Of a DNA stretch of 64,000 bases, positions 1 through 64,000 are shown piece after piece. The stretch is from an uncultured delta proteobacterium. GTDB lineage: Bacteria; Desulfobacterota; Binatia; Binatales; Binataceae. The translations under genes and the position numbers were made by a program. The stretch lies in contig CAVQAG010000013.1 of the NCBI GenBank assembly GCA_963710455.1, positions 149,290-213,289 on the forward strand. The letters are read 5' to 3'. Under the pieces are notes generated by a model. The model had not been told where the DNA came from, made no database searches, and was given only the letters and a program-made list of their open reading frames with translations. Every line of letters begins with the position of its first letter. Position 1 is the stretch's first letter.

Positions 1-675
1 CCCGCAGCGATCCTGCCGATGCAGGACGTCGAGAAGGCCGTAATTGAGGCGAATCGCGCGGCTAAACTGGGCGCGGTGAGTTTTTACGTCCGGCCCAACC
101 CGGTCGATGGATCTTCGATCTTCGATGACTACTACCTGCCGCTGTGGGCCGAGGTCGAAAGGCTCGGCTTGCCGATTTCGACTCACGATTCGGCCTCGTC
201 GTCTGTGCCCTCGTTCGGCGACCGGATGAACACCCACGTCAGCGGCCATATCCTGTCGCATCCGTTCGAGGCGATGGCCGCGATGGCCGGACTCATCTGG
301 TACGGCGTGCTGGAGAAGCTGCCGAAGCTCAAGGTGGTCCACGTCGAGGCCGACGGCGGATGGGTGCCCTACTGGTTGCAGCGGATGGAGCAGCATTGGA
401 ATTACGGCGGCAATTCCGAGCATGAATACCTCACCAAACCGCCTACCGAGTATTTCAAGCGCAACTTCTGGGTCGCGTTCCGCGGCGACGAGCCGACGAT
501 GAAGGCGGCGGTCGAACTGGTTGGCGACGACAATTTTCTATGGGACACCGACTACCCGCATCCCGACGGAACCTTTCCGTGGGGGATCGATGCGATGATG
601 CGCCAGCCGATTGGGCAGGAGAGCAGGCGCAAAATTCTGTGGGATAACGCGGTACGCGCCTTCAATTTGAACTGA
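1..675 (+). CDS. amidohydrolase-2 family metal-dependent hydrolase, C-terminal part (5' end outside window)
   Basis: Frame is open from nt 1 (PAAILP precedes the first ATG at 19). C-terminal FLWDTDYPHPDG motif and HDSA/HVEADGGW segments are typical of ACMSD-type amidohydrolases. Confidence 0.7.
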   Translation, partial: PAAILPMQDVEKAVIEANRAAKLGAVSFYVRPNPVDGSSIFDDYYLPLWAEVERLGLPISTHDSASSSVPSFGDRMNTHVSGHILSHPFEAMAAMAGLIWYGVLEKLPKLKVVHVEADGGWVPYWLQRMEQHWNYGGNSEHEYLTKPPTEYFKRNFWVAFRGDEPTMKAAVELVGDDNFLWDTDYPHPDGTFPWGIDAMMRQPIGQESRRKILWDNAVRAFNLN

Positions 676-713
676 CGCCCGCGATGGCCGAGGCGATCTA
701 CCAGGGTATCTAA

Positions 714-1904
714 ATGGATTTTGAATACACCCCCGAGCAGGAGGCTTTCCGCAAGGAGGTGCGCGACTGGCTGCGCGCCAACCTGCCGCCCGAACTATGC
801 GTCGACGATGCGATGGACGAGCGGATCGCCGGGACGCGCGAAGTTTTCGAGAAGCGCCGGCTGTGGCAGGCCAAGGTCAACGCCGCTGGCTATGCCGGCC
901 TGGCGTGGCCCAAGGAATACGGCGGACGCGCTGCGCCGTTGATGGAACAGATCATTTTCGACGAGGAATACTCGCGTGCGCGCGCGCCTGTGCTGCCTGG
1001 CTATTCCGGGCTCCAGTTGCTGGGCCCGACCATGATGTACTGGGGCAGCGACGAGCAGAAGAAATATTACATTCCGCGCATCCTGAGCGCCGAGGACATC
1101 TGGTGCCAGGGCTACTCCGAACCGGGGGCTGGCTCTGACCTCGCCGGATTGCAGACGCGCGCGGACGATCACGGCGATTACTTCAGGGTCAACGGCCAGA
1201 AGGTATGGACCTCAGGCGCGCAGTACGCCGATCGCATTTTCATGCTCGTGCGCACTGATTCTGAAGCGCCCAAGCACAAGGGCATCAGCTATCTGCTGGT
1301 CGACATGAAAAGCCCTGGCATCGACGTGAGGCCGCTGGTCCTGATGAATGGGCATCGGCACTTCAATGAGGTCTTCTTCGATAACGTCCAGGTGCCGAAG
1401 AAAAACCTGGTCGGGCCGCAGAACGAAGGATGGAAAGTCGCGATGACCACGCTCGGCTTCGAGCGCGGGATGGCCAGCGGGGGAGGGCACTCGTCCCAGG
1501 TTCGCCGGCTCGCGGAACTGGCGCACGCGATCAAAATCGACGGCCGCCCGGCGTGGGAGCAGGAATGGGTGCGCCAGCGCCTCGCCGAATTCATGACCGA
1601 GTGCGAGGCGCTCAAGTACACGCGGATGCGCTCGCTTACGCGCCGGCTGAAGGGTTTGCCGCCGGGACCGGAGGGCTCGGTGTTGAAGCTCGCGGGCTCG
1701 GAGCTGGGAGTCGCGATCGCGCGTTTTGCGAGCGAATTGTTGGGCCAGCACACGCTGCTCAGCGAGCCGATGGGTGACGTGCCGGACGCGCCGCGATGGC
1801 TCAACCGGGTGCTCAGCTCGCGTCAGTACACGATCGCGGGCGGGACCAGCGAGATTCAGCGCAACATCATCGGCGAGCGCCAGTTGGGCTTGCCCAAGGG
1901 CTGA
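714..1904 (+). CDS. acyl-CoA dehydrogenase family protein
   Basis: 396 aa. Motifs CQGYSEPGAGSDLAGLQTRA, GQKVWTSGA and C-terminal YTIAGGTSEIQRNIIGE are classic ACAD signatures. Confidence 0.9.
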   Translation: MDFEYTPEQEAFRKEVRDWLRANLPPELCVDDAMDERIAGTREVFEKRRLWQAKVNAAGYAGLAWPKEYGGRAAPLMEQIIFDEEYSRARAPVLPGYSGLQLLGPTMMYWGSDEQKKYYIPRILSAEDIWCQGYSEPGAGSDLAGLQTRADDHGDYFRVNGQKVWTSGAQYADRIFMLVRTDSEAPKHKGISYLLVDMKSPGIDVRPLVLMNGHRHFNEVFFDNVQVPKKNLVGPQNEGWKVAMTTLGFERGMASGGGHSSQVRRLAELAHAIKIDGRPAWEQEWVRQRLAEFMTECEALKYTRMRSLTRRLKGLPPGPEGSVLKLAGSELGVAIARFASELLGQHTLLSEPMGDVPDAPRWLNRVLSSRQYTIAGGTSEIQRNIIGERQLGLPKG

Positions 1905-1974
1905 GCGCCGCGCGCAAAGCTTGCGGCGGTGATCACCGTTTGACATCGGTCCAACTTTAGACATAGTCTTAACA

Positions 1975-2394
1975 GTGATGAAGACCGATCTGCTCATGCT
2001 GCTGCGAAAGCATGCGATCCAGCCCTCGGCGCAGAGGGTTGCGGTCGCGCGCTACGTGCTCGACACCTGCGAGCATCCGACCGCGGACAAGGTATGGGCG
2101 AAGGTCAAACGGGCCTTTCCGATGATCTCCCGCGCCACCGTGTACAACACTCTCAACCTGTTCGTGAAGAAGGGCCTGTTGCGCCAGTTCGCGCTCAACG
2201 ACGGCAAGACCGTGTTCGACGCGAACGTCGGCAGTCATCATCATTTCGTGGATGAGGCGAGCGGCCGCCTTTACGACATCCCGTGGGAAGCGCTGGCGGT
2301 GTCGAAACTCGAAGCGCTGAACGGCTTCGAGGTGCGCGAATACCACGTGGTGGTACGCGGCCGGGTCAAAGAAGGCTCGCGCAGAAGAGCGTGA
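1975..2394 (+). CDS. Fur-family transcriptional regulator (variant without CxxC pairs)
   Basis: 139 aa. Winged-helix segment ISRATVYNTLNLFVKKGLL and HHHF block at the position of the Fur HHHDH motif. Only one Cys in the whole protein. GTG 1975 or ATG 1978 as start. Confidence 0.75.
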   Translation: MMKTDLLMLLRKHAIQPSAQRVAVARYVLDTCEHPTADKVWAKVKRAFPMISRATVYNTLNLFVKKGLLRQFALNDGKTVFDANVGSHHHFVDEASGRLYDIPWEALAVSKLEALNGFEVREYHVVVRGRVKEGSRRRA

Positions 2395-2443
2395 GCGTGA
2401 CTTCAACCGACCTTGAAATTTTCAGCCGAGCTAGTCTGCGAAA

Positions 2444-3883
2444 TCATCCGGCAAGTTTGCGGCGAAGGACCTCGTTGACCACCTTGGGATTGCCCTTGCC
2501 GCCCATCGCCTTCATCACCGCGCCGACGAAAAATCCGTAAAGCTTCTCGCGTCCGGCACGGTACCCGGCGAGCTTGGCGCTTTCCGCCGCGAGCACCCGA
2601 TCGCAGGCCTCAGCGATCGCGGCCTCGTCAGAGACCTGGGCGAGGCCGAGTTCCGCCACGGTTGCCTCCGCACCCTTGCCCGAGCGGCACATCGCGGCAA
2701 ATGCATTTTTCGCGGCATTGAGGCTGATGCGCGAGTCCTCGACCATCTTCAGCAGCGCGCCGGTCTCCTGCGGCTTGGGCGCAGACTCCGTGAGGGGCCT
2801 GCCCGACTCGTTGGCCGCGCGCAGCACTTCCGTCATTACCCAGTTGGCGGCGAATTTCGGATTGACACCGGTGGCCAGAACATTGACGAAGTAGTCGCCC
2901 AGATCCTCACGCCCTAGCAGGACGCCGACTTCATAAGGCGTGAGCCCGAAGTCCTTCACGTATTTTTCGCGCGTTTGGGCGGGCAGTTCAGGCATAGCCG
3001 AGCGGATTTCTTCGACCAGATCCGGTGGCACGATCAGCGGCGGCAGGTCGGGCTCGGGGAAGTAGCGATAGTCGTTGGCGAACTCCTTGGAACGCATCGG
3101 GCGCGTCACTTCGCGCTCGGGATCCCACAGGTGAGTTTCCTGCGCAATACGCCGCCCCGCGCTGATTTCCTCGATTTGCCGGTTGACCTCGTAAACGATC
3201 GCTTTCTCAACAAAGCGGAATGAATTGAGATTCTTGATCTCGGTCCTGGCTCCAAGCTCCGTGGCGCCGCGCGGACGCACCGAGACATTGACGTCGCATC
3301 GCAGGCTGCCTTCTTCCATCTTGCCGTCCGAGGCGCCGACCGCGATCAGGATTCCGCGCAGCTCACGCAGATAGTCGACCGCCTCTTCAGGCGAATGGAT
3401 GTCCGGTTCGCTCACGATCTCCATCAGCGGCACGCCGGAACGGTTGAAATCCACCAGGCTCGCGTTCTCGGCATGGATATTCTTGCCGGCGTCTTCTTCG
3501 AGATGAATTCGCACCAGCCGAATCCTGCGCGGTTCGGCTCTCTCTCGCGCCGGCAGCTCGATATAGCCGCCACGGCATAGCGGCTGATCGTACTGGCTAA
3601 TCTGGTAGCCCTTGGGCAGGTCTGGATAGAAGTAGCTTTTGCGCGCGAATACCGAATGCGGCTCCATCTTGCTATGCGCGGCGAGTCCGGTCCGAATAGC
3701 CAGTTCGAGCACCTGACGATTCAGCACCGGCAGCACCCCGGGCATCGCCATGCATATCGGGCAAACATTATGATTGGGCGGCGCGCCGAAGTCCGCGGCG
3801 CATCCGCAGAAAAGCTTCGAGCGGGTGAGCATGTGGGCGTGAACTTCAAGCCCGATTACCGCCTCGTATGCGTCGTTGTCCAT
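2444..3883 (-). CDS. gatB: Asp-tRNA(Asn)/Glu-tRNA(Gln) amidotransferase subunit B
   Basis: 479 aa. N-terminal YEAVIGLEVHAHM...KLFCGC and C-terminal YqeY-like tail. Last gene of the gatC-gatA-gatB string. Confidence 0.95.
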   Translation of the reverse strand: MDNDAYEAVIGLEVHAHMLTRSKLFCGCAADFGAPPNHNVCPICMAMPGVLPVLNRQVLELAIRTGLAAHSKMEPHSVFARKSYFYPDLPKGYQISQYDQPLCRGGYIELPARERAEPRRIRLVRIHLEEDAGKNIHAENASLVDFNRSGVPLMEIVSEPDIHSPEEAVDYLRELRGILIAVGASDGKMEEGSLRCDVNVSVRPRGATELGARTEIKNLNSFRFVEKAIVYEVNRQIEEISAGRRIAQETHLWDPEREVTRPMRSKEFANDYRYFPEPDLPPLIVPPDLVEEIRSAMPELPAQTREKYVKDFGLTPYEVGVLLGREDLGDYFVNVLATGVNPKFAANWVMTEVLRAANESGRPLTESAPKPQETGALLKMVEDSRISLNAAKNAFAAMCRSGKGAEATVAELGLAQVSDEAAIAEACDRVLAAESAKLAGYRAGREKLYGFFVGAVMKAMGGKGNPKVVNEVLRRKLAG

Positions 3884-3917
3884 CGTTTCGATGATCCGAT
3901 TCGTGTTGCCGCCGTTT

Positions 3918-5378
3918 CTAAAGCTGTGGCGCGCGCGGGGCGAAGCCGCCGGAGCGCTCCCACGTATCGCCGGCGCGCAGGATCGCTTCCTCGCCGAAGG
4001 GCGGTCCGATAAGTTGCAGTCCGATCGGCATCCCCCGCGCGTCGGCGCCGCACGGCACCGACATCCCGGGCAGGCCGGCGAGATTCACCGAGATGGTGAA
4101 GATGTCCGACAGATACATCTTGAGCGGGTCGTTGGTCTTTTCGCCGAGCCTAAACGCGGTGGTCGGCGCGACCGGCGCCGCGATCAGGTCGCAGCTTTCG
4201 AAAGCGCGATCGAAATCACGCCGGATAAGCGTCCGGACCTTCTGGCCCTTCAGATAGTAAGCGTCGTAGTAGCCGGCCGAGAGCGCGAAAGTGCCGAGCA
4301 TGATGCGCCGCTTGACCTCGGCGCCGAAGCCCTGAGCGCGAGTACGATTGTATAGTTCGATATTGTTATTCGCGGCAGCGCGAAAGCCATAGCGCACTCC
4401 GTCATAGCGCGCCAGGTTCGCGCTCGCCTCGGCGGTTGCTATCAAATAGTAGGCGGCGACCGCGTAGCCGGTGTGGGGAAGCGAAATTTCAACCGCCCGC
4501 GCGCCCATCGCTTCAAAGCCCTTCAGCGCGCCGCGCACCGCGGTCTCGACCGCGGCGTCCATCCCTTCGACGAAATATTCTCGGGGCACCCCGATACGCA
4601 TCCCGCGGACCTCGCCGGTGAGCGCGCGTTCATAGTCGGGCACCGGCCGCGCGGAGCAGGTCGAATCACGCGGGTCGGCACCGGCGACGGCACGCAGCAC
4701 CGCCGCCGCGTCGCGCACCGTTCGCGCGAACGGGCCAACCTGGTCGAGCGACGATGCGTACGCGATCACGCCGTAGCGGCTCACACGGCTGTAGGTCGGT
4801 TTGATCCCGACCACGCCGCAGAACGACGCCGGCAGGCGAATCGAGCCCCCGGTATCGGTGCCAAGCGACGCGAGGCATTCGCCGGCCGCTACCGCTGCTG
4901 CCGATCCTCCCGACGAACCACCGGCGACCCGTTCGAGGTCGTGGGGATTGCGCGTTGGACCGAAGGCCGAGTTCTCGGTCGACGACCCCATCGCGAACTC
5001 GTCCAGGTTGGCCTTGCCGACGAAAACCGCGCCCGCGGCGCGCAGCTTTTCGATCGCGGTAGCGTCGAACGGCGGCGTGAAGTCATCGAGAATCTTCGAG
5101 GCGCAGGTCGTGCGTACGCCGCGCGTGCAATAGATGTCCTTTATGCCGAGCGGGATGCCGCACAACTCTGGCGCGTCGCCTTGGCTCAGGCGCTTGTCAG
5201 CGTCGTCGGCCTGGGTCATCGCTTCGGTCTCGCACACGGTGATGAATGCGTTGACGCGCGGTTCGACCGCGGCGATTCGATCGAGGCAAGCGCGAGTGAG
5301 TTCGCGCGAGCTGATTTCGCGTCTCCGCAGGCGCTCACGTGCCTCCGTGATAGTCAGGCGGTTCAGTTCAGGGGCCAT
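3918..5378 (-). CDS. gatA: Asp-tRNA(Asn)/Glu-tRNA(Gln) amidotransferase subunit A
   Basis: 486 aa. Amidase signature [12 protein letters not shown] and [12 protein letters not shown]. Start lies 2 nt after the gatC stop. Confidence 0.95.
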
Positions 5379-5379
5379 G

Positions 5380-5676
5380 TCACTCGATGATTTTGGGTAC
5401 CTTGAAGAAGAAACCCTCGCGCGCGGGCGCGTTGGCCAGCATCGCGTCGGCCGCCGGAAGATTGGTCACCCTATCCTCGCGCATCGGCGTGCCAGCTTCG
5501 CCGACCTGCGCCGTTGGCTCGATCGCGTCCGTATCTAGTTCATTGAGCTTGTCGACATAGCCGAGCATCTCGCTCATCTCGACTTGCAGACGCTGCTCTT
5601 CGGCCGGCGCAAGCTCGAGGCGCGCGAGGCGTGCGACGTGGCGAACCTGTTCAAGGCTGATCTTTTCCTGAGCCAT
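5380..5676 (-). CDS. gatC: Asp-tRNA(Asn)/Glu-tRNA(Gln) amidotransferase subunit C
   Basis: [22 protein letters not shown] is a typical GatC N-terminus. ATG at 5676 is preferred over the ORF-track start at 5694. Position is directly upstream of gatA. Confidence 0.85.
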
Positions 5677-5769
5677 CGGGGATAATCCTAACATCGGTTG
5701 TTCACCAAGTCAGGTTTTCGCCACAAGCAGCTTGCCAGCCGCAATGGGGACACCTAACTTTGTGGGACG

Positions 5770-6204
5770 GTGAAGCTTACTCGCCGACTTGGCGTCTGGA
5801 TGGATGGGCTCTCGAATCTGCGGGATTTCGGATGGCGCTCGTTCGCCGGCCTCGATCGGATCGCATTGGGACGCCGAGGCGAGCGGATTGCCGAACGTCA
5901 TCTGCGACGCCAGGGCTACCTCATCCTGGAGCGTAATTTTCGCGGCGCGGGAGCGGAGATCGACCTCGTCGCGATGGATGGCGAGACGCTAGTGTTCGTC
6001 GAGGTCAAGACCCGGCGTACCGCAGAAACCGGGATGCCGGAGGAAGCAGTGAACTACTACAAACAGCGCCATCTGAGGCGCGCGGGCGAGGTCTATGCGC
6101 AGGGCCGTCGCGCGCACGACCGCCCGATGCGTTTTGACGTGGTCGCGATCCTCGAGGACGCTGGCGGCCATCGCCATCTGGAACTCCTGAAGGACGCTTT
6201 CTGA
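5770..6204 (+). CDS. YraN/UPF0102 family endonuclease-like protein
   Basis: Core GERIAERHLRRQGYLILERNFR...EIDLVA...LVFVEVKTRR is typical of the YraN family. Start is uncertain: GTG 5770, with internal Met candidates. Confidence 0.7.
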   Translation: MKLTRRLGVWMDGLSNLRDFGWRSFAGLDRIALGRRGERIAERHLRRQGYLILERNFRGAGAEIDLVAMDGETLVFVEVKTRRTAETGMPEEAVNYYKQRHLRRAGEVYAQGRRAHDRPMRFDVVAILEDAGGHRHLELLKDAF

Positions 6205-7485
6205 ATGCTCGATATACGACTTATCCGCGAAAAGCCCGGCTTCGTCAAAGCCGAGCTGGCCAAGTGCGGCGTCGATCCCTCCGAGGTCGATCAGCTACTG
6301 GAAAGCGACGCACGCCGGCGCCATCTGCAACACGAGCTTGATGACTTGCGCGCGCAACGCACTCGTGAGTCGCGCGAGTTGGGTAAGGCCTCGCCCGAAG
6401 AGCGCGAAGGGCGGCGCGCCGAGATGCGCGCGCTCGGCGATCGTATCTCAACGGGCGAGCGCGAACTGACGGAAGTCGAGCGGCAGTTCGAGCAATTGAT
6501 GCTCCTGATGCGCAACCTGCCGCGTCCTTATGTGCCGGAGGGCAAGGGCGAGGCCGATAACAAGATCGTGCGTGGCGAGGGACATCCGACCGAAACTCCC
6601 TTCAAATCACTGCCGCATTGGGAGTTGGGCGAGCGGCTGGGGATTATCGATTTCGAGCGCGGGGTGAAACTTTCGGGCACGCGCTTTTACGTGCTGATGG
6701 GAATGGGAGCACGCCTTGAGCGCGCGCTCATCGCCTGGATGCTCGATCTGAAGACGCGTGAGCAGGGCTACCTGGAAGTGATCCCGCCGTTGATGGTCAA
6801 TAGCGCGACTGTCACCGGCACCGGTCATTTGCCCAAGTTTGGGGACACGATGTACCGCGATGTCGAGGAAGACTACTGGTTCATCCCGACCGCCGAGGTT
6901 CCGCTTACCAATCTCTACCGCGATGAAATCCTCGAGGCCGCGCGCTTGCCGATCTATCTGACGGCTTATACGCCATGCTTTCGGCGCGAGAAGATGTCGG
7001 CCGGGCGCGACGTCCGCGGCATCAAGCGCGGCCATCAGTTCGACAAGGTCGAGATGGTCAAGCTGGTGACGCCCGAGAGTTCCGATGAGGAACTGGAGAA
7101 GTTGGTCGAAAACGCGTGCGAGGTATGCCGCCAGCTTAAGATTCCGTTTCGCGTCCTGCAGCTGTGCACCGCCGACCTGGGGTTTCAGAGCGCCGCGACT
7201 TACGACGTCGAGATGTGGGCGCCAGGATCGGGCGAATGGCTGGAGGTAAGCTCGTGCTCGAACTGCACGGATTTTCAGCCGCGCCGCGCCAATCTGCGCT
7301 TTCGACGCGGCCAGGGCGAGCGTCCGGAATTCGTCCACGCGCTCAACGGCTCTGGACTGGGATTGCCGCGTACGCTTATCGCCGTGCTGGAGAACTATCA
7401 GCAGGCCGATGGCACGATCGTGGTACCCGAGGTACTGCGGCCATACATGGGCGGACTGGACGTAATCCGGCCGCGGAATTCGTGA
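6205..7485 (+). CDS. serS: seryl-tRNA synthetase
   Basis: 426 aa. N-terminal coiled-coil arm and class II core (FRREKMSAGRDVRGIKRGHQFDKVE, GSGLGLPRTLIAVLENYQ). Confidence 0.95.
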   Translation: MLDIRLIREKPGFVKAELAKCGVDPSEVDQLLESDARRRHLQHELDDLRAQRTRESRELGKASPEEREGRRAEMRALGDRISTGERELTEVERQFEQLMLLMRNLPRPYVPEGKGEADNKIVRGEGHPTETPFKSLPHWELGERLGIIDFERGVKLSGTRFYVLMGMGARLERALIAWMLDLKTREQGYLEVIPPLMVNSATVTGTGHLPKFGDTMYRDVEEDYWFIPTAEVPLTNLYRDEILEAARLPIYLTAYTPCFRREKMSAGRDVRGIKRGHQFDKVEMVKLVTPESSDEELEKLVENACEVCRQLKIPFRVLQLCTADLGFQSAATYDVEMWAPGSGEWLEVSSCSNCTDFQPRRANLRFRRGQGERPEFVHALNGSGLGLPRTLIAVLENYQQADGTIVVPEVLRPYMGGLDVIRPRNS

Positions 7486-7544
7486 TGACGTGATAGTGTC
7501 CAACGAAGGCCGCCACCCGCGCGTACTCCAGATTTTCGCTTCGA

Positions 7545-7565
7545 GTTAACATTCCCGTAACATTC
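7545..7565 (+). promoter_or_regulatory. candidate Pho box (two TAACATTC direct repeats with 11-bp register) upstream of pstC
   Basis: GTTAACATTCccGTAACATTC: the 8-mer TAACATTC starts at 7547 and again at 7558, exactly 11 bp apart and about 86 nt upstream of the pstC start. PhoB-type regulators bind direct repeats with 11-bp periodicity. The repeat sequence differs from the E. coli consensus. Confidence 0.35.
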
Positions 7566-7650
7566 GAGGCGTTACCTTGATTGAAGCGGGATCGTACCTT
7601 GGGGTGGATGGCGGCGCGAGGCCGCAACGGTCGTAACCAATAGTTTCACC

Positions 7651-8646
7651 TTGGCCGAATTTCTCGAAGCGACGCATGACAATGTAGCGGCACCGGCGCG
7701 CGCGGGGCGGGTCAGCGCCTTTCGCGTCCGTCCGCTCGGCGACCGCATCTTCAATCTGACTACCCTTCTGCTGACGCTGGTGGGTCTGAGCATCCTGGTC
7801 GGCCTCGCGATAGCGTTGGTGATCGAATCCACGCCGTCCCTCAAGGCGTTTGGCTGGAGCTTCGTTGTCGGCACCGATTGGGACCCGGTTAACGAGCGCT
7901 TCGGCGCGCTGCCATTCATCTATGGAACCTTGGCCTCATCGACGCTCGCACTGATCATCGCGGTGCCGCTCAGCCTGGGTGTGGCGCTGTGCCTGAGTGA
8001 GATGGCGCCGGTCTGGCTCAGCCGGCGCCTGGGGTTCATGGTCGAACTGCTGGCGGCGATTCCCTCAGTAGTCTACGGGCTGTGGGCGATTTTCGTGCTC
8101 GGGCCGTGGCTGCGCGATCACGTCGAGCCGCGACTTGGGGCTACGCTGGGCTTTTTGCCGTTGTTCCAAGGACCGCGCGTCTCGGTGAGCATGCTGTGTG
8201 CCGGCGTGGTGCTCGCAATCATGGTCGTGCCGTATATCGCCGCGGTGTGCACCGACGTTTTTCGCGCCGTGCCGCAGACTCAGCGCGAGGCTGCCCTGGC
8301 GCTGGGCGCGACACGCTGGGAGATGGTGCGGATTGCGGTGCTGCCGTATGGGCTTTCCGGGGTGATCGGTGCGATCATGCTCGGACTGGGCCGTGCGCTG
8401 GGCGAGACGATCGCGGTCGCGATGGTGATCGGCAACTCGCCGCAGATTTCGGCCTCGCTTTTCGCACCAGCGGCCACCCTTGCCAGCGTGATCGCCAACG
8501 AGTTCGCCGAGGCGACCTCGACGCTGTATCTCTCGTCGCTGGTGGAGCTGGGGCTGGTGCTGCTGGTAGTCGGGCTCGCGCTCAACGTGGTCGCGCGCGG
8601 ATTGGTGCTGGGCGCCACGCAGGGCCGCTTCGAGGGCGACCGGTGA
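7651..8646 (+). CDS. pstC: phosphate ABC transporter permease PstC
   Basis: 331 aa multi-TM protein with EAALALGATRWEMVRIAVLP permease EAA loop. TTG start. Followed by pstA and pstB. Confidence 0.85.
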   Translation: MAEFLEATHDNVAAPARAGRVSAFRVRPLGDRIFNLTTLLLTLVGLSILVGLAIALVIESTPSLKAFGWSFVVGTDWDPVNERFGALPFIYGTLASSTLALIIAVPLSLGVALCLSEMAPVWLSRRLGFMVELLAAIPSVVYGLWAIFVLGPWLRDHVEPRLGATLGFLPLFQGPRVSVSMLCAGVVLAIMVVPYIAAVCTDVFRAVPQTQREAALALGATRWEMVRIAVLPYGLSGVIGAIMLGLGRALGETIAVAMVIGNSPQISASLFAPAATLASVIANEFAEATSTLYLSSLVELGLVLLVVGLALNVVARGLVLGATQGRFEGDR

Positions 8647-9512
8647 CGGCCAAAACTTCCGTGCAGACGCGCCGCACCATGTGGCGCAAGGCCAAAAGCG
8701 ACCTGATGATGGGCGTGACGGTGCTCGCGACCGTGATCACGCTGCTGCCGCTGTTCATCATCCTGGCTTACCTCTTCGCCAAGGGAGCCTCGAGTCTGAA
8801 CCTCGCGTTCTTTACGCATATGCCGGCGCCGGTGGGGGAGAAGGGCGGTGGGATGGCCAACGCGATCGTCGGTACGCTGGAGCTGATCGGGCTGGCGAGC
8901 CTGATGGGCGTGCCGATAGGGATCGGCGCGGGATTGTACCTGGCAGCGCATCGGGGCGGCCGCCTGGCCAGCGCGGCACGCTTCGGCGCCGACGTCATGA
9001 TGGGTGTGCCATCGATCGTAATCGGCATCTTCGCCTACGCGGTCGTGGTGCGGCCGATGGGCGGGTTCTCGACGCTGGCGGGCGCCGTGGCGCTCGCGGT
9101 GATCATGATTCCGCTGGTGACGCGGACCACCGAGGAGATGCTGCTGCTGGTGCCGCACGAATTGCGGGAGGCGGCGCTGGCGCTGGGCGTGCCCGCCTGG
9201 CGCACGACGTTATGGGTGGTCGCGCGCACGGCGGCGAGCGGGATTGCCACCGGCGCAATCCTGGCCGTGGCCCGAATCGCAGGCGAGACGGCGCCCTTGC
9301 TGTTCACGGCCTTCGGCAACCGCTTCTGGTCGACCTCACTGACCAGTCCCATCGCCTCGCTTACGGTGCAGGTCTACACCTACGCGATTTCGCCCTTTCC
9401 CGATTGGCAGCGCCAGGCCTGGGCGGGAGCGCTGGTGCTGACCACCATCGTGCTGGCACTGGAGTTAGGCGTAAGATGGATGACACGCGGGAGCGCGCGA
9501 GTCATACGCTAG
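8643..9512 (+). CDS. pstA: phosphate ABC transporter permease PstA
   Basis: GTG at 8643 overlaps the pstC stop (GTGA); alternative ATG at 8679. EAALALGVPAWRTTLWVV EAA loop and multi-TM profile. The long upstream extension of the ORF (8082-8642) is out of frame over pstC and was discarded. Confidence 0.85.
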   Translation: MTAKTSVQTRRTMWRKAKSDLMMGVTVLATVITLLPLFIILAYLFAKGASSLNLAFFTHMPAPVGEKGGGMANAIVGTLELIGLASLMGVPIGIGAGLYLAAHRGGRLASAARFGADVMMGVPSIVIGIFAYAVVVRPMGGFSTLAGAVALAVIMIPLVTRTTEEMLLLVPHELREAALALGVPAWRTTLWVVARTAASGIATGAILAVARIAGETAPLLFTAFGNRFWSTSLTSPIASLTVQVYTYAISPFPDWQRQAWAGALVLTTIVLALELGVRWMTRGSARVIR

Positions 9513-9518
9513 ACGCCG

Positions 9519-10280
9519 ATGGATGAAAAGCTCGTCGCACGACATCTGAGCGCTTATTTCGGGCAGCTCCGCGCCCTCCATGACATCAACCTGGCGTTTC
9601 CGGCCAACGTGGTGACGGCGATCATCGGACCCTCGGGATGCGGCAAGTCGACCCTGGTGCGATGCCTCAACCGGATGCACGAAGTCGTGCCTGGCGCGTG
9701 GGCCGAGGGCGAAGCGCTGCTCGATGGAGACAATATCTACGACTCGGGCGTTGACCCGGTGCAGGTGCGGCGGCGAATCGGGATGGTATTTCAGAAGCCG
9801 ACGCCGTTTCCGACCATGTCGATCGAGGACAACGTCGCCGCCGGACTCAAGCTCAACGGCGTCGCGCTAAGGCGTCCCGAACGCGATCGCATCGTCGAGC
9901 GCAGCCTGCGCCAGGCGGCGCTATGGGACGAAGTCAAGGAACGCTTGCGTCGGCCTGGCGCCAGTCTTTCGGGCGGCCAGCAGCAGCGCCTTTGCGTGGC
10001 GCGGGCGCTGGCGGTCGAGCCCGAGGTACTACTGATGGACGAGCCATGTTCGGCGCTCGATCCTATTTCCACCGCGCGCATCGAAGAGCTCTTGTTGGAG
10101 CTCAAGGCCAAATACACAATCGTGTTGGTAACGCATAATATGCAGCAGGCGGCCCGCACCGCGGACCTGACCGCCTTCCTGTATGCCGGGGAACTTATCG
10201 AGTTCGGTCAGACTCGGCAGATCTTTACTAACCCGGCCCGCCGCGAGACCGAGGACTATATCACCGGGCGTTTCGGTTAA
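9519..10280 (+). CDS. pstB: phosphate ABC transporter ATP-binding protein PstB
   Basis: Walker [10 protein letters not shown], signature [14 protein letters not shown], Walker [12 protein letters not shown]. Confidence 0.95.
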
Positions 10281-10305
10281 TTGACGAACCGTGGGGGAGG
10301 CGCAG

Positions 10306-10998
10306 ATGGACAACTTGCAGCCGCAGCACACCAACCGTCAGTACGAGGAGGAACTGCGCACCGTGCGCGGCGACCTGCTCAAGATGGGTGGGCTGGTCGA
10401 ACGTCAGATCGCCGAGGCGATAGAAGCGCTGGTCAATCGCGACACGGTCAAGGCGCGCGAGATCATTGCACGCGATGCCGAGGTCAACCGGCTCGACGTC
10501 GAGACCGACGAGCAGTGCATCCGCCTCCTTGCGCTGCATCAGCCGGCCGCCAGCGACCTTCGCTTCATCACCACCGGGCTCAAGATCACCACCGACCTCG
10601 AGCGGATCGGCGACAACGCCGTCAACATCTGCGAACGCGTGCTCGAACTCAACGAGGAGCCACAGCTCAAACCCTATCTCGACCTGCCGCGGATGGCGGC
10701 GGCGGCGCAATCGATGCTCAAGGACAGCCTCGACGCGTTCCTGCGCGACGACGTCGTGCTGGCCGAGGAAGTGATCGAGCGCGACGACGAAGTCGATCAG
10801 CTCAACTACCAGATGTATCGCGAGTTGCTCTCTTACATGGCCGAGGACCCGCATACCATCGGACGTGCTACCCGATTGCTGTTCATTTCCAAGTACCTCG
10901 AGCGGATTGCCGATCACGCAACCAACATTGCCGAGATGGTCGTCTTCATGGTGAAAGGACGAACCATCCGCCACATGGACAAAAAGAAACATGAATGA
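10306..10998 (+). CDS. phoU: phosphate signalling complex protein PhoU
   Basis: Two PhoU repeats (DLERIGDNAVNI and YLERIADHATNI). ATG 10306 has GGGGGAGG 5 nt upstream; the ORF-track start at 10291 is a GTG. Confidence 0.9.
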   Translation: MDNLQPQHTNRQYEEELRTVRGDLLKMGGLVERQIAEAIEALVNRDTVKAREIIARDAEVNRLDVETDEQCIRLLALHQPAASDLRFITTGLKITTDLERIGDNAVNICERVLELNEEPQLKPYLDLPRMAAAAQSMLKDSLDAFLRDDVVLAEEVIERDDEVDQLNYQMYRELLSYMAEDPHTIGRATRLLFISKYLERIADHATNIAEMVVFMVKGRTIRHMDKKKHE

Positions 10999-11731
10999 CG
11001 CCGCCGCCCAGACGCGTCCCGTTACCCGCCATCGCATCCTGCTGGTCGAGGACGAGCGCGACATCCGCGAACTGGTGCGCTACAGCCTCGAACAGGAAGG
11101 CTTTATCGTCGACGAGGCCGCCGACGCCGACACCGCGCTCGAACGCATCGGACGGCGCGCGCCGGACCTGATGGTGCTCGACGTGATGCTGCCCGGGATG
11201 TCGGGGCTGGAGCTGTGCCGGCGCATGCGTGCGCAGCCGCAAACCGCCACGATGCCCATCCTGATGCTCACCGCCAAGGGCGCCGAGGTCGACCGCGTGC
11301 TCGGGCTCGAGATGGGCGCAGACGATTACGTGGTCAAGCCGTTCAGCCCGCGCGAGGTGCTCGCCCGCATCCGCGCGCTGCTGCGCCGGGCGCGGCTGCT
11401 CAGCGACCCGGGCGAAACCGGCGGTTTCGAGCGCGGTCGGCTCAAGATGGACTTTGGTACTTACGAAGCGTTCATCGACGGCCGCCGGCTGGAGATGACT
11501 CTGCGGGAGTTCGAACTGCTGCGCTTCTTCGTGCAGCATCCGTTGCGTGTATATACTCGCGAGCAGCTGCTCGACCTGGTGTGGGGACGCGACACTTTCG
11601 TCGAGCCTCGCACGGTTGACGTTCACGTGCGCCGCCTGCGCCGCCATATCGAGCGCGACGACGCCAACCCGGAACTGATTTTGACCGTCCGTAGCGTTGG
11701 CTATCGCTTCAACCCGGAGACGCTTGGGTAA
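10991..11731 (+). CDS. phoB: OmpR/PhoB-family response regulator
   Basis: Receiver domain (ILLVEDE...DLMVLDVMLPGMSG...LTAKG) plus winged-helix output (TVDVHVRRLRRHIE...TVRSVGYRF). Sits between phoU and the kinase. Confidence 0.85.
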   Translation: MNDAAAQTRPVTRHRILLVEDERDIRELVRYSLEQEGFIVDEAADADTALERIGRRAPDLMVLDVMLPGMSGLELCRRMRAQPQTATMPILMLTAKGAEVDRVLGLEMGADDYVVKPFSPREVLARIRALLRRARLLSDPGETGGFERGRLKMDFGTYEAFIDGRRLEMTLREFELLRFFVQHPLRVYTREQLLDLVWGRDTFVEPRTVDVHVRRLRRHIERDDANPELILTVRSVGYRFNPETLG

Positions 11732-13163
11732 ATCGATCAAGCTCCGCCTCGCCGTGGCGGTGCTGCTCACGCTCGCACCGCCTGCCATCGTGCTTGGCAC
11801 GTCATTGGCGGCGGGGCGGCTTGCGTGGCCGTGGGCGATGGTCGCGCTCGGTGCCGGATTTATCCTCGGTACGCTCGCCACCTCGGCAATCGCCGAGGCG
11901 TGGACGCGCAGCGCGGAGCGCGTGGAAGAGGCCGCTGCGGCGCTCGAGGAGCGGCGCCCGCCCGCCCATCTGCATCACGAGGGTGCCGACGCGATGGGCC
12001 TGGCGGAGCATCGCCTGCTCGAAGTGGCTGACGCGGTCGCGCGTGAACTCGAAGTGCTGGCCGAACAACGCGACGAGTTCGAGGCCATCCTGCGAAGCAT
12101 GACCGAGGCGGTGGTGGTGACGGGGCGGCGCGGCGATGTCGTGCTGGTCAATGGGGCGGCGCGGGGCATGTTCGCGCTCGACGGCGACATCAACTACCGC
12201 GGCCGCGCGTTCGTCGAGCTGTGCCGTGACCCCCGCCTGCAGGATTTCGTCGCGCGCTCGATGAGCGCGGCGGCCGACAACGGGATGGTGAGTGCAGAGT
12301 TTCAGATTCAGAGCCCCGCGCCGCACTATCTCGCGGCCAACGCCGCACCCGTGCGTACCAACGCCGGCGCGGCGGCAGCCTGGGTGCTGGTCTTTCACGA
12401 CATCACGCAGCTCAAGTCCTACGAAACCGTGCGCGCGGATTTTATCGCCAACCTGACCCACGAAATTCGCACGCCCCTTAGCGCGCTCTGCGGCTACGCC
12501 GAAACCCTGGTCGCCGGGGTTGAAGATCGTGATACCCAGCGCCGTTTCCTGGGGATCATCGAGCGACAGTCGCGCCGTCTCGCCCGGCTCATCGACGACC
12601 TGATTACGCTCTCCGACCTCGAGCGCGGACTTTCACCGCTGAGAGCCGAGCCGCTCGAGATCAGGCGCGTGGCCGACGAAGCGGTGGAGCTGATGCGCGA
12701 GCGGGCCGAACGCCAGGGCGTCACGCTGGAGACGCGCTACGCCGACGACGTGGCACAGGTCGAGGGCGATCGCGATCGTCTAAACCAGGTGCTGATCAAC
12801 CTCATCGACAATGCGATCAAATATACGCCCCGCGACGGCCGCGTGACCGTTGAAGTGCGCCCTGCGCGTAACGCCGATGCGCCGAGCAAGGAGCCGCGCG
12901 ACGGCGTCGAGTTGGCGGTGGGAGACAGCGGCGAAGGCATCCCGGTGGCCGACATCCCGCGCCTCACGGAGCGGTTTTACCGGGTCGACCGGGCGCGCTC
13001 GCGCGAGCTCGGAGGGACCGGGCTGGGTCTCGCGATCGTCAAGCATATCGTGCAACTCCATCGCGGAGCGCTACGCATCGAGAGCCGGCTGCGTGAAGGC
13101 ACGACGGTAACTGTATGGCTTCCGGCGGCGCCCGCGGCCGCAAACTCATCGCGCGTGGCGTGA
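11697..13163 (+). CDS. phoR: PhoR-type sensor histidine kinase
   Basis: N-terminal TM segments, PAS-like segment, H-box FIANLTHEIRTPL, and N/G boxes (INLIDNAIKYT, DSGEGI, GGTGLGLAIVKH). TTG start overlapping the phoB end. Confidence 0.8.
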   Translation: MAIASTRRRLGKSIKLRLAVAVLLTLAPPAIVLGTSLAAGRLAWPWAMVALGAGFILGTLATSAIAEAWTRSAERVEEAAAALEERRPPAHLHHEGADAMGLAEHRLLEVADAVARELEVLAEQRDEFEAILRSMTEAVVVTGRRGDVVLVNGAARGMFALDGDINYRGRAFVELCRDPRLQDFVARSMSAAADNGMVSAEFQIQSPAPHYLAANAAPVRTNAGAAAAWVLVFHDITQLKSYETVRADFIANLTHEIRTPLSALCGYAETLVAGVEDRDTQRRFLGIIERQSRRLARLIDDLITLSDLERGLSPLRAEPLEIRRVADEAVELMRERAERQGVTLETRYADDVAQVEGDRDRLNQVLINLIDNAIKYTPRDGRVTVEVRPARNADAPSKEPRDGVELAVGDSGEGIPVADIPRLTERFYRVDRARSRELGGTGLGLAIVKHIVQLHRGALRIESRLREGTTVTVWLPAAPAAANSSRVA

Positions 13164-13229
13164 CCCCTCCGCGGGCGGCCGCGTCTTGCGGCGCTGCGTT
13201 CGATGTGAGAAATTTTTCAGTTCCGACGC

Positions 13230-13306
13230 GCGCCGTTAGCTCAGCGGATTAGAGCATCAGACTACGGATCTGAGGGTCGGGGGTTCAAATCCCTCACGGC
13301 GCGCCA
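13230..13306 (+). tRNA. tRNA-Arg (anticodon ACG), CCA encoded
   Basis: Hand-folded cloverleaf. Acceptor GCGCCGT/ACGGCGC. D-arm GCTCAGCGGATTAGAGC. Anticodon stem TCAGA/TCTGA with loop CTACGGA. T-arm GGGGG-TTCAAAT-CCCTC. Discriminator G plus CCA. Confidence 0.9.
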
Positions 13307-15412
13307 GGCTTTTCCCCGTAAAACTTGATGTTCGCAAGTTCCCGCCGGAGTGCGCTCCGAGACCGGGGAAGGGCGTCCTGGACTATACGCTAGGCGATGG
13401 TCTTGGCTTCGTACGTTCGCGAGATCGCATCGGCATATACGGATTTGCGCGCTTCTGAGACAAACAGGAGCGATGGGCGATGTGCCACCGTACCGATCCC
13501 TGAAAGACGACTAAGCCAAAAGGCCACCGGATCGAACGCCGGCAATAATAGCATCGGGGCGGGAAGATCATCCTCGTAAACCATCCAAATAAATATGGAG
13601 GCCCAAACTTTACCCTCGCGCACTTGCTGATGGCAAACGGAACGATGCGTATAAGATGCCGAGACGAACTGCGTCCTTTTTTTGGCAGTGTAAAATCTTG
13701 TGGCATTGTCCGCCTAGCTAAATATGCACCACTAGGAGCCTTGGCACGGATTAGCTTGCTCAGCGCGAACTGCTGCGTATGAACCGGGCTGGCGCATATA
13801 TTGCTCATACACAAATCATCCTACGTAGCCTGACACGCTGAAACATGGCTCTGCGCAGGGTACTTTTCGCTTCTCGGTTCGCAGAAGAAAGTAACCTAAT
13901 ACGGACCCGGGTAGGGGATAGGTACAGGTATGCCCCGAGGGGGGAAAGGGGCGTCCAATGGCAGAACCCGGGTCCGTAACTTCCATGTACCACTCGTACT
14001 CGCTCTCAAACAAATCGTTCGTAAACTCTGAGGGGGAAGAGGCTTGGATCGTGAGGCTCAAGCGAAGGCGTTACGCCTCCGCCTCTACGTGCTTTGCTCC
14101 GAGTGCGCGCGCCTAATTGATCTTGCCGAAGGCAATCGGCAACAGCGAGACGTTGAAGGGGTGGACTTGATTCGTCACGCTGCCGAGGAACATTCGGCCT
14201 GGCTGGAAGGGCTGGACATCCGTTCCTAGAGCGGCGTCGGCGACAATGGCGCGGGCCGCGATGGCGACAGCTCTACCAGAGTCAGCATCTCTTTAGGTTG
14301 ATGGCGGGCGACCCTGAGGCGATCAATCCTGCGAAGGTAACGGGCGGTCAAGCGATCGCGCGTGTCAAAGCGCAATCAGATGTCAGCTATGAACCACGCC
14401 GCTGCCAGTAACGTGACTGAGACAATGACCGTGAGGCCATGGTCGAGGAACCAGCGACGAAGTTTTCGTCGCCGCCTTGGTCGAACTGCACGTGGCATCG
14501 AGGGAAGTCAGGGGCTGCGTTGCCTGGTAGCGAGCGACCTGCGCGCAATAACAATCGCGCCGGTTTCTACGCCGCTTCCCGTTATGAACTGCGCAACACT
14601 CTCGGCCAGAGTGTCGTAATCAGCTCCGTCCGCTTCCCAGGCGCGCGTTCCGTTGGGCAAACCGAAGGCGGTCCAAAGCTTCACCTCCACCGACACCACA
14701 CGCCAGCGAAGCATCTGCAGAAAAGCCAAAATATCCTTCCGGCACGAGTCAAGATCCTTCGTAACGCCGGTAGATAAAGCAGCGGCTCCCGCCAATTTCC
14801 CCTCCACCCAGCGGCTCAGGTTTGAGTGGTTCCGCCCCTTGTGCCGATCGCAAAGCACCAACCCTAACCAAACAAACGGTTGGTGCATTCTGCTGACCAC
14901 AAGTTAACAGAACTTCGCTCATAGTCAAGCGTAAGAACGATTATTTCGCTATTTTTAGCCAGCAATCCAGCCGACACTCTCGGCGCCGTGGCTCCCGACG
15001 GAATGATGGAAGAATCGTGCGGTGCGACATCTCAAGCCTCGCCGTCAGCGCGCCTGCTCGCGCCTGAAAAGCTCGACTGCTCGCGTCACGCCGGTGGGAG
15101 AGTGGTTTTTGCCTCATCGACGCATTTGGTTGGCGGCACTGCATGCGCCAGACGCCGGCGGCGATTCGGATTTCCCGTTCTCTGGTTCGCCTGCTTGAGC
15201 TGGCGCTTGTAGTTGGTGCGCCATGCATCCGCAGCCTTCTCGCAGGCCTTCTCGGTTTGAAAGCCCATCTTAATCGTGCGCGATTGTGGTTCGGTTAAGA
15301 TTAGAGCCCAGCCCAACAGCATCAACGTGGCGACGCGACATGGCCTCATGCCCGCCGTTTAGCAGATGCGGCTCCAGGAGTGAAAGCGCCGGCATCGAGT
15401 ATTTTCAACTTC

Positions 15413-15877
15413 TCACTCGCTGAGTGTACGTCTCAGTTCGAACACTCCGAGGTCATCGATTCCGCCATTCATGTAGCAGGTGTATTCTCCTTCAGCGCTT
15501 GCCGGACGGAATCTGCGCATGAAGAAGACACACCAGCTCGTATCTTCTTCCGCGACCGTGAAGCCAGGCGCGGAAATCTGGCCGTGGACCCAGCCGCGAT
15601 GGACGTTGTTGCGACATATCGCGTTGTCCGGCGCGCATCGGTAGTCGCCTGAAAACTTGTTCCCCTGGCGTTTGATGGCGAAGGCGATTTTAGCCTTGGA
15701 TCCGTCTGCGCTGCTGGTGGAGGTCCCAACCCATACCCCGTTGAACTCACGCAACGGATCGGAGGCCTCCGGCGCGGGTGCTGAAGGGCGCGGTGCATCC
15801 GAGCCGCGCGCGCCATGAGTCGAGCACGAGCATACAGCCAGCGCCAGCAAGAGCCTGAGTATCATCACGCATCGCAT
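15413..15877 (-). CDS. hypothetical lipoprotein
   Basis: 154 aa. Signal peptide with lipobox-like LALAVCSC, and Cys-rich mature part. Lies in the lower-GC segment after the tRNA. Confidence 0.45.
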   Translation of the reverse strand: MRCVMILRLLLALAVCSCSTHGARGSDAPRPSAPAPEASDPLREFNGVWVGTSTSSADGSKAKIAFAIKRQGNKFSGDYRCAPDNAICRNNVHRGWVHGQISAPGFTVAEEDTSWCVFFMRRFRPASAEGEYTCYMNGGIDDLGVFELRRTLSE

Positions 15878-16091
15878 GACCGTTGTCCGCTCCGCGAAAA
15901 ATCACTTCGGGGCCCCGATGAACCAACCATTAAACGCGTAACGTCAACGGCAGAGTTCCGCAATTCGCGCTTTTAGCGGCCCGAGCCCACATGCGCTGGC
16001 GAGCGCCTTCCGTAAACACATCGGCATCCGTGAAATAATTGGACTCAAGGCGGCTGGGATGCTACCCACAATAGCGGTGGATGACCGGGTC

Positions 16092-16415
16092 ATGAGCGCC
16101 GAGCTTCAGCGACGCTTGCTTTGGAGCCTGATTCTCTTTCTTTTTCTTGCCGGCTGTTCGACGGCGGACCATGACGCCGCGAATTTCAGGCAAGCACAGA
16201 AGTTACGCCAGAACGCATTGCTCGCCGCCAAACAGGGCGATACCGCTGGCGCGCTCGAGGACATCGACCGCGTTCAGGTGCTGGAGCCGCTTTCGAGCAG
16301 ATCATCGGGATTGTGGCCGCCGCCCCTTCGTGCACCGGAACATCGCACCATCGCACCCGCTGCCGGTCAGACCACCTGCAACAATATCGGTATTAACCGA
16401 TTCTCCTGCTTCTAA
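16092..16415 (+). CDS. hypothetical lipoprotein
   Basis: MSAELQRRLLWSLILFLFLAGCS gives a good lipobox (LAGC). The C-terminal third looks less protein-like, so the 3' end may be wrong. Confidence 0.35.
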   Translation: MSAELQRRLLWSLILFLFLAGCSTADHDAANFRQAQKLRQNALLAAKQGDTAGALEDIDRVQVLEPLSSRSSGLWPPPLRAPEHRTIAPAAGQTTCNNIGINRFSCF

Positions 16416-16594
16416 TCTGCTGCACAGTCGGGTTTTTCGCGACGGCTCGCGTGGTCGCGGTTTCTCATGAATTCCGGATGCTGTGAAAAGATAGAACCGA
16501 GGTCTGGCAGACGCCGATTAGTTCGTGCGTCAGCGAGCAACCTACGCGAAAGGCAGGACAGGCGCGGGCAGGAAGCGGCGTGAGGCGGCGAACC

Positions 16595-16714
16595 TTACCA
16601 GGAGATGACGCTGGTCATAACGTACCATAGGCCGACGAGTCCCGCCGCCATGAACACGAACAACCAGATGTTCTCCCAAAAATGACCTTCATTGAAGGCG
16701 GTCTTTCTTCTCAT
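16595..16714 (-). CDS. possible 39-aa single-pass membrane peptide
   Basis: Hand translation MRRKTAFNEGHFWENIWLFVFMAAGLVGLWYVMTSVISW shows a clean hydrophobic helix. It is too short to appear in the ORF track. Weak GAGAGGA about 11 nt upstream. Confidence 0.25.
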   Translation of the reverse strand: MRRKTAFNEGHFWENIWLFVFMAAGLVGLWYVMTSVISW

Positions 16715-17499
16715 GTCCTGTGCGGTCCTCTCGTCCGAATTGCCTGCGCCCAATCGGTGCTATCCGCTGGATGCCATCTAAGCAGATTACATGCTTTTAG
16801 GCGGCGATGGCAGTCCTGCCACCGCCATCCTGACCCTGTCGAGGCCTGGCCGCCGCTACCGTCATCCAGCGGTGCGGTCACTTGTGTTACCAAGCCTCCC
16901 TTTTTGCTCGGTTGCGCGTGGCCGCGGGTTTTGTTGGCGTTTACCGTGCGAAGCGGTTTCTTCGCCGGATTGGTCTGATGAGGCTTCCTGGACCGCCGCA
17001 ACTACCGGGCTTTCAGTTTCACATAGGCCGGCAGGACGCCTGGTGAGTGCCTTGTATCTCGGCACGTTTTGGTCAACCGGCGGACGGTGGCGCGGCGTGA
17101 AGAAGTCCATGAAATTAGGTTGGCCCGGACGTCTGGATTGTGACTTGTAATTGCGAGGCGACGTGTCGGCCGCTATGCACAAGTCGTATTCCGCAACGTT
17201 TGACGTCTGCTCGGTTGAAATCGAGGTGGCGTCGCTCTCTTCGAGTTCCATCGTTGATTCGTCCACGATTGCAGCCTCCCTGGTTTGCTCTCAGGTTGGG
17301 TAGGTGAGCAAGCACGATGCCGTGAACGCATGGCCGCGGAACTCAGCATTCAGGCGGTGAAATCGAGCTGCGAATGCTCGGGTTTGTGCTCAGTCGGCCA
17401 GAGGTGAGACAGGACGATCGAGCGATGCGGGACAGGTGCGCGTTAGTGAGATTGCGGCCGGACCGCGATTCGAAACTGCGGCCCAGCCGCCGCGCGCCG

Positions 17500-18270
17500 C
17501 TACTGCGCGATCCATCCCCCATCGACCGCCATCGGCAGCCCGGTTACGAATGAGGACGCCTCCGAGCACAGCCATATCACTGCCTCTGCGATCTCCTCCG
17601 GCTTGCCCATCCTGCCTACCGGTTCGGCCGTCTCAAGGTCCTTCTCCGTGTATGTTTCGAGAGTGCTCGCGTCGAGCATCCGCGCCACCATCGGGGTCCG
17701 AATCACGCCCGGGCATACGGCGTTAACGCGGATGCCCTGTTGCGCGTACTCCAGCGCCGCGGTCTTGGTCATCATGACCACGCCGCCCTTGGATGCGTTG
17801 TAGGCGACCAATCCGCGAAAGCCGACCAATCCCGCCACCGACGCGGTATTCACAATCGCGCCGCCACCCTGCTTAAGCATCCGCGGGATCTCATGCTTCA
17901 TGCACAGCCACACGCCTTTGAGGTTGATCGCGATCACGCGATCGAAGTTCTCCTCGGTGCATTCGGCCGTGTGGGCCATGCGTCCCTCGATACCGGCGTT
18001 GTTGTGCGCGCAATCGAGCCGGCCCCAGGTCTCCACGATCTTGCTCACCATCGCCTCAACCTGCCTGCCGACCGAGACGTCAGCGTGGATGAAAATCGCT
18101 TCGCCGCCAGCCGCCGCAATCTCCTTGACGGTACGCTCACCGCCCTCGGGTGCGTAATCCGCCACCGCGACCTTCGCGCCCTCACGCGCAAAGGCTATTG
18201 CCGTCGCCCTGCCAATTCCCGATCCGCCGCCGGTGACCAGCGCGACCTTGCCTTTTAGGTTTGATGCCAT
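17500..18270 (-). CDS. short-chain dehydrogenase/reductase (SDR), glucose-1-dehydrogenase/FabG-like
   Basis: TGGGSGIG cofactor motif, NNAG, and catalytic YNASKGG. Confidence 0.9.
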   Translation of the reverse strand: MASNLKGKVALVTGGGSGIGRATAIAFAREGAKVAVADYAPEGGERTVKEIAAAGGEAIFIHADVSVGRQVEAMVSKIVETWGRLDCAHNNAGIEGRMAHTAECTEENFDRVIAINLKGVWLCMKHEIPRMLKQGGGAIVNTASVAGLVGFRGLVAYNASKGGVVMMTKTAALEYAQQGIRVNAVCPGVIRTPMVARMLDASTLETYTEKDLETAEPVGRMGKPEEIAEAVIWLCSEASSFVTGLPMAVDGGWIAQ

Positions 18271-18653
18271 CGGTCTGTGCCTCCCGTCTCTTCATCGCGC
18301 CTGCGGCCAGTTTAATCAAGGGCGACACGACAAAAGTCAGCCCAAGCCATCTTGGACAGCGCAAACAGAGGACTGAATATCTAAGGTTCTGACTGACAGA
18401 GCCGACTAAAGCGCAATAGGAGCCAGCTTATACGTTCAATGCGAAACTATTTACGTTTAATTGGCAAATTTAGCCGATTTAATGTGGAATCGCCTGATTA
18501 CATCTGTTACAAAGCTGTACTAGATGCTTAGACAAGCAAATAACACCTCTAAGTCATTTTCGCGGTTCTTTGGCTCCGGCTTCACTCCCATGATACCGGG
18601 CCGCGCACCTGAATCGATGCTTTCTGACAACTATTTTTGAGGGAGATACCAAG

Positions 18654-19070
18654 ATGTCCTGGCTTAAGAAGATTGCTTCTAAAATCAGCATGCATAGCGC
18701 CGAGCAGGCGGTAGAAGATGTCATGAACGCGGTCCCCACCGTGCAGTGCCTCACGGCAGAGCCGACCCCGGCCATCCCTGACGCTCAACAGAGCGAAAAA
18801 CCGGGACCGCGGCGCTACTTCATCAAAGCAGACATACTCAGCGGTGCAATCGCGCCTCCGAGTGCCAAGGCCGAACCAGTCTCGCCCGTTAAACCCGCCC
18901 AGGAGGACGAGAATTCGACGCATCAGCGCCGCTATTTTTCGAAAAACGGACAATGGATTGATAACGAAGAGGAGAGGGCGAACGCGGGAAAGATCGATAC
19001 CCAGGAGATAATCATCGACAAACGGCCGGTCGACCTGAAGACACTATTTCCCAAGCTGTCGCTCCGTTAG
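18654..19070 (+). CDS. hypothetical protein with internal RRYF(I/S)K repeat
   Basis: 138 aa. Strong RBS GAGGGAG upstream of the ATG. No recognisable domain. Preceded by a roughly 380-bp AT-rich spacer. Confidence 0.5.
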   Translation: MSWLKKIASKISMHSAEQAVEDVMNAVPTVQCLTAEPTPAIPDAQQSEKPGPRRYFIKADILSGAIAPPSAKAEPVSPVKPAQEDENSTHQRRYFSKNGQWIDNEEERANAGKIDTQEIIIDKRPVDLKTLFPKLSLR

Positions 19071-19210
19071 GCCGCTCCCGCAGGCGCTGGCCGCCCAAGC
19101 TGCGTGCCGCGCCCTTGACAGCCGGGGGCAAAATTACCAAACCAGATCGCAATACGATATCGTCGCCTTCGGACCGCGTGCTGCGGGCCGGGCAAGGAGG
19201 CCCTCTTACG

Positions 19211-20714
19211 ATGTCGAGCGATCATGTTACCGATCCCGCGGCGGTTCGCGCGCGACTGACTCATCCGGTGGTCGACTCGGACGGCCATTGGCTGGAATTC
19301 GGACCGGCCATCGGCGAGTACCTCGAGCGCGTCGCCGGACGCGGCGTGGTTGACGCCTTCAATTCGCGCAACGGACGGATCGTGCGCGATCTCGAGCTCA
19401 CCGTCGAGCAACGGCGCGACGCGCGCCGTCCCCAACAAGGTTGGTGGACCTTCCCGACCCGCAACACGCTCGACCGCGCGACCGCGATGGTCCCGCGTCT
19501 GCTCTATGAGCGCCTCGACGAGCTCGGACTGGACTTCTCCGTGCTCTATCCGACCACCGGCCTCGCCGTACCCTTCATCAGCAATGACGAGGTGCGCCGA
19601 GCGGCCTGCCGCGCGTTTAACACTTTCGCCGCCGAGCAATTCGCTCCATACGCGGACCGGCTGACGCCCGCGGCAGTGGTCCCGATGAACACGCCGGCCG
19701 AAGCGATCGACGAACTCGAGCACGTGGCGAAGACGCTCAAGCTCAAGGTCGTCGTGATGGGCAGTGTGATCAAGCTGGCCGGTTCCGGCCGCCGCGCGCC
19801 GCTCGCCTGAACTTGCGCGCTACGCGACCTGGTTCGACATGTTCGGGCTGGACAGCGCATACGACTACGATCCGGTGTGGGCGAAGTGCGTCGAGCTTGG
19901 AATCGCACCGACCTTTCATACCAGCGGCCGCGGCTATGGGATGCGCGTGTCGGTTTCGAACTTCACCTACAATCATATCGGGCATTTCGCGGTCTCGGCT
20001 GAGGCGGTGTGCAAAGCGCTGTTCCTGGGCGGCGTGACGCGGCGCTTTCCCAAGCTCAAGATGGCGTTTCTCGAAGGCGGCGTCGGATGGGCCTGTAATC
20101 TCTATGCTGACCTGATCGGGCACTGGAAAAAGCGCAACGCGCGCGCGCTTGCCGAAGTCGATCCGGTCAACCTTGACCGAGAACGCCTGGCGGAACTGTT
20201 CGGCCGCTACGCCGAGCCGCGATGGGTCGAGCAACTGAAGACCTGGACGCCGGAAGGCGAGGGCGGGATGCCCGCAATCCCGGGTGCCGGGCGCTACGAC
20301 GATTTTGCGGCGTGCGGAATCGAACGCGCGGAGGATATCCGCGATCTCTTCTGCAGAAACCTCTATTTCGGCTGCGAGGCGGACGATCCGATGAACGCAT
20401 GGGGCTTCAACGCGCGGGTCAACCCCTATGGCGCGAAGGTCAAGACGCTCTTCGGCTCCGACATCGGCCATTTCGACGTGGCTGACATGCGCGAGGTATT
20501 ACCCGAAGCGCATGAACTTGCCGATGAGGGATTGATCACGGAGCGGGACTTTCGCGATTTCGTGTTCACTAACCCGGTCGAGTTCTGGGGCGGGATGAAT
20601 CCGGAGTTCTTCAAGGGCACGCGAGTCGAAAAGGCGGCCGCTGCCGCATTGGCGGACGCGGACAAAGATCAGTCCGCGCCGCGCGCAGCCGAGCGAAAAT
20701 TTGGAACGCTCTGA
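19211..20714 (+). pseudogene. amidohydrolase-2 family hydrolase interrupted by a 1-nt frameshift near 19776-19781
   Basis: AAGGAGG sits 10 nt before ATG 19211. ORF 1 ends at 19810. The second frame is already open from 19770 and reads SSWPVPAAARRSPELARYATWFDMFGLDSAYDYDPVWAKCVELG. The span is 1504 nt, so removing one base gives exactly 501 codons. Confidence 0.7.
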
Positions 20715-20766
20715 ACTGGAGTGGCCGATAGCCAGCCTACTCCGATGCGGCCGTTTGAGACGTTTC

Positions 20767-21381
20767 CTATTTATCTTTTTCTTTTTTGTCTTTTTCGATT
20801 TTTGTCAGGGAAACTCCACCCAGCACTCTCGACAACTCGTGAAGTTGAGCGTCGAGTTCGGTTCCGGCTTCGAGAGTTTCAACCAGGCCCGAGAGCTGCA
20901 GCCGCAACGCTTTCGCTGCCTCTATTGATGTCGCAAGGTCGGCAAGGTGCGCCCTGACGGAATCAAGGATTTCGATGATCTGACCCTGCAGTCCTTTCAT
21001 TGGCTCGACTGATTGCGCAAGCGCGTGGAGCTCGGTGCGAAGAGCGCGAATCGCTTCAAACGAACTCGTCACCCCTTCGCGGTAGCGGCGCGCCGGCTCG
21101 AACAACTCCGCGACACCCCGAGCGACATCCGCGGGCGGCAGTCTGTCGTTCGCGGGCTGCCCGTCGTTTTTGTCCTCCTCGGCAATTCCTGTCATCGGCG
21201 CGGGCCGCTGGCTGACTGGACCGTGGACCTCGGAATTGTTGTCATCGATCGTTGGTTTACTTTCAGCATGGTCGAGATCGGCCGTGATGGAACGCGGGCC
21301 GAGATTGTAAGCACCGGAAGCATCAGGCGGCGCGCTGGGATTAGCGTAGCGTTTGCGAAGTTGGTCTAGTTTTGGATTCAT
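20767..21381 (-). CDS. hypothetical coiled-coil protein with Lys/Glu/Asp-rich tail
   Basis: 204 aa. GAAGGA RBS 5 nt upstream. Disordered N-terminal half, heptad-like helical C-terminal half, tail KIEKDKKEKDK. No TM segment or signal peptide. Confidence 0.55.
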   Translation of the reverse strand: MNPKLDQLRKRYANPSAPPDASGAYNLGPRSITADLDHAESKPTIDDNNSEVHGPVSQRPAPMTGIAEEDKNDGQPANDRLPPADVARGVAELFEPARRYREGVTSSFEAIRALRTELHALAQSVEPMKGLQGQIIEILDSVRAHLADLATSIEAAKALRLQLSGLVETLEAGTELDAQLHELSRVLGGVSLTKIEKDKKEKDK

Positions 21382-21408
21382 TTGTCCTTCTCGGTTGTGT
21401 TCAGCAAA

Positions 21409-22722
21409 TCAAGGTGTTGTGCCTTGCTCCGCGACTTTACGACAAACACGGTCCACATGCCTGGTCAGCTTGGATTGGAAAGCTTCGAACCAGTTGAACA
21501 AGCCGGCGCATTCATTGCCAAGTTGAGTGAGGCTCACGGCTGTCTTTGCGCACGCTTCGGCCAGCGAAACCCGTTGCTGAGCTGCATCCTGAGCGGCATC
21601 TCTGACCGAATAGCGCAGCAGTGGCTTTTCATTGTGCAGGACTTCCCGACAATCGTTCAGCGCTGTCGCTCGATCTACCGGCTTTTGGACGCTTCGATCG
21701 GGCACGCGCTGGGTATCCTCTGCGCTCGCGATCTTAGACGGCGTTGCAACTGAAGCCGCGGCAATCGCTTCGTGCCTTCTGCTGAGGTCACCGGAAGCTT
21801 GCGATCCGTTCGCCGCCGCCGCTGGAGCTGCGATGGGCGGCGATATCGGAGAATCCTGTACTGGAACGGGCACGTTGGCCGGAGGGTCTGCGTGACTGGT
21901 TTCAGGCAGCGGCGCGTCCTCGCTCGCCGGCGCGATTTCAGTGGCGAATTGTTCCGGTGCAGGGGTAGCGAACAGCTTGTGCATTCTCGTCTCGTGCGAC
22001 GAGGCGCTACCGCGTATGTACCAGCTCGAGAAGACAAGAATCGCGACCGCCGCAAACGCAGCGGACCGAATCCGCACACCTGCCGAGTTTGGGATTTCAG
22101 CCCCACTCAGTCGCGTGATCCGCTGCACATGCTGATCAGCAAGATGCGTCGGTAGGCAATGATGACAAGCGTATGCAGGCTCGGGCAGGAAGCGAATCTC
22201 GCCGACTTTACTCGGCGCGAAATCGACCCGATAGGGCTGCGGCCTCAACCTGCGGCAAATCCAGCAGCGCAAGGGCCACGCGATCTGAGCGGCTTTGGAC
22301 CTGACGGTGAGACTCGCCCCGGTGCTCGGGGTTTCGGTGCAGGGATGAGAGATCTCATCCAAGAGTTGCTCGACCTCGAGGCCATACTCCTGAGCGGCTA
22401 GCTGCAGTTTGAATTCAAGCGCGTGATCGGTCAGACGCCAAGTCTCGCCCGGCCTCAGTAACTCGCCGAACCGCGAAAGTGCGAGTTTTCTCCGCAAATC
22501 GATCGGGTCGATACCACATTCGCGTGCCATCTCGGCCAGGTCGACGCCGTACTCGCGCACGGCCTGGGCCAGCCCAGGCAGGATGTCATCTTCGCTCCTC
22601 CGGAGAGTTTGACCCTCGCCAAGGGTGGCTGCCTCCGCAGCCACCCAGGTCGCTGCCAGTTCGGAGCACCGCCGTGTTACGCCCGGGTAGTGCACCAGAA
22701 TACGCTCGAGAAAGCTTCTCAT
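21409..22722 (-). CDS. hypothetical membrane-anchored protein with Cys4 zinc-ribbon-like motif
   Basis: 437 aa. CWIC...(38 aa)...CHHC pair, then one TM (AAFAAVAILVFSSWYI), a Pro/Ala-rich linker and a helical C-terminal domain. No SD-like sequence at the annotated start. Confidence 0.5.
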   Translation of the reverse strand: MRSFLERILVHYPGVTRRCSELAATWVAAEAATLGEGQTLRRSEDDILPGLAQAVREYGVDLAEMARECGIDPIDLRRKLALSRFGELLRPGETWRLTDHALEFKLQLAAQEYGLEVEQLLDEISHPCTETPSTGASLTVRSKAAQIAWPLRCWICRRLRPQPYRVDFAPSKVGEIRFLPEPAYACHHCLPTHLADQHVQRITRLSGAEIPNSAGVRIRSAAFAAVAILVFSSWYIRGSASSHETRMHKLFATPAPEQFATEIAPASEDAPLPETSHADPPANVPVPVQDSPISPPIAAPAAAANGSQASGDLSRRHEAIAAASVATPSKIASAEDTQRVPDRSVQKPVDRATALNDCREVLHNEKPLLRYSVRDAAQDAAQQRVSLAEACAKTAVSLTQLGNECAGLFNWFEAFQSKLTRHVDRVCRKVAEQGTTP

Positions 22723-23421
22723 CTGCGCGTGGTTCTGTTAGACGCTTGCGTTCAACTGAAAAAAAAGGCCGCAGTGCTACCAAAGCATAAGCCATTGGCC
22801 GCACCATCTGGTATTCGCTCATTTCAAACGGTGGGGAATTATTGTCAATGGGTTCGAGCGCTATATGCAAAATTGGATGGAAAGAACAATCTTTCGCTCG
22901 TAGCAACAATATGTAGAGCAGCCGAATTCAGCTCATCACGCGTTTTAGCGAACTTTCAATCCATAATGCCTGGGAAACAAAGAGAGTCTGGAGCAGCAGA
23001 AGCCTGGTACACGCGCGACCCCAAGACGCGTACATAGAAAGGGACCTTTTGAGTGGCAGACGTTCGGCAGTCGGAGAAAATTTAAGTTGCCAAGAGAAAT
23101 CCGCGCGAAGATATCGTTCCAGACGCTCGCATTGATAGTGGGCCTGCGAGGTATTAACCGGTCGCTGCCCGCCTGAAATCGAATCTCATGCTCGTCACCT
23201 CGTCGGCTATCGAACTGCGAGGGCGACTATATTCCACGATTCAAGGCCCCATAAAAGAGCCACTTTACGCGAACATCGAGGGGCCACATTTCGCCGACGC
23301 AATTGCGAGAAATTGTGGCTTGCCCGCTGCTTCCGATGCGTCTTACAGTAGGCGGCACGCAATACCGCGCGCACGGAATCGCCATCGGAGCCGTAGCGCG
23401 TCCAAGAAAGTCGAGGCTGGA

Positions 23422-24585
23422 ATGAAAGTATCGCTCTTCTATCTGCCGTCGGTTGGCAACAAGGCCCAGGTCGAACAAGGGATGGTCGGGCTTCGCGGCG
23501 ACCTCTACGACCAGATGCTGCGCGAGGTTTCCGCGCAGGCCCGGTTGGCCGATGACCTCGGCTATGACTCGATAAGCTTCACCGAGCATCACTTCCACGC
23601 CGAGGGCTTCGAGCTATCCAACAACCCGGTGCTGCTCGACCTCTATATCGGGATGCAAACCAAGCGGCTGCGGGTTGGCCAACTCGGAATCGTGCTGCCG
23701 GCCAACAATCCGATTCGGGTGGCCGAGGATATCGCGATGCTCGACCACATGACCGGCGGACGCGCCAACGCCGGCTTCGCTCGCGGCTATCAGCGCCGAT
23801 GGGTCGATATCATGGCGCAGCAGACTCATGGCATCCACGGCGCCCAGCCGCATCAACACGACGAGATCGACGCCGCCAACCGCGCCGCGTTCGAGGAATG
23901 CTTCCGCATCATCAAGGCCGCGTGGACCGAGGACATGCTGAGCTACCAGGGCAAGTACTGGCGCGTGCCGCCGGGCGAGACGCCGTGGACGATCGAGGCC
24001 ACGACCAAGTGGGGCAGCGGCGTCGCGGATGGAATCGTCAAGGCGGTGAGCGTGGTGCCCAAACCCGTGCAGAAGCCGCATCCGCCGATCTTTCAGCCGT
24101 TCGCGTCGTCGGAACGCAGCATCCGATGGTGCGCGCAGGAGGGCGTCACCGCGGTAATTCCGCCGCTCTTCCCGGCCTTCGAGCGCCAGTTGTGCGACGT
24201 CTATGCCGAGGTCTCCGGCCGTGCGCCGGGCGAGGGGATGGGGGTGCTGCGCGACATCATTATCGCTGACACCGACGAGGAAGCGCACGCGATCTGGCAC
24301 GACAGCGGGTATTTCTGCGGCCGCGAATGGTTTCTGCCCTTCGGCTTCGCCAAAGGGCTGGAGGATCCGAAGACCGGCGAGGCGCCGGACCTGTTCGAGA
24401 ACGGGCTCGCGCTAGTTGGCACGGTCGACACCGTGACGCGGCAACTCGAAGGACTGATGAAGCGGTTGCCGGTCTCGTGGATTTTCGCCTGGATGTACAA
24501 CGGACTGATGGCGCACGATCGGCTGATGAAAACTATCGAGCTGTTCGCGACCAAGGTGCTGCCGCGAGTGGCGACCCCGGGTTAG
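23422..24585 (+). CDS. LLM-class (luciferase-like) flavin-dependent oxidoreductase
   Basis: MKVSLFYLP start at 23422. FTEHHF, GFARGYQRRW and the overall TIM-barrel LLM pattern. Paralogue of 28653-29885. Confidence 0.85.
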   Translation: MKVSLFYLPSVGNKAQVEQGMVGLRGDLYDQMLREVSAQARLADDLGYDSISFTEHHFHAEGFELSNNPVLLDLYIGMQTKRLRVGQLGIVLPANNPIRVAEDIAMLDHMTGGRANAGFARGYQRRWVDIMAQQTHGIHGAQPHQHDEIDAANRAAFEECFRIIKAAWTEDMLSYQGKYWRVPPGETPWTIEATTKWGSGVADGIVKAVSVVPKPVQKPHPPIFQPFASSERSIRWCAQEGVTAVIPPLFPAFERQLCDVYAEVSGRAPGEGMGVLRDIIIADTDEEAHAIWHDSGYFCGREWFLPFGFAKGLEDPKTGEAPDLFENGLALVGTVDTVTRQLEGLMKRLPVSWIFAWMYNGLMAHDRLMKTIELFATKVLPRVATPG

Positions 24586-24707
24586 GTTACATCCAAGCGC
24601 GCATAACCAGGTGAACTTCCCATAACCCAATATTGGCAAACTCGACATTCGCCAGCGCCAGTGCGAGAGTTGGGCCCGGAACGATCCAAGTTTCGCGAGA
24701 GGTAACG

Positions 24708-26345
24708 ATGGCAACTTCTGTACAGCTCACGCCGATGGCGCAGGCGGGGCCAGTCGAACGATTCGACGCGATCATAATCGGAGCCGGGATTTCCGGACTC
24801 TATCAACTCATTCGTCTGCGGGAACTCAACCTCACGGTGCGGGTCTATGAGACCGGCAGCGGAGTAGGTGGTACCTGGTACTGGAACCGCTATCCGGGCG
24901 CGCGTTTCGACTCTGAGAGTTATAGCTACGGCTACTCGTTTTCGAAGGAACTCCTGCAGGAGTGGGATTGGAAGGAGCATTTCTCCGGCCAGCCCGAGAA
25001 CGAGCGTTACCTCAACTACGTGGCAGATAAATTCGATCTCCGCCGCGACATCCGGTTCAACGCAACGGTCGAGTCAGCCGTTTACGATGACACGGAAAAT
25101 TGTTGGGAAGTCCGGCTCGACGACGGCGCTCGCGCCCGCGCGCGGCTCTTGATCACGGCGGTCGGGGTGCTTTCCGCGCAGAACATCCCCAGCTTTGCCG
25201 GAATCGAGAGTTTCAAGGGCGAGTCGTTTCATACGGCTCGATGGCCCAAGGAGCGCGTCGACTTTACCGGCAAGCGCGTTGGCGTGATTGGCACGGGCGC
25301 AACGGCGGTCCAGCTCATCACGGAAATCGCCAAAGAGGTTGGCCATCTGACGGTCTTCCAGCGCACCGCGAATTACTGTGCGCCGCTGCGCAACGGCCCG
25401 ATCGATCCCGAGACCCAGGCGAAAATCAAAGCGAGCTATCCGGAAATTTTCAAACGGACGCGCGAAACCTTCGCCAGCTTTATCCACGATTTCGATCCGC
25501 GCTCGGTCTTTGACGTGACTGCGGAAGAGCGGCAGGCGCGATTCGAGGAGCTGTGGTCGCAGCCGGGTTTTTCAAAATGGCTCGGCAATTTCCGCGATAT
25601 CATGAGCGATAGAAAGGCCAACGAATTGTTCGCGGAATTTGTCCGCAACAAAATCCGCGCCCGCGTGAAGGATCCGGTGATCGCGGAAAAGCTATGCCCG
25701 AAAGATCATCCGTTCGGGACCAAGCGGGTTCCTTTGGAGAGCGGCTACTACGAACAGTTCAATCGGCCCAATGTTCTGTTGGTCGATCTGCACGAGTCGC
25801 CAATCGAGCGCATCACGCCGAAGGGTATCAAGACCAGGAATGCCGAGTATGAACTCGACGTGATTATCTATGCGACAGGGTTCGATGCCGTCACCGGGCC
25901 GCTGACCAGAATTGATATCCGCGGCGAGGGCGGACTTTCGCTCAAGGACAAATGGGCCGACGGGCCGCGCACGTATCTTGGCATTCAGAGCGCCGGCTTC
26001 CCGAATCTTTTTACCCTGGTCGGACCTCACAATGGAGCTACCTTTTGCAACATACCCCGATGTATCGAGCAGAATGTGGAATGGGTAACCGATTGCATCC
26101 GCTACATGGGCGAGAAGGGTTATACGCGGATCGCGGCCAGTCCCGAAGCGGAGCAGGAGTGGACTGATCATGTCAACGAACTGGCCGTCGGCACACTGCT
26201 CTCCGAGGTCGACTCCTGGTTTTTCGGCGCCAATATACCCGGTAAGAAGCGCACCGTCCTGATGTACTTTGGCGGCGTCCCGGTCTATCGGAAGAAAGTT
26301 GATGATGTGGCGGCCAAGGGCTACGAGGGATTTGTGATGGAGTAG
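24708..26345 (+). CDS. Baeyer-Villiger monooxygenase (type I, FAD/NADPH; cyclohexanone-monooxygenase-like)
   Basis: GAGISG dinucleotide motif, GGTWYWNRYPGARFDSESY, BVMO fingerprint FKGESFHTARWP, and second Rossmann GTGATAVQ. ATG 24708 is preceded by GAGAGG. Confidence 0.9.
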   Translation: MATSVQLTPMAQAGPVERFDAIIIGAGISGLYQLIRLRELNLTVRVYETGSGVGGTWYWNRYPGARFDSESYSYGYSFSKELLQEWDWKEHFSGQPENERYLNYVADKFDLRRDIRFNATVESAVYDDTENCWEVRLDDGARARARLLITAVGVLSAQNIPSFAGIESFKGESFHTARWPKERVDFTGKRVGVIGTGATAVQLITEIAKEVGHLTVFQRTANYCAPLRNGPIDPETQAKIKASYPEIFKRTRETFASFIHDFDPRSVFDVTAEERQARFEELWSQPGFSKWLGNFRDIMSDRKANELFAEFVRNKIRARVKDPVIAEKLCPKDHPFGTKRVPLESGYYEQFNRPNVLLVDLHESPIERITPKGIKTRNAEYELDVIIYATGFDAVTGPLTRIDIRGEGGLSLKDKWADGPRTYLGIQSAGFPNLFTLVGPHNGATFCNIPRCIEQNVEWVTDCIRYMGEKGYTRIAASPEAEQEWTDHVNELAVGTLLSEVDSWFFGANIPGKKRTVLMYFGGVPVYRKKVDDVAAKGYEGFVME

Positions 26346-26621
26346 CGCCGCTTCATCATTGCAGCGCGCCTCTACGAAGCCTCCAAATATGTGCGCAGGC
26401 TGATGATACAGACGTTAGCGTAACGGCCGAGCTTCAAGCGATGGTACTTTAAGAGTTAGCCCCCAAAGTGGCTTCGGCAGTACGCACAAGGGAAGCTGTG
26501 TTCCCGCGACATTTGCCAGACTGGAGCTTTCGTGTTAGCGAAAGCCAAATGAATCGGTGGGCGCCACCAGGGCTCGCTTGGTGCGAGACGCGCGATGGAC
26601 GCCAATCGCAGGGAGGTCGTT

Positions 26622-27422
26622 ATGCCATACGCAGACAACAAGGGAGTCAAAGTCTATTACGAAACCTGGGGAAACGGCGGAGTGCCGATCGTGTTTCTCC
26701 ATCCATGGTCCACCAACGGCTATATCTGGTACTTCCAGATCTTTCATTTTGCACGGACCAACACCTGCGTCACGGTTGACCATCGCGGACACGGCCGCTC
26801 CGACAAGCCGGCCGGCGGCTATTCGATCCAGGAGCATGCGAGCGACGTCGCGGCGGTGATGGACGCGGCGAAGATCGACAAGGCGGTGGTCGTCGGCAAT
26901 TCGATCGGCGGGATGATCGCAATGCAATTCTGTCTCGCGCGTCCCGAGCGCGTGGTGGGCCTGGTGATCCAGAGCAGCGGCACAGCGCTCTCCGAGGGTT
27001 TGCCGAAGGAAGTGATGGAGGCGATGATTCGCGATCGCGACGCGACCTTCAACCAGCTCCTGGAGGGCACGGTGTCGGCGCGCAGCAAGCGCGAGCGCCC
27101 CGAAATTCTCGACCTGGCGCGCGCGAGCTTTATGCTCGAGTCGAACTGGCCGCGCCATGTCTTCGATTCGGCAATCAAGGATCCCAACGGCGTCTTCAAC
27201 TGGAACATCAAGAGTCGCCTGAAAGATATCAAGGGTCCGACCCTGGTGCTCGCGGGCGAGGAGGACCAGGCCACGCCGGTCGCCGCGAACAAGTTCCTCG
27301 CGGACAATATCCCGGGCGCCAAGTTGAACGTGCTCAAGGACATCGGCCACTTCTATCAACTCGAGCAGCCTGCGGCGTTCAACGCCACGCTGGATGAGTT
27401 TCTGAAATCAATCGCGCGCTAG
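26622..27422 (+). CDS. alpha/beta-fold hydrolase (esterase/lactonase-type)
   Basis: HPW oxyanion region, nucleophile elbow GNSIGG, and C-terminal GHF. GGGAGG sits 5 nt before ATG 26622. Confidence 0.85.
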   Translation: MPYADNKGVKVYYETWGNGGVPIVFLHPWSTNGYIWYFQIFHFARTNTCVTVDHRGHGRSDKPAGGYSIQEHASDVAAVMDAAKIDKAVVVGNSIGGMIAMQFCLARPERVVGLVIQSSGTALSEGLPKEVMEAMIRDRDATFNQLLEGTVSARSKRERPEILDLARASFMLESNWPRHVFDSAIKDPNGVFNWNIKSRLKDIKGPTLVLAGEEDQATPVAANKFLADNIPGAKLNVLKDIGHFYQLEQPAAFNATLDEFLKSIAR

Positions 27423-27456
27423 CCTTCGATGGCGCAGCGGAAGGACGGGGAACGAC

Positions 27457-28548
27457 ATGGGGATGGACTTCGGGATCTTCTACGAGATCGAGCTGCGGAA
27501 ACCTTACGGGCCGCGCGCCGAGTACGACGTTTTTCAGCAGGTCATCGCGCAGGTGGTCGAGGCCGAGCGTGCCGGCTTCACCAACTTCTGGTCGGTCGAG
27601 CATCACTTTCTCTCTGAATTCGCCTATAGCTCGGCACCCGAGGTGCTCTACGGCGCGCTCTCGCAGCGGACCAGCAAGATCCGGATCGGCCACGGCGTGC
27701 GCCTGCTGCCGTTTCCATACAACCATCCCATCCGGGTGGCCGAGATGGGCGCGACGGTCGACCTCCTGTCCAACGGACGGATGGAGTTCGGTACCGGGCG
27801 CTCTGTTAGCCGCGACGAGCTTGAGGGTTTCGGGATCAACCCGGCCGAGACGCGCGCGCTGTGGGAAGAGGCGCTGGATATCGTGGTTGGCGCGTGGACC
27901 AACGACGTCTTCTCGTGGGAGGGCAAGTATTTCAAGATTCCGCCGCGCGAAATAATTCCCAAGCCGCTCCAGAAGCCGCATCCGCCACTGTGGTGTGCCT
28001 CGACCGGTCCCGAGACCCACGAGATCGCGGGGCGCAAGGGAATCGGTCTATTGTCGTTCACGCTGCTGGTCGATCCTGAAGAGCTGAAGCGGCGGATCGG
28101 AATTTACCGCGCCGGACTCGCCGAGGCGAAGCCGGTCGGGAAGTTCATCAACGACCGTGCCGCGACCTTCACGATGGTGCATTGCGCGGAGACCAATAAG
28201 GAAGCGCGCGAAAACGCCAGGGCCGCTTTCGAATGGTACGCGCGTAAGGCTTTCGAGGCGGTCGCGTCGGTCGGCATGTGGCAGTCGGGCAAGACCGACA
28301 TCGGCGCCTACGCGTATCTCAAAGAGATGATGAAGATCGATCCGGCGACGATCAATTTCGACTACATGGATCAGAACGACATGATCATCTGCGGCGACCC
28401 CGACACCTGTATCAAGAAGGTCAAGCACTACCAGGCGGCGGGATGCCAGCAACTGCTGTGCTTCATGCAGATATACGACATCCCGCATCAGAAAATCATG
28501 GACTCGATCAAGCTCTGGGGTCAGCATGTAATTCCATATTTCAATTAG
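27457..28548 (+). CDS. LLM-class flavin-dependent oxidoreductase
   Basis: 363 aa. FWSVEHHF and GRMEFGTGRS are typical luciferase-like monooxygenase family segments. Confidence 0.85.
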   Translation: MGMDFGIFYEIELRKPYGPRAEYDVFQQVIAQVVEAERAGFTNFWSVEHHFLSEFAYSSAPEVLYGALSQRTSKIRIGHGVRLLPFPYNHPIRVAEMGATVDLLSNGRMEFGTGRSVSRDELEGFGINPAETRALWEEALDIVVGAWTNDVFSWEGKYFKIPPREIIPKPLQKPHPPLWCASTGPETHEIAGRKGIGLLSFTLLVDPEELKRRIGIYRAGLAEAKPVGKFINDRAATFTMVHCAETNKEARENARAAFEWYARKAFEAVASVGMWQSGKTDIGAYAYLKEMMKIDPATINFDYMDQNDMIICGDPDTCIKKVKHYQAAGCQQLLCFMQIYDIPHQKIMDSIKLWGQHVIPYFN

Positions 28549-28652
28549 AATTGCCCGCCACATGCGGCGCTTGCGATCGCCCGGCGGAGCGCTAGGATGG
28601 CCTTATTCGCAGCAAAATAGCCTGACACGCGGTCAGGCGAGGGGAGTCGAGC

Positions 28653-29885
28653 ATGAGATTCGGACTTCTGATGCTACCCACGGTTCCCGGCACGCTGGAG
28701 GAGCGCGAGCGGCTGCGCCCGATCGCCGCGCACAACGATCGCTGGCAGATGATGCTCAAGCAGATCGTGGAATTCGCCCGCATGGCCGAGGATCTGGGGG
28801 TCGAGATGGTCGCCTTCCCCGAGCATCACCTGCACACCGAAGGGCTCGAGGTTGGCAGCGTTCCGCAACTGCATCTGTACGTCGCGATGAACACCAGCCA
28901 TCTGCGGGTCGGGCCCATCGGCTACGTGCTCCCGGGATGGAACCCGCTCAGGTTGGCGATCGAGATCGGGTGGCTCGACCAGTTCACGAAGGGGCGCACC
29001 TTCGTCGGCTTCGCGCGCGGCTACCAGCATCGATGGCTCAACCAGATGGGGCAGAAGCTGCACGTCTCGGCGACCACCTCCGACCAGTCCGAGATCGACA
29101 AGACCAACCGCAAGGTATTCGAGGAAGTCTTCCAGATTCTCAAGCTGGCATGGGGCGACGAGCCCTTCTCGTACAAGGGCGAATACTACGAATATCCGTA
29201 TCCGTACGAGACCGGCACCCCATGGCCGCCGCATAAATGGACCGAACAATACGGCGCGCCGGGCGAAGTCGTGGACGGCAACGTCAGGAAGATTTTCATT
29301 GTACCCAAGCCTTATCAGCGACCACATCCGCCGCTGTTCCAGGCATTCTCAGTCAGCGACGAGACGATAGTCTGGTGCGCCAAGCAGGGCATCATCCCGA
29401 TGACCCTTATTACGCATCCCGACGCGATGGCGCGGGTGGCGAAGCTGTTCCAGGACGAATCGGCCAAGGCCGGGCGCAAGCTCGAGTTGGGCCAGCGTAT
29501 CGGCGTGCTACGGCAGATCTACTTCGGGCAGAACAAGGAAGAGACGTATCGGCTGGCCGAGATGGGCACCGCCGGCGTGGGGTTCGGCAAATTCTGGGGC
29601 CACTTCGGATTCTTCGAGGCGTTCCGGCTGCCGGGCGACGAGGAGAAATGGCCGCGCGGCAAGGCGTTGGTGCCGCAGAGCGAATGGACCATCGATCGGA
29701 TGGACAAGGCGCACTACCTGTTCATGGGATCGGAGTCCGATGTGCGGCGCAAGATGGACGCCCTGGTCGAAGCGGCCAATCCGGAATATTTCTGCTGGAA
29801 CTTCGATCAGGGGATGATTCCGATGGACGTGATGAAGGATCAATTGCGCACGTTCGGCGAGAAGATCATGCCGCACTACAGATAG
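28653..29885 (+). CDS. LLM-class flavin-dependent oxidoreductase
   Basis: 410 aa. FPEHHLH and GFARGYQHRW. Clear paralogue of 23422-24585. Confidence 0.85.
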   Translation: MRFGLLMLPTVPGTLEERERLRPIAAHNDRWQMMLKQIVEFARMAEDLGVEMVAFPEHHLHTEGLEVGSVPQLHLYVAMNTSHLRVGPIGYVLPGWNPLRLAIEIGWLDQFTKGRTFVGFARGYQHRWLNQMGQKLHVSATTSDQSEIDKTNRKVFEEVFQILKLAWGDEPFSYKGEYYEYPYPYETGTPWPPHKWTEQYGAPGEVVDGNVRKIFIVPKPYQRPHPPLFQAFSVSDETIVWCAKQGIIPMTLITHPDAMARVAKLFQDESAKAGRKLELGQRIGVLRQIYFGQNKEETYRLAEMGTAGVGFGKFWGHFGFFEAFRLPGDEEKWPRGKALVPQSEWTIDRMDKAHYLFMGSESDVRRKMDALVEAANPEYFCWNFDQGMIPMDVMKDQLRTFGEKIMPHYR

Positions 29886-29908
29886 AGCGGCGGGATTGGG
29901 TTGTCAGC

Positions 29909-29949
29909 GGGGCGCCGGGGCGTTCGATCCGGCGCCCCATTCTTTTATT
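29909..29949 (+). terminator. intrinsic terminator hairpin between convergent genes
   Basis: GGGGCGCCGG (29909-29918) pairs perfectly with CCGGCGCCCC (29929-29938) and is followed by ATTCTTTTATT. It lies between the LLM stop (29885) and the macB stop (29945). Confidence 0.6.
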
Positions 29950-32155
29950 CGTAGCGCAGCGCGTCGATCGGATTGAGCAGCGAGGCCTGGCGCGCCGGAT
30001 AGTAGCCGAAGAAGACTCCGACCGCGGCCGAGAACAGGAAGCCGCCGACGATCGCCGTGGGCGAGAGCAGCGTTGGCCATCCGGCGATCGACGAGATTGC
30101 CTGCGATGCCCCGATGCCGGCCAGTATCCCACAGGCGCCGCCGACCATCCCGAGCAGGATCGCCTCGACCAGGAACTGGAGCAGGATGTGCACGCGCCGT
30201 GCGCCGATCGCCATCCGGATGCCAATCTCGCGCGTGCGCTCGGTGACCGAGACCAGCAGGATGTTCATGATCCCGATGCCGCCGACCAGCAGTGAGATCG
30301 AGGCCACGGTGGCAAGCAGGAGGGCCATGATCCGGCTGCTCCCCTCAGCCGCCTGTGCCACCTCGCTGAGATTGCGCACGTCGAAATCGTTATCCTGGCC
30401 GGGCTGGATGTGATGGCGGTTGTGCAGCGTCTCGATTATCTGATCCATCGCCTGCGGGATGAGCTCCTGGCTCTTCGCCTGGACGAATATATTGTGTACC
30501 ACGCCGGCCAGTTTGGGCGCGCTGCCGAAGGGACTGGTCTGGGTCGAGTCGGAACTGTAGATCGTACCCGCGGTCGGTACTGCGGCGTAGGGATTCGAAG
30601 GGCTCGGCGTCGGCGCGGTCGCGGGAGTGGTCGCGGGCGGCGCCGCGACGCCCAGGACCTTGCGCTCTGCGGTGCTGAACGGAATCAGCACTACGTCGTC
30701 CTGGTCCTGGCCCCATCCTGACTGGCCCTTGGCCGCGAGCACGCCGATCACCTGCATGTCGACGCTTTTCACCCTGATATTGGCGCCGACCGGATCGGTG
30801 TGCTCGCCGAACAGGTTCGCGACCACGGTTTGCCCGAGTAGGCACACGCGTGCGGCCGAACGTTCGTCCTCTTCCGAGAGCGCGCGCCCCTCGGCCACCG
30901 TCCAGTTGCGAATCGGCAGGTAGCTCGGGGTCACACCCTGTACATTGGTGCTCCAGTTCTGTCGGTTGTATTCGACCTGTGCGAGTTGGCGATCAAGATA
31001 GCTAACGCGCTGGACCGGCCAGTCGTCTTTGATAATTGCATCGGCGTCGCCCACGGTCAGCGTGGAGACGCTGCCAAACCCGGCGCGCACGCCGTTGGCC
31101 GTGGTGGCACCGGGCATCACGACCAACAAATTGGTGCCGAGGCTGGCGATCTGCTCCTCGACGGCTTCATTGGCGCCTTGCCCGACCGCGACCATCGCGA
31201 TCAGCGCGGCGACGCCGATGAAGATTCCAAGCATCGTGAGGATCGAGCGCAGCTTGTTACGGGCAAGCGCACGCGCCGCCGCGCGGAGCGCCATCATCGC
31301 GAACGTCAGCGGCGCCGTGTCGGATTCCGAGAACCCGTGCATCGTCTGCTGCGGCGTCCGCGCCGCCGCGAAGGTGGAGGGTTGCGGCTGCGCGCCCGGT
31401 CCGGATATCGCCGCGGATGCGGGCGGTAGTGAATCTCCCGCCGCCGCGCCCGGGATCGCCTGGCGCGGCGTCTGCCGCTGGTCGGAAATGATCAGGCCGT
31501 CGCGCAGCGTCACGACTCGAGCCGCAAACGCGGCAAGCTCGGCGTCGTGGGTCACCAGCACGATCGTCAGTCCCTGCCCGCGGTTCAGCTTCTGCAGCGT
31601 GGCCATGATTTCGAGCGAGGTCTGCGAATCGAGGTTTCCGGTTGGCTCGTCAGCCATCAGGATCGCCGGGTTATTGATTAACGCGCGTGCGATCGCGACT
31701 CGCTGCTGCTGGCCGCCGGAGAGCTGATTGGGATGGCTGCGCTCGCGGCCCGCAAGTCCCAGCAGCGCAAGGACTTCGTAGGCGCGGATCGCACCCTTGG
31801 CCAGGTCGCCCGAGTAAAAGAGCGGCAGCTCGACGTTCTCTAGCGCGCTGGTGCGCGAGAGCAGATTGAAGCTTTGGAAGACGAAGCCGATACGCCGGCT
31901 GCGGATGCGCGCCAGGTCGGGCTCGCTGAGCGAGGCGACGTCGACCCCTTCGAGCAGGTAGCGGCCGGCGGTCGGCCGGTCCAGGCATCCGACGATGTTC
32001 ATCAGGGTGGACTTGCCCGAGCCGGAGGCGCCCATGATTGCGATGAATTCGCCGCGCTCGATGGTCAGGCTGACGCCGCGAAGCGCCCGCACCTCGAGGT
32101 CGCCGAGCTGATAGGTCTTGTGGAGATCGGAAACGCTTATGACGACGTCTGCCAT
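29945..32155 (-). CDS. macB: MacB-type ABC transporter, fused ATPase and FtsX-like permease
   Basis: 736 aa. Walker [24 protein letters not shown], periplasmic domain between TM1 and TM2, and C-terminal FtsX helices ending PIDALRYE. Contains Pro/Ala/Thr-rich insertions. Confidence 0.9.
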   Translation of the reverse strand: MADVVISVSDLHKTYQLGDLEVRALRGVSLTIERGEFIAIMGASGSGKSTLMNIVGCLDRPTAGRYLLEGVDVASLSEPDLARIRSRRIGFVFQSFNLLSRTSALENVELPLFYSGDLAKGAIRAYEVLALLGLAGRERSHPNQLSGGQQQRVAIARALINNPAILMADEPTGNLDSQTSLEIMATLQKLNRGQGLTIVLVTHDAELAAFAARVVTLRDGLIISDQRQTPRQAIPGAAAGDSLPPASAAISGPGAQPQPSTFAAARTPQQTMHGFSESDTAPLTFAMMALRAAARALARNKLRSILTMLGIFIGVAALIAMVAVGQGANEAVEEQIASLGTNLLVVMPGATTANGVRAGFGSVSTLTVGDADAIIKDDWPVQRVSYLDRQLAQVEYNRQNWSTNVQGVTPSYLPIRNWTVAEGRALSEEDERSAARVCLLGQTVVANLFGEHTDPVGANIRVKSVDMQVIGVLAAKGQSGWGQDQDDVVLIPFSTAERKVLGVAAPPATTPATAPTPSPSNPYAAVPTAGTIYSSDSTQTSPFGSAPKLAGVVHNIFVQAKSQELIPQAMDQIIETLHNRHHIQPGQDNDFDVRNLSEVAQAAEGSSRIMALLLATVASISLLVGGIGIMNILLVSVTERTREIGIRMAIGARRVHILLQFLVEAILLGMVGGACGILAGIGASQAISSIAGWPTLLSPTAIVGGFLFSAAVGVFFGYYPARQASLLNPIDALRYE

Positions 32156-32188
32156 GAGTGCCGCGCGCGCGATCGGTGCAGGTTCAAA

Positions 32189-33388
32189 TCAGAAATGGCG
32201 CAGTCCGCCCATCCCCGGCTGTGCCAGATGCGGCCGTTTGCCGGTGGCCGTCTGAGCAACTTCGTCGATCACGACCTGGTCACCAGGCTTCAAGCCCCCG
32301 CTCAGTATCTCGACCGAGGTGCCGTCGTCGACGCCTCTGACCACCTGAATCTGGCGGAGCGACTTGCCCTCGAGCACCCAGAGGCTGGCGGTATGGTCGC
32401 CGTGCCGATGCGCCGGATTGTCGCCTTTGCCGGCGCCGTTGGGCGAGAAGCGCAGCGCCTGCAGCGGCACCTTCAGCACATCTTCATGCTCGGCCGTGAT
32501 GATCCTGGCGTTCGCGGTCATCCCGGGCTTTAGCAGCAATTCAGGGTTGGACACGCTCAGCACAACGTCATAGGTGACAACGTTCTGCACGGTGATGGGC
32601 GCTTGGCGTACTTGGGTGACCTCACCGGGGAAGGGATGATGCGGAAAGGCGTCGACCGTGAACTCCGCCGGCTGGCCGAGGCGCACTGGGCCGACGTCGG
32701 ACTCACTGACGCTCGCGTCGACCTGCATCCGCGTGAGGTCCTGCGCGATCAGGAACAGGGTGGGGGTCTGAAAGCTGGCGGCCACAGTCTGACCGACGTC
32801 GACGTTGCGCAGGACCACGGTGCCGTCGACCGGTGAGATGATATCTGTGAAACCGAGGTTGACCTCGGCCGCGTGGAGTGCCGCCTGCTGCTGCTGGATG
32901 TTGGCGCGGTCGAGCTCGACTTGGGCTGCCGCTTGATCGGCGGTACTTTGCGCGCTGTCGACGGTGTCCTGTGAGACGACATTTTCTTTCAACAGCGACT
33001 GGTTGCGCGTGTATTCGAGGCGGTCGTATTTAAGGCTCGCCTGGTCTTTTTTCAACTGCGCTCGGGCGTTGGCCAGATTGGCCCGCGCCTGTTCGACCGT
33101 GACCTGGTAGGGCCGCGGATCGATCTTGGCGCAGATTTGGCCCTTTTTGACCTCGGTGTTGAAGTCGCAATAGAGCTTGACGATCGGTCCGGAGACGTAA
33201 GTGCCCACCTGGACGGTGACCACTGGATTGACCGTGCCGGTCGCGGTGACGGCCCTGATCAGGGAACCGCGCTCGGCTGGAGCCGTGACGTATTTGGCCG
33301 GAATGGGTGCATGCTTCACCCACAGGAAGGCCGCGGCAACGCCGAAAGCCGCCACCAGCCAACCCCATCGCCAAGCGAACTTGATCAA
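32189..33388 (-). CDS. macA: MacA/HlyD-family periplasmic adaptor
   Basis: Lipoyl, hairpin and beta-barrel pattern (TGTVNPVVTVQVGTYVSGPI...DRANIQQQQAALHAAEVNLGFTDIISPVDGTV). TTG 33388 with GGGGGA upstream is preferred over the ORF-track start at 33466. Confidence 0.85.
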   Translation of the reverse strand: MIKFAWRWGWLVAAFGVAAAFLWVKHAPIPAKYVTAPAERGSLIRAVTATGTVNPVVTVQVGTYVSGPIVKLYCDFNTEVKKGQICAKIDPRPYQVTVEQARANLANARAQLKKDQASLKYDRLEYTRNQSLLKENVVSQDTVDSAQSTADQAAAQVELDRANIQQQQAALHAAEVNLGFTDIISPVDGTVVLRNVDVGQTVAASFQTPTLFLIAQDLTRMQVDASVSESDVGPVRLGQPAEFTVDAFPHHPFPGEVTQVRQAPITVQNVVTYDVVLSVSNPELLLKPGMTANARIITAEHEDVLKVPLQALRFSPNGAGKGDNPAHRHGDHTASLWVLEGKSLRQIQVVRGVDDGTSVEILSGGLKPGDQVVIDEVAQTATGKRPHLAQPGMGGLRHF

Positions 33389-33544
33389 TGGATATCCCCC
33401 GACTCTGGTTCTTGCGGGATGCTTACATCCGAGGGTCAGTCTACGCCGCGCGCGATGACAACGCACCGCGCTGATAGCCTGCTTTTGACACCGGCTTCAA
33501 CGCGGCGCGAAGGACCCAGGGTCGCAGTTTTCGATTCTCGTGTA

Positions 33545-34036
33545 CTACTCCGTCGGCGTAGTGGCAGCGTCGGGGCCCTCACTGGCGCTGGAGCCGAAAG
33601 CCTGCTGGAACATCGCGTGCTTTTGCTGCTCCAGTTGCTGCATCTGGCCGAGCATCGCAGTCGCCTTGCTAGCATTGGGAGCGCCCTTGAACAGGCCTTC
33701 CCATACCTTGTACTTCTCGGTCGTCAGGGCCTGCTGCGCGCTGGCGAAGGCCGCAATCTGGCTGTCGCAACTTCCGCTGCCGGAAACCAGGCAGGATACC
33801 AGGGCCTGATGGGTGCTCTTGACGCTCTCGAAGTCGGGCTTCAGGGCCGTATCCCCCTTGAACGCCGTATGCATCTGGGAATGGTCAACGCCGGCCACTT
33901 TTGCGAGGATAAAAAGTTTTCCATCACCGCGTCCGCCATGACCATGCCATCCCTGCGCCAGTGCCAGCCCGCATGTCGCTGCCAGGACCGCGCCAGTCGC
34001 CGCCGCCACCCACGAAGCTTTCCGCTTTCCAACCAT
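33545..34036 (-). CDS. secreted His-rich helical protein, possibly Spy/CpxP/ZraP-like
   Basis: Signal peptide ending LALAQG, followed by WHGHGGRG, which is reminiscent of the ZraP N-terminus. Gln-rich helices. Directly upstream of macA. Family assignment is tentative. Confidence 0.4.
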   Translation of the reverse strand: MVGKRKASWVAAATGAVLAATCGLALAQGWHGHGGRGDGKLFILAKVAGVDHSQMHTAFKGDTALKPDFESVKSTHQALVSCLVSGSGSCDSQIAAFASAQQALTTEKYKVWEGLFKGAPNASKATAMLGQMQQLEQQKHAMFQQAFGSSASEGPDAATTPTE

Positions 34037-34201
34037 ATACCTTTACCTCGTTGTTAAGTGCCCTGTTTTGGGCTCGGTTCTATAGACGAATCTCCGCGCC
34101 CAGGGTTACAAGTCCGCTGCGCCGAAATGAGCCAAAAGGGGTCTCGCGGGGGAGATCGAACCAAACTTTACGGTATTTTCGCGAACCACTTCAGGATACG
34201 C

Positions 34202-35356
34202 CTATGGGATCGTAACCGCGGTGCCGGTCTTGCGCGCGACATAGCCGCTGAGCAGCCGTAACACCGACGGCGTGACCTCACTAATCGCACCGGGTCGAAA
34301 GCCGACGCTCTGTGGTCCGCGCATCCGCATCATTCCGAGCATCGAGAGCCGTAGCGCCCCTGCGAGGCCCTGGTAGTAACGCAGGCGCCGCAGTTCCATC
34401 GGGGCGATCGCATGATAGAGCGACAGATAAAGTGCGTTGAACGTGCGGCGCAGGTTGTTGCCCGCGAGGTTGTCGCGCATCCAACGCGGATGTTCCATCG
34501 CGCTGGTCGACATGATCACCGCCGTGGTGGCGGCGTCGAAATGGCGATCGCCGATCGCCGCGTTCGCCCAGTCGATAATTCCGGTGACGCGTAATCCTTT
34601 AACCAGGACGTTTTGCGGATGATAGTCGAGGTGGAGAAACGAGGGTGGGGCGTGGTCGAACTCCGCCGCGCGAGCGCGCAAACGCGTGAGCGCCTCGGCC
34701 AGTCCCGGCAGGGGACCTTGCTCGACGCGCGCGGCCACCGTTTCGAGCGTGCGTTCGAGCAGGCGCGTGGCTGCGCCGTCCTGGCCCTGATCGTGGGTGG
34801 ATTTTGGCGAACCGTTTTGCGGAGCACCTGTCATATTGGCGCGGCCCTCGCGGTTCGCCGCGGCCGGAACTCCGAGCGTCTCGACGGTGGACGGGGCGAG
34901 CGCCATCCGATGCAGCTTCGCTTGCGCGCGCACGAATCCAACGAAGCCCATAGAGAAGGTCTTGAAAGCCTGCGGAAAAGAGCGAACGGCAAATAACGGC
35001 CCGCCACCCAGGCGTTCCATCACCAGAAATGGCGCACCGATCGCCGCGCCGCCCGGTTCGAACAGGTACGGCCGCGGTACGGGATAGCCTGCGCTGACCA
35101 GGTGACTCAGGGTGCGATACTCCAACGCGCCCTTGTCGGCGGATTCGACGCCAGGATAAAAGCGCAGCACCAGCGGGACGCCCACCCGGAGTTCCGGCAA
35201 AAGCGCGCTCCGGGCGCTCAAGTCGAACTCGTACAGCGTTGTCTCCCATCCACTCGCTAGGATACGCAGATGTTCGACACCGGCGCCCAGGTATCGCGAG
35301 AGCGCGGCGGCAAGCGACTGGGCTTCGGCGAGGAGTTGAGATGAGATTTCCGGCAC
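34202..35356 (-). CDS. APH/choline-kinase-fold phosphotransferase
   Basis: Brenner-like HLDYHPQNVLV and IDWANAAIGDRHFD motifs. GTG start. Confidence 0.8.
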   Translation of the reverse strand: MPEISSQLLAEAQSLAAALSRYLGAGVEHLRILASGWETTLYEFDLSARSALLPELRVGVPLVLRFYPGVESADKGALEYRTLSHLVSAGYPVPRPYLFEPGGAAIGAPFLVMERLGGGPLFAVRSFPQAFKTFSMGFVGFVRAQAKLHRMALAPSTVETLGVPAAANREGRANMTGAPQNGSPKSTHDQGQDGAATRLLERTLETVAARVEQGPLPGLAEALTRLRARAAEFDHAPPSFLHLDYHPQNVLVKGLRVTGIIDWANAAIGDRHFDAATTAVIMSTSAMEHPRWMRDNLAGNNLRRTFNALYLSLYHAIAPMELRRLRYYQGLAGALRLSMLGMMRMRGPQSVGFRPGAISEVTPSVLRLLSGYVARKTGTAVTIP

Positions 35357-35547
35357 GGCGAGGCGAGCCTAGTATGCGGATCGCCCATTACGCAATTGGC
35401 GGCCGAGCGGAATTGGCGACTGGAGAGTCATTTGTAACAAAGCGCGGAGATCGGAAAATCAGGGCAGCGATCTGAGAAAAAAGACTTAAAAATCGCCCCT
35501 CCAACCGACCACCACTTCCACTGTCAGGGGCACACCACTTGCTTGGC

Positions 35548-37101
35548 ATGTCTCCCTTTGTGGATTTTACCAGCTTTCCTGTCAGTGGCCGGTCCGCGAA
35601 GCTTTCAGCGTATATCTTCTTGCTCGGAATCCTTCTATTAGCTGGATGTGGTAGCGGAGGCGGTGGGGGCGGCTCCGGAACGCCGACACCAAGCCCCACT
35701 GCGACCGGATTGGCGCGCGTCAATCACATCGTCGTGATGATGCAGGAAAATCATTCCTTCGATAATTACCTGGGAGCGCTGCCCTACGCGCCGGGATCGC
35801 CATACCATCCGGGTCCCTGCTCCTCTAGCGATCACACCTGCGTCAACGGTTTGAGCTGCACCGCGGGTACGGGGGGAATGCTCACCTGTACCAACTCAAA
35901 TCCCGAGAACGATGGTGCCCCGCCGGTGATGGCGTTTCACGATCCTCGCCTCTGCATCGCGCCCGATCTAGATCATAGCTGGGTTGGAACTCATAACGAG
36001 ATCAACTTTAACGATCCCAACAACAGTCTTAATGGGACCAACGATGGCTTCGTCGAGCAAAATGATTTGACCGAACAAATCGATAGCGGCGAAACATCCA
36101 CTGACGACGATACGATGGGCTTTTATACGCAGGCGGACCTGCCGTATTACTATGGCCTGGCTACGACCTTCGCAGTTGACGACAGTTACTACTCGTCGGT
36201 TCCCGCTCACACGGTGCCCAACCGGTTATACGAGTTCGCAGCTACCTCATTCGGTCACTTGGTCACTAGCATCAACGAGATACCGCTTCCGCCTAGCGGC
36301 GGCTTCCAACCGATCAATGGAACGATTTTTGATCTTCTGGATAAGAACGACGTAACCTGGGGCGAGTATGTGGACGTCAGTGGTGTAACCGAACTAGGCA
36401 TTCCCTATGGAGGCCTGGTACACAATCCGGTGCCGCCGCATTTTCAAACTCTCGACGATTTCATGTCCCAGGCATCCTCGGGCAATTTACCTTCGGTGTC
36501 GTTCGTGGATTTCAGCATACAGGACAGCGAACATCCCCCATACGACATCAGGGCCGGAGAGGCGTTGGTGGCGAGCGTAATCAACGCGGTTCGCAGCGGA
36601 CCGAACTGGAAGGACTCGATCGTCATCTGGACCTACGACGAGCATGGCGGCTTCTACGACCACGTCACCCCGCCCTCGGCGATCTCACCCGACGGCATTC
36701 CGCCAGGAAAATGCGCGGACCGCTCCAACCCTCCCACGTCCGAAATTCCCGGTAACGGTGCACAATGCTCGGACAGCGCGCAGGCGGAGCAGATGCTTTG
36801 CGCGGAGGTTTTGCCCGGCGAGGCCTGCATCAATAGCTTCGATCAATATGGCATCCGGGTGCCTTTTGTGGTTATCTCGCCATTCTCGCGACCGGCTTAC
36901 GTCTCTCATACGGTTGGCGATCACACTTCGATTCTGGCGCTTATCGAGAAACGATTCACGGCCAATGAGCATCTGACCGCGCGCGACGCGAACGCGAACG
37001 ATCTCGAAGATCTTTTCGATTTCACCAATGCGCCTTCGATGAACGCAAACGTGTCGCCAAGCCTCGCACCGGCCCCGCAACCGTCAGATCCGGGTTGCTG
37101 A
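35548..37101 (+). CDS. phosphoesterase-family lipoprotein (phospholipase C / AcpA acid phosphatase family)
   Basis: Lipobox LLLAGCGS followed by a Gly-rich linker. NHIVVMMQENHSFDNYLG and YDEHGGFYDHV are hallmark motifs of the PLC/AcpA phosphoesterase family. Confidence 0.85.
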   Translation: MSPFVDFTSFPVSGRSAKLSAYIFLLGILLLAGCGSGGGGGGSGTPTPSPTATGLARVNHIVVMMQENHSFDNYLGALPYAPGSPYHPGPCSSSDHTCVNGLSCTAGTGGMLTCTNSNPENDGAPPVMAFHDPRLCIAPDLDHSWVGTHNEINFNDPNNSLNGTNDGFVEQNDLTEQIDSGETSTDDDTMGFYTQADLPYYYGLATTFAVDDSYYSSVPAHTVPNRLYEFAATSFGHLVTSINEIPLPPSGGFQPINGTIFDLLDKNDVTWGEYVDVSGVTELGIPYGGLVHNPVPPHFQTLDDFMSQASSGNLPSVSFVDFSIQDSEHPPYDIRAGEALVASVINAVRSGPNWKDSIVIWTYDEHGGFYDHVTPPSAISPDGIPPGKCADRSNPPTSEIPGNGAQCSDSAQAEQMLCAEVLPGEACINSFDQYGIRVPFVVISPFSRPAYVSHTVGDHTSILALIEKRFTANEHLTARDANANDLEDLFDFTNAPSMNANVSPSLAPAPQPSDPGC

Positions 37102-37127
37102 CGGCCGCTCCCGTAGCCATTCACTGA

Positions 37128-38315
37128 CTACTGCGGTTGCGCGAAATTCGGCTGCGTAATGCCGGGCACCTTCCCCCCGGGCGGAAACACATGGAACGTC
37201 TGCGGACCGTTGTCCAGCGGCCGCATCCGTCGCATCGTCTCAGGGATTGTCCCATGCTGTCCGTATTCACGCTGCAACGTGGAAGTGAGCAGCGGCCCGC
37301 GCGTATCGGAGATATCGATCGTGACCTCGACCGAGAGGCCCATCCGCAACGGCTTATCGGACGGCTCCGGCTGGTCCAGCACGATCTTAACCGGTATGCG
37401 CTGCACGACTTTGACCCAGTTGCCGGTAGCGTTTTCCGGCGGCAGCAAGGCGAAAGCCGAGCCGGTACCGATGCTGATTGAGTCCACGTGGGCTCGATAG
37501 ATGTAGCCCGGATAGATATCGGCTTCGATATCGGCGGGCTGGCCGACGCGCACCTTGGTCAACTGGGTTTCCTTGTAGTTCGCGGTAATATAAAGCCCGC
37601 GGATCGGTACCAGTGCCATCAAGGGCTGACCGGCCTCGATTCGATGCCCGACGTGCACGTTTTTCCGGGTCACGATTCCGTCGAAGGGGGCTTTGATGTC
37701 GGTATAGCTCAGATAGAGCTTGGCGGCTTCCAGCGCGGCTTCGGCCTGCTGGACCACCGGCCGGTCATAGCGCGAATGATCCTCATTGGTCCCCAGGGCA
37801 GCTTCGGCCTGCATCAGTTGATGGTTCGCCAGTCCCTGAGTCGCGAGCGCGACGTGCAGCGCCGTGGTCGCCTGGTCATAGTACTCACTGGAGACCACGC
37901 CCTGCGCCTTGAGTTGCCGCGCCCGGTTGTAGTCGATTCGGGCCTGGCTCAGTTGCGATTCGGCGAGCGTAAGACCGGAGCGTGCGGCCTCGACTTGTGC
38001 GTAAAGCTGATCGACGGTCTGACGCGCGCGCTCAAGCTGAGCTTCGGCGGCGTTGACCTGCACCTGGTAGTCGCTGGGGTCGAGCTCGAGCAACGAGTCG
38101 CCGGCTCTGACCCGCCAATTGTCTTCCACGAAGACTTTGACCACCGTGCCGGTGATCCGAGACGAAATTAGCCCGACCGAACCGTCGACGTAGGCGTCGT
38201 CGGTGGAGACGTGGGAATTGAAATAGCGGTAGTACCTGATAGCCGGGAAAATGGAAGCGAGCAGCAGCACTACCACTATCAGCAGCAGAATCCGGCGAAG
38301 CCAGATAGAATTCAT
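37128..38315 (-). CDS. HlyD/EmrA-family membrane fusion protein (no cognate pump gene adjacent)
   Basis: N-terminal TM anchor, VSTDDAYVDG, a long coiled-coil hairpin, and SYTDIKAPFDGIVT. Confidence 0.85.
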   Translation of the reverse strand: MNSIWLRRILLLIVVVLLLASIFPAIRYYRYFNSHVSTDDAYVDGSVGLISSRITGTVVKVFVEDNWRVRAGDSLLELDPSDYQVQVNAAEAQLERARQTVDQLYAQVEAARSGLTLAESQLSQARIDYNRARQLKAQGVVSSEYYDQATTALHVALATQGLANHQLMQAEAALGTNEDHSRYDRPVVQQAEAALEAAKLYLSYTDIKAPFDGIVTRKNVHVGHRIEAGQPLMALVPIRGLYITANYKETQLTKVRVGQPADIEADIYPGYIYRAHVDSISIGTGSAFALLPPENATGNWVKVVQRIPVKIVLDQPEPSDKPLRMGLSVEVTIDISDTRGPLLTSTLQREYGQHGTIPETMRRMRPLDNGPQTFHVFPPGGKVPGITQPNFAQPQ

Positions 38316-38504
38316 TTTGCCGTCGCGGCTCGTCTCGAGGCGCTGTCTGAGCTAACGAGTCCGGTCCACGCGGTCACGAGTCCAACGCTCATAGTTAACC
38401 AACAGATCATGCTTGAAAGGCAGCACGCGGCAAATCTAGCCTGTCCGGCATTCGCCGTCCACTATGCACAGGCGTCGCCGACAGGGTCCGTTATCAGGCG
38501 TATG

Positions 38505-39269
38505 CTAGGGGAATTTGATTAGCAGGCGGGGGCCTCCGGCCTGCTCCACCACCGGCACACCGTTCAATTGAGCGTCCGCGAAGATTGTTCCGCCTTCGTC
38601 AACCGAGTTGATCACCGCGTCCACTCGGCCGTCGGAACGCTCGAACAGAAAAAGGGCTGGCGCACGCGCTTGGAATACGAAGCTTAAGCTCAAGTCCTCG
38701 ATCAGCCCATTGAGCAGCCCGCCAGACGGTCCTTTCATGAAGATCCGGATGTCCGGGTCGGCGCGCGGCGCGTTCCCGGCAAGTCCGCCAAAAGTCTGCA
38801 CGACGGTGGTCCCGAACGGATCATTGGTGGACGCCTCGGCGACCAGGGTTGCGCCGCTAATCAGTTCGGTGGTCATCAGGGCGGCATTGTTGCTGAGCTT
38901 GGTCACCGTCATCTGCTCGCCCGGAGAAGCGTTGACGATCACTACCATCTCGGGCACCACTCCCCGAAAAGTCCATGACTGCGAGCTATCCGTAACCAAC
39001 GCCTGAAAGGGCGTGCCCGGCGTGCCAAGCACCCACAATGCTTGCTCCGCCGGTGCTTGGGAGGTGTTGCCCGGCGCGGTCGGATTGGCCGTGCCGAAAG
39101 CGCCCCCACAGGAGGCGCACGCGAAGGCCAGGATCGCTAGCGCTCCGCATTGGACAGCGACCGATAGCCTTGTTTTGGGACTGCCTTTCATCTTCAGACT
39201 GCCTGTCGAATTGAAACTGCCTGTCGTGTCTGGATTGCCTGTCGCGGCTGACTGGGTGAGCGGGCTCAT
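38505..39269 (-). CDS. hypothetical lipoprotein
   Basis: Lipobox LAFACASCGG. Two candidate starts: ATG 39269 overlaps the upstream stop (ATGA), and ATG 39191 sits directly before the signal peptide. Confidence 0.55.
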   Translation of the reverse strand: MSPLTQSAATGNPDTTGSFNSTGSLKMKGSPKTRLSVAVQCGALAILAFACASCGGAFGTANPTAPGNTSQAPAEQALWVLGTPGTPFQALVTDSSQSWTFRGVVPEMVVIVNASPGEQMTVTKLSNNAALMTTELISGATLVAEASTNDPFGTTVVQTFGGLAGNAPRADPDIRIFMKGPSGGLLNGLIEDLSLSFVFQARAPALFLFERSDGRVDAVINSVDEGGTIFADAQLNGVPVVEQAGGPRLLIKFP

Positions 39270-41317
39270 GGAACGACGACGCCGCTATTGTTGACGCATA
39301 CCAGGCACTGCCCGCTGCCGGTACTGCAGATGCTGTTACATGGCTGGGCGACCTGCAGCGGCGGCGTCATCAGTTGCGGAACAGGCGTCCCCACCGGCGA
39401 GGGCTGCGCGGCCGGCGGGTTTGCCTCGAAGCGTTGCAGCTGGTACGGCGCGGGATCGGCCGGCGCGCAGAGGAAGAACTGCCCAGCTACGGTGCCGCCC
39501 TGCGGGCCGACCCCGGTCGACATCAATTGCACTCCGCTCTTCGAGAGCACGATAGAGGTGCCGTCGTCGAAGGTTGAGGTCGAACCCACAATCGATCCGT
39601 GCCCCGCGCATTGCATCGAGAGAATCGGATTGGTGGCGGCGGTTCCGCAACGCGAGGCCGTGGCCAGGCCGCTCAGCACGGCAATCGTGTGGCCGCTCGA
39701 TTTTTCCGGCAATCCATTGAAGTAGTCGCTGACCGTCGCGTACAGGTCGAGCGAAGCGACACTCGCCTGGTCCGGCACGGTCATAGTGAACGGTGCCGCC
39801 GTGGACCCGATCGGTACCGTGGCCAGCGCGACATTCTCGATATGGTGCGTGCCATGGTCCTCAGCCGTCACGAGAACATTGAGCGCCCGCGGGCTCGGGA
39901 CCGGCGGGCTGATCGTTACCAGGCCATTGATTTGCGATCGCCCCAGGGCGAAATTGCACAGGCCACCCGTACCTCCCGAACATGCGGCGCCGCCGTTCAC
40001 CGACATGGGCGAGGCCACCGTGTCGTAACCTGCGTTGCTGACGACCATCGTGTAGCTGCCGTTGGGGACCGTGCTGAAGCTTTGCAGGGAGAAGTTGCTA
40101 GCCGGCATCGGGTAGGTTCCGGTGTCGTCGGTATTGGCGCTGGCCAGGACGACGCAGGCCGAAGGCGTCGGGACCTGTGTGCAATCCGCTCCGCTGCCTG
40201 GCGCGGGCGCCACAATTTCCAGCGTGGCGCCGGGCAGCGCGGCTCCCGAGCAGGCGTCGGTCACTTTGCCGGTGAGCGCGATCTGGCCTGCCGGCGCCGC
40301 GTCTAATTGCACGGTCTTCGTTATGTTTCGCTGGGCCAGAACATTGTGCGCGAACGCATAGGCGAAACCCGGGCCCGACGCCACCAGGTCATACAAGGTG
40401 CCGTTGACGCTGGCGGGCAATGGCATCTGGTACTGTCCGCCGCCGATGGTTGTCGTTTCTACCACCTGGCCTGTGCCCGCCAATTCGGCCGCCACCTTGC
40501 TGGCTCCGAACGCGGGGCCGGTGGCCAGGCCGAGAAAGTTGGGGGAGTTGGTCGCCAGCGAAATGCTGGGAGAAAATTCGTACAAACCGCCACTGAAGGT
40601 CGGCCGCCCCAGGAATCCCGAGGTTACGGGGGCGATGTTGATGACCATGGTGGTGAGCCCGTTGAGTGGCACGCTGAAGCCGTCGGGGGTCGAAGTTGTC
40701 AGGAATTGAGTAGGACTCGTCATCGATATCTGCGACGCGATACATCCCTCGAGCATACTTGAAGAGGTTTCCAGGCAGACCGGGACGACGGTGCCTCCAT
40801 TGCTACCATCGAGCACCAGCTCGATCAGATGATAGGTGCTGGCCGGTACCAGCGCAGCGTTGAACAGCTGCGGCACCGTTTGAATTTGATTGATATCGAC
40901 TTGGAATTCGCTGGGACCCGTGCCTGCGCCCGCCGGATTGGGACCGACAGTGTTAAGATTGAACAGCGTGGCGAGCTGGGTGAACACGTCCACGGTACCA
41001 ACGTCATTGAATCCGACGCCTTGGGCGACGGGAATCGTCACCCAATTGGGGTCGGCCTGGTTCTGAAAGGTGCTGACGTCGGTACTTGGATTGAGCTTCA
41101 CCGCCAGTATGTTGAATGACAGGCTCTGAAAACCAGGACCTAACGGTGGAGTCGGGCTGGGGGGAGCACCGGTCAACGCGATTACCAAAGTGCCCTGGTC
41201 GCTGTTGGGCGGGACCTGGCCATGGCCGATTCCGATCGTCATCGACACCGTCACAAGAATCACTGACACGAACGCGGGCAGGGCCATCGCCGCCCACCAA
41301 AACGATAACTGTTTCAC
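39266..41317 (-). CDS. large secreted protein (DUF4382-like N-terminal region plus carboxypeptidase-regulatory-like beta-sandwich repeats)
   Basis: 683 aa with N-terminal signal/anchor. Segment TGKVTDACSGAALPGATLEIV...TDDTGTYPMP...NGSYTMVVSNAGYDT fits the CarboxypepD_reg pattern. Domain names are by recollection only. Confidence 0.55.
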   Translation of the reverse strand: MKQLSFWWAAMALPAFVSVILVTVSMTIGIGHGQVPPNSDQGTLVIALTGAPPSPTPPLGPGFQSLSFNILAVKLNPSTDVSTFQNQADPNWVTIPVAQGVGFNDVGTVDVFTQLATLFNLNTVGPNPAGAGTGPSEFQVDINQIQTVPQLFNAALVPASTYHLIELVLDGSNGGTVVPVCLETSSSMLEGCIASQISMTSPTQFLTTSTPDGFSVPLNGLTTMVINIAPVTSGFLGRPTFSGGLYEFSPSISLATNSPNFLGLATGPAFGASKVAAELAGTGQVVETTTIGGGQYQMPLPASVNGTLYDLVASGPGFAYAFAHNVLAQRNITKTVQLDAAPAGQIALTGKVTDACSGAALPGATLEIVAPAPGSGADCTQVPTPSACVVLASANTDDTGTYPMPASNFSLQSFSTVPNGSYTMVVSNAGYDTVASPMSVNGGAACSGGTGGLCNFALGRSQINGLVTISPPVPSPRALNVLVTAEDHGTHHIENVALATVPIGSTAAPFTMTVPDQASVASLDLYATVSDYFNGLPEKSSGHTIAVLSGLATASRCGTAATNPILSMQCAGHGSIVGSTSTFDDGTSIVLSKSGVQLMSTGVGPQGGTVAGQFFLCAPADPAPYQLQRFEANPPAAQPSPVGTPVPQLMTPPLQVAQPCNSICSTGSGQCLVCVNNSGVVVP

Positions 41318-41485
41318 TCGCGAAGCCTACAAATGAGATTTCGGTTCCCGCTTGGGATAACCTAACGTAGGAGCGAAGGCAAGCAACCAGCTTCAAGGCG
41401 TAGCGTAATTGGACACGCGGGACTTGACGGTATGGTTCGCAGCCTCGGAAAATCTGAGAAGAATGTTGGAGACTCATCGGTTGAT

Positions 41486-43138
41486 ATGAAGCGCATCTCA
41501 TCACTCGCGACCGGCATCACTTTAGTTCTGGCCGCGCTTTTGGTTTTTCAGCTCTCAGCCGCCTCTGGGGCGCGCGCCGCGATGCAGGTCGTGGTCGGTA
41601 ATCCGGGCTTGCAACACTTCGACTCGGACGGCGGCGTCGAACTCGACTTCGGCTTAACCGATCAGAATGGGCAGCCGGTGGGCAATCTGCGCCCGGATAA
41701 TCTGCAGGTCTTCGAGGATGGCAAGCTGGCCAAGATTCTGGACTTCCGCGGAGTAGGGCAGGGCCGCCCGGTCGACATCGTGTTCGTGATGGACGTGACC
41801 GAATCGATGCAGCCCTATATCGACGCGATCAAACAGAACATGGTGAATTTCGCGCATGACCTCGCTTCCAACAATCGCGACTACCGCCTCGGCCTGGTCA
41901 CGTTCGAGGACTACGTGGTCTCGAAATACCCGGACTGCAACTGCCCGTATCAAAAGACCATGACGTCGGACGTCAACCAGTTCATCAACTGGGTCGGCAC
42001 GCTGCACGCCTCGGGCGGCGGCGATATTCCCGAGGACCAGCTCGACGCGCTCGCCTACGCTTCGACCTTTCCGTTCCGTCCGCAGGCCCAGGGCATCATC
42101 ATCATCATTACCGACGCTCCTCCTCATCATAAGGGTGACGGATCGGCCAACACCCAGCACGACCAGGCCTTCTGGGACCACCATCAGAAGGGCCAGGACG
42201 TGACTGACCTGACCGGCACCGACGTCGCCGCGATGATGAAGCGCAACGGCCTGACGCTATATGCGGTAGTGCCGCCGCCATTCATCGCGCCCGAGTACGC
42301 TGAGATCGTCGAAGCCACGCACGGGCGCTCTTACAACATCGTGACCGAGGAAGGACACTTCGCCTCGCTGGTGCGCGAGATCGGACATTCGATCGCGACC
42401 GAGTACTCGCTGACCTACCGTACGCCGCGTCCGATCGAGGACGGCACCGATCGCCGAGTCGAGCTCAAGATCAGCTACGACGGCCAGACCGGCGAGGCCG
42501 CCACATCCTACCAGGTGCACGGAGTTGGCGGTGCGACCATCAACGTCCCCGAGGACGGCACGGACGCGGGCGTCAACATGGGCGGCACTGGACTTCAGCA
42601 GCTATCGTTCAACTGGTGGAACCTGGCGGTGCCGCTGATCGCGATCATGGGGTTGTTTGGGCTGTCGCGGATGCGCTTCGGGCTTTCGGCCGAGGATCTC
42701 AAGGCGATCGTCGAGGCGCAGAACCAACCCGCGCCGCCAGCTCCGCCGCGTGCCGCCGCGCGCGCACCCGTGACCGCCCGGCCCGCCCCGCCGGCGCGTA
42801 CCGTTTCGGCCCCGGCGCCGCCGCCATCTTCGCCATTGGCGGCGCATGAGGCGCGGCTCAGCCTGCTCGAGGCGATCGACCCGGTGCCCGCCGAGTACAG
42901 CCTGTTCAAGGACGAGGTTTCGCTGGGACGCGGTGAGGATAACGACGTGGTGATACCGCACGCGAGCGTGTCGCGCACGCACGCCCGCCTGATGCGCCGC
43001 AACGGAGTTTTCGAGGTGACCGACCTCAACTCGACCAATGGCAGTTATGTCAACGAGCAGCCGGTGCATGGCTCGGTGCGCGTCGGCAGCGGCAACCAGG
43101 TGCGCTTCGGCGACGTGCGCTTCGTGCTGCGCTACTGA
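41486..43138 (+). CDS. vWA domain / single TM / FHA domain protein
   Basis: Signal peptide, then vWA with MIDAS-like DVTES in VDIVFVMDVTESM. TM WNLAVPLIAIMGLFGL and Pro/Ala linker. C-terminal FHA (VSLGRGEDNDVVIPHASVSRTHARL...VTDLNSTNGSYVN). Confidence 0.8.
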   Translation: MKRISSLATGITLVLAALLVFQLSAASGARAAMQVVVGNPGLQHFDSDGGVELDFGLTDQNGQPVGNLRPDNLQVFEDGKLAKILDFRGVGQGRPVDIVFVMDVTESMQPYIDAIKQNMVNFAHDLASNNRDYRLGLVTFEDYVVSKYPDCNCPYQKTMTSDVNQFINWVGTLHASGGGDIPEDQLDALAYASTFPFRPQAQGIIIIITDAPPHHKGDGSANTQHDQAFWDHHQKGQDVTDLTGTDVAAMMKRNGLTLYAVVPPPFIAPEYAEIVEATHGRSYNIVTEEGHFASLVREIGHSIATEYSLTYRTPRPIEDGTDRRVELKISYDGQTGEAATSYQVHGVGGATINVPEDGTDAGVNMGGTGLQQLSFNWWNLAVPLIAIMGLFGLSRMRFGLSAEDLKAIVEAQNQPAPPAPPRAAARAPVTARPAPPARTVSAPAPPPSSPLAAHEARLSLLEAIDPVPAEYSLFKDEVSLGRGEDNDVVIPHASVSRTHARLMRRNGVFEVTDLNSTNGSYVNEQPVHGSVRVGSGNQVRFGDVRFVLRY

Positions 43139-43289
43139 TAAAGCGCGGCGGACCGCCGCCGCATCAGCCGGCATTTAAGCGCGACGCTTTCGCCGCGCGC
43201 CGGTTGCGCCCGCGTTGAGCCATTCCCTTCGTTTAGTGTAACTTTGCTGTCTACCCTCAGGAGGTCTGTTCCGTGCAGCAGTGTCGCCG

Positions 43290-44996
43290 ATGAAGAAACT
43301 TAGCGGAGCGCAAATCATCATCGAAAGCCTGATCGCCGAAGGCGTCGACGTAATCTTCGGCTATCCGGGCGGCGCGATTCTGCCCACTTACGACGCTCTG
43401 CTTGATTCCAAAATTAAACACGTTCTCGTCCGTCATGAGCAGGGCGCTGCACACATGGCCGAGGGCTATGCGAGAGTCAGCGGACGGCCGGGAGTGGTGA
43501 TGGTGACCTCGGGCCCCGGCGCAACCAACACGGTTACCGGCATCGCCGACGCCAACATGGATTCGACTCCGATGGTCGTTATCTCGGGTCAGGTACCCAC
43601 CACGATGATCGGCAACGACGCGTTCCAGGAGGCGGACTTCGTCGGTATCACGCGCCCCTGCACCAAGCATAACTATCTCATCAAGGACGTGCGCGACGTC
43701 GCGCGGATCGTCAAGGAAGCCTTCTACATCTCGAGTACCGGCCGTCCGGGCCCGGTGGTGATCGACGTGCCCAAGGATGTGCAGCAGGCCGAGCACGCCT
43801 TCAAGTATCCCGAGCGGGTCGAGATGCGCGGCTACAAGCCGACGCTGAAGGGCAATCCGCGCCAGATTGAGCGTGCGATCGAGGCGATCGAAAAGAGCGA
43901 CAAGCCGCTCTTCTACGTCGGCGGCGGAGTGCAATGGTCGGGCGCAGCGCCCGAGCTTACCCAGCTTGCGCGCGGCATGGGCATCCCGGTGACCGAGACC
44001 CTGATGGGCCTTGGCTCGGTGCCCGCCTCCGACGCGTTGTGCCTGGGGATGCTTGGGATGCATGGCTCGTACGGCACCAATACGGCGGTATGCAATACCG
44101 ACTGCCTGGTGGCAATTGGCGCGCGCTTCGACGACCGCGTCACCGGACGCATCGCCGATTTTGCACCTCACGCCAAGACCATCATCCATGTCGATATCGA
44201 CCCGTCGTCGATTTCCAAGAACGTCAAGGTCGACATCCCGATCGTCGGCGACATCAAGTCGGTGCTCGCCGACATGCTGACGGTGGTCAAGGGGCGCGAG
44301 TCGATCGCCAAGCGCCGCGCGGCATGGACCAAGTGGCATCAGCAGATCCTCCAGTGGAAGCGCGAAAAGCCACTGTACGAGAATGGCAACGGCAAGCGCC
44401 CGGGCGACGCCGTCTCGCCCATCCACGTGCTCGAGGAGATGCACGGGTTGACCAAGGGCGACTGCATCGTCGCGACCGACGTCGGCCAGCATCAGATGTG
44501 GGTCGCGCAGCTTTTTCCATTCGAGAAGCCGCGCTCGTTCCTGACCTCGGGCGGCCTCGGCACGATGGGCTACGGCTTGCCCGCCGGAATCGGGGCCAAG
44601 TTTGCCGCGCCCGACCGCAAGGTGGTGGTGGTCTCGGGCGACGGCTCGATTCAGATGAACATCCAGGAGCTTGGCACCGCCGTTCAGTACAACGTCGACA
44701 TCAAGGTCATCATCCTCAACAACTACTTCCTCGGGATGGTGCGGCAGTGGCAGGAAAAGTTCTATCAGGAGCGCTACTCGTACTCCGCGATGTCGGTGCC
44801 GAATTTCGTGATGCTGGCCGAGGCGTATGGCGCGCGCGGCTTCAGGATCGAGAAACAGAGCGAGCTTGCGGGCACAATGAAAGAAGCCTTCGCCACGCCG
44901 GGTCCGGTGCTGATCGACGTCGTGATCCCCAAGGAAGAGGCGGTGATGCCGATGATCCCGCCGGGCGGTGCGATGTCGGAGATGCTGTTCGCCTGA
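43290..44996 (+). CDS. ilvB: acetolactate synthase (acetohydroxyacid synthase) large subunit
   Basis: N-terminal SGAQIIIESLIAEGVDVIFGYPGGA and TPP motif GLGTMGYGLPAGIGA...GDGSIQMNIQEL. Alternative GTG start at 43281. Confidence 0.9.
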   Translation: MKKLSGAQIIIESLIAEGVDVIFGYPGGAILPTYDALLDSKIKHVLVRHEQGAAHMAEGYARVSGRPGVVMVTSGPGATNTVTGIADANMDSTPMVVISGQVPTTMIGNDAFQEADFVGITRPCTKHNYLIKDVRDVARIVKEAFYISSTGRPGPVVIDVPKDVQQAEHAFKYPERVEMRGYKPTLKGNPRQIERAIEAIEKSDKPLFYVGGGVQWSGAAPELTQLARGMGIPVTETLMGLGSVPASDALCLGMLGMHGSYGTNTAVCNTDCLVAIGARFDDRVTGRIADFAPHAKTIIHVDIDPSSISKNVKVDIPIVGDIKSVLADMLTVVKGRESIAKRRAAWTKWHQQILQWKREKPLYENGNGKRPGDAVSPIHVLEEMHGLTKGDCIVATDVGQHQMWVAQLFPFEKPRSFLTSGGLGTMGYGLPAGIGAKFAAPDRKVVVVSGDGSIQMNIQELGTAVQYNVDIKVIILNNYFLGMVRQWQEKFYQERYSYSAMSVPNFVMLAEAYGARGFRIEKQSELAGTMKEAFATPGPVLIDVVIPKEEAVMPMIPPGGAMSEMLFA

Positions 44997-45020
44997 GCCG
45001 ACGTGCCCGATGCCATAACC

Positions 45021-45161
45021 GTCATCCTGAACGAAGTGAGGGATCTCGCGCGGTACTCCGCGCGCTGACACGGTGAGCTACTACGTTTACATCATGAGCA
45101 GCAAGTCAGGCGTTCTCTACATCGGCGCGACCAGCGACGGCAGCCGACCGCTCAGGATGAC
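45021..45161. repeat. inverted-repeat-bounded element (GTCATCCTGA ... TCAGGATGAC) enclosing a GIY-YIG gene stub
   Basis: GTCATCCTGAACGAAGTGAGGGATCTCGCG at 45021-45050. Its first 10 nt are perfectly inverted at 45152-45161. Related copies occur at 48945-48983 and 57046-57075. Confidence 0.6.
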
Positions 45162-45204
45162 GAAAGGACCAAAGAACGACCGATCGTCAGAGAATTTGAA
45201 CTGA
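45073..45204 (+). pseudogene. truncated GIY-YIG nuclease-family gene remnant
   Basis: GTG-initiated 43-codon ORF VSYYVYIMSSKSGVLYIGATSD... reproduces the GIY...YIG N-terminal motif and then ends after unrelated residues. Confidence 0.55.
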
Positions 45205-45256
45205 CCAACCCGAAATTCAGGATACGGGCTCATCCAGACCTGGAAGGGAGTTTCCG

Positions 45257-45799
45257 ATGGCGCGATTGCCGTATGTCAGCCGCGAAGATCTGACCACCGA
45301 GGGACGCGAGATTTTCGACGAGTTCGAGCGCGAACGCGGCACTCCCCCCGGGCACATCCATCGCGCAATCGCCAACGCGCCCAACCTGCTGCGGCGCTTC
45401 TCGGCGATGGCGATGGAGTTGCGCAATCACACCGAGCTCGATCCGCGGCTGCGCGAACTTGCGCTGATGACCGTCGGACGCATAGCCGGCGCCGAGTACG
45501 AATTCGTTCATCATTGGAATATCGCGCTTAACGTCGGCGTGCGCCGCGAACAACTCGAACAGCTTGCCGATTTCGAGCGCGCGTCCGTGTTCAACGAACA
45601 TGAACGCGCCGTGATGCGTTACGCGGCCGAGGCCACCACCAACGTCAAAGTGAGCGACAGGACCTTCGAAGCGCTGCGCGAGTTTCTCGACAATCGCCGC
45701 ATCATGGAACTCGCGATGAGTGTCGCGTTCTACAATGCGGTGGTGCGCATTATCGTACCGATTGGCGTCGAACTCGAACCCGGCGCGCGCAAGAATTGA
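45257..45799 (+). CDS. carboxymuconolactone decarboxylase (AhpD-like) family protein
   Basis: 180 aa. All-helical CMD-family pattern (LRELALMTVGRIAGAEYEFVHH). Confidence 0.75.
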   Translation: MARLPYVSREDLTTEGREIFDEFERERGTPPGHIHRAIANAPNLLRRFSAMAMELRNHTELDPRLRELALMTVGRIAGAEYEFVHHWNIALNVGVRREQLEQLADFERASVFNEHERAVMRYAAEATTNVKVSDRTFEALREFLDNRRIMELAMSVAFYNAVVRIIVPIGVELEPGARKN

Positions 45800-45948
45800 C
45801 TCTGCCCCTTTCGGCGTACACGGGTTCGCAAGGGAACCTCAGGACGCCAAACGTTTGCTTGATAAGCGCCGCTTTTTCTTGATTCGCGCTCCGATTAATG
45901 CGATGCATGGGGAGTACGAAACTCTATCCAATGCGGAGATCTAGCCTG

Positions 45949-47658
45949 ATGCCAGAATTCGACATTGTCATTAAAGACGGAATGATCATCGATGGGACCC
46001 GTGCCCCGCGCATCCGCGGCGACATCGGAGTCAAAAACGGGCGTGTTGCCAAAATCGGGCGCATCGCGGAGAGCGACGCCAAACAGGCGATCGATGCGCG
46101 CGGCCTTATCGTCGCCCCGGGCTTCATCGACCTCCACACCCATTACGACGCGCAACTGTTCTGGGACCCGTGGCTCACTATCTCCGGATGGCACGGCGTG
46201 ACCTCGGTGGTCATCGGCAATTGCGGCTTCGGTTTCGCTCCGGTCAAGCCGGGCGATGAAGAGCGGGCGATGCTGACCATGACCCGCACTGAGGCGATCC
46301 CGCTGGCCGCGATGAAGGCCGCGATGCCGTGGGACTGGCACACGTATCCGGAATTTCTCGATCGTATCGAGCGCCTGCCCAAGGGTGTCAACGTGCTGCC
46401 CTACGTGCCGGTAAATCCGCTGATGGGCTACGTGATGGGGATCGAGCAGTCCAAGACTGGCCGCATGCCGACCGACGACGAGCATCGCATGATGGCCCAT
46501 TTGCTCAACGAAGCGATGGACGCCGGCGCCTACGGATGGTCCGCGCAGCGCCTCAAGCCCGACGGGCCGTCATCGGTGCAGCGCGACTGGGACGGATCGC
46601 CGATGAACACCGACGTCATGCACGACGAGACGTGCAAGGTTTTCGCCAAGGTGCTAGGCGAGCGTGGCGAAGGCTTCCAGGAAATGACGCTTGCGAGCTG
46701 GAATCCCAAGGAAGACGCCCGCCACTACGAAGAGCTTGCGCAAATCAGTGGACGCCCGATCATGTTCGAGGCGGTGCAGTCGCAGGACCGCTTTCCGCAT
46801 CGTCATCGCAACATGATTCGATGGCTCGATCGGTGCCGCGTTAATGGCATTCCGGTGTACGGTCAGGGAATCACGACTGAAGCCGGCCTGACCTTCACCT
46901 TCGAGGACTGGAATCTCTTCGACGACTCCGACTCGTGGCGCGAGGTTACGACCGGCACGCTCGAGGAGCGCAAGGCCAAGCTTGCCGATCCCGGACGGCG
47001 TCACGGGCTCAAGACCAATCTGCCTCGCGAAGGACTCATCACGAGCTTCTTCGATCAGATCGTGATCACGCAGGTGATCGACGAGAAGCTGCGCCATCTC
47101 GAAGGGATGACGCTGCGCAAGGCAGGCGAGCGCGACGGCAAAGATCCAGTCGACGTGATGTGCGACCTGGCTGTGGCCGACAACCTCAAGACCGAGTTCT
47201 TCGCTCCGGCGATCAACCGCGATCCCGCGCTGATGAAAGAGATCATCGACTATCCTTACATCACGTTCGGCGTCTCCGACGGTGGCGCGCATACCAAGTT
47301 CCTCACTGCCGGCCGCTACCCGACCGAGGGCATCGCAACCTTCGTGCGCGAGCGCGGATGGTTGACGCTCGAGGAGATCCATTGGCGGCTGAGCGCGCTG
47401 CCGGCCTTTTGCGCCGGCTTCAAGGATCGCGGTTTCCTGCGCGAGGGCGCGCCGGCCGATATCGTGATCTACGACTACGAAAAGCTTGGCGTCGGACCCG
47501 TCGAGATCGTGCACGATCTTCCGGGCGACGAATGGCGTCGCGTGCAGCGCGCGGAAGGCTATCGCCATATCCTGGTCAACGGCGCGATTACCTTCACCGA
47601 GGGCGATTGTACGGGCGCTACGCCGGGCAAGTTGCTTCGTCACGGCACGGCCTCATAG
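45949..47658 (+). CDS. N-acyl-D-amino-acid deacylase (D-aminoacylase) family amidohydrolase
   Basis: FDIVIKDGMIIDGT...GDIGVKNGRVAKIG...APGFIDLHTHYD is the typical N-terminus of this family. ATG 45949 preferred. Confidence 0.85.
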   Translation: MPEFDIVIKDGMIIDGTRAPRIRGDIGVKNGRVAKIGRIAESDAKQAIDARGLIVAPGFIDLHTHYDAQLFWDPWLTISGWHGVTSVVIGNCGFGFAPVKPGDEERAMLTMTRTEAIPLAAMKAAMPWDWHTYPEFLDRIERLPKGVNVLPYVPVNPLMGYVMGIEQSKTGRMPTDDEHRMMAHLLNEAMDAGAYGWSAQRLKPDGPSSVQRDWDGSPMNTDVMHDETCKVFAKVLGERGEGFQEMTLASWNPKEDARHYEELAQISGRPIMFEAVQSQDRFPHRHRNMIRWLDRCRVNGIPVYGQGITTEAGLTFTFEDWNLFDDSDSWREVTTGTLEERKAKLADPGRRHGLKTNLPREGLITSFFDQIVITQVIDEKLRHLEGMTLRKAGERDGKDPVDVMCDLAVADNLKTEFFAPAINRDPALMKEIIDYPYITFGVSDGGAHTKFLTAGRYPTEGIATFVRERGWLTLEEIHWRLSALPAFCAGFKDRGFLREGAPADIVIYDYEKLGVGPVEIVHDLPGDEWRRVQRAEGYRHILVNGAITFTEGDCTGATPGKLLRHGTAS

Positions 47659-47695
47659 ACGTCACATCGGATCAGGGAAAACTGAGCATCGGATT

Positions 47696-47740
47696 ACGGC
47701 CGCCGGCACGTATCGCGCCGGCGGCCGTCGCTATTTCGGT
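47696..47740 (+). terminator. GC-rich hairpin downstream of the deacylase gene
   Basis: Perfect 12-bp stem ACGGCCGCCGGC (47696-47707) / GCCGGCGGCCGT (47717-47728) with a 9-nt loop, followed by a weak T-tract CGCTATTTCGG. Confidence 0.4.
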
Positions 47741-47821
47741 CGATACACCGCCCTCGTTGATTAATTTCAAGTAAAACTTAAAGTAGCTTTGGCGTCTGCT
47801 TGAAGTGGCATTAACGCTATC

Positions 47822-48193
47822 GTGGCGGGAGTGACGCGAGTGATCCGAGATAAAAAGGCGCAGGAGTTGTGGATTGAGGGTATCGAGCTTTTCAACGCGG
47901 GTCGCTTTTTCGATTGCCACGAAGTGTGGGAAGAGGTTTGGAAAAGCGCGAACGGCGCCGGGAAGCTCTTTTACCAGGGAATGATCCAGGCGGCGGTAGC
48001 GGTCCTGCATGCCCAGCGCGGCAATCTGCGCGGCGCGCGATCGACCTGGAAGAAGGCGCGCGAGAAACTGGAGCCGTTGCCGGCCGAATACATGCGGATC
48101 GCGCTGGGTGACTTGTGCGCCGCAGTGGACGCATTTATCAAAGCGGCCAACGACAGCGACTCAGCGCCGCTGCCGACGATTCGGCGTGGCTGA
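47822..48193 (+). CDS. DUF309 domain protein
   Basis: GIELFNAGRFFDCHEVWEEVW...YQGMIQAAVAVLHAQRGN matches the DUF309 pattern as recalled. Confidence 0.7.
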   Translation: MAGVTRVIRDKKAQELWIEGIELFNAGRFFDCHEVWEEVWKSANGAGKLFYQGMIQAAVAVLHAQRGNLRGARSTWKKAREKLEPLPAEYMRIALGDLCAAVDAFIKAANDSDSAPLPTIRRG

Positions 48194-48205
48194 ACTTCGT
48201 GCCGT

Positions 48206-48652
48206 CTAAAACGGAATGTCGTCGTCGTCGGGGCCGGCCGGCGGCATATCGGTGCTGAAATCCTCTGGCTCATCCATCCCACCGCTGCGCGCTCCGCCCC
48301 CGCCGACGCCCATACCGTCGCCGCGGCCGCCAAGGAATTGTACGCGCTGGGCGACGACCTCGGTGCGGTTGCGTTTGCCACTGCCGTCCTTGGCTTCCCA
48401 CTGGCGCGTAGTCAAACGTCCTTCGATATAAACCTGCCGACCTTTCTTGAGATACTGACTGCAGAGCTCGGCCTGCTTGCCGTAGACGACGACGTTATGC
48501 CACTCGGTCGATTCCTTGTTGGTGCCGTCGCGTCCCTTGAAGCGTTCGCTGGTCGCCACCGAAAAATTGGCGACCGGCTGCCCCGAGGGCAGGTAGCGCA
48601 CTTCGGGATCGCGTCCGAGATTACCGAGCAGGATGACTTTGTTTACTGACAT
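48206..48652 (-). CDS. ssb: single-stranded DNA-binding protein
   Basis: MSVNKVILLGNLGRDPEVRY OB-fold start, Gly-rich linker, and acidic tip DDDIPF. ATG 48652 is preferred over 48682. Confidence 0.95.
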   Translation of the reverse strand: MSVNKVILLGNLGRDPEVRYLPSGQPVANFSVATSERFKGRDGTNKESTEWHNVVVYGKQAELCSQYLKKGRQVYIEGRLTTRQWEAKDGSGKRNRTEVVAQRVQFLGGRGDGMGVGGGGARSGGMDEPEDFSTDMPPAGPDDDDIPF

Positions 48653-48891
48653 CGTGGTCTGATCGAAGCTCACGGGCGACAAGCGCCTTGAACTACGCGT
48701 GCCGCCGGCGGAATCGAACTTCCATGAAACCTAACGCCGGCGCGCAATCTGTGCAACCGCCCGCGCCGAGGTCAATCCACCGCCTGTTGATACAGTGAAA
48801 GCGAGGCGAGGCTGACACCACGCCCCCGTTCTTTTCAAAGCCGTCGCCCCCTTCAGAGGCCGTCGAGAAACATGAAAATCGCGCCGCGTTT

Positions 48892-48983
48892 GATCCTTCA
48901 CTCCGGCAGTCCGCTTTCAGGATGGCAACAAAAAAGCTCGTTTGCCGTTATCCTGAGCGTCAGTGAAGGATCTCCGCGAAGCA
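48892..48983. repeat. imperfect palindromic element of the GT(C/T)ATCCTGA repeat family
   Basis: GATCCTTCAC (48892-48901) is inverted as GTGAAGGATC (48963-48972). TCAGGATGGCAA (48918-48929) is imperfectly inverted as TTGCCGTTATCCTGA (48942-48956), the right arm carrying a 3-nt GTT insertion. The right arm resembles 45021-45050. Confidence 0.55.
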
Positions 48984-49166
48984 ATGGACCTTTTTCGGGC
49001 ATTTATCGACAACACTCCTTCAGGTAGGAAGGGGTCCGGGGTGAATGGGCGTTCGCTCTGAAAGCCCCCAATTGGCGCTCTCGGCCGCTCCCAGTGCTGC
49101 TTTCGCCGTTGCCGGAGGCTTTATATAATCGCTTGGCGGTGGTCGTGTGAGGTGGGGTTCAGGGTG

Positions 49167-50837
49167 ATGGCATCCCACGGTTTGACATCTTCGTCGGTCA
49201 GGATCGTGCCTTTGGGCGGGCTCGGCGAAATCGGGCTCAACCTGACGGCAATTGAATGCGCCGGGCGCGCGATCCTAATCGACGCCGGGGTGATGTTCCC
49301 CGAAGAGCGCACGCTCGGCCTGGGCGTGATGGCGCCCGATCTCGCCTACCTCGAGCAGAGCCATCTCGAAATTCTTGGTGTCGTTCTGACCCACGCTCAC
49401 GAGGACCACGTCGGCGCGCTGCCGCATCTGCTGCGCCGCTTCAACGTGCCGGTCTATGGGACAGCAGTGACGCTGGCCTTCGCGCGCCGCCGCCTTGACG
49501 AGGAAAGCCTGGTCGGCGCGCGCATGAACACGATCGAGCCGCGCCGGCGTTTCGAGCTCGGTCCGTTCGGCGTCGAGCCGATTCGCGTCACCCATTCCAC
49601 GCCCGACTCGGTCGCGCTCGCGATTTCGACGCCGGCCGGGATGATCGTGCATAGCGGCGACTTCAAAATCGACCCGACGCCGATCGACGGTGAACTCTTC
49701 GATCGCGAGCGCTTCGCCGAACTGGGCGCCGAAGGCGTGGCGCTGCTGATGTCGGATTCGACCAACGTCGAACGTACCGGGCGCTCGGGCGCGGAAAGCT
49801 CGATCAAGCCGGTGCTGCGCGAGATCGTGTCGCGCAGCCGCGGTAAGTTTTTTCTCTCAGTATTCTCCTCCCACCTCCATCGCATCCGCCAGTTGACCGA
49901 AGTCTCGCGCGAGATGGGGCGGCGAGTTGTGCCGCTGGGACGCCGGATGGCTGAGAGCGTGCGCCTGGGATTGGAGCTTGGTCAGCTACCATTCGCTCCG
50001 GGCACCTTTATCGATCCGTCGGAGGCAGAGTTTTTGGAGTCGCGCAAACTGACCTTCCTCGCCAGCGGCAGCCAGGGCGAGCCGCTATCGGCGCTGGTGC
50101 GAATTGCCGCCGACGCGCATCTCCGCGCGCGCGTGGACCCGGGCGACACCGTCGTACTTTCCTCGCGATTCATTCCCGGCAACGAGCGCACGATCAATAC
50201 GTTGGTCAATCAACTCTACAAACGCGGCGCCGAGGTGTTCTACGAATCGGTCGCGCCGGTGCACGTTTCCGGCCACGCCAACCAGGACGAACTGGCCGAA
50301 CTGATTGCGCTGGTCAAGCCAAAATATTTCGTGCCCGTCCATGGCGAGTATCGCCATCTGCGCCGCCACCTCGCGCTCGCCGCCGCATCGGGAATACCCG
50401 AGGGCAATTGCTTCTTGCTCGAGGACGGCGAGCCGCTGACCTTGAGCACCGGTCCGATGGCGCATCGCGCGCGCTCGGTCGACGCCGGACGCGTTCTGAT
50501 CGAAGATGGCGAGTTCGGCGACCCCGGCCTGCTGAGCGAGCGGCGCACGCTCGGCCGCGACGGTACGGTGTTCGCGGTGATCGCGGTGTCCGCGAAAAGC
50601 GGCGCGATCATCGCCGGCCCGGAATTGATCTCGCGCGGACTCTTGATCGGCAATGGTACTTCCGCCCATATCCGGCGCGCGCGTGCGCAACTGGCCGACA
50701 GATTAAATCGCGTTGAGGGACCGTTCAGCCCCGAAGGCTCGATTCTGCGGGACGAGATCGTGCACACCCTGCGCAGCTACTTCAGCCACGCGCTCGGCAA
50801 ACGGCCGCTGATTGTGCCGCACGTCATGGAGGTCTGA
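49167..50837 (+). CDS. rnj: ribonuclease J
   Basis: VRIVPLGGLGEIGLN, metallo-beta-lactamase HAHEDHVGALP, beta-CASP and C-terminal domain. ATG 49167 follows GAGGTGG; the ORF-track start is GTG 49152. Confidence 0.9.
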   Translation: MASHGLTSSSVRIVPLGGLGEIGLNLTAIECAGRAILIDAGVMFPEERTLGLGVMAPDLAYLEQSHLEILGVVLTHAHEDHVGALPHLLRRFNVPVYGTAVTLAFARRRLDEESLVGARMNTIEPRRRFELGPFGVEPIRVTHSTPDSVALAISTPAGMIVHSGDFKIDPTPIDGELFDRERFAELGAEGVALLMSDSTNVERTGRSGAESSIKPVLREIVSRSRGKFFLSVFSSHLHRIRQLTEVSREMGRRVVPLGRRMAESVRLGLELGQLPFAPGTFIDPSEAEFLESRKLTFLASGSQGEPLSALVRIAADAHLRARVDPGDTVVLSSRFIPGNERTINTLVNQLYKRGAEVFYESVAPVHVSGHANQDELAELIALVKPKYFVPVHGEYRHLRRHLALAAASGIPEGNCFLLEDGEPLTLSTGPMAHRARSVDAGRVLIEDGEFGDPGLLSERRTLGRDGTVFAVIAVSAKSGAIIAGPELISRGLLIGNGTSAHIRRARAQLADRLNRVEGPFSPEGSILRDEIVHTLRSYFSHALGKRPLIVPHVMEV

Positions 50838-50887
50838 GCGCCATCGCGCGTCAGCCCAAAGCGCCAATCGAGCTCGAAGCGGCGGCG

Positions 50888-53104
50888 GTGGCCCCTGAAA
50901 TTCCACCTGCGCCGGCGCAAAACCGCGTTGCGCGCGAACTCGCGGCGATCGTGTTGGTCGCGATTGCTCTCTTCAGCGTGCTGAGCCTGGTTTCCGCTGC
51001 GGCCGGTCAGAATCCCAACCTATGCGGCATCCTGGGCGAGGCGGCCGCCACTGCGGCGGGCGGCCTGTTCGGTTTCCAGGCTTACGTGTTGGCGCTGATG
51101 GTGCTGGTGCTCGCGACACGCGTGTGGAGTGGCGCTTCGCGAGGGACGGTGATGCGCGAGTGCCTGGGCGGAGCGGTTCTGTTGATCGCACTCAGCGTAG
51201 GCGCCGGGCTTTTCGCCGGCGGCGCGCAATCGGCGGCGGCGGGTGGGACGCTCGGCGCCGCCCTCGCGTCCGTACTGGACAGCTATCTCAACGTGGGCGG
51301 CGGTTATCTCTGCGTGATGCTCGCGGTGATCGCGTCGCTGGTGATGATGCTGCGGCGCGCGCCGACCGAATTGATGGCTGGTCTGGCTTCCAGTGTGCGC
51401 CGGCGCGGCCCCCGCAGCATGGCGCGCGACCTTCCAATTGATGACGACGGCGATTGGTCGGCCGGCGAGGCGGATATTCCGCTTGAAGCCGCGGCGTTCG
51501 AAGCTGCCAAGGGCACGGCGAGCGCCGAGGTCCGTACGCTCAAGGTCCGCCGACTCGAGCCGGGCGAGCTTCGCCCGCGCGACAACAAACCGCTGCGCGC
51601 GGGACGCGGGAAGGGCGGGTACGAGCTTCCGGCGCTCTCACTGCTCGATATGCCGCCGGCCGAGCATGCGCACGTCGACGAGACCGCACTCGAGCGGAGC
51701 GCGCGCGTACTTGAGCAGAAGCTCGCCGACTTCGGGGTCGAGGGTCGCGTCGTCGAGGTCCAGCCCGGCCCGGTGGTCACGATGTACAAGTTCGAGCCCG
51801 GCTCGGGAATCAAGGTCAGTCAGATCGTGAACCTGGCCGACGACCTTTCGATGGCGCTGCGGGCGGCGACCGTGCGAATCCAGGCCCCGGTGCCGGGCGA
51901 GGCGGTGGTTGGAATCGAGGTTCCCAATCGCAAACGTGAGAAGGTTTACCTGCGCGAGATCATGGAGGCCGAGGAGTTTGCGGCTGCCCGCAGTCAGCTC
52001 ACGATCGCGCTCGGCAAGGACATCTCGGGGCGTCCGATGGCGGCCGATCTCGCGATGATGCCGCACTTGCTGATTGCGGGCGCGACCGGGACCGGCAAGT
52101 CGGTGTCGATCCACACGATGATCGCGTCGATTCTCTTCAACGCAACCGCGGATGACGTGCGCTTCATCCTGATCGATCCCAAGATGCTCGAACTGTCAGT
52201 CTACGAGAACATCCCGCACCTTCTGGTTCCGGTGGTGGTCGATCCGGGAAAAGCGGCGGCGGCGCTCTTGTGGGCGACGCAGGAGATGGAAACCCGCTAC
52301 CGGATGATGCGCGATATGGGCGTGCGCAATATCGACGGCTACAACCGCGCGCTCGGCACCGCCGGCAAGGTGGTGGAGTTGAAGCCGGTCAATCTGATCG
52401 AGGAAGGCGCGGGCCGGGCGACTGCGGAGGACGGCGAGCCGATCAAACATCGGAGGCTGCCCAAAATCGTGATCATCATCGACGAGCTGGCCGACTTGCT
52501 GCTGAGCGAAGGCAAGACCGTCGAACGCGACATCACGCGCCTCGCGCAAAAGGCGCGCGCCTCCGGAATCCACCTGATTCTGGCCACCCAGCGCCCTTCG
52601 GTCGACGTGTTGACCGGGCTAATCAAGGCCAATCTGCCCGCGCGCATCTCGCTGCAGGTGACCTCGCGCGTCGACTCGCGCACCATCCTCGATTCGATCG
52701 GCGCCGAACGGCTGCTGGGCGCGGGCGACATGCTGTTCATGCCGCCGGGGAGCGCCAAATTGCGCCGGCTGCACGGCCCGTTCGTGTCAGAAACCGAGAT
52801 TCGCCGGGTCGTCGATTTTCTTCGCGCCCAGGGTGCTCCGGATTATCAGATGGAAATCCTGGAGACCAGGGTGCCGTCCGAGGATGGGCTCGACGGCGGC
52901 GGCTTCGAGGCGGACGACCTCTACGACGAGGCGGTGCGAATCGTTATCGAAACCAACCAGGCGTCGGTCTCGATGATCCAGCGGCGTCTGCGGATCGGCT
53001 ACAATCGGGCGGCGCGGATGGTCGAGCAGATGGAGCGCGAGGGGCTGGTGACGCCTGGCGATGGGATGCGCCCGCGCGAGGTCCGCGCCCGCAACGCCAA
53101 TTAG
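50888..53104 (+). CDS. ftsK: DNA translocase FtsK/SpoIIIE
   Basis: N-terminal TM helices, motor domain Walker A GATGTGKS, IIIDELADL, and C-terminal gamma winged helix (ASVSMIQRRLRIGYNRAARMVEQME). Confidence 0.95.
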   Translation: MAPEIPPAPAQNRVARELAAIVLVAIALFSVLSLVSAAAGQNPNLCGILGEAAATAAGGLFGFQAYVLALMVLVLATRVWSGASRGTVMRECLGGAVLLIALSVGAGLFAGGAQSAAAGGTLGAALASVLDSYLNVGGGYLCVMLAVIASLVMMLRRAPTELMAGLASSVRRRGPRSMARDLPIDDDGDWSAGEADIPLEAAAFEAAKGTASAEVRTLKVRRLEPGELRPRDNKPLRAGRGKGGYELPALSLLDMPPAEHAHVDETALERSARVLEQKLADFGVEGRVVEVQPGPVVTMYKFEPGSGIKVSQIVNLADDLSMALRAATVRIQAPVPGEAVVGIEVPNRKREKVYLREIMEAEEFAAARSQLTIALGKDISGRPMAADLAMMPHLLIAGATGTGKSVSIHTMIASILFNATADDVRFILIDPKMLELSVYENIPHLLVPVVVDPGKAAAALLWATQEMETRYRMMRDMGVRNIDGYNRALGTAGKVVELKPVNLIEEGAGRATAEDGEPIKHRRLPKIVIIIDELADLLLSEGKTVERDITRLAQKARASGIHLILATQRPSVDVLTGLIKANLPARISLQVTSRVDSRTILDSIGAERLLGAGDMLFMPPGSAKLRRLHGPFVSETEIRRVVDFLRAQGAPDYQMEILETRVPSEDGLDGGGFEADDLYDEAVRIVIETNQASVSMIQRRLRIGYNRAARMVEQMEREGLVTPGDGMRPREVRARNAN

Positions 53105-53270
53105 CGCCTAACGTCTTGTCAGGGGTGCCAACGAGAACTTGGCATCCCGAGATTTTGTGAATTTAATCGGAAAATGTTGGAAGGCGCGCCGGGCCGTGGT
53201 TCCCTCTTCTGTCATCCTGGGCGACGCGAGTCTGCGAGCGCGGTCGGCGAGCTGCCAGGCTTTGCGGTGT

Positions 53271-53966
53271 ATGGCGCTGGCGGGGGCGGTCGTTTCGACG
53301 GCAATAGTCATGTCCTTAGGCCGGGTAACGACGGCCGAGGCACGTTGCAAACCCCAAAAAGCCGGTGCCGATGCTTCTTCGCTCAGGCCCGCCGACCTCG
53401 ACACGATCGTTGCGCGCTTGCAGGAACGCTACGATTGCTCGCGCTCGATGCAGGCGAATTTCGACGAGACACTCAGCAGCCCCGGCGGCATGACCCGCAC
53501 TCGCAAGGGCACGGTCTATTTCAGAAAAATCGGACGGATGCGATGGGAGTTCGCGGCGCCCTCGGAGGGCACCGTCGTAAGCGACGGCAAAACCGTCTAT
53601 GATTATGAAAAAGACCTCAACCAGGTGGTCGAGTTGCCGGTAAACAAGGCGCTCAAGAGCAGTGCCACGGCGTTTTTGCTCGGCCTGGGCAATATTCGTC
53701 GCGATTTCAAGGTGACATTGCCGCCGGCCCCCTCCAGTGACGGACTGACGCATGTGATCCTGACTCCCAAGGGCGGCGGCGATACGATGGAACTCGGTCT
53801 CGACCCGAAGAGTTACGACATTGTTAATTTTAGGCTCACAAACCAGGTCGGCGGCGTCACCGAACTAAGGTTCAGCGATATTCGGACCAACGTAGCGCTT
53901 GATGACTCGTTGTTCACTTTCACCGTTCCTGAGGGCGCGGACGTCGTTCGTCCCCAAAATAAATAA
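53271..53966 (+). CDS. lolA: LolA-like outer-membrane lipoprotein carrier protein
   Basis: Signal peptide MALAGAVVSTAIVMSLG and LolA-like body (FDETLSSPGG...KGTVYFRKIGRMRWEF). Conserved ftsK-lolA adjacency. Start is uncertain (ORF opens at 53139). Confidence 0.7.
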   Translation: MALAGAVVSTAIVMSLGRVTTAEARCKPQKAGADASSLRPADLDTIVARLQERYDCSRSMQANFDETLSSPGGMTRTRKGTVYFRKIGRMRWEFAAPSEGTVVSDGKTVYDYEKDLNQVVELPVNKALKSSATAFLLGLGNIRRDFKVTLPPAPSSDGLTHVILTPKGGGDTMELGLDPKSYDIVNFRLTNQVGGVTELRFSDIRTNVALDDSLFTFTVPEGADVVRPQNK

Positions 53967-54045
53967 ATTCCTGCCATTCCGCGGTGACCCCGATTGCGCC
54001 CGTTGCCGCGGGAGAGTATGCATATAGGCCCTGTTTTTATCCAGT

Positions 54046-55392
54046 ATGGAAGCCGTCCACCTGATTAGCCTGGGATGCCCGAAAAACACAGCCGATAGCG
54101 AGCTGATGCTGGGCGCGCTGGTGCGTGCGGGATTCGAAGTCACGATGGACCCGCGGCAGGCTCAGGTGCTGCTGGTCAATACCTGCGCGTTCATCGAGCC
54201 GGCCAAGAAGGAGTCAATCGACGCGATTCTGGCCGCCGCCGAGGTCAAAAAGAACAGCAAGGGCAAGCGGTTGGTGGTGGCGGGATGCCTTTCGCAACGG
54301 TACGGGAGCGAGCTTCGCGAGCAATTTCCCGAGGTCGATATTTTCGTCGGCACCGGCGACTTTCTCGACCTGCCGGAACTCTTGCGGCGCAGCGAACGGC
54401 CGGAGCTGCGGCCGATTCCCTATGCGGGTGCGGCCCATCTGCTGCCCTCCGCCGAGGCGCCGAGAATAAGAACCGGCGATCCGTTCAGTGCATACCTGAA
54501 AGTTTCAGAAGGCTGCGACCATCGATGCGCTTTCTGCATCATTCCGAAGATTCGCGGGCGTCACGAGAGCCGTCCGCTAGATGATCTGGTGGAAGAGGCG
54601 CGCCGTCTCGCGGCGGGTGGAGTCCGCGAGATCAATTTGATCGCGCAGGACCTTACCGCCTACGGCCGCGACCTTACCCCGCGCGCATCACTGGCGGCTT
54701 TACTGCATCGGCTCGCGTCCATCGACGGCATCCAATGGATCCGGCTGCTTTATTGCTATCCGAATTTTGTGACCGACGAATTGCTCGCGGCGATCGCCGG
54801 CCTTGACAGAGTGGTTAAGTATATAGACATGCCGCTGCAGCATGCCGATGACGCGATACTGCGGGCGATGAAGCGCGAGCGTTCCGCCGACGCGCTGCGG
54901 AGCCTGCTCGGGCGGATCCGCGAGGCGATTCCCGAGGTCGCGCTTCGGACCTCGTTCATCGTCGGATTTCCGGGCGAGACCGATGCGGCGTTTGCGAAAC
55001 TGGTCGATTTTGTGCGCGAGCAGCAATTCGACCGGGTGGGAGTTTTCACTTATTCGCGCGAGGAAAATACCGCGGCCTATGAACTTGCGGATCAGGTGCC
55101 CGAAGCGGTCAAGCGGCGGCGGCGGGCCGAATTGATGGAGCTGGCGGCGGAAATTTCGTTGACGAAGAATCGCGGCCTGGTCGGCCGCGAAATCGAGGTC
55201 ATGGTCGAAGGAGCGGCGCCGGGGCGTGCGACGCGGTTACGCGCGCGGACCTCGGCTCAGGCGCCCGAAATCGACGGGATGGTCCTGCTCAGCGGCGAAG
55301 CCGAACCGGGCGAGATCGTCCGCGCGCGGATCGAGCGCGCTTCGACCTATGACCTTCACGCACGGATCACGGGCGCAGTGGCGCAACTATAA
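54046..55392 (+). CDS. rimO: ribosomal protein S12 methylthiotransferase RimO
   Basis: UPF0004 N-domain (ISLGCPKN), radical-SAM CDHRCAFCIIP, and C-terminal TRAM domain. Confidence 0.9.
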   Translation: MEAVHLISLGCPKNTADSELMLGALVRAGFEVTMDPRQAQVLLVNTCAFIEPAKKESIDAILAAAEVKKNSKGKRLVVAGCLSQRYGSELREQFPEVDIFVGTGDFLDLPELLRRSERPELRPIPYAGAAHLLPSAEAPRIRTGDPFSAYLKVSEGCDHRCAFCIIPKIRGRHESRPLDDLVEEARRLAAGGVREINLIAQDLTAYGRDLTPRASLAALLHRLASIDGIQWIRLLYCYPNFVTDELLAAIAGLDRVVKYIDMPLQHADDAILRAMKRERSADALRSLLGRIREAIPEVALRTSFIVGFPGETDAAFAKLVDFVREQQFDRVGVFTYSREENTAAYELADQVPEAVKRRRRAELMELAAEISLTKNRGLVGREIEVMVEGAAPGRATRLRARTSAQAPEIDGMVLLSGEAEPGEIVRARIERASTYDLHARITGAVAQL

Positions 55393-55405
55393 GGGGCGGC
55401 GAGCA

Positions 55406-55858
55406 ATGCCGAAGAAAACAGCAGCCACGAACAGAAAAAAATTCCTGTCCAAGATGCGCGAGCAACTGGTGGAGATGAAGACCAAGCTGCTCAGCGAAAT
55501 CGATTCCGAACTGCGCGCCGAGCGCGAGGCCAACAAGGACGAGGGCATGGATACTTATGACCTCGCCTCCGAAGAACGCGACCGGGAGATCAATTTCATC
55601 CTGTCCGACCGGGAACGAGTGAAAATCAAGCAGATCGACGACGCGCTCGACCGGCTGGACCAGGGTACTTACGGCGTTTGCGAGTCGTGCGGACTGGAGA
55701 TCGCCGAGGAGCGCCTGCTGGCGATGCCGTTTACACGGCTTTGCCGCGACTGTCAGCAGGAGCAGGAAAAAGAGGCCAAGTCACAGCGCCGCTTCGACGA
55801 CGAACGCAATACCTATCGCAAGCTTGGCTCGACCGACGCTGACGAAGAGAATCCGTAG
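55406..55858 (+). CDS. DksA/TraR-family C4 zinc-finger protein
   Basis: Coiled-coil N-terminal half and CESCGLEIAEERLLAMPFTRLCRDC zinc finger. ATG 55406; the upstream part of ORF 55226 overlaps rimO. Confidence 0.85.
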   Translation: MPKKTAATNRKKFLSKMREQLVEMKTKLLSEIDSELRAEREANKDEGMDTYDLASEERDREINFILSDRERVKIKQIDDALDRLDQGTYGVCESCGLEIAEERLLAMPFTRLCRDCQQEQEKEAKSQRRFDDERNTYRKLGSTDADEENP

Positions 55859-56101
55859 GCGGCCGCATTTCGCACCAGCGATGTTCATTAAGGAACGCTG
55901 GCCGATTTTTGTCGATCGATTGCGGCCCAGCCGTCGAAAAAGCGTCTTTACCGCAGCCCTGTCCACGGGCATTCTATTTGTAAGCGGTGTGAGATGTTAG
56001 GTGAAAGCGCAGGTGTGATCCCGAGTCATGCCGCGCCGAGGTCAGTTGTGCCGGGCAACCCACGGGGGACGCCCCGCCAGCATCGATTTGGGAAGGTGTA
56101 A

Positions 56102-57034
56102 TTGGCAACAAGAATCTTCTGCAAGGCGCGGGCCGAAGGGACGCCGGCCGGCGCCAGTGCAGAAAATGGTGCGGCGGCCTTACTGAAGCTGCCCGAGGTC
56201 CGCGCGGTGGTGGCGATTGCCAGCGCCAGGGGCGGAGTCGGGAAGAGCGCGATCGGCGTCAACGTTGCGGCGGCGCTCGCGATCGCGGGCCGAAAGGTCG
56301 CAATCGTCGACGCTGACCTGAATGCGCCCGGTCTGCTAGGGATGCTGGGATTGAAACCCCTGCGGCGTTTTACGTTGGGCGAGGAGATCGATCCCGCCTC
56401 GGGTCCGTTGGGCCTTCGGGTTGCGGCTTCGAGCCAATTGGCCGACGGCGAACCGGTCGCGTTCAGTTTTGCCGAATCCGATGACATCCGACCAGCGGCT
56501 CCGGCGCTCAATGGCGCGCGGCCGCTAGAGATCGACTACGGCGCCACGTTGCGTCGCCTGATGGGTGCGCGCTTTGGCCCGCTGGACCTGATGCTTATCG
56601 ATCTTGCCTCGGGTGTATCGCAGTTGCACGGCCTCGCCGAAGTGATTGAGCTTACCGGCGTAGTGATGGTGACGCGTCCGTCCGAGGCCTGCGTGCGTGC
56701 GACTCGTGACGCGCTGAAAATTGTCGCCCACGACGGTATCGCGGTGCTCGGACTGGTCGAAAACATGCTCGGCTTCAACTGCGACAGTTGTCACTCCGTG
56801 CGCCCGCTCTTTCCGCAGGGTGATTTTGGTGGCCTGGCGCAATCAGCCGAAGCGCCGATTCTCGGGCGGCTTCCGTTCGATCCGCGGCTCGCGGATTGTG
56901 CCGAGCGCGGTGCCCTGTTCGTACGCGAGTATCCCGACGCCCCCCTGGCCAAACAATTTGCGGCGATCGCGGCGAACCTCGACCAGCAAATCGCACGGCA
57001 TGCGCCCGCGCCGGTGACCGACGCTCCCGCCTGA
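56102..57034 (+). CDS. Mrp/NBP35/ApbC-family P-loop ATPase
   Basis: Deviant Walker A SARGGVGKS, VDADLNAPG, and CDSCH motif. TTG start, so the N-terminal boundary is uncertain. Confidence 0.8.
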   Translation: MATRIFCKARAEGTPAGASAENGAAALLKLPEVRAVVAIASARGGVGKSAIGVNVAAALAIAGRKVAIVDADLNAPGLLGMLGLKPLRRFTLGEEIDPASGPLGLRVAASSQLADGEPVAFSFAESDDIRPAAPALNGARPLEIDYGATLRRLMGARFGPLDLMLIDLASGVSQLHGLAEVIELTGVVMVTRPSEACVRATRDALKIVAHDGIAVLGLVENMLGFNCDSCHSVRPLFPQGDFGGLAQSAEAPILGRLPFDPRLADCAERGALFVREYPDAPLAKQFAAIAANLDQQIARHAPAPVTDAPA

Positions 57035-57045
57035 GCACGTCTCCC

Positions 57046-57075
57046 GTCATCCTGAACGAAGCGAGTCCGCGAGCG
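57046..57075. repeat. solo half-copy of the GTCATCCTGAACGAAG repeat
   Basis: GTCATCCTGAACGAAGCGAG matches 45021-45040 at 19 of 20 positions. It lies 12 nt after the mrp stop. No inverted partner was seen nearby. Confidence 0.5.
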
Positions 57076-57089
57076 GAATCTACCTAAAA

Positions 57090-58943
57090 CTAGCTCTCGC
57101 CGTTGTCTGCGTCGGCGGTTTCGGCGAGCGCGCGCGGGGCCTGAGCGCTGCGGTACGAGCACTCGAACATGCCCGCGCCGCGAAGCTCTGCGCCATGATC
57201 GCCGATACCGAATCGGGCGAAGCCGAGCGAGGTTAGAATTCGGCTTTGTGCTGGCCCGGGCCGCGAGAGCATCACGAAGCTCAGCACTTCGCCGTCGATA
57301 GCAAGCCCATAGCTGTCCTCGGGCGAGCGCAGTAGCGCGCTGATTCGACGCGGCGGCCGCCTGGGAGCTGCGGACGTTAGTTTCAGCCGCTCGAGGTTTG
57401 CGTCAGTCCATCGTTCACGATCGAGAACGCGTGCGCTCGTCCTTGCAGCGCCCGTATCGTCGGTAAGCGTTCGCGCCTCGACGGCCCGCGGTGAGGATTC
57501 ATCGGGAAAGGCAGCCCAGATCATTCGCCGTTCGTTGAAGGCGCCGGTGCCGATTCCGACGAACGAGCGCCCGAGGCGCCCCACGGCCTCAACGCGATGC
57601 GTCGCGCCGGCTAGCGAACAGTGGCCGGTGATGCGGCCATAAATGCCGTCGCCGTGCTCCGGACGACCAATCCATTCCACCAGCATTTCCGTTCGCGGTT
57701 GTGCGGACGCGCCGCCGGCGGGCCAGACCTCGAACTCCACGTGAAGCTCCATCGCCTCCTGCAGCGAGGCCTTTGCGAGCGCGTGTTCGACGCTCAGATA
57801 CGCGGTGCCGTCTTCGACCACGACCGCCGGCCCGGCAAAATCAAAGCGCAACCGGCCGTCCTGCATTTGCAACGCCAGTGGTCCGAGGGTCAGGCTGTGT
57901 GCCGAGCGTGCCACCCGACCCTCGGCCGTGAAGAGCGCGATTCGCTCGCGGCCCGCGACCGCCATCACGCGCGCGCCTGCCGCGCCGGCGCCGAGATCAA
58001 AGCTTGCCATCGCGCCTATCTGGGTCGACGCATCGTAAAACTCGACTCCGACTCGCAGTGGTCCCCTCAACGGCTCCTGAACAGCGCGCCGGGGTGCAGG
58101 CGAAGGGACCTCGACCGTGCGGATGATCTCGATACGCCTGAGGCGATCGGCCCGACTCGCGCGCGAACTGGCGGCCGCAAGATCGCATCGCGCGAACGAC
58201 TCGGCGATTGCGGCGATAGTCTCGGTACGGAATCGGCCGGGCATTCGCAGCGCCACCGAAAGCTCCAGCTGGACGGCTTCCAGCGCCCCGCGCGCGTTGA
58301 GCGCGGCCAAGCGCCTTAGCGCGCCGACCGGGCTCGCGGCGTGCCGCCGGGTGAACGCCTGCAGCAGATTGTTGGCGCCGGCGCCCGGGTAGCGCAGGCC
58401 GAAGGTGGGTTCGATTTCGCTGCGGTGAAGCGCTTGTACGAAATCGAGCAACGGCCCGTTGACAAATGCGTCGCTGGCGGAAACGTGCGCACCGCATGCC
58501 GGCAACAGAGTCCCGTTGGTCGACTTGACGCCGATACCCACGTCGACGCGCGGCTCGATAACGTTCCATCCGTGGATCAACAAAACCACCGCGCGTCCGC
58601 TGCGCTCCACGATTCGCTCCAGCCGCGTCGCGATAAGCTCGAGCAGCCATGGCGCCTCGCTCATTACCTGGCTCAGGCGGTTGAGGTCGAGCCGGTTGCG
58701 ATCCATCCCGGCGTTGATGATTGCGCCTGCGCCGAGGCGATGCGCCAGCTCCCGCGTGATATCCGCGGTATGCAAATCGTTGACCTTGGGATGGAGCATC
58801 GCGCGCGTCGCCGGGCCGGCATGGCCGCCGTGAGGCGCAATCAGCAGCACCGGAGCTTCGCCGTCGGGCGTCTGAAGCCATCGCGCGGCTTTTGCGGCGA
58901 TGGTCTCGTCAATGAGATGCGAGTCTGCTGTCGACTTTGCCAT
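57090..58943 (-). CDS. two-domain protein: N-formylglutamate-amidohydrolase/PghP-like N-domain plus uncharacterised C-terminal region
   Basis: ATG at 58943 overlaps the pcs stop (TGATG). N-domain motifs LLIAPHGGH, MDRNRLDLNR and VVLLIHGW resemble the FGase/PghP zinc-hydrolase superfamily. No match recognised for the roughly 350-aa C-terminal part. The 5' 705 nt of ORF-track entry 57090-59648 were discarded. Confidence 0.55.
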   Translation of the reverse strand: MAKSTADSHLIDETIAAKAARWLQTPDGEAPVLLIAPHGGHAGPATRAMLHPKVNDLHTADITRELAHRLGAGAIINAGMDRNRLDLNRLSQVMSEAPWLLELIATRLERIVERSGRAVVLLIHGWNVIEPRVDVGIGVKSTNGTLLPACGAHVSASDAFVNGPLLDFVQALHRSEIEPTFGLRYPGAGANNLLQAFTRRHAASPVGALRRLAALNARGALEAVQLELSVALRMPGRFRTETIAAIAESFARCDLAAASSRASRADRLRRIEIIRTVEVPSPAPRRAVQEPLRGPLRVGVEFYDASTQIGAMASFDLGAGAAGARVMAVAGRERIALFTAEGRVARSAHSLTLGPLALQMQDGRLRFDFAGPAVVVEDGTAYLSVEHALAKASLQEAMELHVEFEVWPAGGASAQPRTEMLVEWIGRPEHGDGIYGRITGHCSLAGATHRVEAVGRLGRSFVGIGTGAFNERRMIWAAFPDESSPRAVEARTLTDDTGAARTSARVLDRERWTDANLERLKLTSAAPRRPPRRISALLRSPEDSYGLAIDGEVLSFVMLSRPGPAQSRILTSLGFARFGIGDHGAELRGAGMFECSYRSAQAPRALAETADADNGES

Positions 58944-59545
58944 CACGCTCCGCGGCGATAGCGCCTGAGCCTCATCGCCGCGCGTGCGTGGAGGATGAAC
59001 GAGGCAATTAGATAGTACGCGATGAACGCGAGGGAAGCGGAGAGCAGTACCGGATGCGACGCCGGGAGCTCCGCCAGCAACCCCAGCGTGATTATACCCC
59101 ACGCGATCGCGAGCGTGAGGGTTACCGCGCGCAGCGGCCCGGTGCGATTTGGATAGATGTACTTGATCGGCACGAACACCATCACGGCAAAAACCGCGAC
59201 GATTACTGTGCCGGTAAGCGCTCCGAATTGGAGACAATAGAGGTAAAATGCGACCAGATTCCAGTACGACGGAAAGCCGCGGAAGTAGTGATCGTCGGTC
59301 TTGGCCTCGACATGGCAAAATCCGTAACCGCTCGCCACCATCACCAGGCCGCCGACCAGATAGCCGATAAGCCCGGGCTCGAGGATTCCCGCGCGCAGCA
59401 TCAGGAAGACCGGCGCGAGCACGTAGGTCAGGTAATCGACGATGTTGTCGAGCAGGGCGCCGTCGAAGTGGGGGATGCGCCGGCGCACTTCGAGCAGGCG
59501 GGCGAGGGGGCCGTCGCTGGAGTCGATCGCGGTCGCGGCCGCCAT
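58943..59545 (-). CDS. pcs: phosphatidylcholine synthase (CDP-alcohol phosphatidyltransferase family); true start probably upstream of 59545
   Basis: DGPLAR...FDGALLDNIVDYLTYVLAPVF and KTDDHYFRGFPSYWNLVAFYLY closely parallel rhizobial Pcs as recalled. A conserved N-terminal helix (CAWGVHLYTALGAVAGLV) is encoded in frame upstream of the first ATG. Confidence 0.8.
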   Translation of the reverse strand: MAAATAIDSSDGPLARLLEVRRRIPHFDGALLDNIVDYLTYVLAPVFLMLRAGILEPGLIGYLVGGLVMVASGYGFCHVEAKTDDHYFRGFPSYWNLVAFYLYCLQFGALTGTVIVAVFAVMVFVPIKYIYPNRTGPLRAVTLTLAIAWGIITLGLLAELPASHPVLLSASLAFIAYYLIASFILHARAAMRLRRYRRGA

Positions 59546-59708
59546 CGCGATGAAGCTCGCGCGAAAATCGCCCCGCGCGGCGTAATCGATGGAAACCAGC
59601 CCGGCGACCGCGCCGAGCGCCGTGTACAGATGTACGCCCCAGGCGCAAAGCCGCAGCCAGTGCTCGCGCGCTAGCGCTTCGGCGTCGCGATCCGCCCGCG
59701 CGGCCGGC

Positions 59709-60242
59709 TCACTTGCCGGGCTTGTGATCGCGCGGTCCGAAGTAGTCCTCCAAAATCGTCATGAACGGGCCGCAGGTGCGGCGCGACTTGACGTGTGCGC
59801 AAGCCTCGTCGAGCGACATCTCGCCGTGCGCGCGCAGATATGCGATCGCAAGCGTCGGCGCCCGGTTAAGCCCGGCGTTGCAGTGCAGGTAAACGCGCTC
59901 ACCGGCGCTGATAAGGGTCGCCAGCGCACCGAGCGTGTCGGCGAGCCGCTCGGCCATCGCGTCTGCGCTGCCGTCCTGGATCTGCGTGCGGACGAATTTG
60001 ACTCCACTTGCGCGACAGGCCTCGGCAAGCTCACGCTCGCGCAATCCATGGAGCGCGAGATCCTCATCGTCCTGAAGATTGTGAATCGCAGTTACGCCGA
60101 ATTCCGATTTGAGCCACGCAATATCGTCGGGCCGGGGAAATTCGCCAACCAGGAGTCCGGGAGAAATCTCGGTCACCGAGGGACGGCCCTTGAGGCGCGT
60201 CGCGTTGGTCTGATGCTCGGGTCGTTTGCTGAACCAATCCAT
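59709..60242 (-). CDS. dual-specificity (Cys-based) phosphatase-fold protein
   Basis: Active-site loop VYLHCNAGLNRAPT (HCxxGxxR) and upstream Asp-containing loop. 177 aa. Confidence 0.8.
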   Translation of the reverse strand: MDWFSKRPEHQTNATRLKGRPSVTEISPGLLVGEFPRPDDIAWLKSEFGVTAIHNLQDDEDLALHGLRERELAEACRASGVKFVRTQIQDGSADAMAERLADTLGALATLISAGERVYLHCNAGLNRAPTLAIAYLRAHGEMSLDEACAHVKSRRTCGPFMTILEDYFGPRDHKPGK

Positions 60243-60382
60243 CGGTTGTGAGTGTCGGGTTGAGCCGGCGTGCCGGGCCGTACCGCGATCATAATTTTAG
60301 CCTATGAACCCGTGGCTTCTATAGCGGAAAATCGCGATCCTCCACAGGCGGGCGGCAGCGCACATCGGCGCGCGCTGCTCAA

Positions 60383-63300
60383 TCAACCCTTGGCGCGGCG
60401 GCCGCTGCGGGCGGAAGCGCGGCGCGGCCGATTTGCGGCGCGCGGCTCATCGGCCGCGTTTCCTGCCGGCTCTGCTGTTTCTTCCCGTATCGGCGCCGCG
60501 CCGCCGTCATCGCCGTGCACGTCCTGTTTGCGCTTGGGGCGTCTGGCCGCGCTGGACGCGGGCATCCGCTCGCCCAGTGCCAGCACCGCCGCGCGCATCG
60601 CGTCGGCGAGTTTGCGATAGGCGCCGGTACCCTCGGCATTGTCGGCGAGTGAGCGCAACTCTGCGTTGGTAATTATGCGGCCAATCCGGACTTCAACCGG
60701 ATGGCGATGCGGGATTATGCTGCCCTTGCCGAGGACCTCGTAAGTGCCGCTGATCCGCACCGGCAGCACGTCGCATCCGCCGCGCAGCGCAAGGTACCCG
60801 GCGCCGCTTTTGAACTCGTGAATCGCGCCGTCGGGTGAGCGGGTGCCCTCGGGGAACATCAGGACGCTACGCCCGGCATTGAGCTCGTCGATTGCGTCGT
60901 CGAGCGAGTCGAGCTGTGCGCGCTCACGGTCGAACGGAATCAGCCGGGTGAAGTTGCTGACCACGAAGCGGCGGGCGTTGGTGTTGAAGAAATAATCCTT
61001 GGCGGCGAGTACCACCAGCTCGCGGCCCGGCGCACCGAGCGCATAACTCGCGAGTGCGAAGTCGAGATGACTCGCGTGATTGGCGACCACCAGGAAGTTG
61101 CGGTTGGCAGGCACATTGCCGCGGCCCAGCACGCGTGGCTGCAGCCATCCGTCAAACGCGATGCGCTGCGCGCCGCGAAACGCCGCTTCGCCCAGGCGCT
61201 TGAGCGCGCCCGGCAAGGCCGGCGTGAACGGCTCGGCGAAGCGCGCGTACGACGGCAGGCGCGGGCGGTTCTGTCCCTGGCCTACAGCGCGCTGCAGATC
61301 GTCGACTGTGCGGAGGTCGCCCAGCTCCGCGGGAGTCAGCTCGCGCTCGGCGTGAGCCGCTATATGCTCGGCCAGCTCGGCCATCGCGAGCGAGTCAAGC
61401 CCGAGGTCTTCGATGAGGCGAGTCGCGGGCGTGATGCTCTCGATACCGCTCGAGACTTGCGCGAGCGCCTGGGCGAGCCACGGCTCGACTTCGGAGCTGA
61501 TCGCCGCGCGCTCCTGCGCGTGGGTTTCGAGCATCTGCTCGAGAGTCTTTACGACCTCTAGGCGGATGACCTTGCGCGTCCGAGTGCGCGGAAGCTCGGA
61601 GTCGATGAAGCGCAGGATGCGAACGCGTTTGTGCGGGCTCAGGCCGGCGCCGATTTTTTCGAAATGAGTGCGCAGGTTGTCTTCCACCGCGCGGCGGCTT
61701 TCGCCGCGCGCATAGGCCGGCACCACCAGTGCGGCGGCCTGCTCGCCCTGGGCGACCTTGAGGCCGACGATCGCAAGTTCCTTGATGAACGAGGAGTGTC
61801 CGTAAACTTCCTCGAGTTCGTCGATATAAATATTGTTGCCGCCGGAATCGACGATCACATCCTTGGCGCGGCCGACGATATAGAGCCGGCCGTCTTCGTC
61901 GAGGCGGCCAAGGTCTCCGGTGCAGAGCCATCCGTCGTGCAGCACTTCGTCGGTGGCGGCTTTGTTGTGGTAGTAACCCGCCATCACGTTCGGTCCGCGC
62001 GCGAGGATCTCGCCCACCGTGCCGTTGCCGCTTGAGTGCAACTTGATCTCGACCCCGTTAAGCGGCTTGCCGACTGATCCCGCTGCGAGCGGTTCGTCCG
62101 GGCGCGCGACGCACAGCACCGGCGCCGCCTCGGTCAGTCCGTAACCTTCGAGCAGCTTTATCCCGATGTCGTTGAAGAAGCTGGCGACGCGCTGCGGCAG
62201 CGCAGCGCCGCCGCTTACCGCAAGCCGCAGCCGCCCGCCAAGCGCGGTATGGGCCTGGCGAAAGAGCAGGGCGCCGGCGTTGAGACCCCACTCGCTATCG
62301 AACCTGCGATTCAGATCGCGCAGGCGATCGAACAGTGCGTGGAGGAACGGACCTTGCGCCTCAACGCCGTCGACGATGCGGCGATGCACGGCCTCCCACA
62401 ATGCCGGGACGCCGACCACCGCGGTCGGCCGCACGTCGGCGAGTGTCCGTGCAAGACTCGCGGCGTCCACTCCGAGCGGATAGACCACCGTCGCGCCGAG
62501 CGCGAGCGGCAACAACATCCCGCAGGTGAACTCGAAGGTATGATGGAGCGGGAGCAGCGAAAGCACCACATCCGAGGAATCGAGGGTAAAAACCCGCGCG
62601 AGCATCGCGACTTCGGCAGCGAAATTCCCGTGGGTCAACATCACGCCTTTAGGCGCGCCGGTGGTGCCCGAGGTGAACACGATCGAGGCGAGCGTCTTGC
62701 GCTCGGTGGCGTGCCGCGCGTCGGGCCGTCCCTTGAGCACGAATGGACGGCTGAGCTCGGCGAACCCGAGCTCGACGATCTCGCTGTTGAGCTTGCCCAG
62801 CGCGCCGACCAGGCGCTTGGCGACCGCCTCCGAACATAGCGCCGCGGTCGGCGTGGCGATGCGGCAGATGGGCGCCAGCTCGTCGGGCGAAATCAGATGG
62901 TCCAGCGGCACAGCGACGGCACCGGCGGCGAGGATCGAAAAATATGCGAGCACCCACTCGGGCGAGTTCTCGCCGATAAGCAGCACGCGATCGCCTACCT
63001 TGACCCCGCGCATTCCGAGCAGCAGACCGGCGCGATGCGCACTGTCGCGCAGCTCGCGAAAGGTGGTTGTGATGCGCTCGCCCGAGGGCTGGCGCGCAAC
63101 CAGCGCGGGCCGCGAACCATAGCGCTCGGCGGCGCGGTCCAGCATTTCAGCCAGCGTGCGATGGCGCGCCGGAGCGCTAGGGCGGCCGCGCGTATGCAGA
63201 TCGAGCGAGCCGAAAATGTGCCGGCGCAGTCCCGGCAGATGCACTTTTATCCAGTAGTCCGCCCAATCGATACGCTCGGGCGCATAGGGATGGCGTTCCG

Positions 63301-64000
63301 CGTCCGCGGGAGTGAGGGATTTATAGAGCGCGCGGATATTGGTGCCGTGGAAAGTATAGACCAGCTCCTGGATATACGGGCGATAGACTTCGACCAGCTC
63401 GCGCGCCATCGCCGTGTTGGCGCCGAACTTGTCGACGCTCTGAGCGAACTTCTTCGCGCGCTCGGAGTCTTCGCCGAGCAGCGTGCGAGCGGCGCCGGCG
63501 CCCTTGCTCAGCAACTCGGGCAGGGTTTGGCTCGCGAGCTCGTACGTGTTCTGCGAGACGACGACCGCTTCCAGGTGCGGTGCGAAGCGGCCCATCGGAC
63601 CGCCCACGCGGCGATGCTCGCGGCGATTGCTGAGCCCGGTCAGTTCGACCAGCCGGCGCATCGGCAGCGGGTTCACGTCCGAGGTGCAGAGCTGGTAGAC
63701 GGGCTTGTGACGCCCGGCGAGCAGCGCCGCGAGAATCGGGATCATCGCGTGCGCCGCAAGATCGACCGGTATAACGTCGAGCACCAGCTCGCCCTTGGCC
63801 GGATAAAAGCGATAGCCGCGGCCGGAAAGATAGGTCAGCGGCGCGCTGGTGTTGACGCCCTGGTTCCATCCCGGGAACGGATCGGAAAGCGCGCTTTCGA
63901 TGATTGAGGGGCGCGCCACCGTGGCGGCGATCGAGTCTTGCGCCGCGAAGACCAGTTGCTCGCCGAGGCTCTTGCTATAGCTGTAAGTGTTGGGCCAACC
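60383..64000 (-). CDS. multidomain lipid enzyme: fatty-acyl reductase (NAD_binding_4-like, partial) / AMP-forming acyl ligase / phosphopantetheine carrier / PlsC-type acyltransferase (5' end outside window)
   Basis: Frame is open to the window edge (GWPNTYSYSKSLGEQLVF...ARPSIIESALSDPFPGWNQG). Ligase motifs TSGTTGAPKGVMLTHGN and GDLGRLDEDGRLYIVGRAKD. Carrier EDLGLDSLAMAEL. Acyltransferase NHASHLD and FPEGTRS. Confidence 0.8.
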   Translation of the reverse strand, partial: GWPNTYSYSKSLGEQLVFAAQDSIAATVARPSIIESALSDPFPGWNQGVNTSAPLTYLSGRGYRFYPAKGELVLDVIPVDLAAHAMIPILAALLAGRHKPVYQLCTSDVNPLPMRRLVELTGLSNRREHRRVGGPMGRFAPHLEAVVVSQNTYELASQTLPELLSKGAGAARTLLGEDSERAKKFAQSVDKFGANTAMARELVEVYRPYIQELVYTFHGTNIRALYKSLTPADAERHPYAPERIDWADYWIKVHLPGLRRHIFGSLDLHTRGRPSAPARHRTLAEMLDRAAERYGSRPALVARQPSGERITTTFRELRDSAHRAGLLLGMRGVKVGDRVLLIGENSPEWVLAYFSILAAGAVAVPLDHLISPDELAPICRIATPTAALCSEAVAKRLVGALGKLNSEIVELGFAELSRPFVLKGRPDARHATERKTLASIVFTSGTTGAPKGVMLTHGNFAAEVAMLARVFTLDSSDVVLSLLPLHHTFEFTCGMLLPLALGATVVYPLGVDAASLARTLADVRPTAVVGVPALWEAVHRRIVDGVEAQGPFLHALFDRLRDLNRRFDSEWGLNAGALLFRQAHTALGGRLRLAVSGGAALPQRVASFFNDIGIKLLEGYGLTEAAPVLCVARPDEPLAAGSVGKPLNGVEIKLHSSGNGTVGEILARGPNVMAGYYHNKAATDEVLHDGWLCTGDLGRLDEDGRLYIVGRAKDVIVDSGGNNIYIDELEEVYGHSSFIKELAIVGLKVAQGEQAAALVVPAYARGESRRAVEDNLRTHFEKIGAGLSPHKRVRILRFIDSELPRTRTRKVIRLEVVKTLEQMLETHAQERAAISSEVEPWLAQALAQVSSGIESITPATRLIEDLGLDSLAMAELAEHIAAHAERELTPAELGDLRTVDDLQRAVGQGQNRPRLPSYARFAEPFTPALPGALKRLGEAAFRGAQRIAFDGWLQPRVLGRGNVPANRNFLVVANHASHLDFALASYALGAPGRELVVLAAKDYFFNTNARRFVVSNFTRLIPFDRERAQLDSLDDAIDELNAGRSVLMFPEGTRSPDGAIHEFKSGAGYLALRGGCDVLPVRISGTYEVLGKGSIIPHRHPVEVRIGRIITNAELRSLADNAEGTGAYRKLADAMRAAVLALGERMPASSAARRPKRKQDVHGDDGGAAPIREETAEPAGNAADEPRAANRPRRASARSGRRAKG

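Follow-up and report, generated by a model that had tools for sequence, protein, structure and literature searches.

What is specified by the long minus-strand frame that runs into the edge of this 64,000-nucleotide stretch of DNA (referred to here as the window), and do its neighbors point to a pathway? Upon translation from base 64000, 1205 sense codons were read before a stop at positions 60383 to 60385, whereas the remaining two minus-strand frames were open for 54 and 7 codons. At 62.3% G+C, a run of 1205 codons free of stops would arise by chance with a probability of approximately 5e-16, and the GC3 of the frame (0.80) was similar to that of the adjoining genes. Residue 1 of the fragment corresponded to residue 268 of orthologs of 1473 to 1474 amino acids (94% identity), and the orthologs of Candidatus Binataceae are 1471 to 1474 amino acids long (90 to 94% identity), indicating that the window lacks about 267 residues of the N terminus. 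This agreed with the initial annotation, which had described a single open reading frame of more than 1200 codons with a missing N terminus. The start codon is expected outside the window, near 64,801, and the content of the 267 residues, like that of the genes upstream, is presumed from relatives. The family comprises about 60 clusters at 50% identity, and, for the three 90% clusters nearest to the window protein, partial alignments of members reached 97% identity at most. The features of the frame are as follows.

60383..64000, minus strand: probable ElbD-family multifunctional enzyme, C-terminal 1205 codons plus stop (open frame)
63743..64000, minus strand: distal part of fatty-acyl reductase (NAD_binding_4), catalytic YxxxK present as YSYSK at residues 6 to 10 (PF07993)
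63212..63406, minus strand: FAR C-terminal ("Sterile") region (PF03015, below gathering score)
61571..63142, minus strand: fatty-acid adenylating ligase, AMP-binding plus AMP-binding_C, motifs A3, A5, A7, A8 and A10 (PF00501, PF13193)
61295..61480, minus strand: acyl carrier domain, phosphopantetheine serine in LGLDSL (Ser870 of the fragment) (PF00550)
60749..61135, minus strand: PlsC/AGPAT-type acyltransferase with NHASHLD, FPEGTRS and VLPV (PF01553)
60386..60610, minus strand: basic low-complexity C-terminal tail ending in RRAKG (composition)

From the N to the C terminus, Pfam recovered all four domains that had been proposed, namely, NAD_binding_4 (C-terminal half), AMP-binding, PP-binding and a PlsC-type Acyltransferase, and the same set was found in a 1471-amino-acid ortholog (P0005; 90% identity). 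The NAD_binding_4 match covered residues 1 to 86 and profile positions 172 to 258 of 258 (E = 2e-12), so that only the distal part of the reductase lies in the window; the Rossmann motif GATGFLG was located at residue 32 of another ortholog, P0441. A Sterile match at residues 199 to 263 scored 29.8 bits against a gathering score of 35.4 and recurred as a weak match in homologs. The ligase was complete (AMP-binding, residues 287 to 677, E = 2e-81; AMP-binding_C, residues 728 to 810), and its best NCBIfam and PDB matches were long-chain fatty-acid ligases (PRK06187, FadD5 8r2q and ttLC-FACS 1ult). The carrier domain (residues 841 to 902) scored 26.8 bits against a cut-off of 20.8, with its serine invariant in 22 of 22 aligned, diverse family members, and the acyltransferase (residues 956 to 1084, E = 4e-25) had a sole solved relative, Thermotoga maritima PlsC (5KYM; E = 3e-18). 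Motifs were placed at residues 6 (YSYSK), 443 (TSGTTGAPKG), 619 (GYGLTE), 691 (WLCTGD), 710 (GRAKD), 804 (PRTRTRK), 866 (LGLDSL), 974 (NHASHLD) and 1049 (FPEGTR); the YxxxK, A3/A5/A7/A8/A10, DS(L), HX4D and FPEGTR motifs are intact here and were invariant or nearly so in the 22-sequence family alignment. The last 75 residues are Ala/Arg rich with a net charge of +7; Binatia orthologs as divergent as about 70% identity retain the terminal (R/K)RAK(G/A), which distant members of the family lack. Thus, the half reductase, the complete AMP-forming ligase, the carrier with its LGLDS serine, the acyltransferase and the basic tail listed by the initial annotation were all present at the coordinates that it gave. 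No convincing transmembrane segment was found in the fragment, the hydrophobic peaks lying in globular domains. For the 140- to 170-amino-acid C-terminal extensions of three distant homologs (P0124, P0125 and P0143), an SCP2 identity was rejected, as Pfam had no match there.

Judged from sequence comparison, this protein is likely the Binatia ortholog of ElbD, which serves as multifunctional enzyme in the AGPS-independent (elb) ether lipid pathway, because domain order, collinear homology and the TetR, HAD and LarA-like genes found upstream in Binatia relatives all support this assignment. An ElbD-like enzyme had been suggested earlier, with the match in domain order left for verification. In a review of the myxobacterial pathway (PMC9131029), ElbD is described as an N-terminal FAR1-like domain followed by ACS, ACP and an AGPAT-like acyltransferase, and the FAR-ligase-ACP-AGPAT order observed here is the same. 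As Myxococcus xanthus ElbD (MXAN_1528, UniProt Q1DC43) is portrayed there after Lorenzen et al. (2014), it has the four domains in identical order, a similar size (about 1450 to 1480 amino acids) and a HAD gene (elbB) and an elbC-position gene directly upstream. Four-domain ElbD homologs are known from many phyla; what is new is the host, an uncultured Binataceae bacterium (Binatia), and a modified gene cluster, while the kind of enzyme is already known. The comparison set consisted of elb-cluster genes of Myxococcota and Acidobacteriota other than M. xanthus ElbD. By tblastn, residues 1 to about 1140 of the window protein aligned across every domain, at about 39% identity (E = 0), with the ElbD genes of elb-type clusters from Polyangia (locus L009, assigned by its nearest named relatives) and Pyrinomonadaceae (locus L012); this collinear homology holds for elb-cluster ElbD genes of Polyangia and subdivision-4 Acidobacteria, and the ElbD genes examined from outside Binatia were 38 to 42% identical. 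A protein search seeded with the L009 homolog returned Polyangia-type relatives only.

In the source genome the elbB (HAD) and elbC positions would fall beyond base 64000 and were therefore read from four Binatia relatives (93%, 90%, 71% and 70% identity). In all four, TetR, HAD and LarA-like genes lie directly upstream of the ElbD-like gene, with synteny otherwise identical. The HAD, LarA-like and ElbD synteny is found in Myxococcota and Acidobacteriota loci as well, with an NAD-epimerase gene 3' of ElbD in L009, L011, L012 and L014, an order that matches the published elbB-elbC-elbD-elbE layout. According to the literature, M. xanthus with a disrupted elbD has strongly reduced levels of alkyl and vinyl ether lipids, and ElbE contributes to ether lipid formation in the same organism (PMC9131029). 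Compared with the M. xanthus cluster as outlined in that review, the Binatia cluster has no adjacent elbE or elbA, has a TetR gene upstream, and carries three other genes downstream, as listed below; the basic tail ending in RRAKG is likewise specific to Binatia.

59709..60242, minus strand: dual-specificity-type phosphatase (Cys-X5-Arg, HCNAGLNR), 140 nucleotides downstream of the ElbD-like gene (Pfam DSPc, E = 4e-15)
58943..59656, minus strand: phosphatidylcholine-synthase-like CDP-alcohol phosphatidyltransferase (NCBIfam Pcs models)
57090..58943, minus strand: conserved 617-amino-acid protein, its start overlapping the Pcs stop (TGATG)

The gene just downstream of the ElbD-like gene is thus a DSPc phosphatase and not elbE. 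Among proteins of solved structure, it is closest to LSF2 and SEX4, two glucan phosphatases of plants, with PTPMT1 a weak match, and it occupies the same position in loci L001, L084 and L085. Four ElbE proteins used as tblastn queries had no homolog in L001 or in the 64-kb window; in myxobacteria, elbD and elbE are sometimes unlinked to elbB and elbC (PMC9131029), and an ElbE gene may lie in another part of the genome. For the second gene, five NCBIfam Pcs models ranked at the top (E = 3e-58 to 5e-40), at 197 to 138 bits, below their equivalog cut-offs of 300 to 440, and the DxxDGxxAR...GxxxDxxxD motif was present in the translation. The first ATG is at 59545, and coding conservation extends upstream of it, with 40 residues kept in L001 and L084. 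Locus L085 has a 245-amino-acid CDP-OH_P_transf gene at the Pcs position, and L086 has a Zn-dependent phospholipase C among its downstream genes. CDP-alcohol phosphatidyltransferases are also present in elb-like clusters of sponge symbionts. The 617-amino-acid protein (100% identical to P0297) has about 600 homologs, and all of those with a source name are from Binataceae or Binatus. It showed a weak FGase-like N terminus, with DUF7064 in some homologs, and its AlphaFold model (pLDDT 80.6) matched, in the C-terminal half, the two-barrel folds of AttH, kievitone hydratase, Fsa2 and 25-phosphosteroid lyase (E = 2e-8 to 2e-6), at TM-scores of about 0.42 to 0.51 when normalized to the target. No terminator-like site was found between the four minus-strand genes, and the search of 56900 to 60500 found neither a sigma-70-like promoter nor an intrinsic terminator, which is compatible with cotranscription or with its absence.

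Wherever the elbC-position gene was found in elb-type loci (nine were aligned), its product belonged to the lactate-racemase (nickel-pincer) family, LarAH14/15/16, with the catalytic His, the cofactor-binding Lys and the Ni-binding His retained. The LarA-like protein is better conserved than ElbD (51 to 58% versus 38 to 42% identity). The function of elbC was given as unknown in a 2022 review, and a link between elbC and the LarA family was not made in the literature searched.

From the domains and their neighbors we infer the chemistry of an ElbD-type route, including each step, the acceptor, the chain length, the ether-bond step and the choline head group. Activation, carrier loading, reduction and glycerol-backbone acylation would follow from the domains. 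The ligase domain would adenylate a free long-chain fatty acid and then charge the phosphopantetheinylated carrier of the same polypeptide, to which the acyl chain would be bound as a thioester. The N-terminal FAR-type domain, with NAD(P)H, would then reduce the carrier-bound acyl group to a fatty aldehyde or alcohol, and the PlsC-type domain would move carrier-bound acyl to a glycerol-phosphate-type acceptor. An ElbB-like HAD phosphatase and the ElbC-like LarA-family protein would help in conversion to a 1-O-alkyl glycerolipid, and the neighboring putative phosphatidylcholine synthase of Binatia may yield ether-linked phosphatidylcholine. A more specific proposal, which we regard as speculative and unlikely as it stands, is that the elb ether bond is formed by the nickel-pincer enzyme itself. 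A hydride-shuttling enzyme of this family could transiently oxidize C2 of an acyl-glycerol-phosphate, which would allow the acyl group to be exchanged for an ElbD-made fatty alcohol before C2 was rereduced, so that one redox-neutral step would replace AGPS plus a reductase. In Binatia, the adjacent Pcs would add a choline head group to the product, and the two-barrel, hydratase/lyase-like 617-amino-acid protein would be a lineage-specific accessory.

Several known enzymes share parts of this architecture. FARAT and MXAN_1675-type FAR-GNPAT fusions likewise join an N-terminal FAR and a C-terminal glycerolipid acyltransferase in one polypeptide, and they supply ether lipid precursors in the AGPS-dependent plasmalogen pathway (PMC13012113, PMC9131029). 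They lack a ligase and a carrier and use a separate AGPS, whereas in the Binatia protein FAR and acyltransferase are separated by a PP-binding domain and an AMP-binding ligase that is complete; a FARAT identity was rejected on these grounds.

The product might instead be a fatty alcohol, a wax-type compound or an ordinary acyl-glycerolipid, or the enzyme might recycle fatty acids into phospholipid as Aas does, with no role in ether bonds; we consider this rather improbable. FAR domains alone give fatty alcohols, and a ligase joined to a PlsC-type domain follows the logic of Escherichia coli Aas (2-acyl-GPE acyltransferase/acyl-ACP synthetase), models of which were among the NCBIfam matches. 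However, these equivalog models scored 210.9 bits (PRK08633) and 182.6 bits (PRK06814) against cut-offs of 1221 and 1349. Moreover, in Aas the acyltransferase precedes the ligase, the carrier used is free ACP and a reductase is lacking. With the order reversed and a carrier and reductase present here, an Aas identity was rejected, and the contrast with Aas drawn at the outset held. Neither an AGPS-type protein nor an FAD-linked oxidase was detected by Pfam among 50 ORFs from across the window, which, together with the missing ElbE, would suit an enzyme unconnected with ether lipids. In addition, Pontiella isolates possess elbD homologs and show no detectable ether lipids, so that an elbD homolog is no guarantee of these lipids. 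The literature searched contained no lipid data on Binatia. Against a role outside the ether lipid pathway, the HAD and LarA-like partners are strictly conserved and are common to clusters matching the genetically validated elb layout, which argues for the same pathway.

It is still less probable that an NRPS-like enzyme makes a specialized lipid natural product rather than a bulk membrane lipid. Carboxylic acid reductases and NRPS-like A-T-R enzymes likewise combine an adenylation domain, a phosphopantetheine carrier and an NAD_binding_4 reductase acting on the tethered acyl group, elb clusters count as biosynthetic gene clusters in genome-mining tools, and a TetR regulator lies upstream in relatives. 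Those enzymes, however, carry the thioester reductase at the C terminus and lack an acyltransferase, whereas the Binatia protein has at its N terminus a FAR-like reductase with an extension of the Sterile type. Furthermore, the gene is near-universal among the sampled Binatia relatives, where it lies amid housekeeping genes in conserved synteny, and the adjoining genes encode predicted phospholipid head-group enzymes. A chimeric assembly or a gene in decay is scarcely credible as an explanation of the frame: the closest database relative, P0001, is truncated (1302 amino acids) on a contig with several fragmented genes, but the frame here is unbroken, with intact motifs and native GC3, and dozens of independent contigs encode the same 1440- to 1480-amino-acid protein.

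Bacterial ether lipids serve as environmental and palaeoclimate markers, and their producers are poorly known. With a near-universal, well-conserved cluster, Binatia, an abundant uncultured soil lineage, joins the candidate ether lipid producers. The TetR-HAD-LarA-like-ElbD-phosphatase-Pcs-unknown genes form a compact set for heterologous reconstitution, in which two members, the LarA-like protein and the putative choline head-group enzyme, offer testable leads on ether-bond formation and the final lipid.

Translation of the window bore out the uninterrupted minus-strand frame that the initial annotation had described from the window edge to 60383: counted from base 64000, 1205 codons were open before a stop at 60383-60385, and the remaining two minus-strand frames were closed after 54 and 7 codons. 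The probability of an equally long stop-free run is approximately 5e-16 at 62.3% G+C, and the GC3 of the fragment (0.80) was the same as that of the adjoining genes. Six Pfam families were found in the fragment, all on the minus strand, in the following order.

aa 1-86 of the fragment, minus strand: NAD_binding_4, last third (profile positions 172-258 of 258)
aa 199-263, minus strand: Sterile (sub-threshold)
aa 287-677, minus strand: AMP-binding (E 2e-81)
aa 728-810, minus strand: AMP-binding_C
aa 841-902, minus strand: PP-binding
aa 956-1084, minus strand: Acyltransferase (E 4e-25)

The catalytic signatures were all found (YSYSK, TSGTTGAPKG, GYGLTE, TGD, GRAKD, the A10 lysine, LGLDSL, NHASHLD, and FPEGTR), as was a basic tail. 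The initial annotation had listed a reductase part, an AMP-forming ligase, an LGLDS carrier, and a PlsC acyltransferase with NHASHLD, FPEGTR, and the basic tail, and was accurate in each item; the Pfam check of four domains that it proposed recovered all of them, the reductase as the last third of NAD_binding_4 only.

The best 120 database relatives were 68 to 93% identical, with those that are named belonging to Candidatus Binataceae, Binatus, or Binatales, and nearly all of them were 1430 to 1490 aa long, with an equal Pfam set and a complete N-terminal reductase. Since residue 1 of the fragment pairs with residue 268 of orthologues of 1473 to 1474 aa (94% identity; GATGFLG Rossmann motif at their start), the gene is predicted to extend approximately 800 bases past the window and to encode approximately 1472 residues.

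The myxobacterial enzyme ElbD consists of an N-terminal FAR1-like domain, ACS, ACP, and an AGPAT-like acyltransferase; its gene is neighbored by elbB (HAD), elbC (unknown function), and elbE (NAD-dependent epimerase/dehydratase), and its disruption strongly reduced alkyl and vinyl ether lipids (PMC9131029). Whether the domain order matched that of ElbD had been left unverified, and the order in the window proved to be the published one. An exhaustive HMMER search covering 1.84 billion representatives returned a single Binatia cluster at 70% identity and then a drop to ≤45%, where approximately 60 further full-length four-domain clusters were followed by many proteins of approximately 870 to 900 aa without the reductase. 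Domain order was identical in the three distant representatives checked, and every catalytic motif was kept in a 22-sequence family alignment. Three distant four-domain proteins (P0124, P0125, and P0143) carried an extra C-terminal extension of approximately 140 to 170 aa with the motif ...DCVLKT... and no Pfam match, and P0215 (3462 aa) contained related ligase modules set within a far larger synthetase.

In a genome scan with one genome per species, full-length homologues among the matches listed came from Myxococcota (Bradymonadaceae, Polyangiaceae, and "Myxococcales"), Acidobacteriota (including Pyrinomonadaceae), and Planctomycetota. Also among the matches listed, HAD and LarA-family genes lay upstream of the large gene in eight loci, directly so in seven; in a Pyrinomonadaceae locus (L012), the HAD gene was approximately 2.4 kb further upstream. 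An NAD-epimerase gene directly followed the large gene in L009 (whose nearest named relatives are Polyangia), L011, L012, and L014. The order HAD, LarA family, ElbD, and NAD-epimerase in these loci reproduces the published elbB-C-D-E, a cluster that has also been described for subdivision-4 Acidobacteria. The fragment aligned with the L009 and L012 proteins at 39% identity over approximately 1140 residues, with each domain aligned.

In all four Binatia relatives examined (93%, 90%, 71%, and 70% identity), genes for a TetR regulator, an HAD-IB hydrolase, and a LarA-family protein of 546 to 547 aa lay immediately upstream, and the downstream synteny of the window (ParA/Mrp-like, DksA, MiaB-like, LolA, and FtsK) was common to three of the four. 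Searches of the window and of L001, a relative locus of 24 kb, found no ElbE homologue, and no AGPS-type protein was found among the ORFs of the window. Three genes follow on the same strand, and no terminator-like site was found between any of these and the ElbD-like gene or between one another.

59709-60242, minus strand: dual-specificity-type phosphatase
58943-59656, minus strand: phosphatidylcholine synthase (Pcs)-like gene
57090-58943, minus strand: conserved 617-aa protein, no family assignment

The nearest matches of the phosphatase were LSF2 and SEX4, which are plant glucan phosphatases, rather than protein phosphatases. This points to a phosphate ester other than a protein, possibly a lipid, as its substrate; PTPMT1, a PGP phosphatase, matched only weakly (E 0.007). 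Upstream of its ATG at 59545, the Pcs-like gene had no further ATG and no GTG or TTG, yet the 40 residues encoded there (REHWLRLCAWGVHLYTALGAV...) were conserved in two relatives, and Pcs models are matched at their N-terminus only with these residues. A GTG is present in this stretch in one relative; because the window offers only CTG or ATC there, the start may be non-canonical. The ATG of the 617-aa protein overlaps the Pcs stop (TGATG), and the two are predicted to be translationally coupled. All named homologues of this protein were from Binataceae or Binatus. Its N-terminus contained a weak FGase-like alpha/beta domain, and its C-terminal two-barrel domain (a confident AlphaFold model) matched AttH, kievitone hydratase, fungal decalin-forming pericyclases, and 25-phosphosteroid lyase, all of which have hydrophobic substrates. 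In one Binatia lineage (L086, 71% ElbD identity), the phosphatase-Pcs pair was replaced after the ElbD-like gene by a zinc-dependent phospholipase C (12365-13273), which would again be a phosphocholine-lipid enzyme. CDP-alcohol phosphatidyltransferases have been associated with elb-like clusters in sponge symbionts. Elsewhere in the window, 35539-37101 codes for a PF04185 phosphoesterase of the phospholipase C/acid phosphatase family.

The gene at the elbC position lies outside the window and is a lead, not part of the finding. It was located in Binatia (L001 and L085) and non-Binatia loci as follows.

L001, 8371-10011: LarA-superfamily gene at the elbC position
L009, 8371-9996: the same
L012, 7481-9079: the same
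L085, 6317-7957: the same

The protein of the relatives matched the NCBIfam equivalog "NPN-dependent hydroxyacid isomerase, LarAH14/15/16 family" (835 bits versus a cut-off of 740), and its closest solved structures were 9Q2U and 9Q3J, LarA-like nickel-pincer enzymes in which one histidine alone is catalytic. In an alignment from nine elb-type loci, the protein kept LHR(R/K), GG(H/Y)KS, and HH(N/E/D)P, and 143 of 546 columns were invariant. The Lys and His that bind the cofactor were conserved, as was one catalytic His, and the conservation of the protein across phyla exceeded that of ElbD. Sequence comparison assigns the gene to the LarA (lactate racemase, nickel-pincer cofactor) superfamily, LarAH14/15/16 family. 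In the literature searched, we found no link of ElbC to lactate racemase or the nickel-pincer cofactor and none between the LarA family and ether lipids; one paper on LarA reports a LarA homologue in 80 to 100% of Myxococcota. Speculatively, a hidden-redox enzyme of the LarA type adjoining ElbD suggests a route to the ether bond without AGPS.

The ligase was most like long-chain fatty-acid ligases, the reductase was of the FAR type, and PlsC of T. maritima was the only solved relative of the acyltransferase domain. In the most economical reading, each step of which we infer, a fatty acid would first be adenylated and then attached to the carrier domain in cis; the tethered acyl group would next be reduced to the aldehyde or alcohol, or passed to a glycerol-phosphate acceptor, and partner enzymes would complete the alkyl-glycerol phosphate. 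The evidence from this locus consists of domain content, motifs, homology, and synteny, and the ether-lipid link is genetic and comes from the literature. Counting against an ether-lipid role are the missing ElbE and Pontiella, which reportedly carries elbD homologues and in which ether lipids were not detected.

Two further regions of the window stood out. Within 13230-23000, a tRNA-Arg(ACG) at 13230-13306 is followed by approximately 10 kb at 55 to 60% G+C, versus 62 to 67% on both flanks, with short ORFs, several without Pfam matches; this stretch is possibly an integrated element. At 23188-29885, a run of three luciferase-like monooxygenases is accompanied by a flavin monooxygenase of the Baeyer-Villiger type and by an alpha/beta hydrolase; together they resemble a set for the oxidative catabolism of hydrocarbons or ketones and have no link to the ElbD finding.

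ElbD homologues were already known from Myxococcota, Acidobacteriota, Poribacteria, Latescibacterota, Planctomycetota, and others, and no mention of Binatia or Binatota was found in the literature searched. The Binatia gene is a new member of a known family in a modified cluster and not a new kind of enzyme. It is of value because the gene set is a clean one to reconstitute, and the locus offers two leads that can be tested: the partner of the LarA type and the choline head group.
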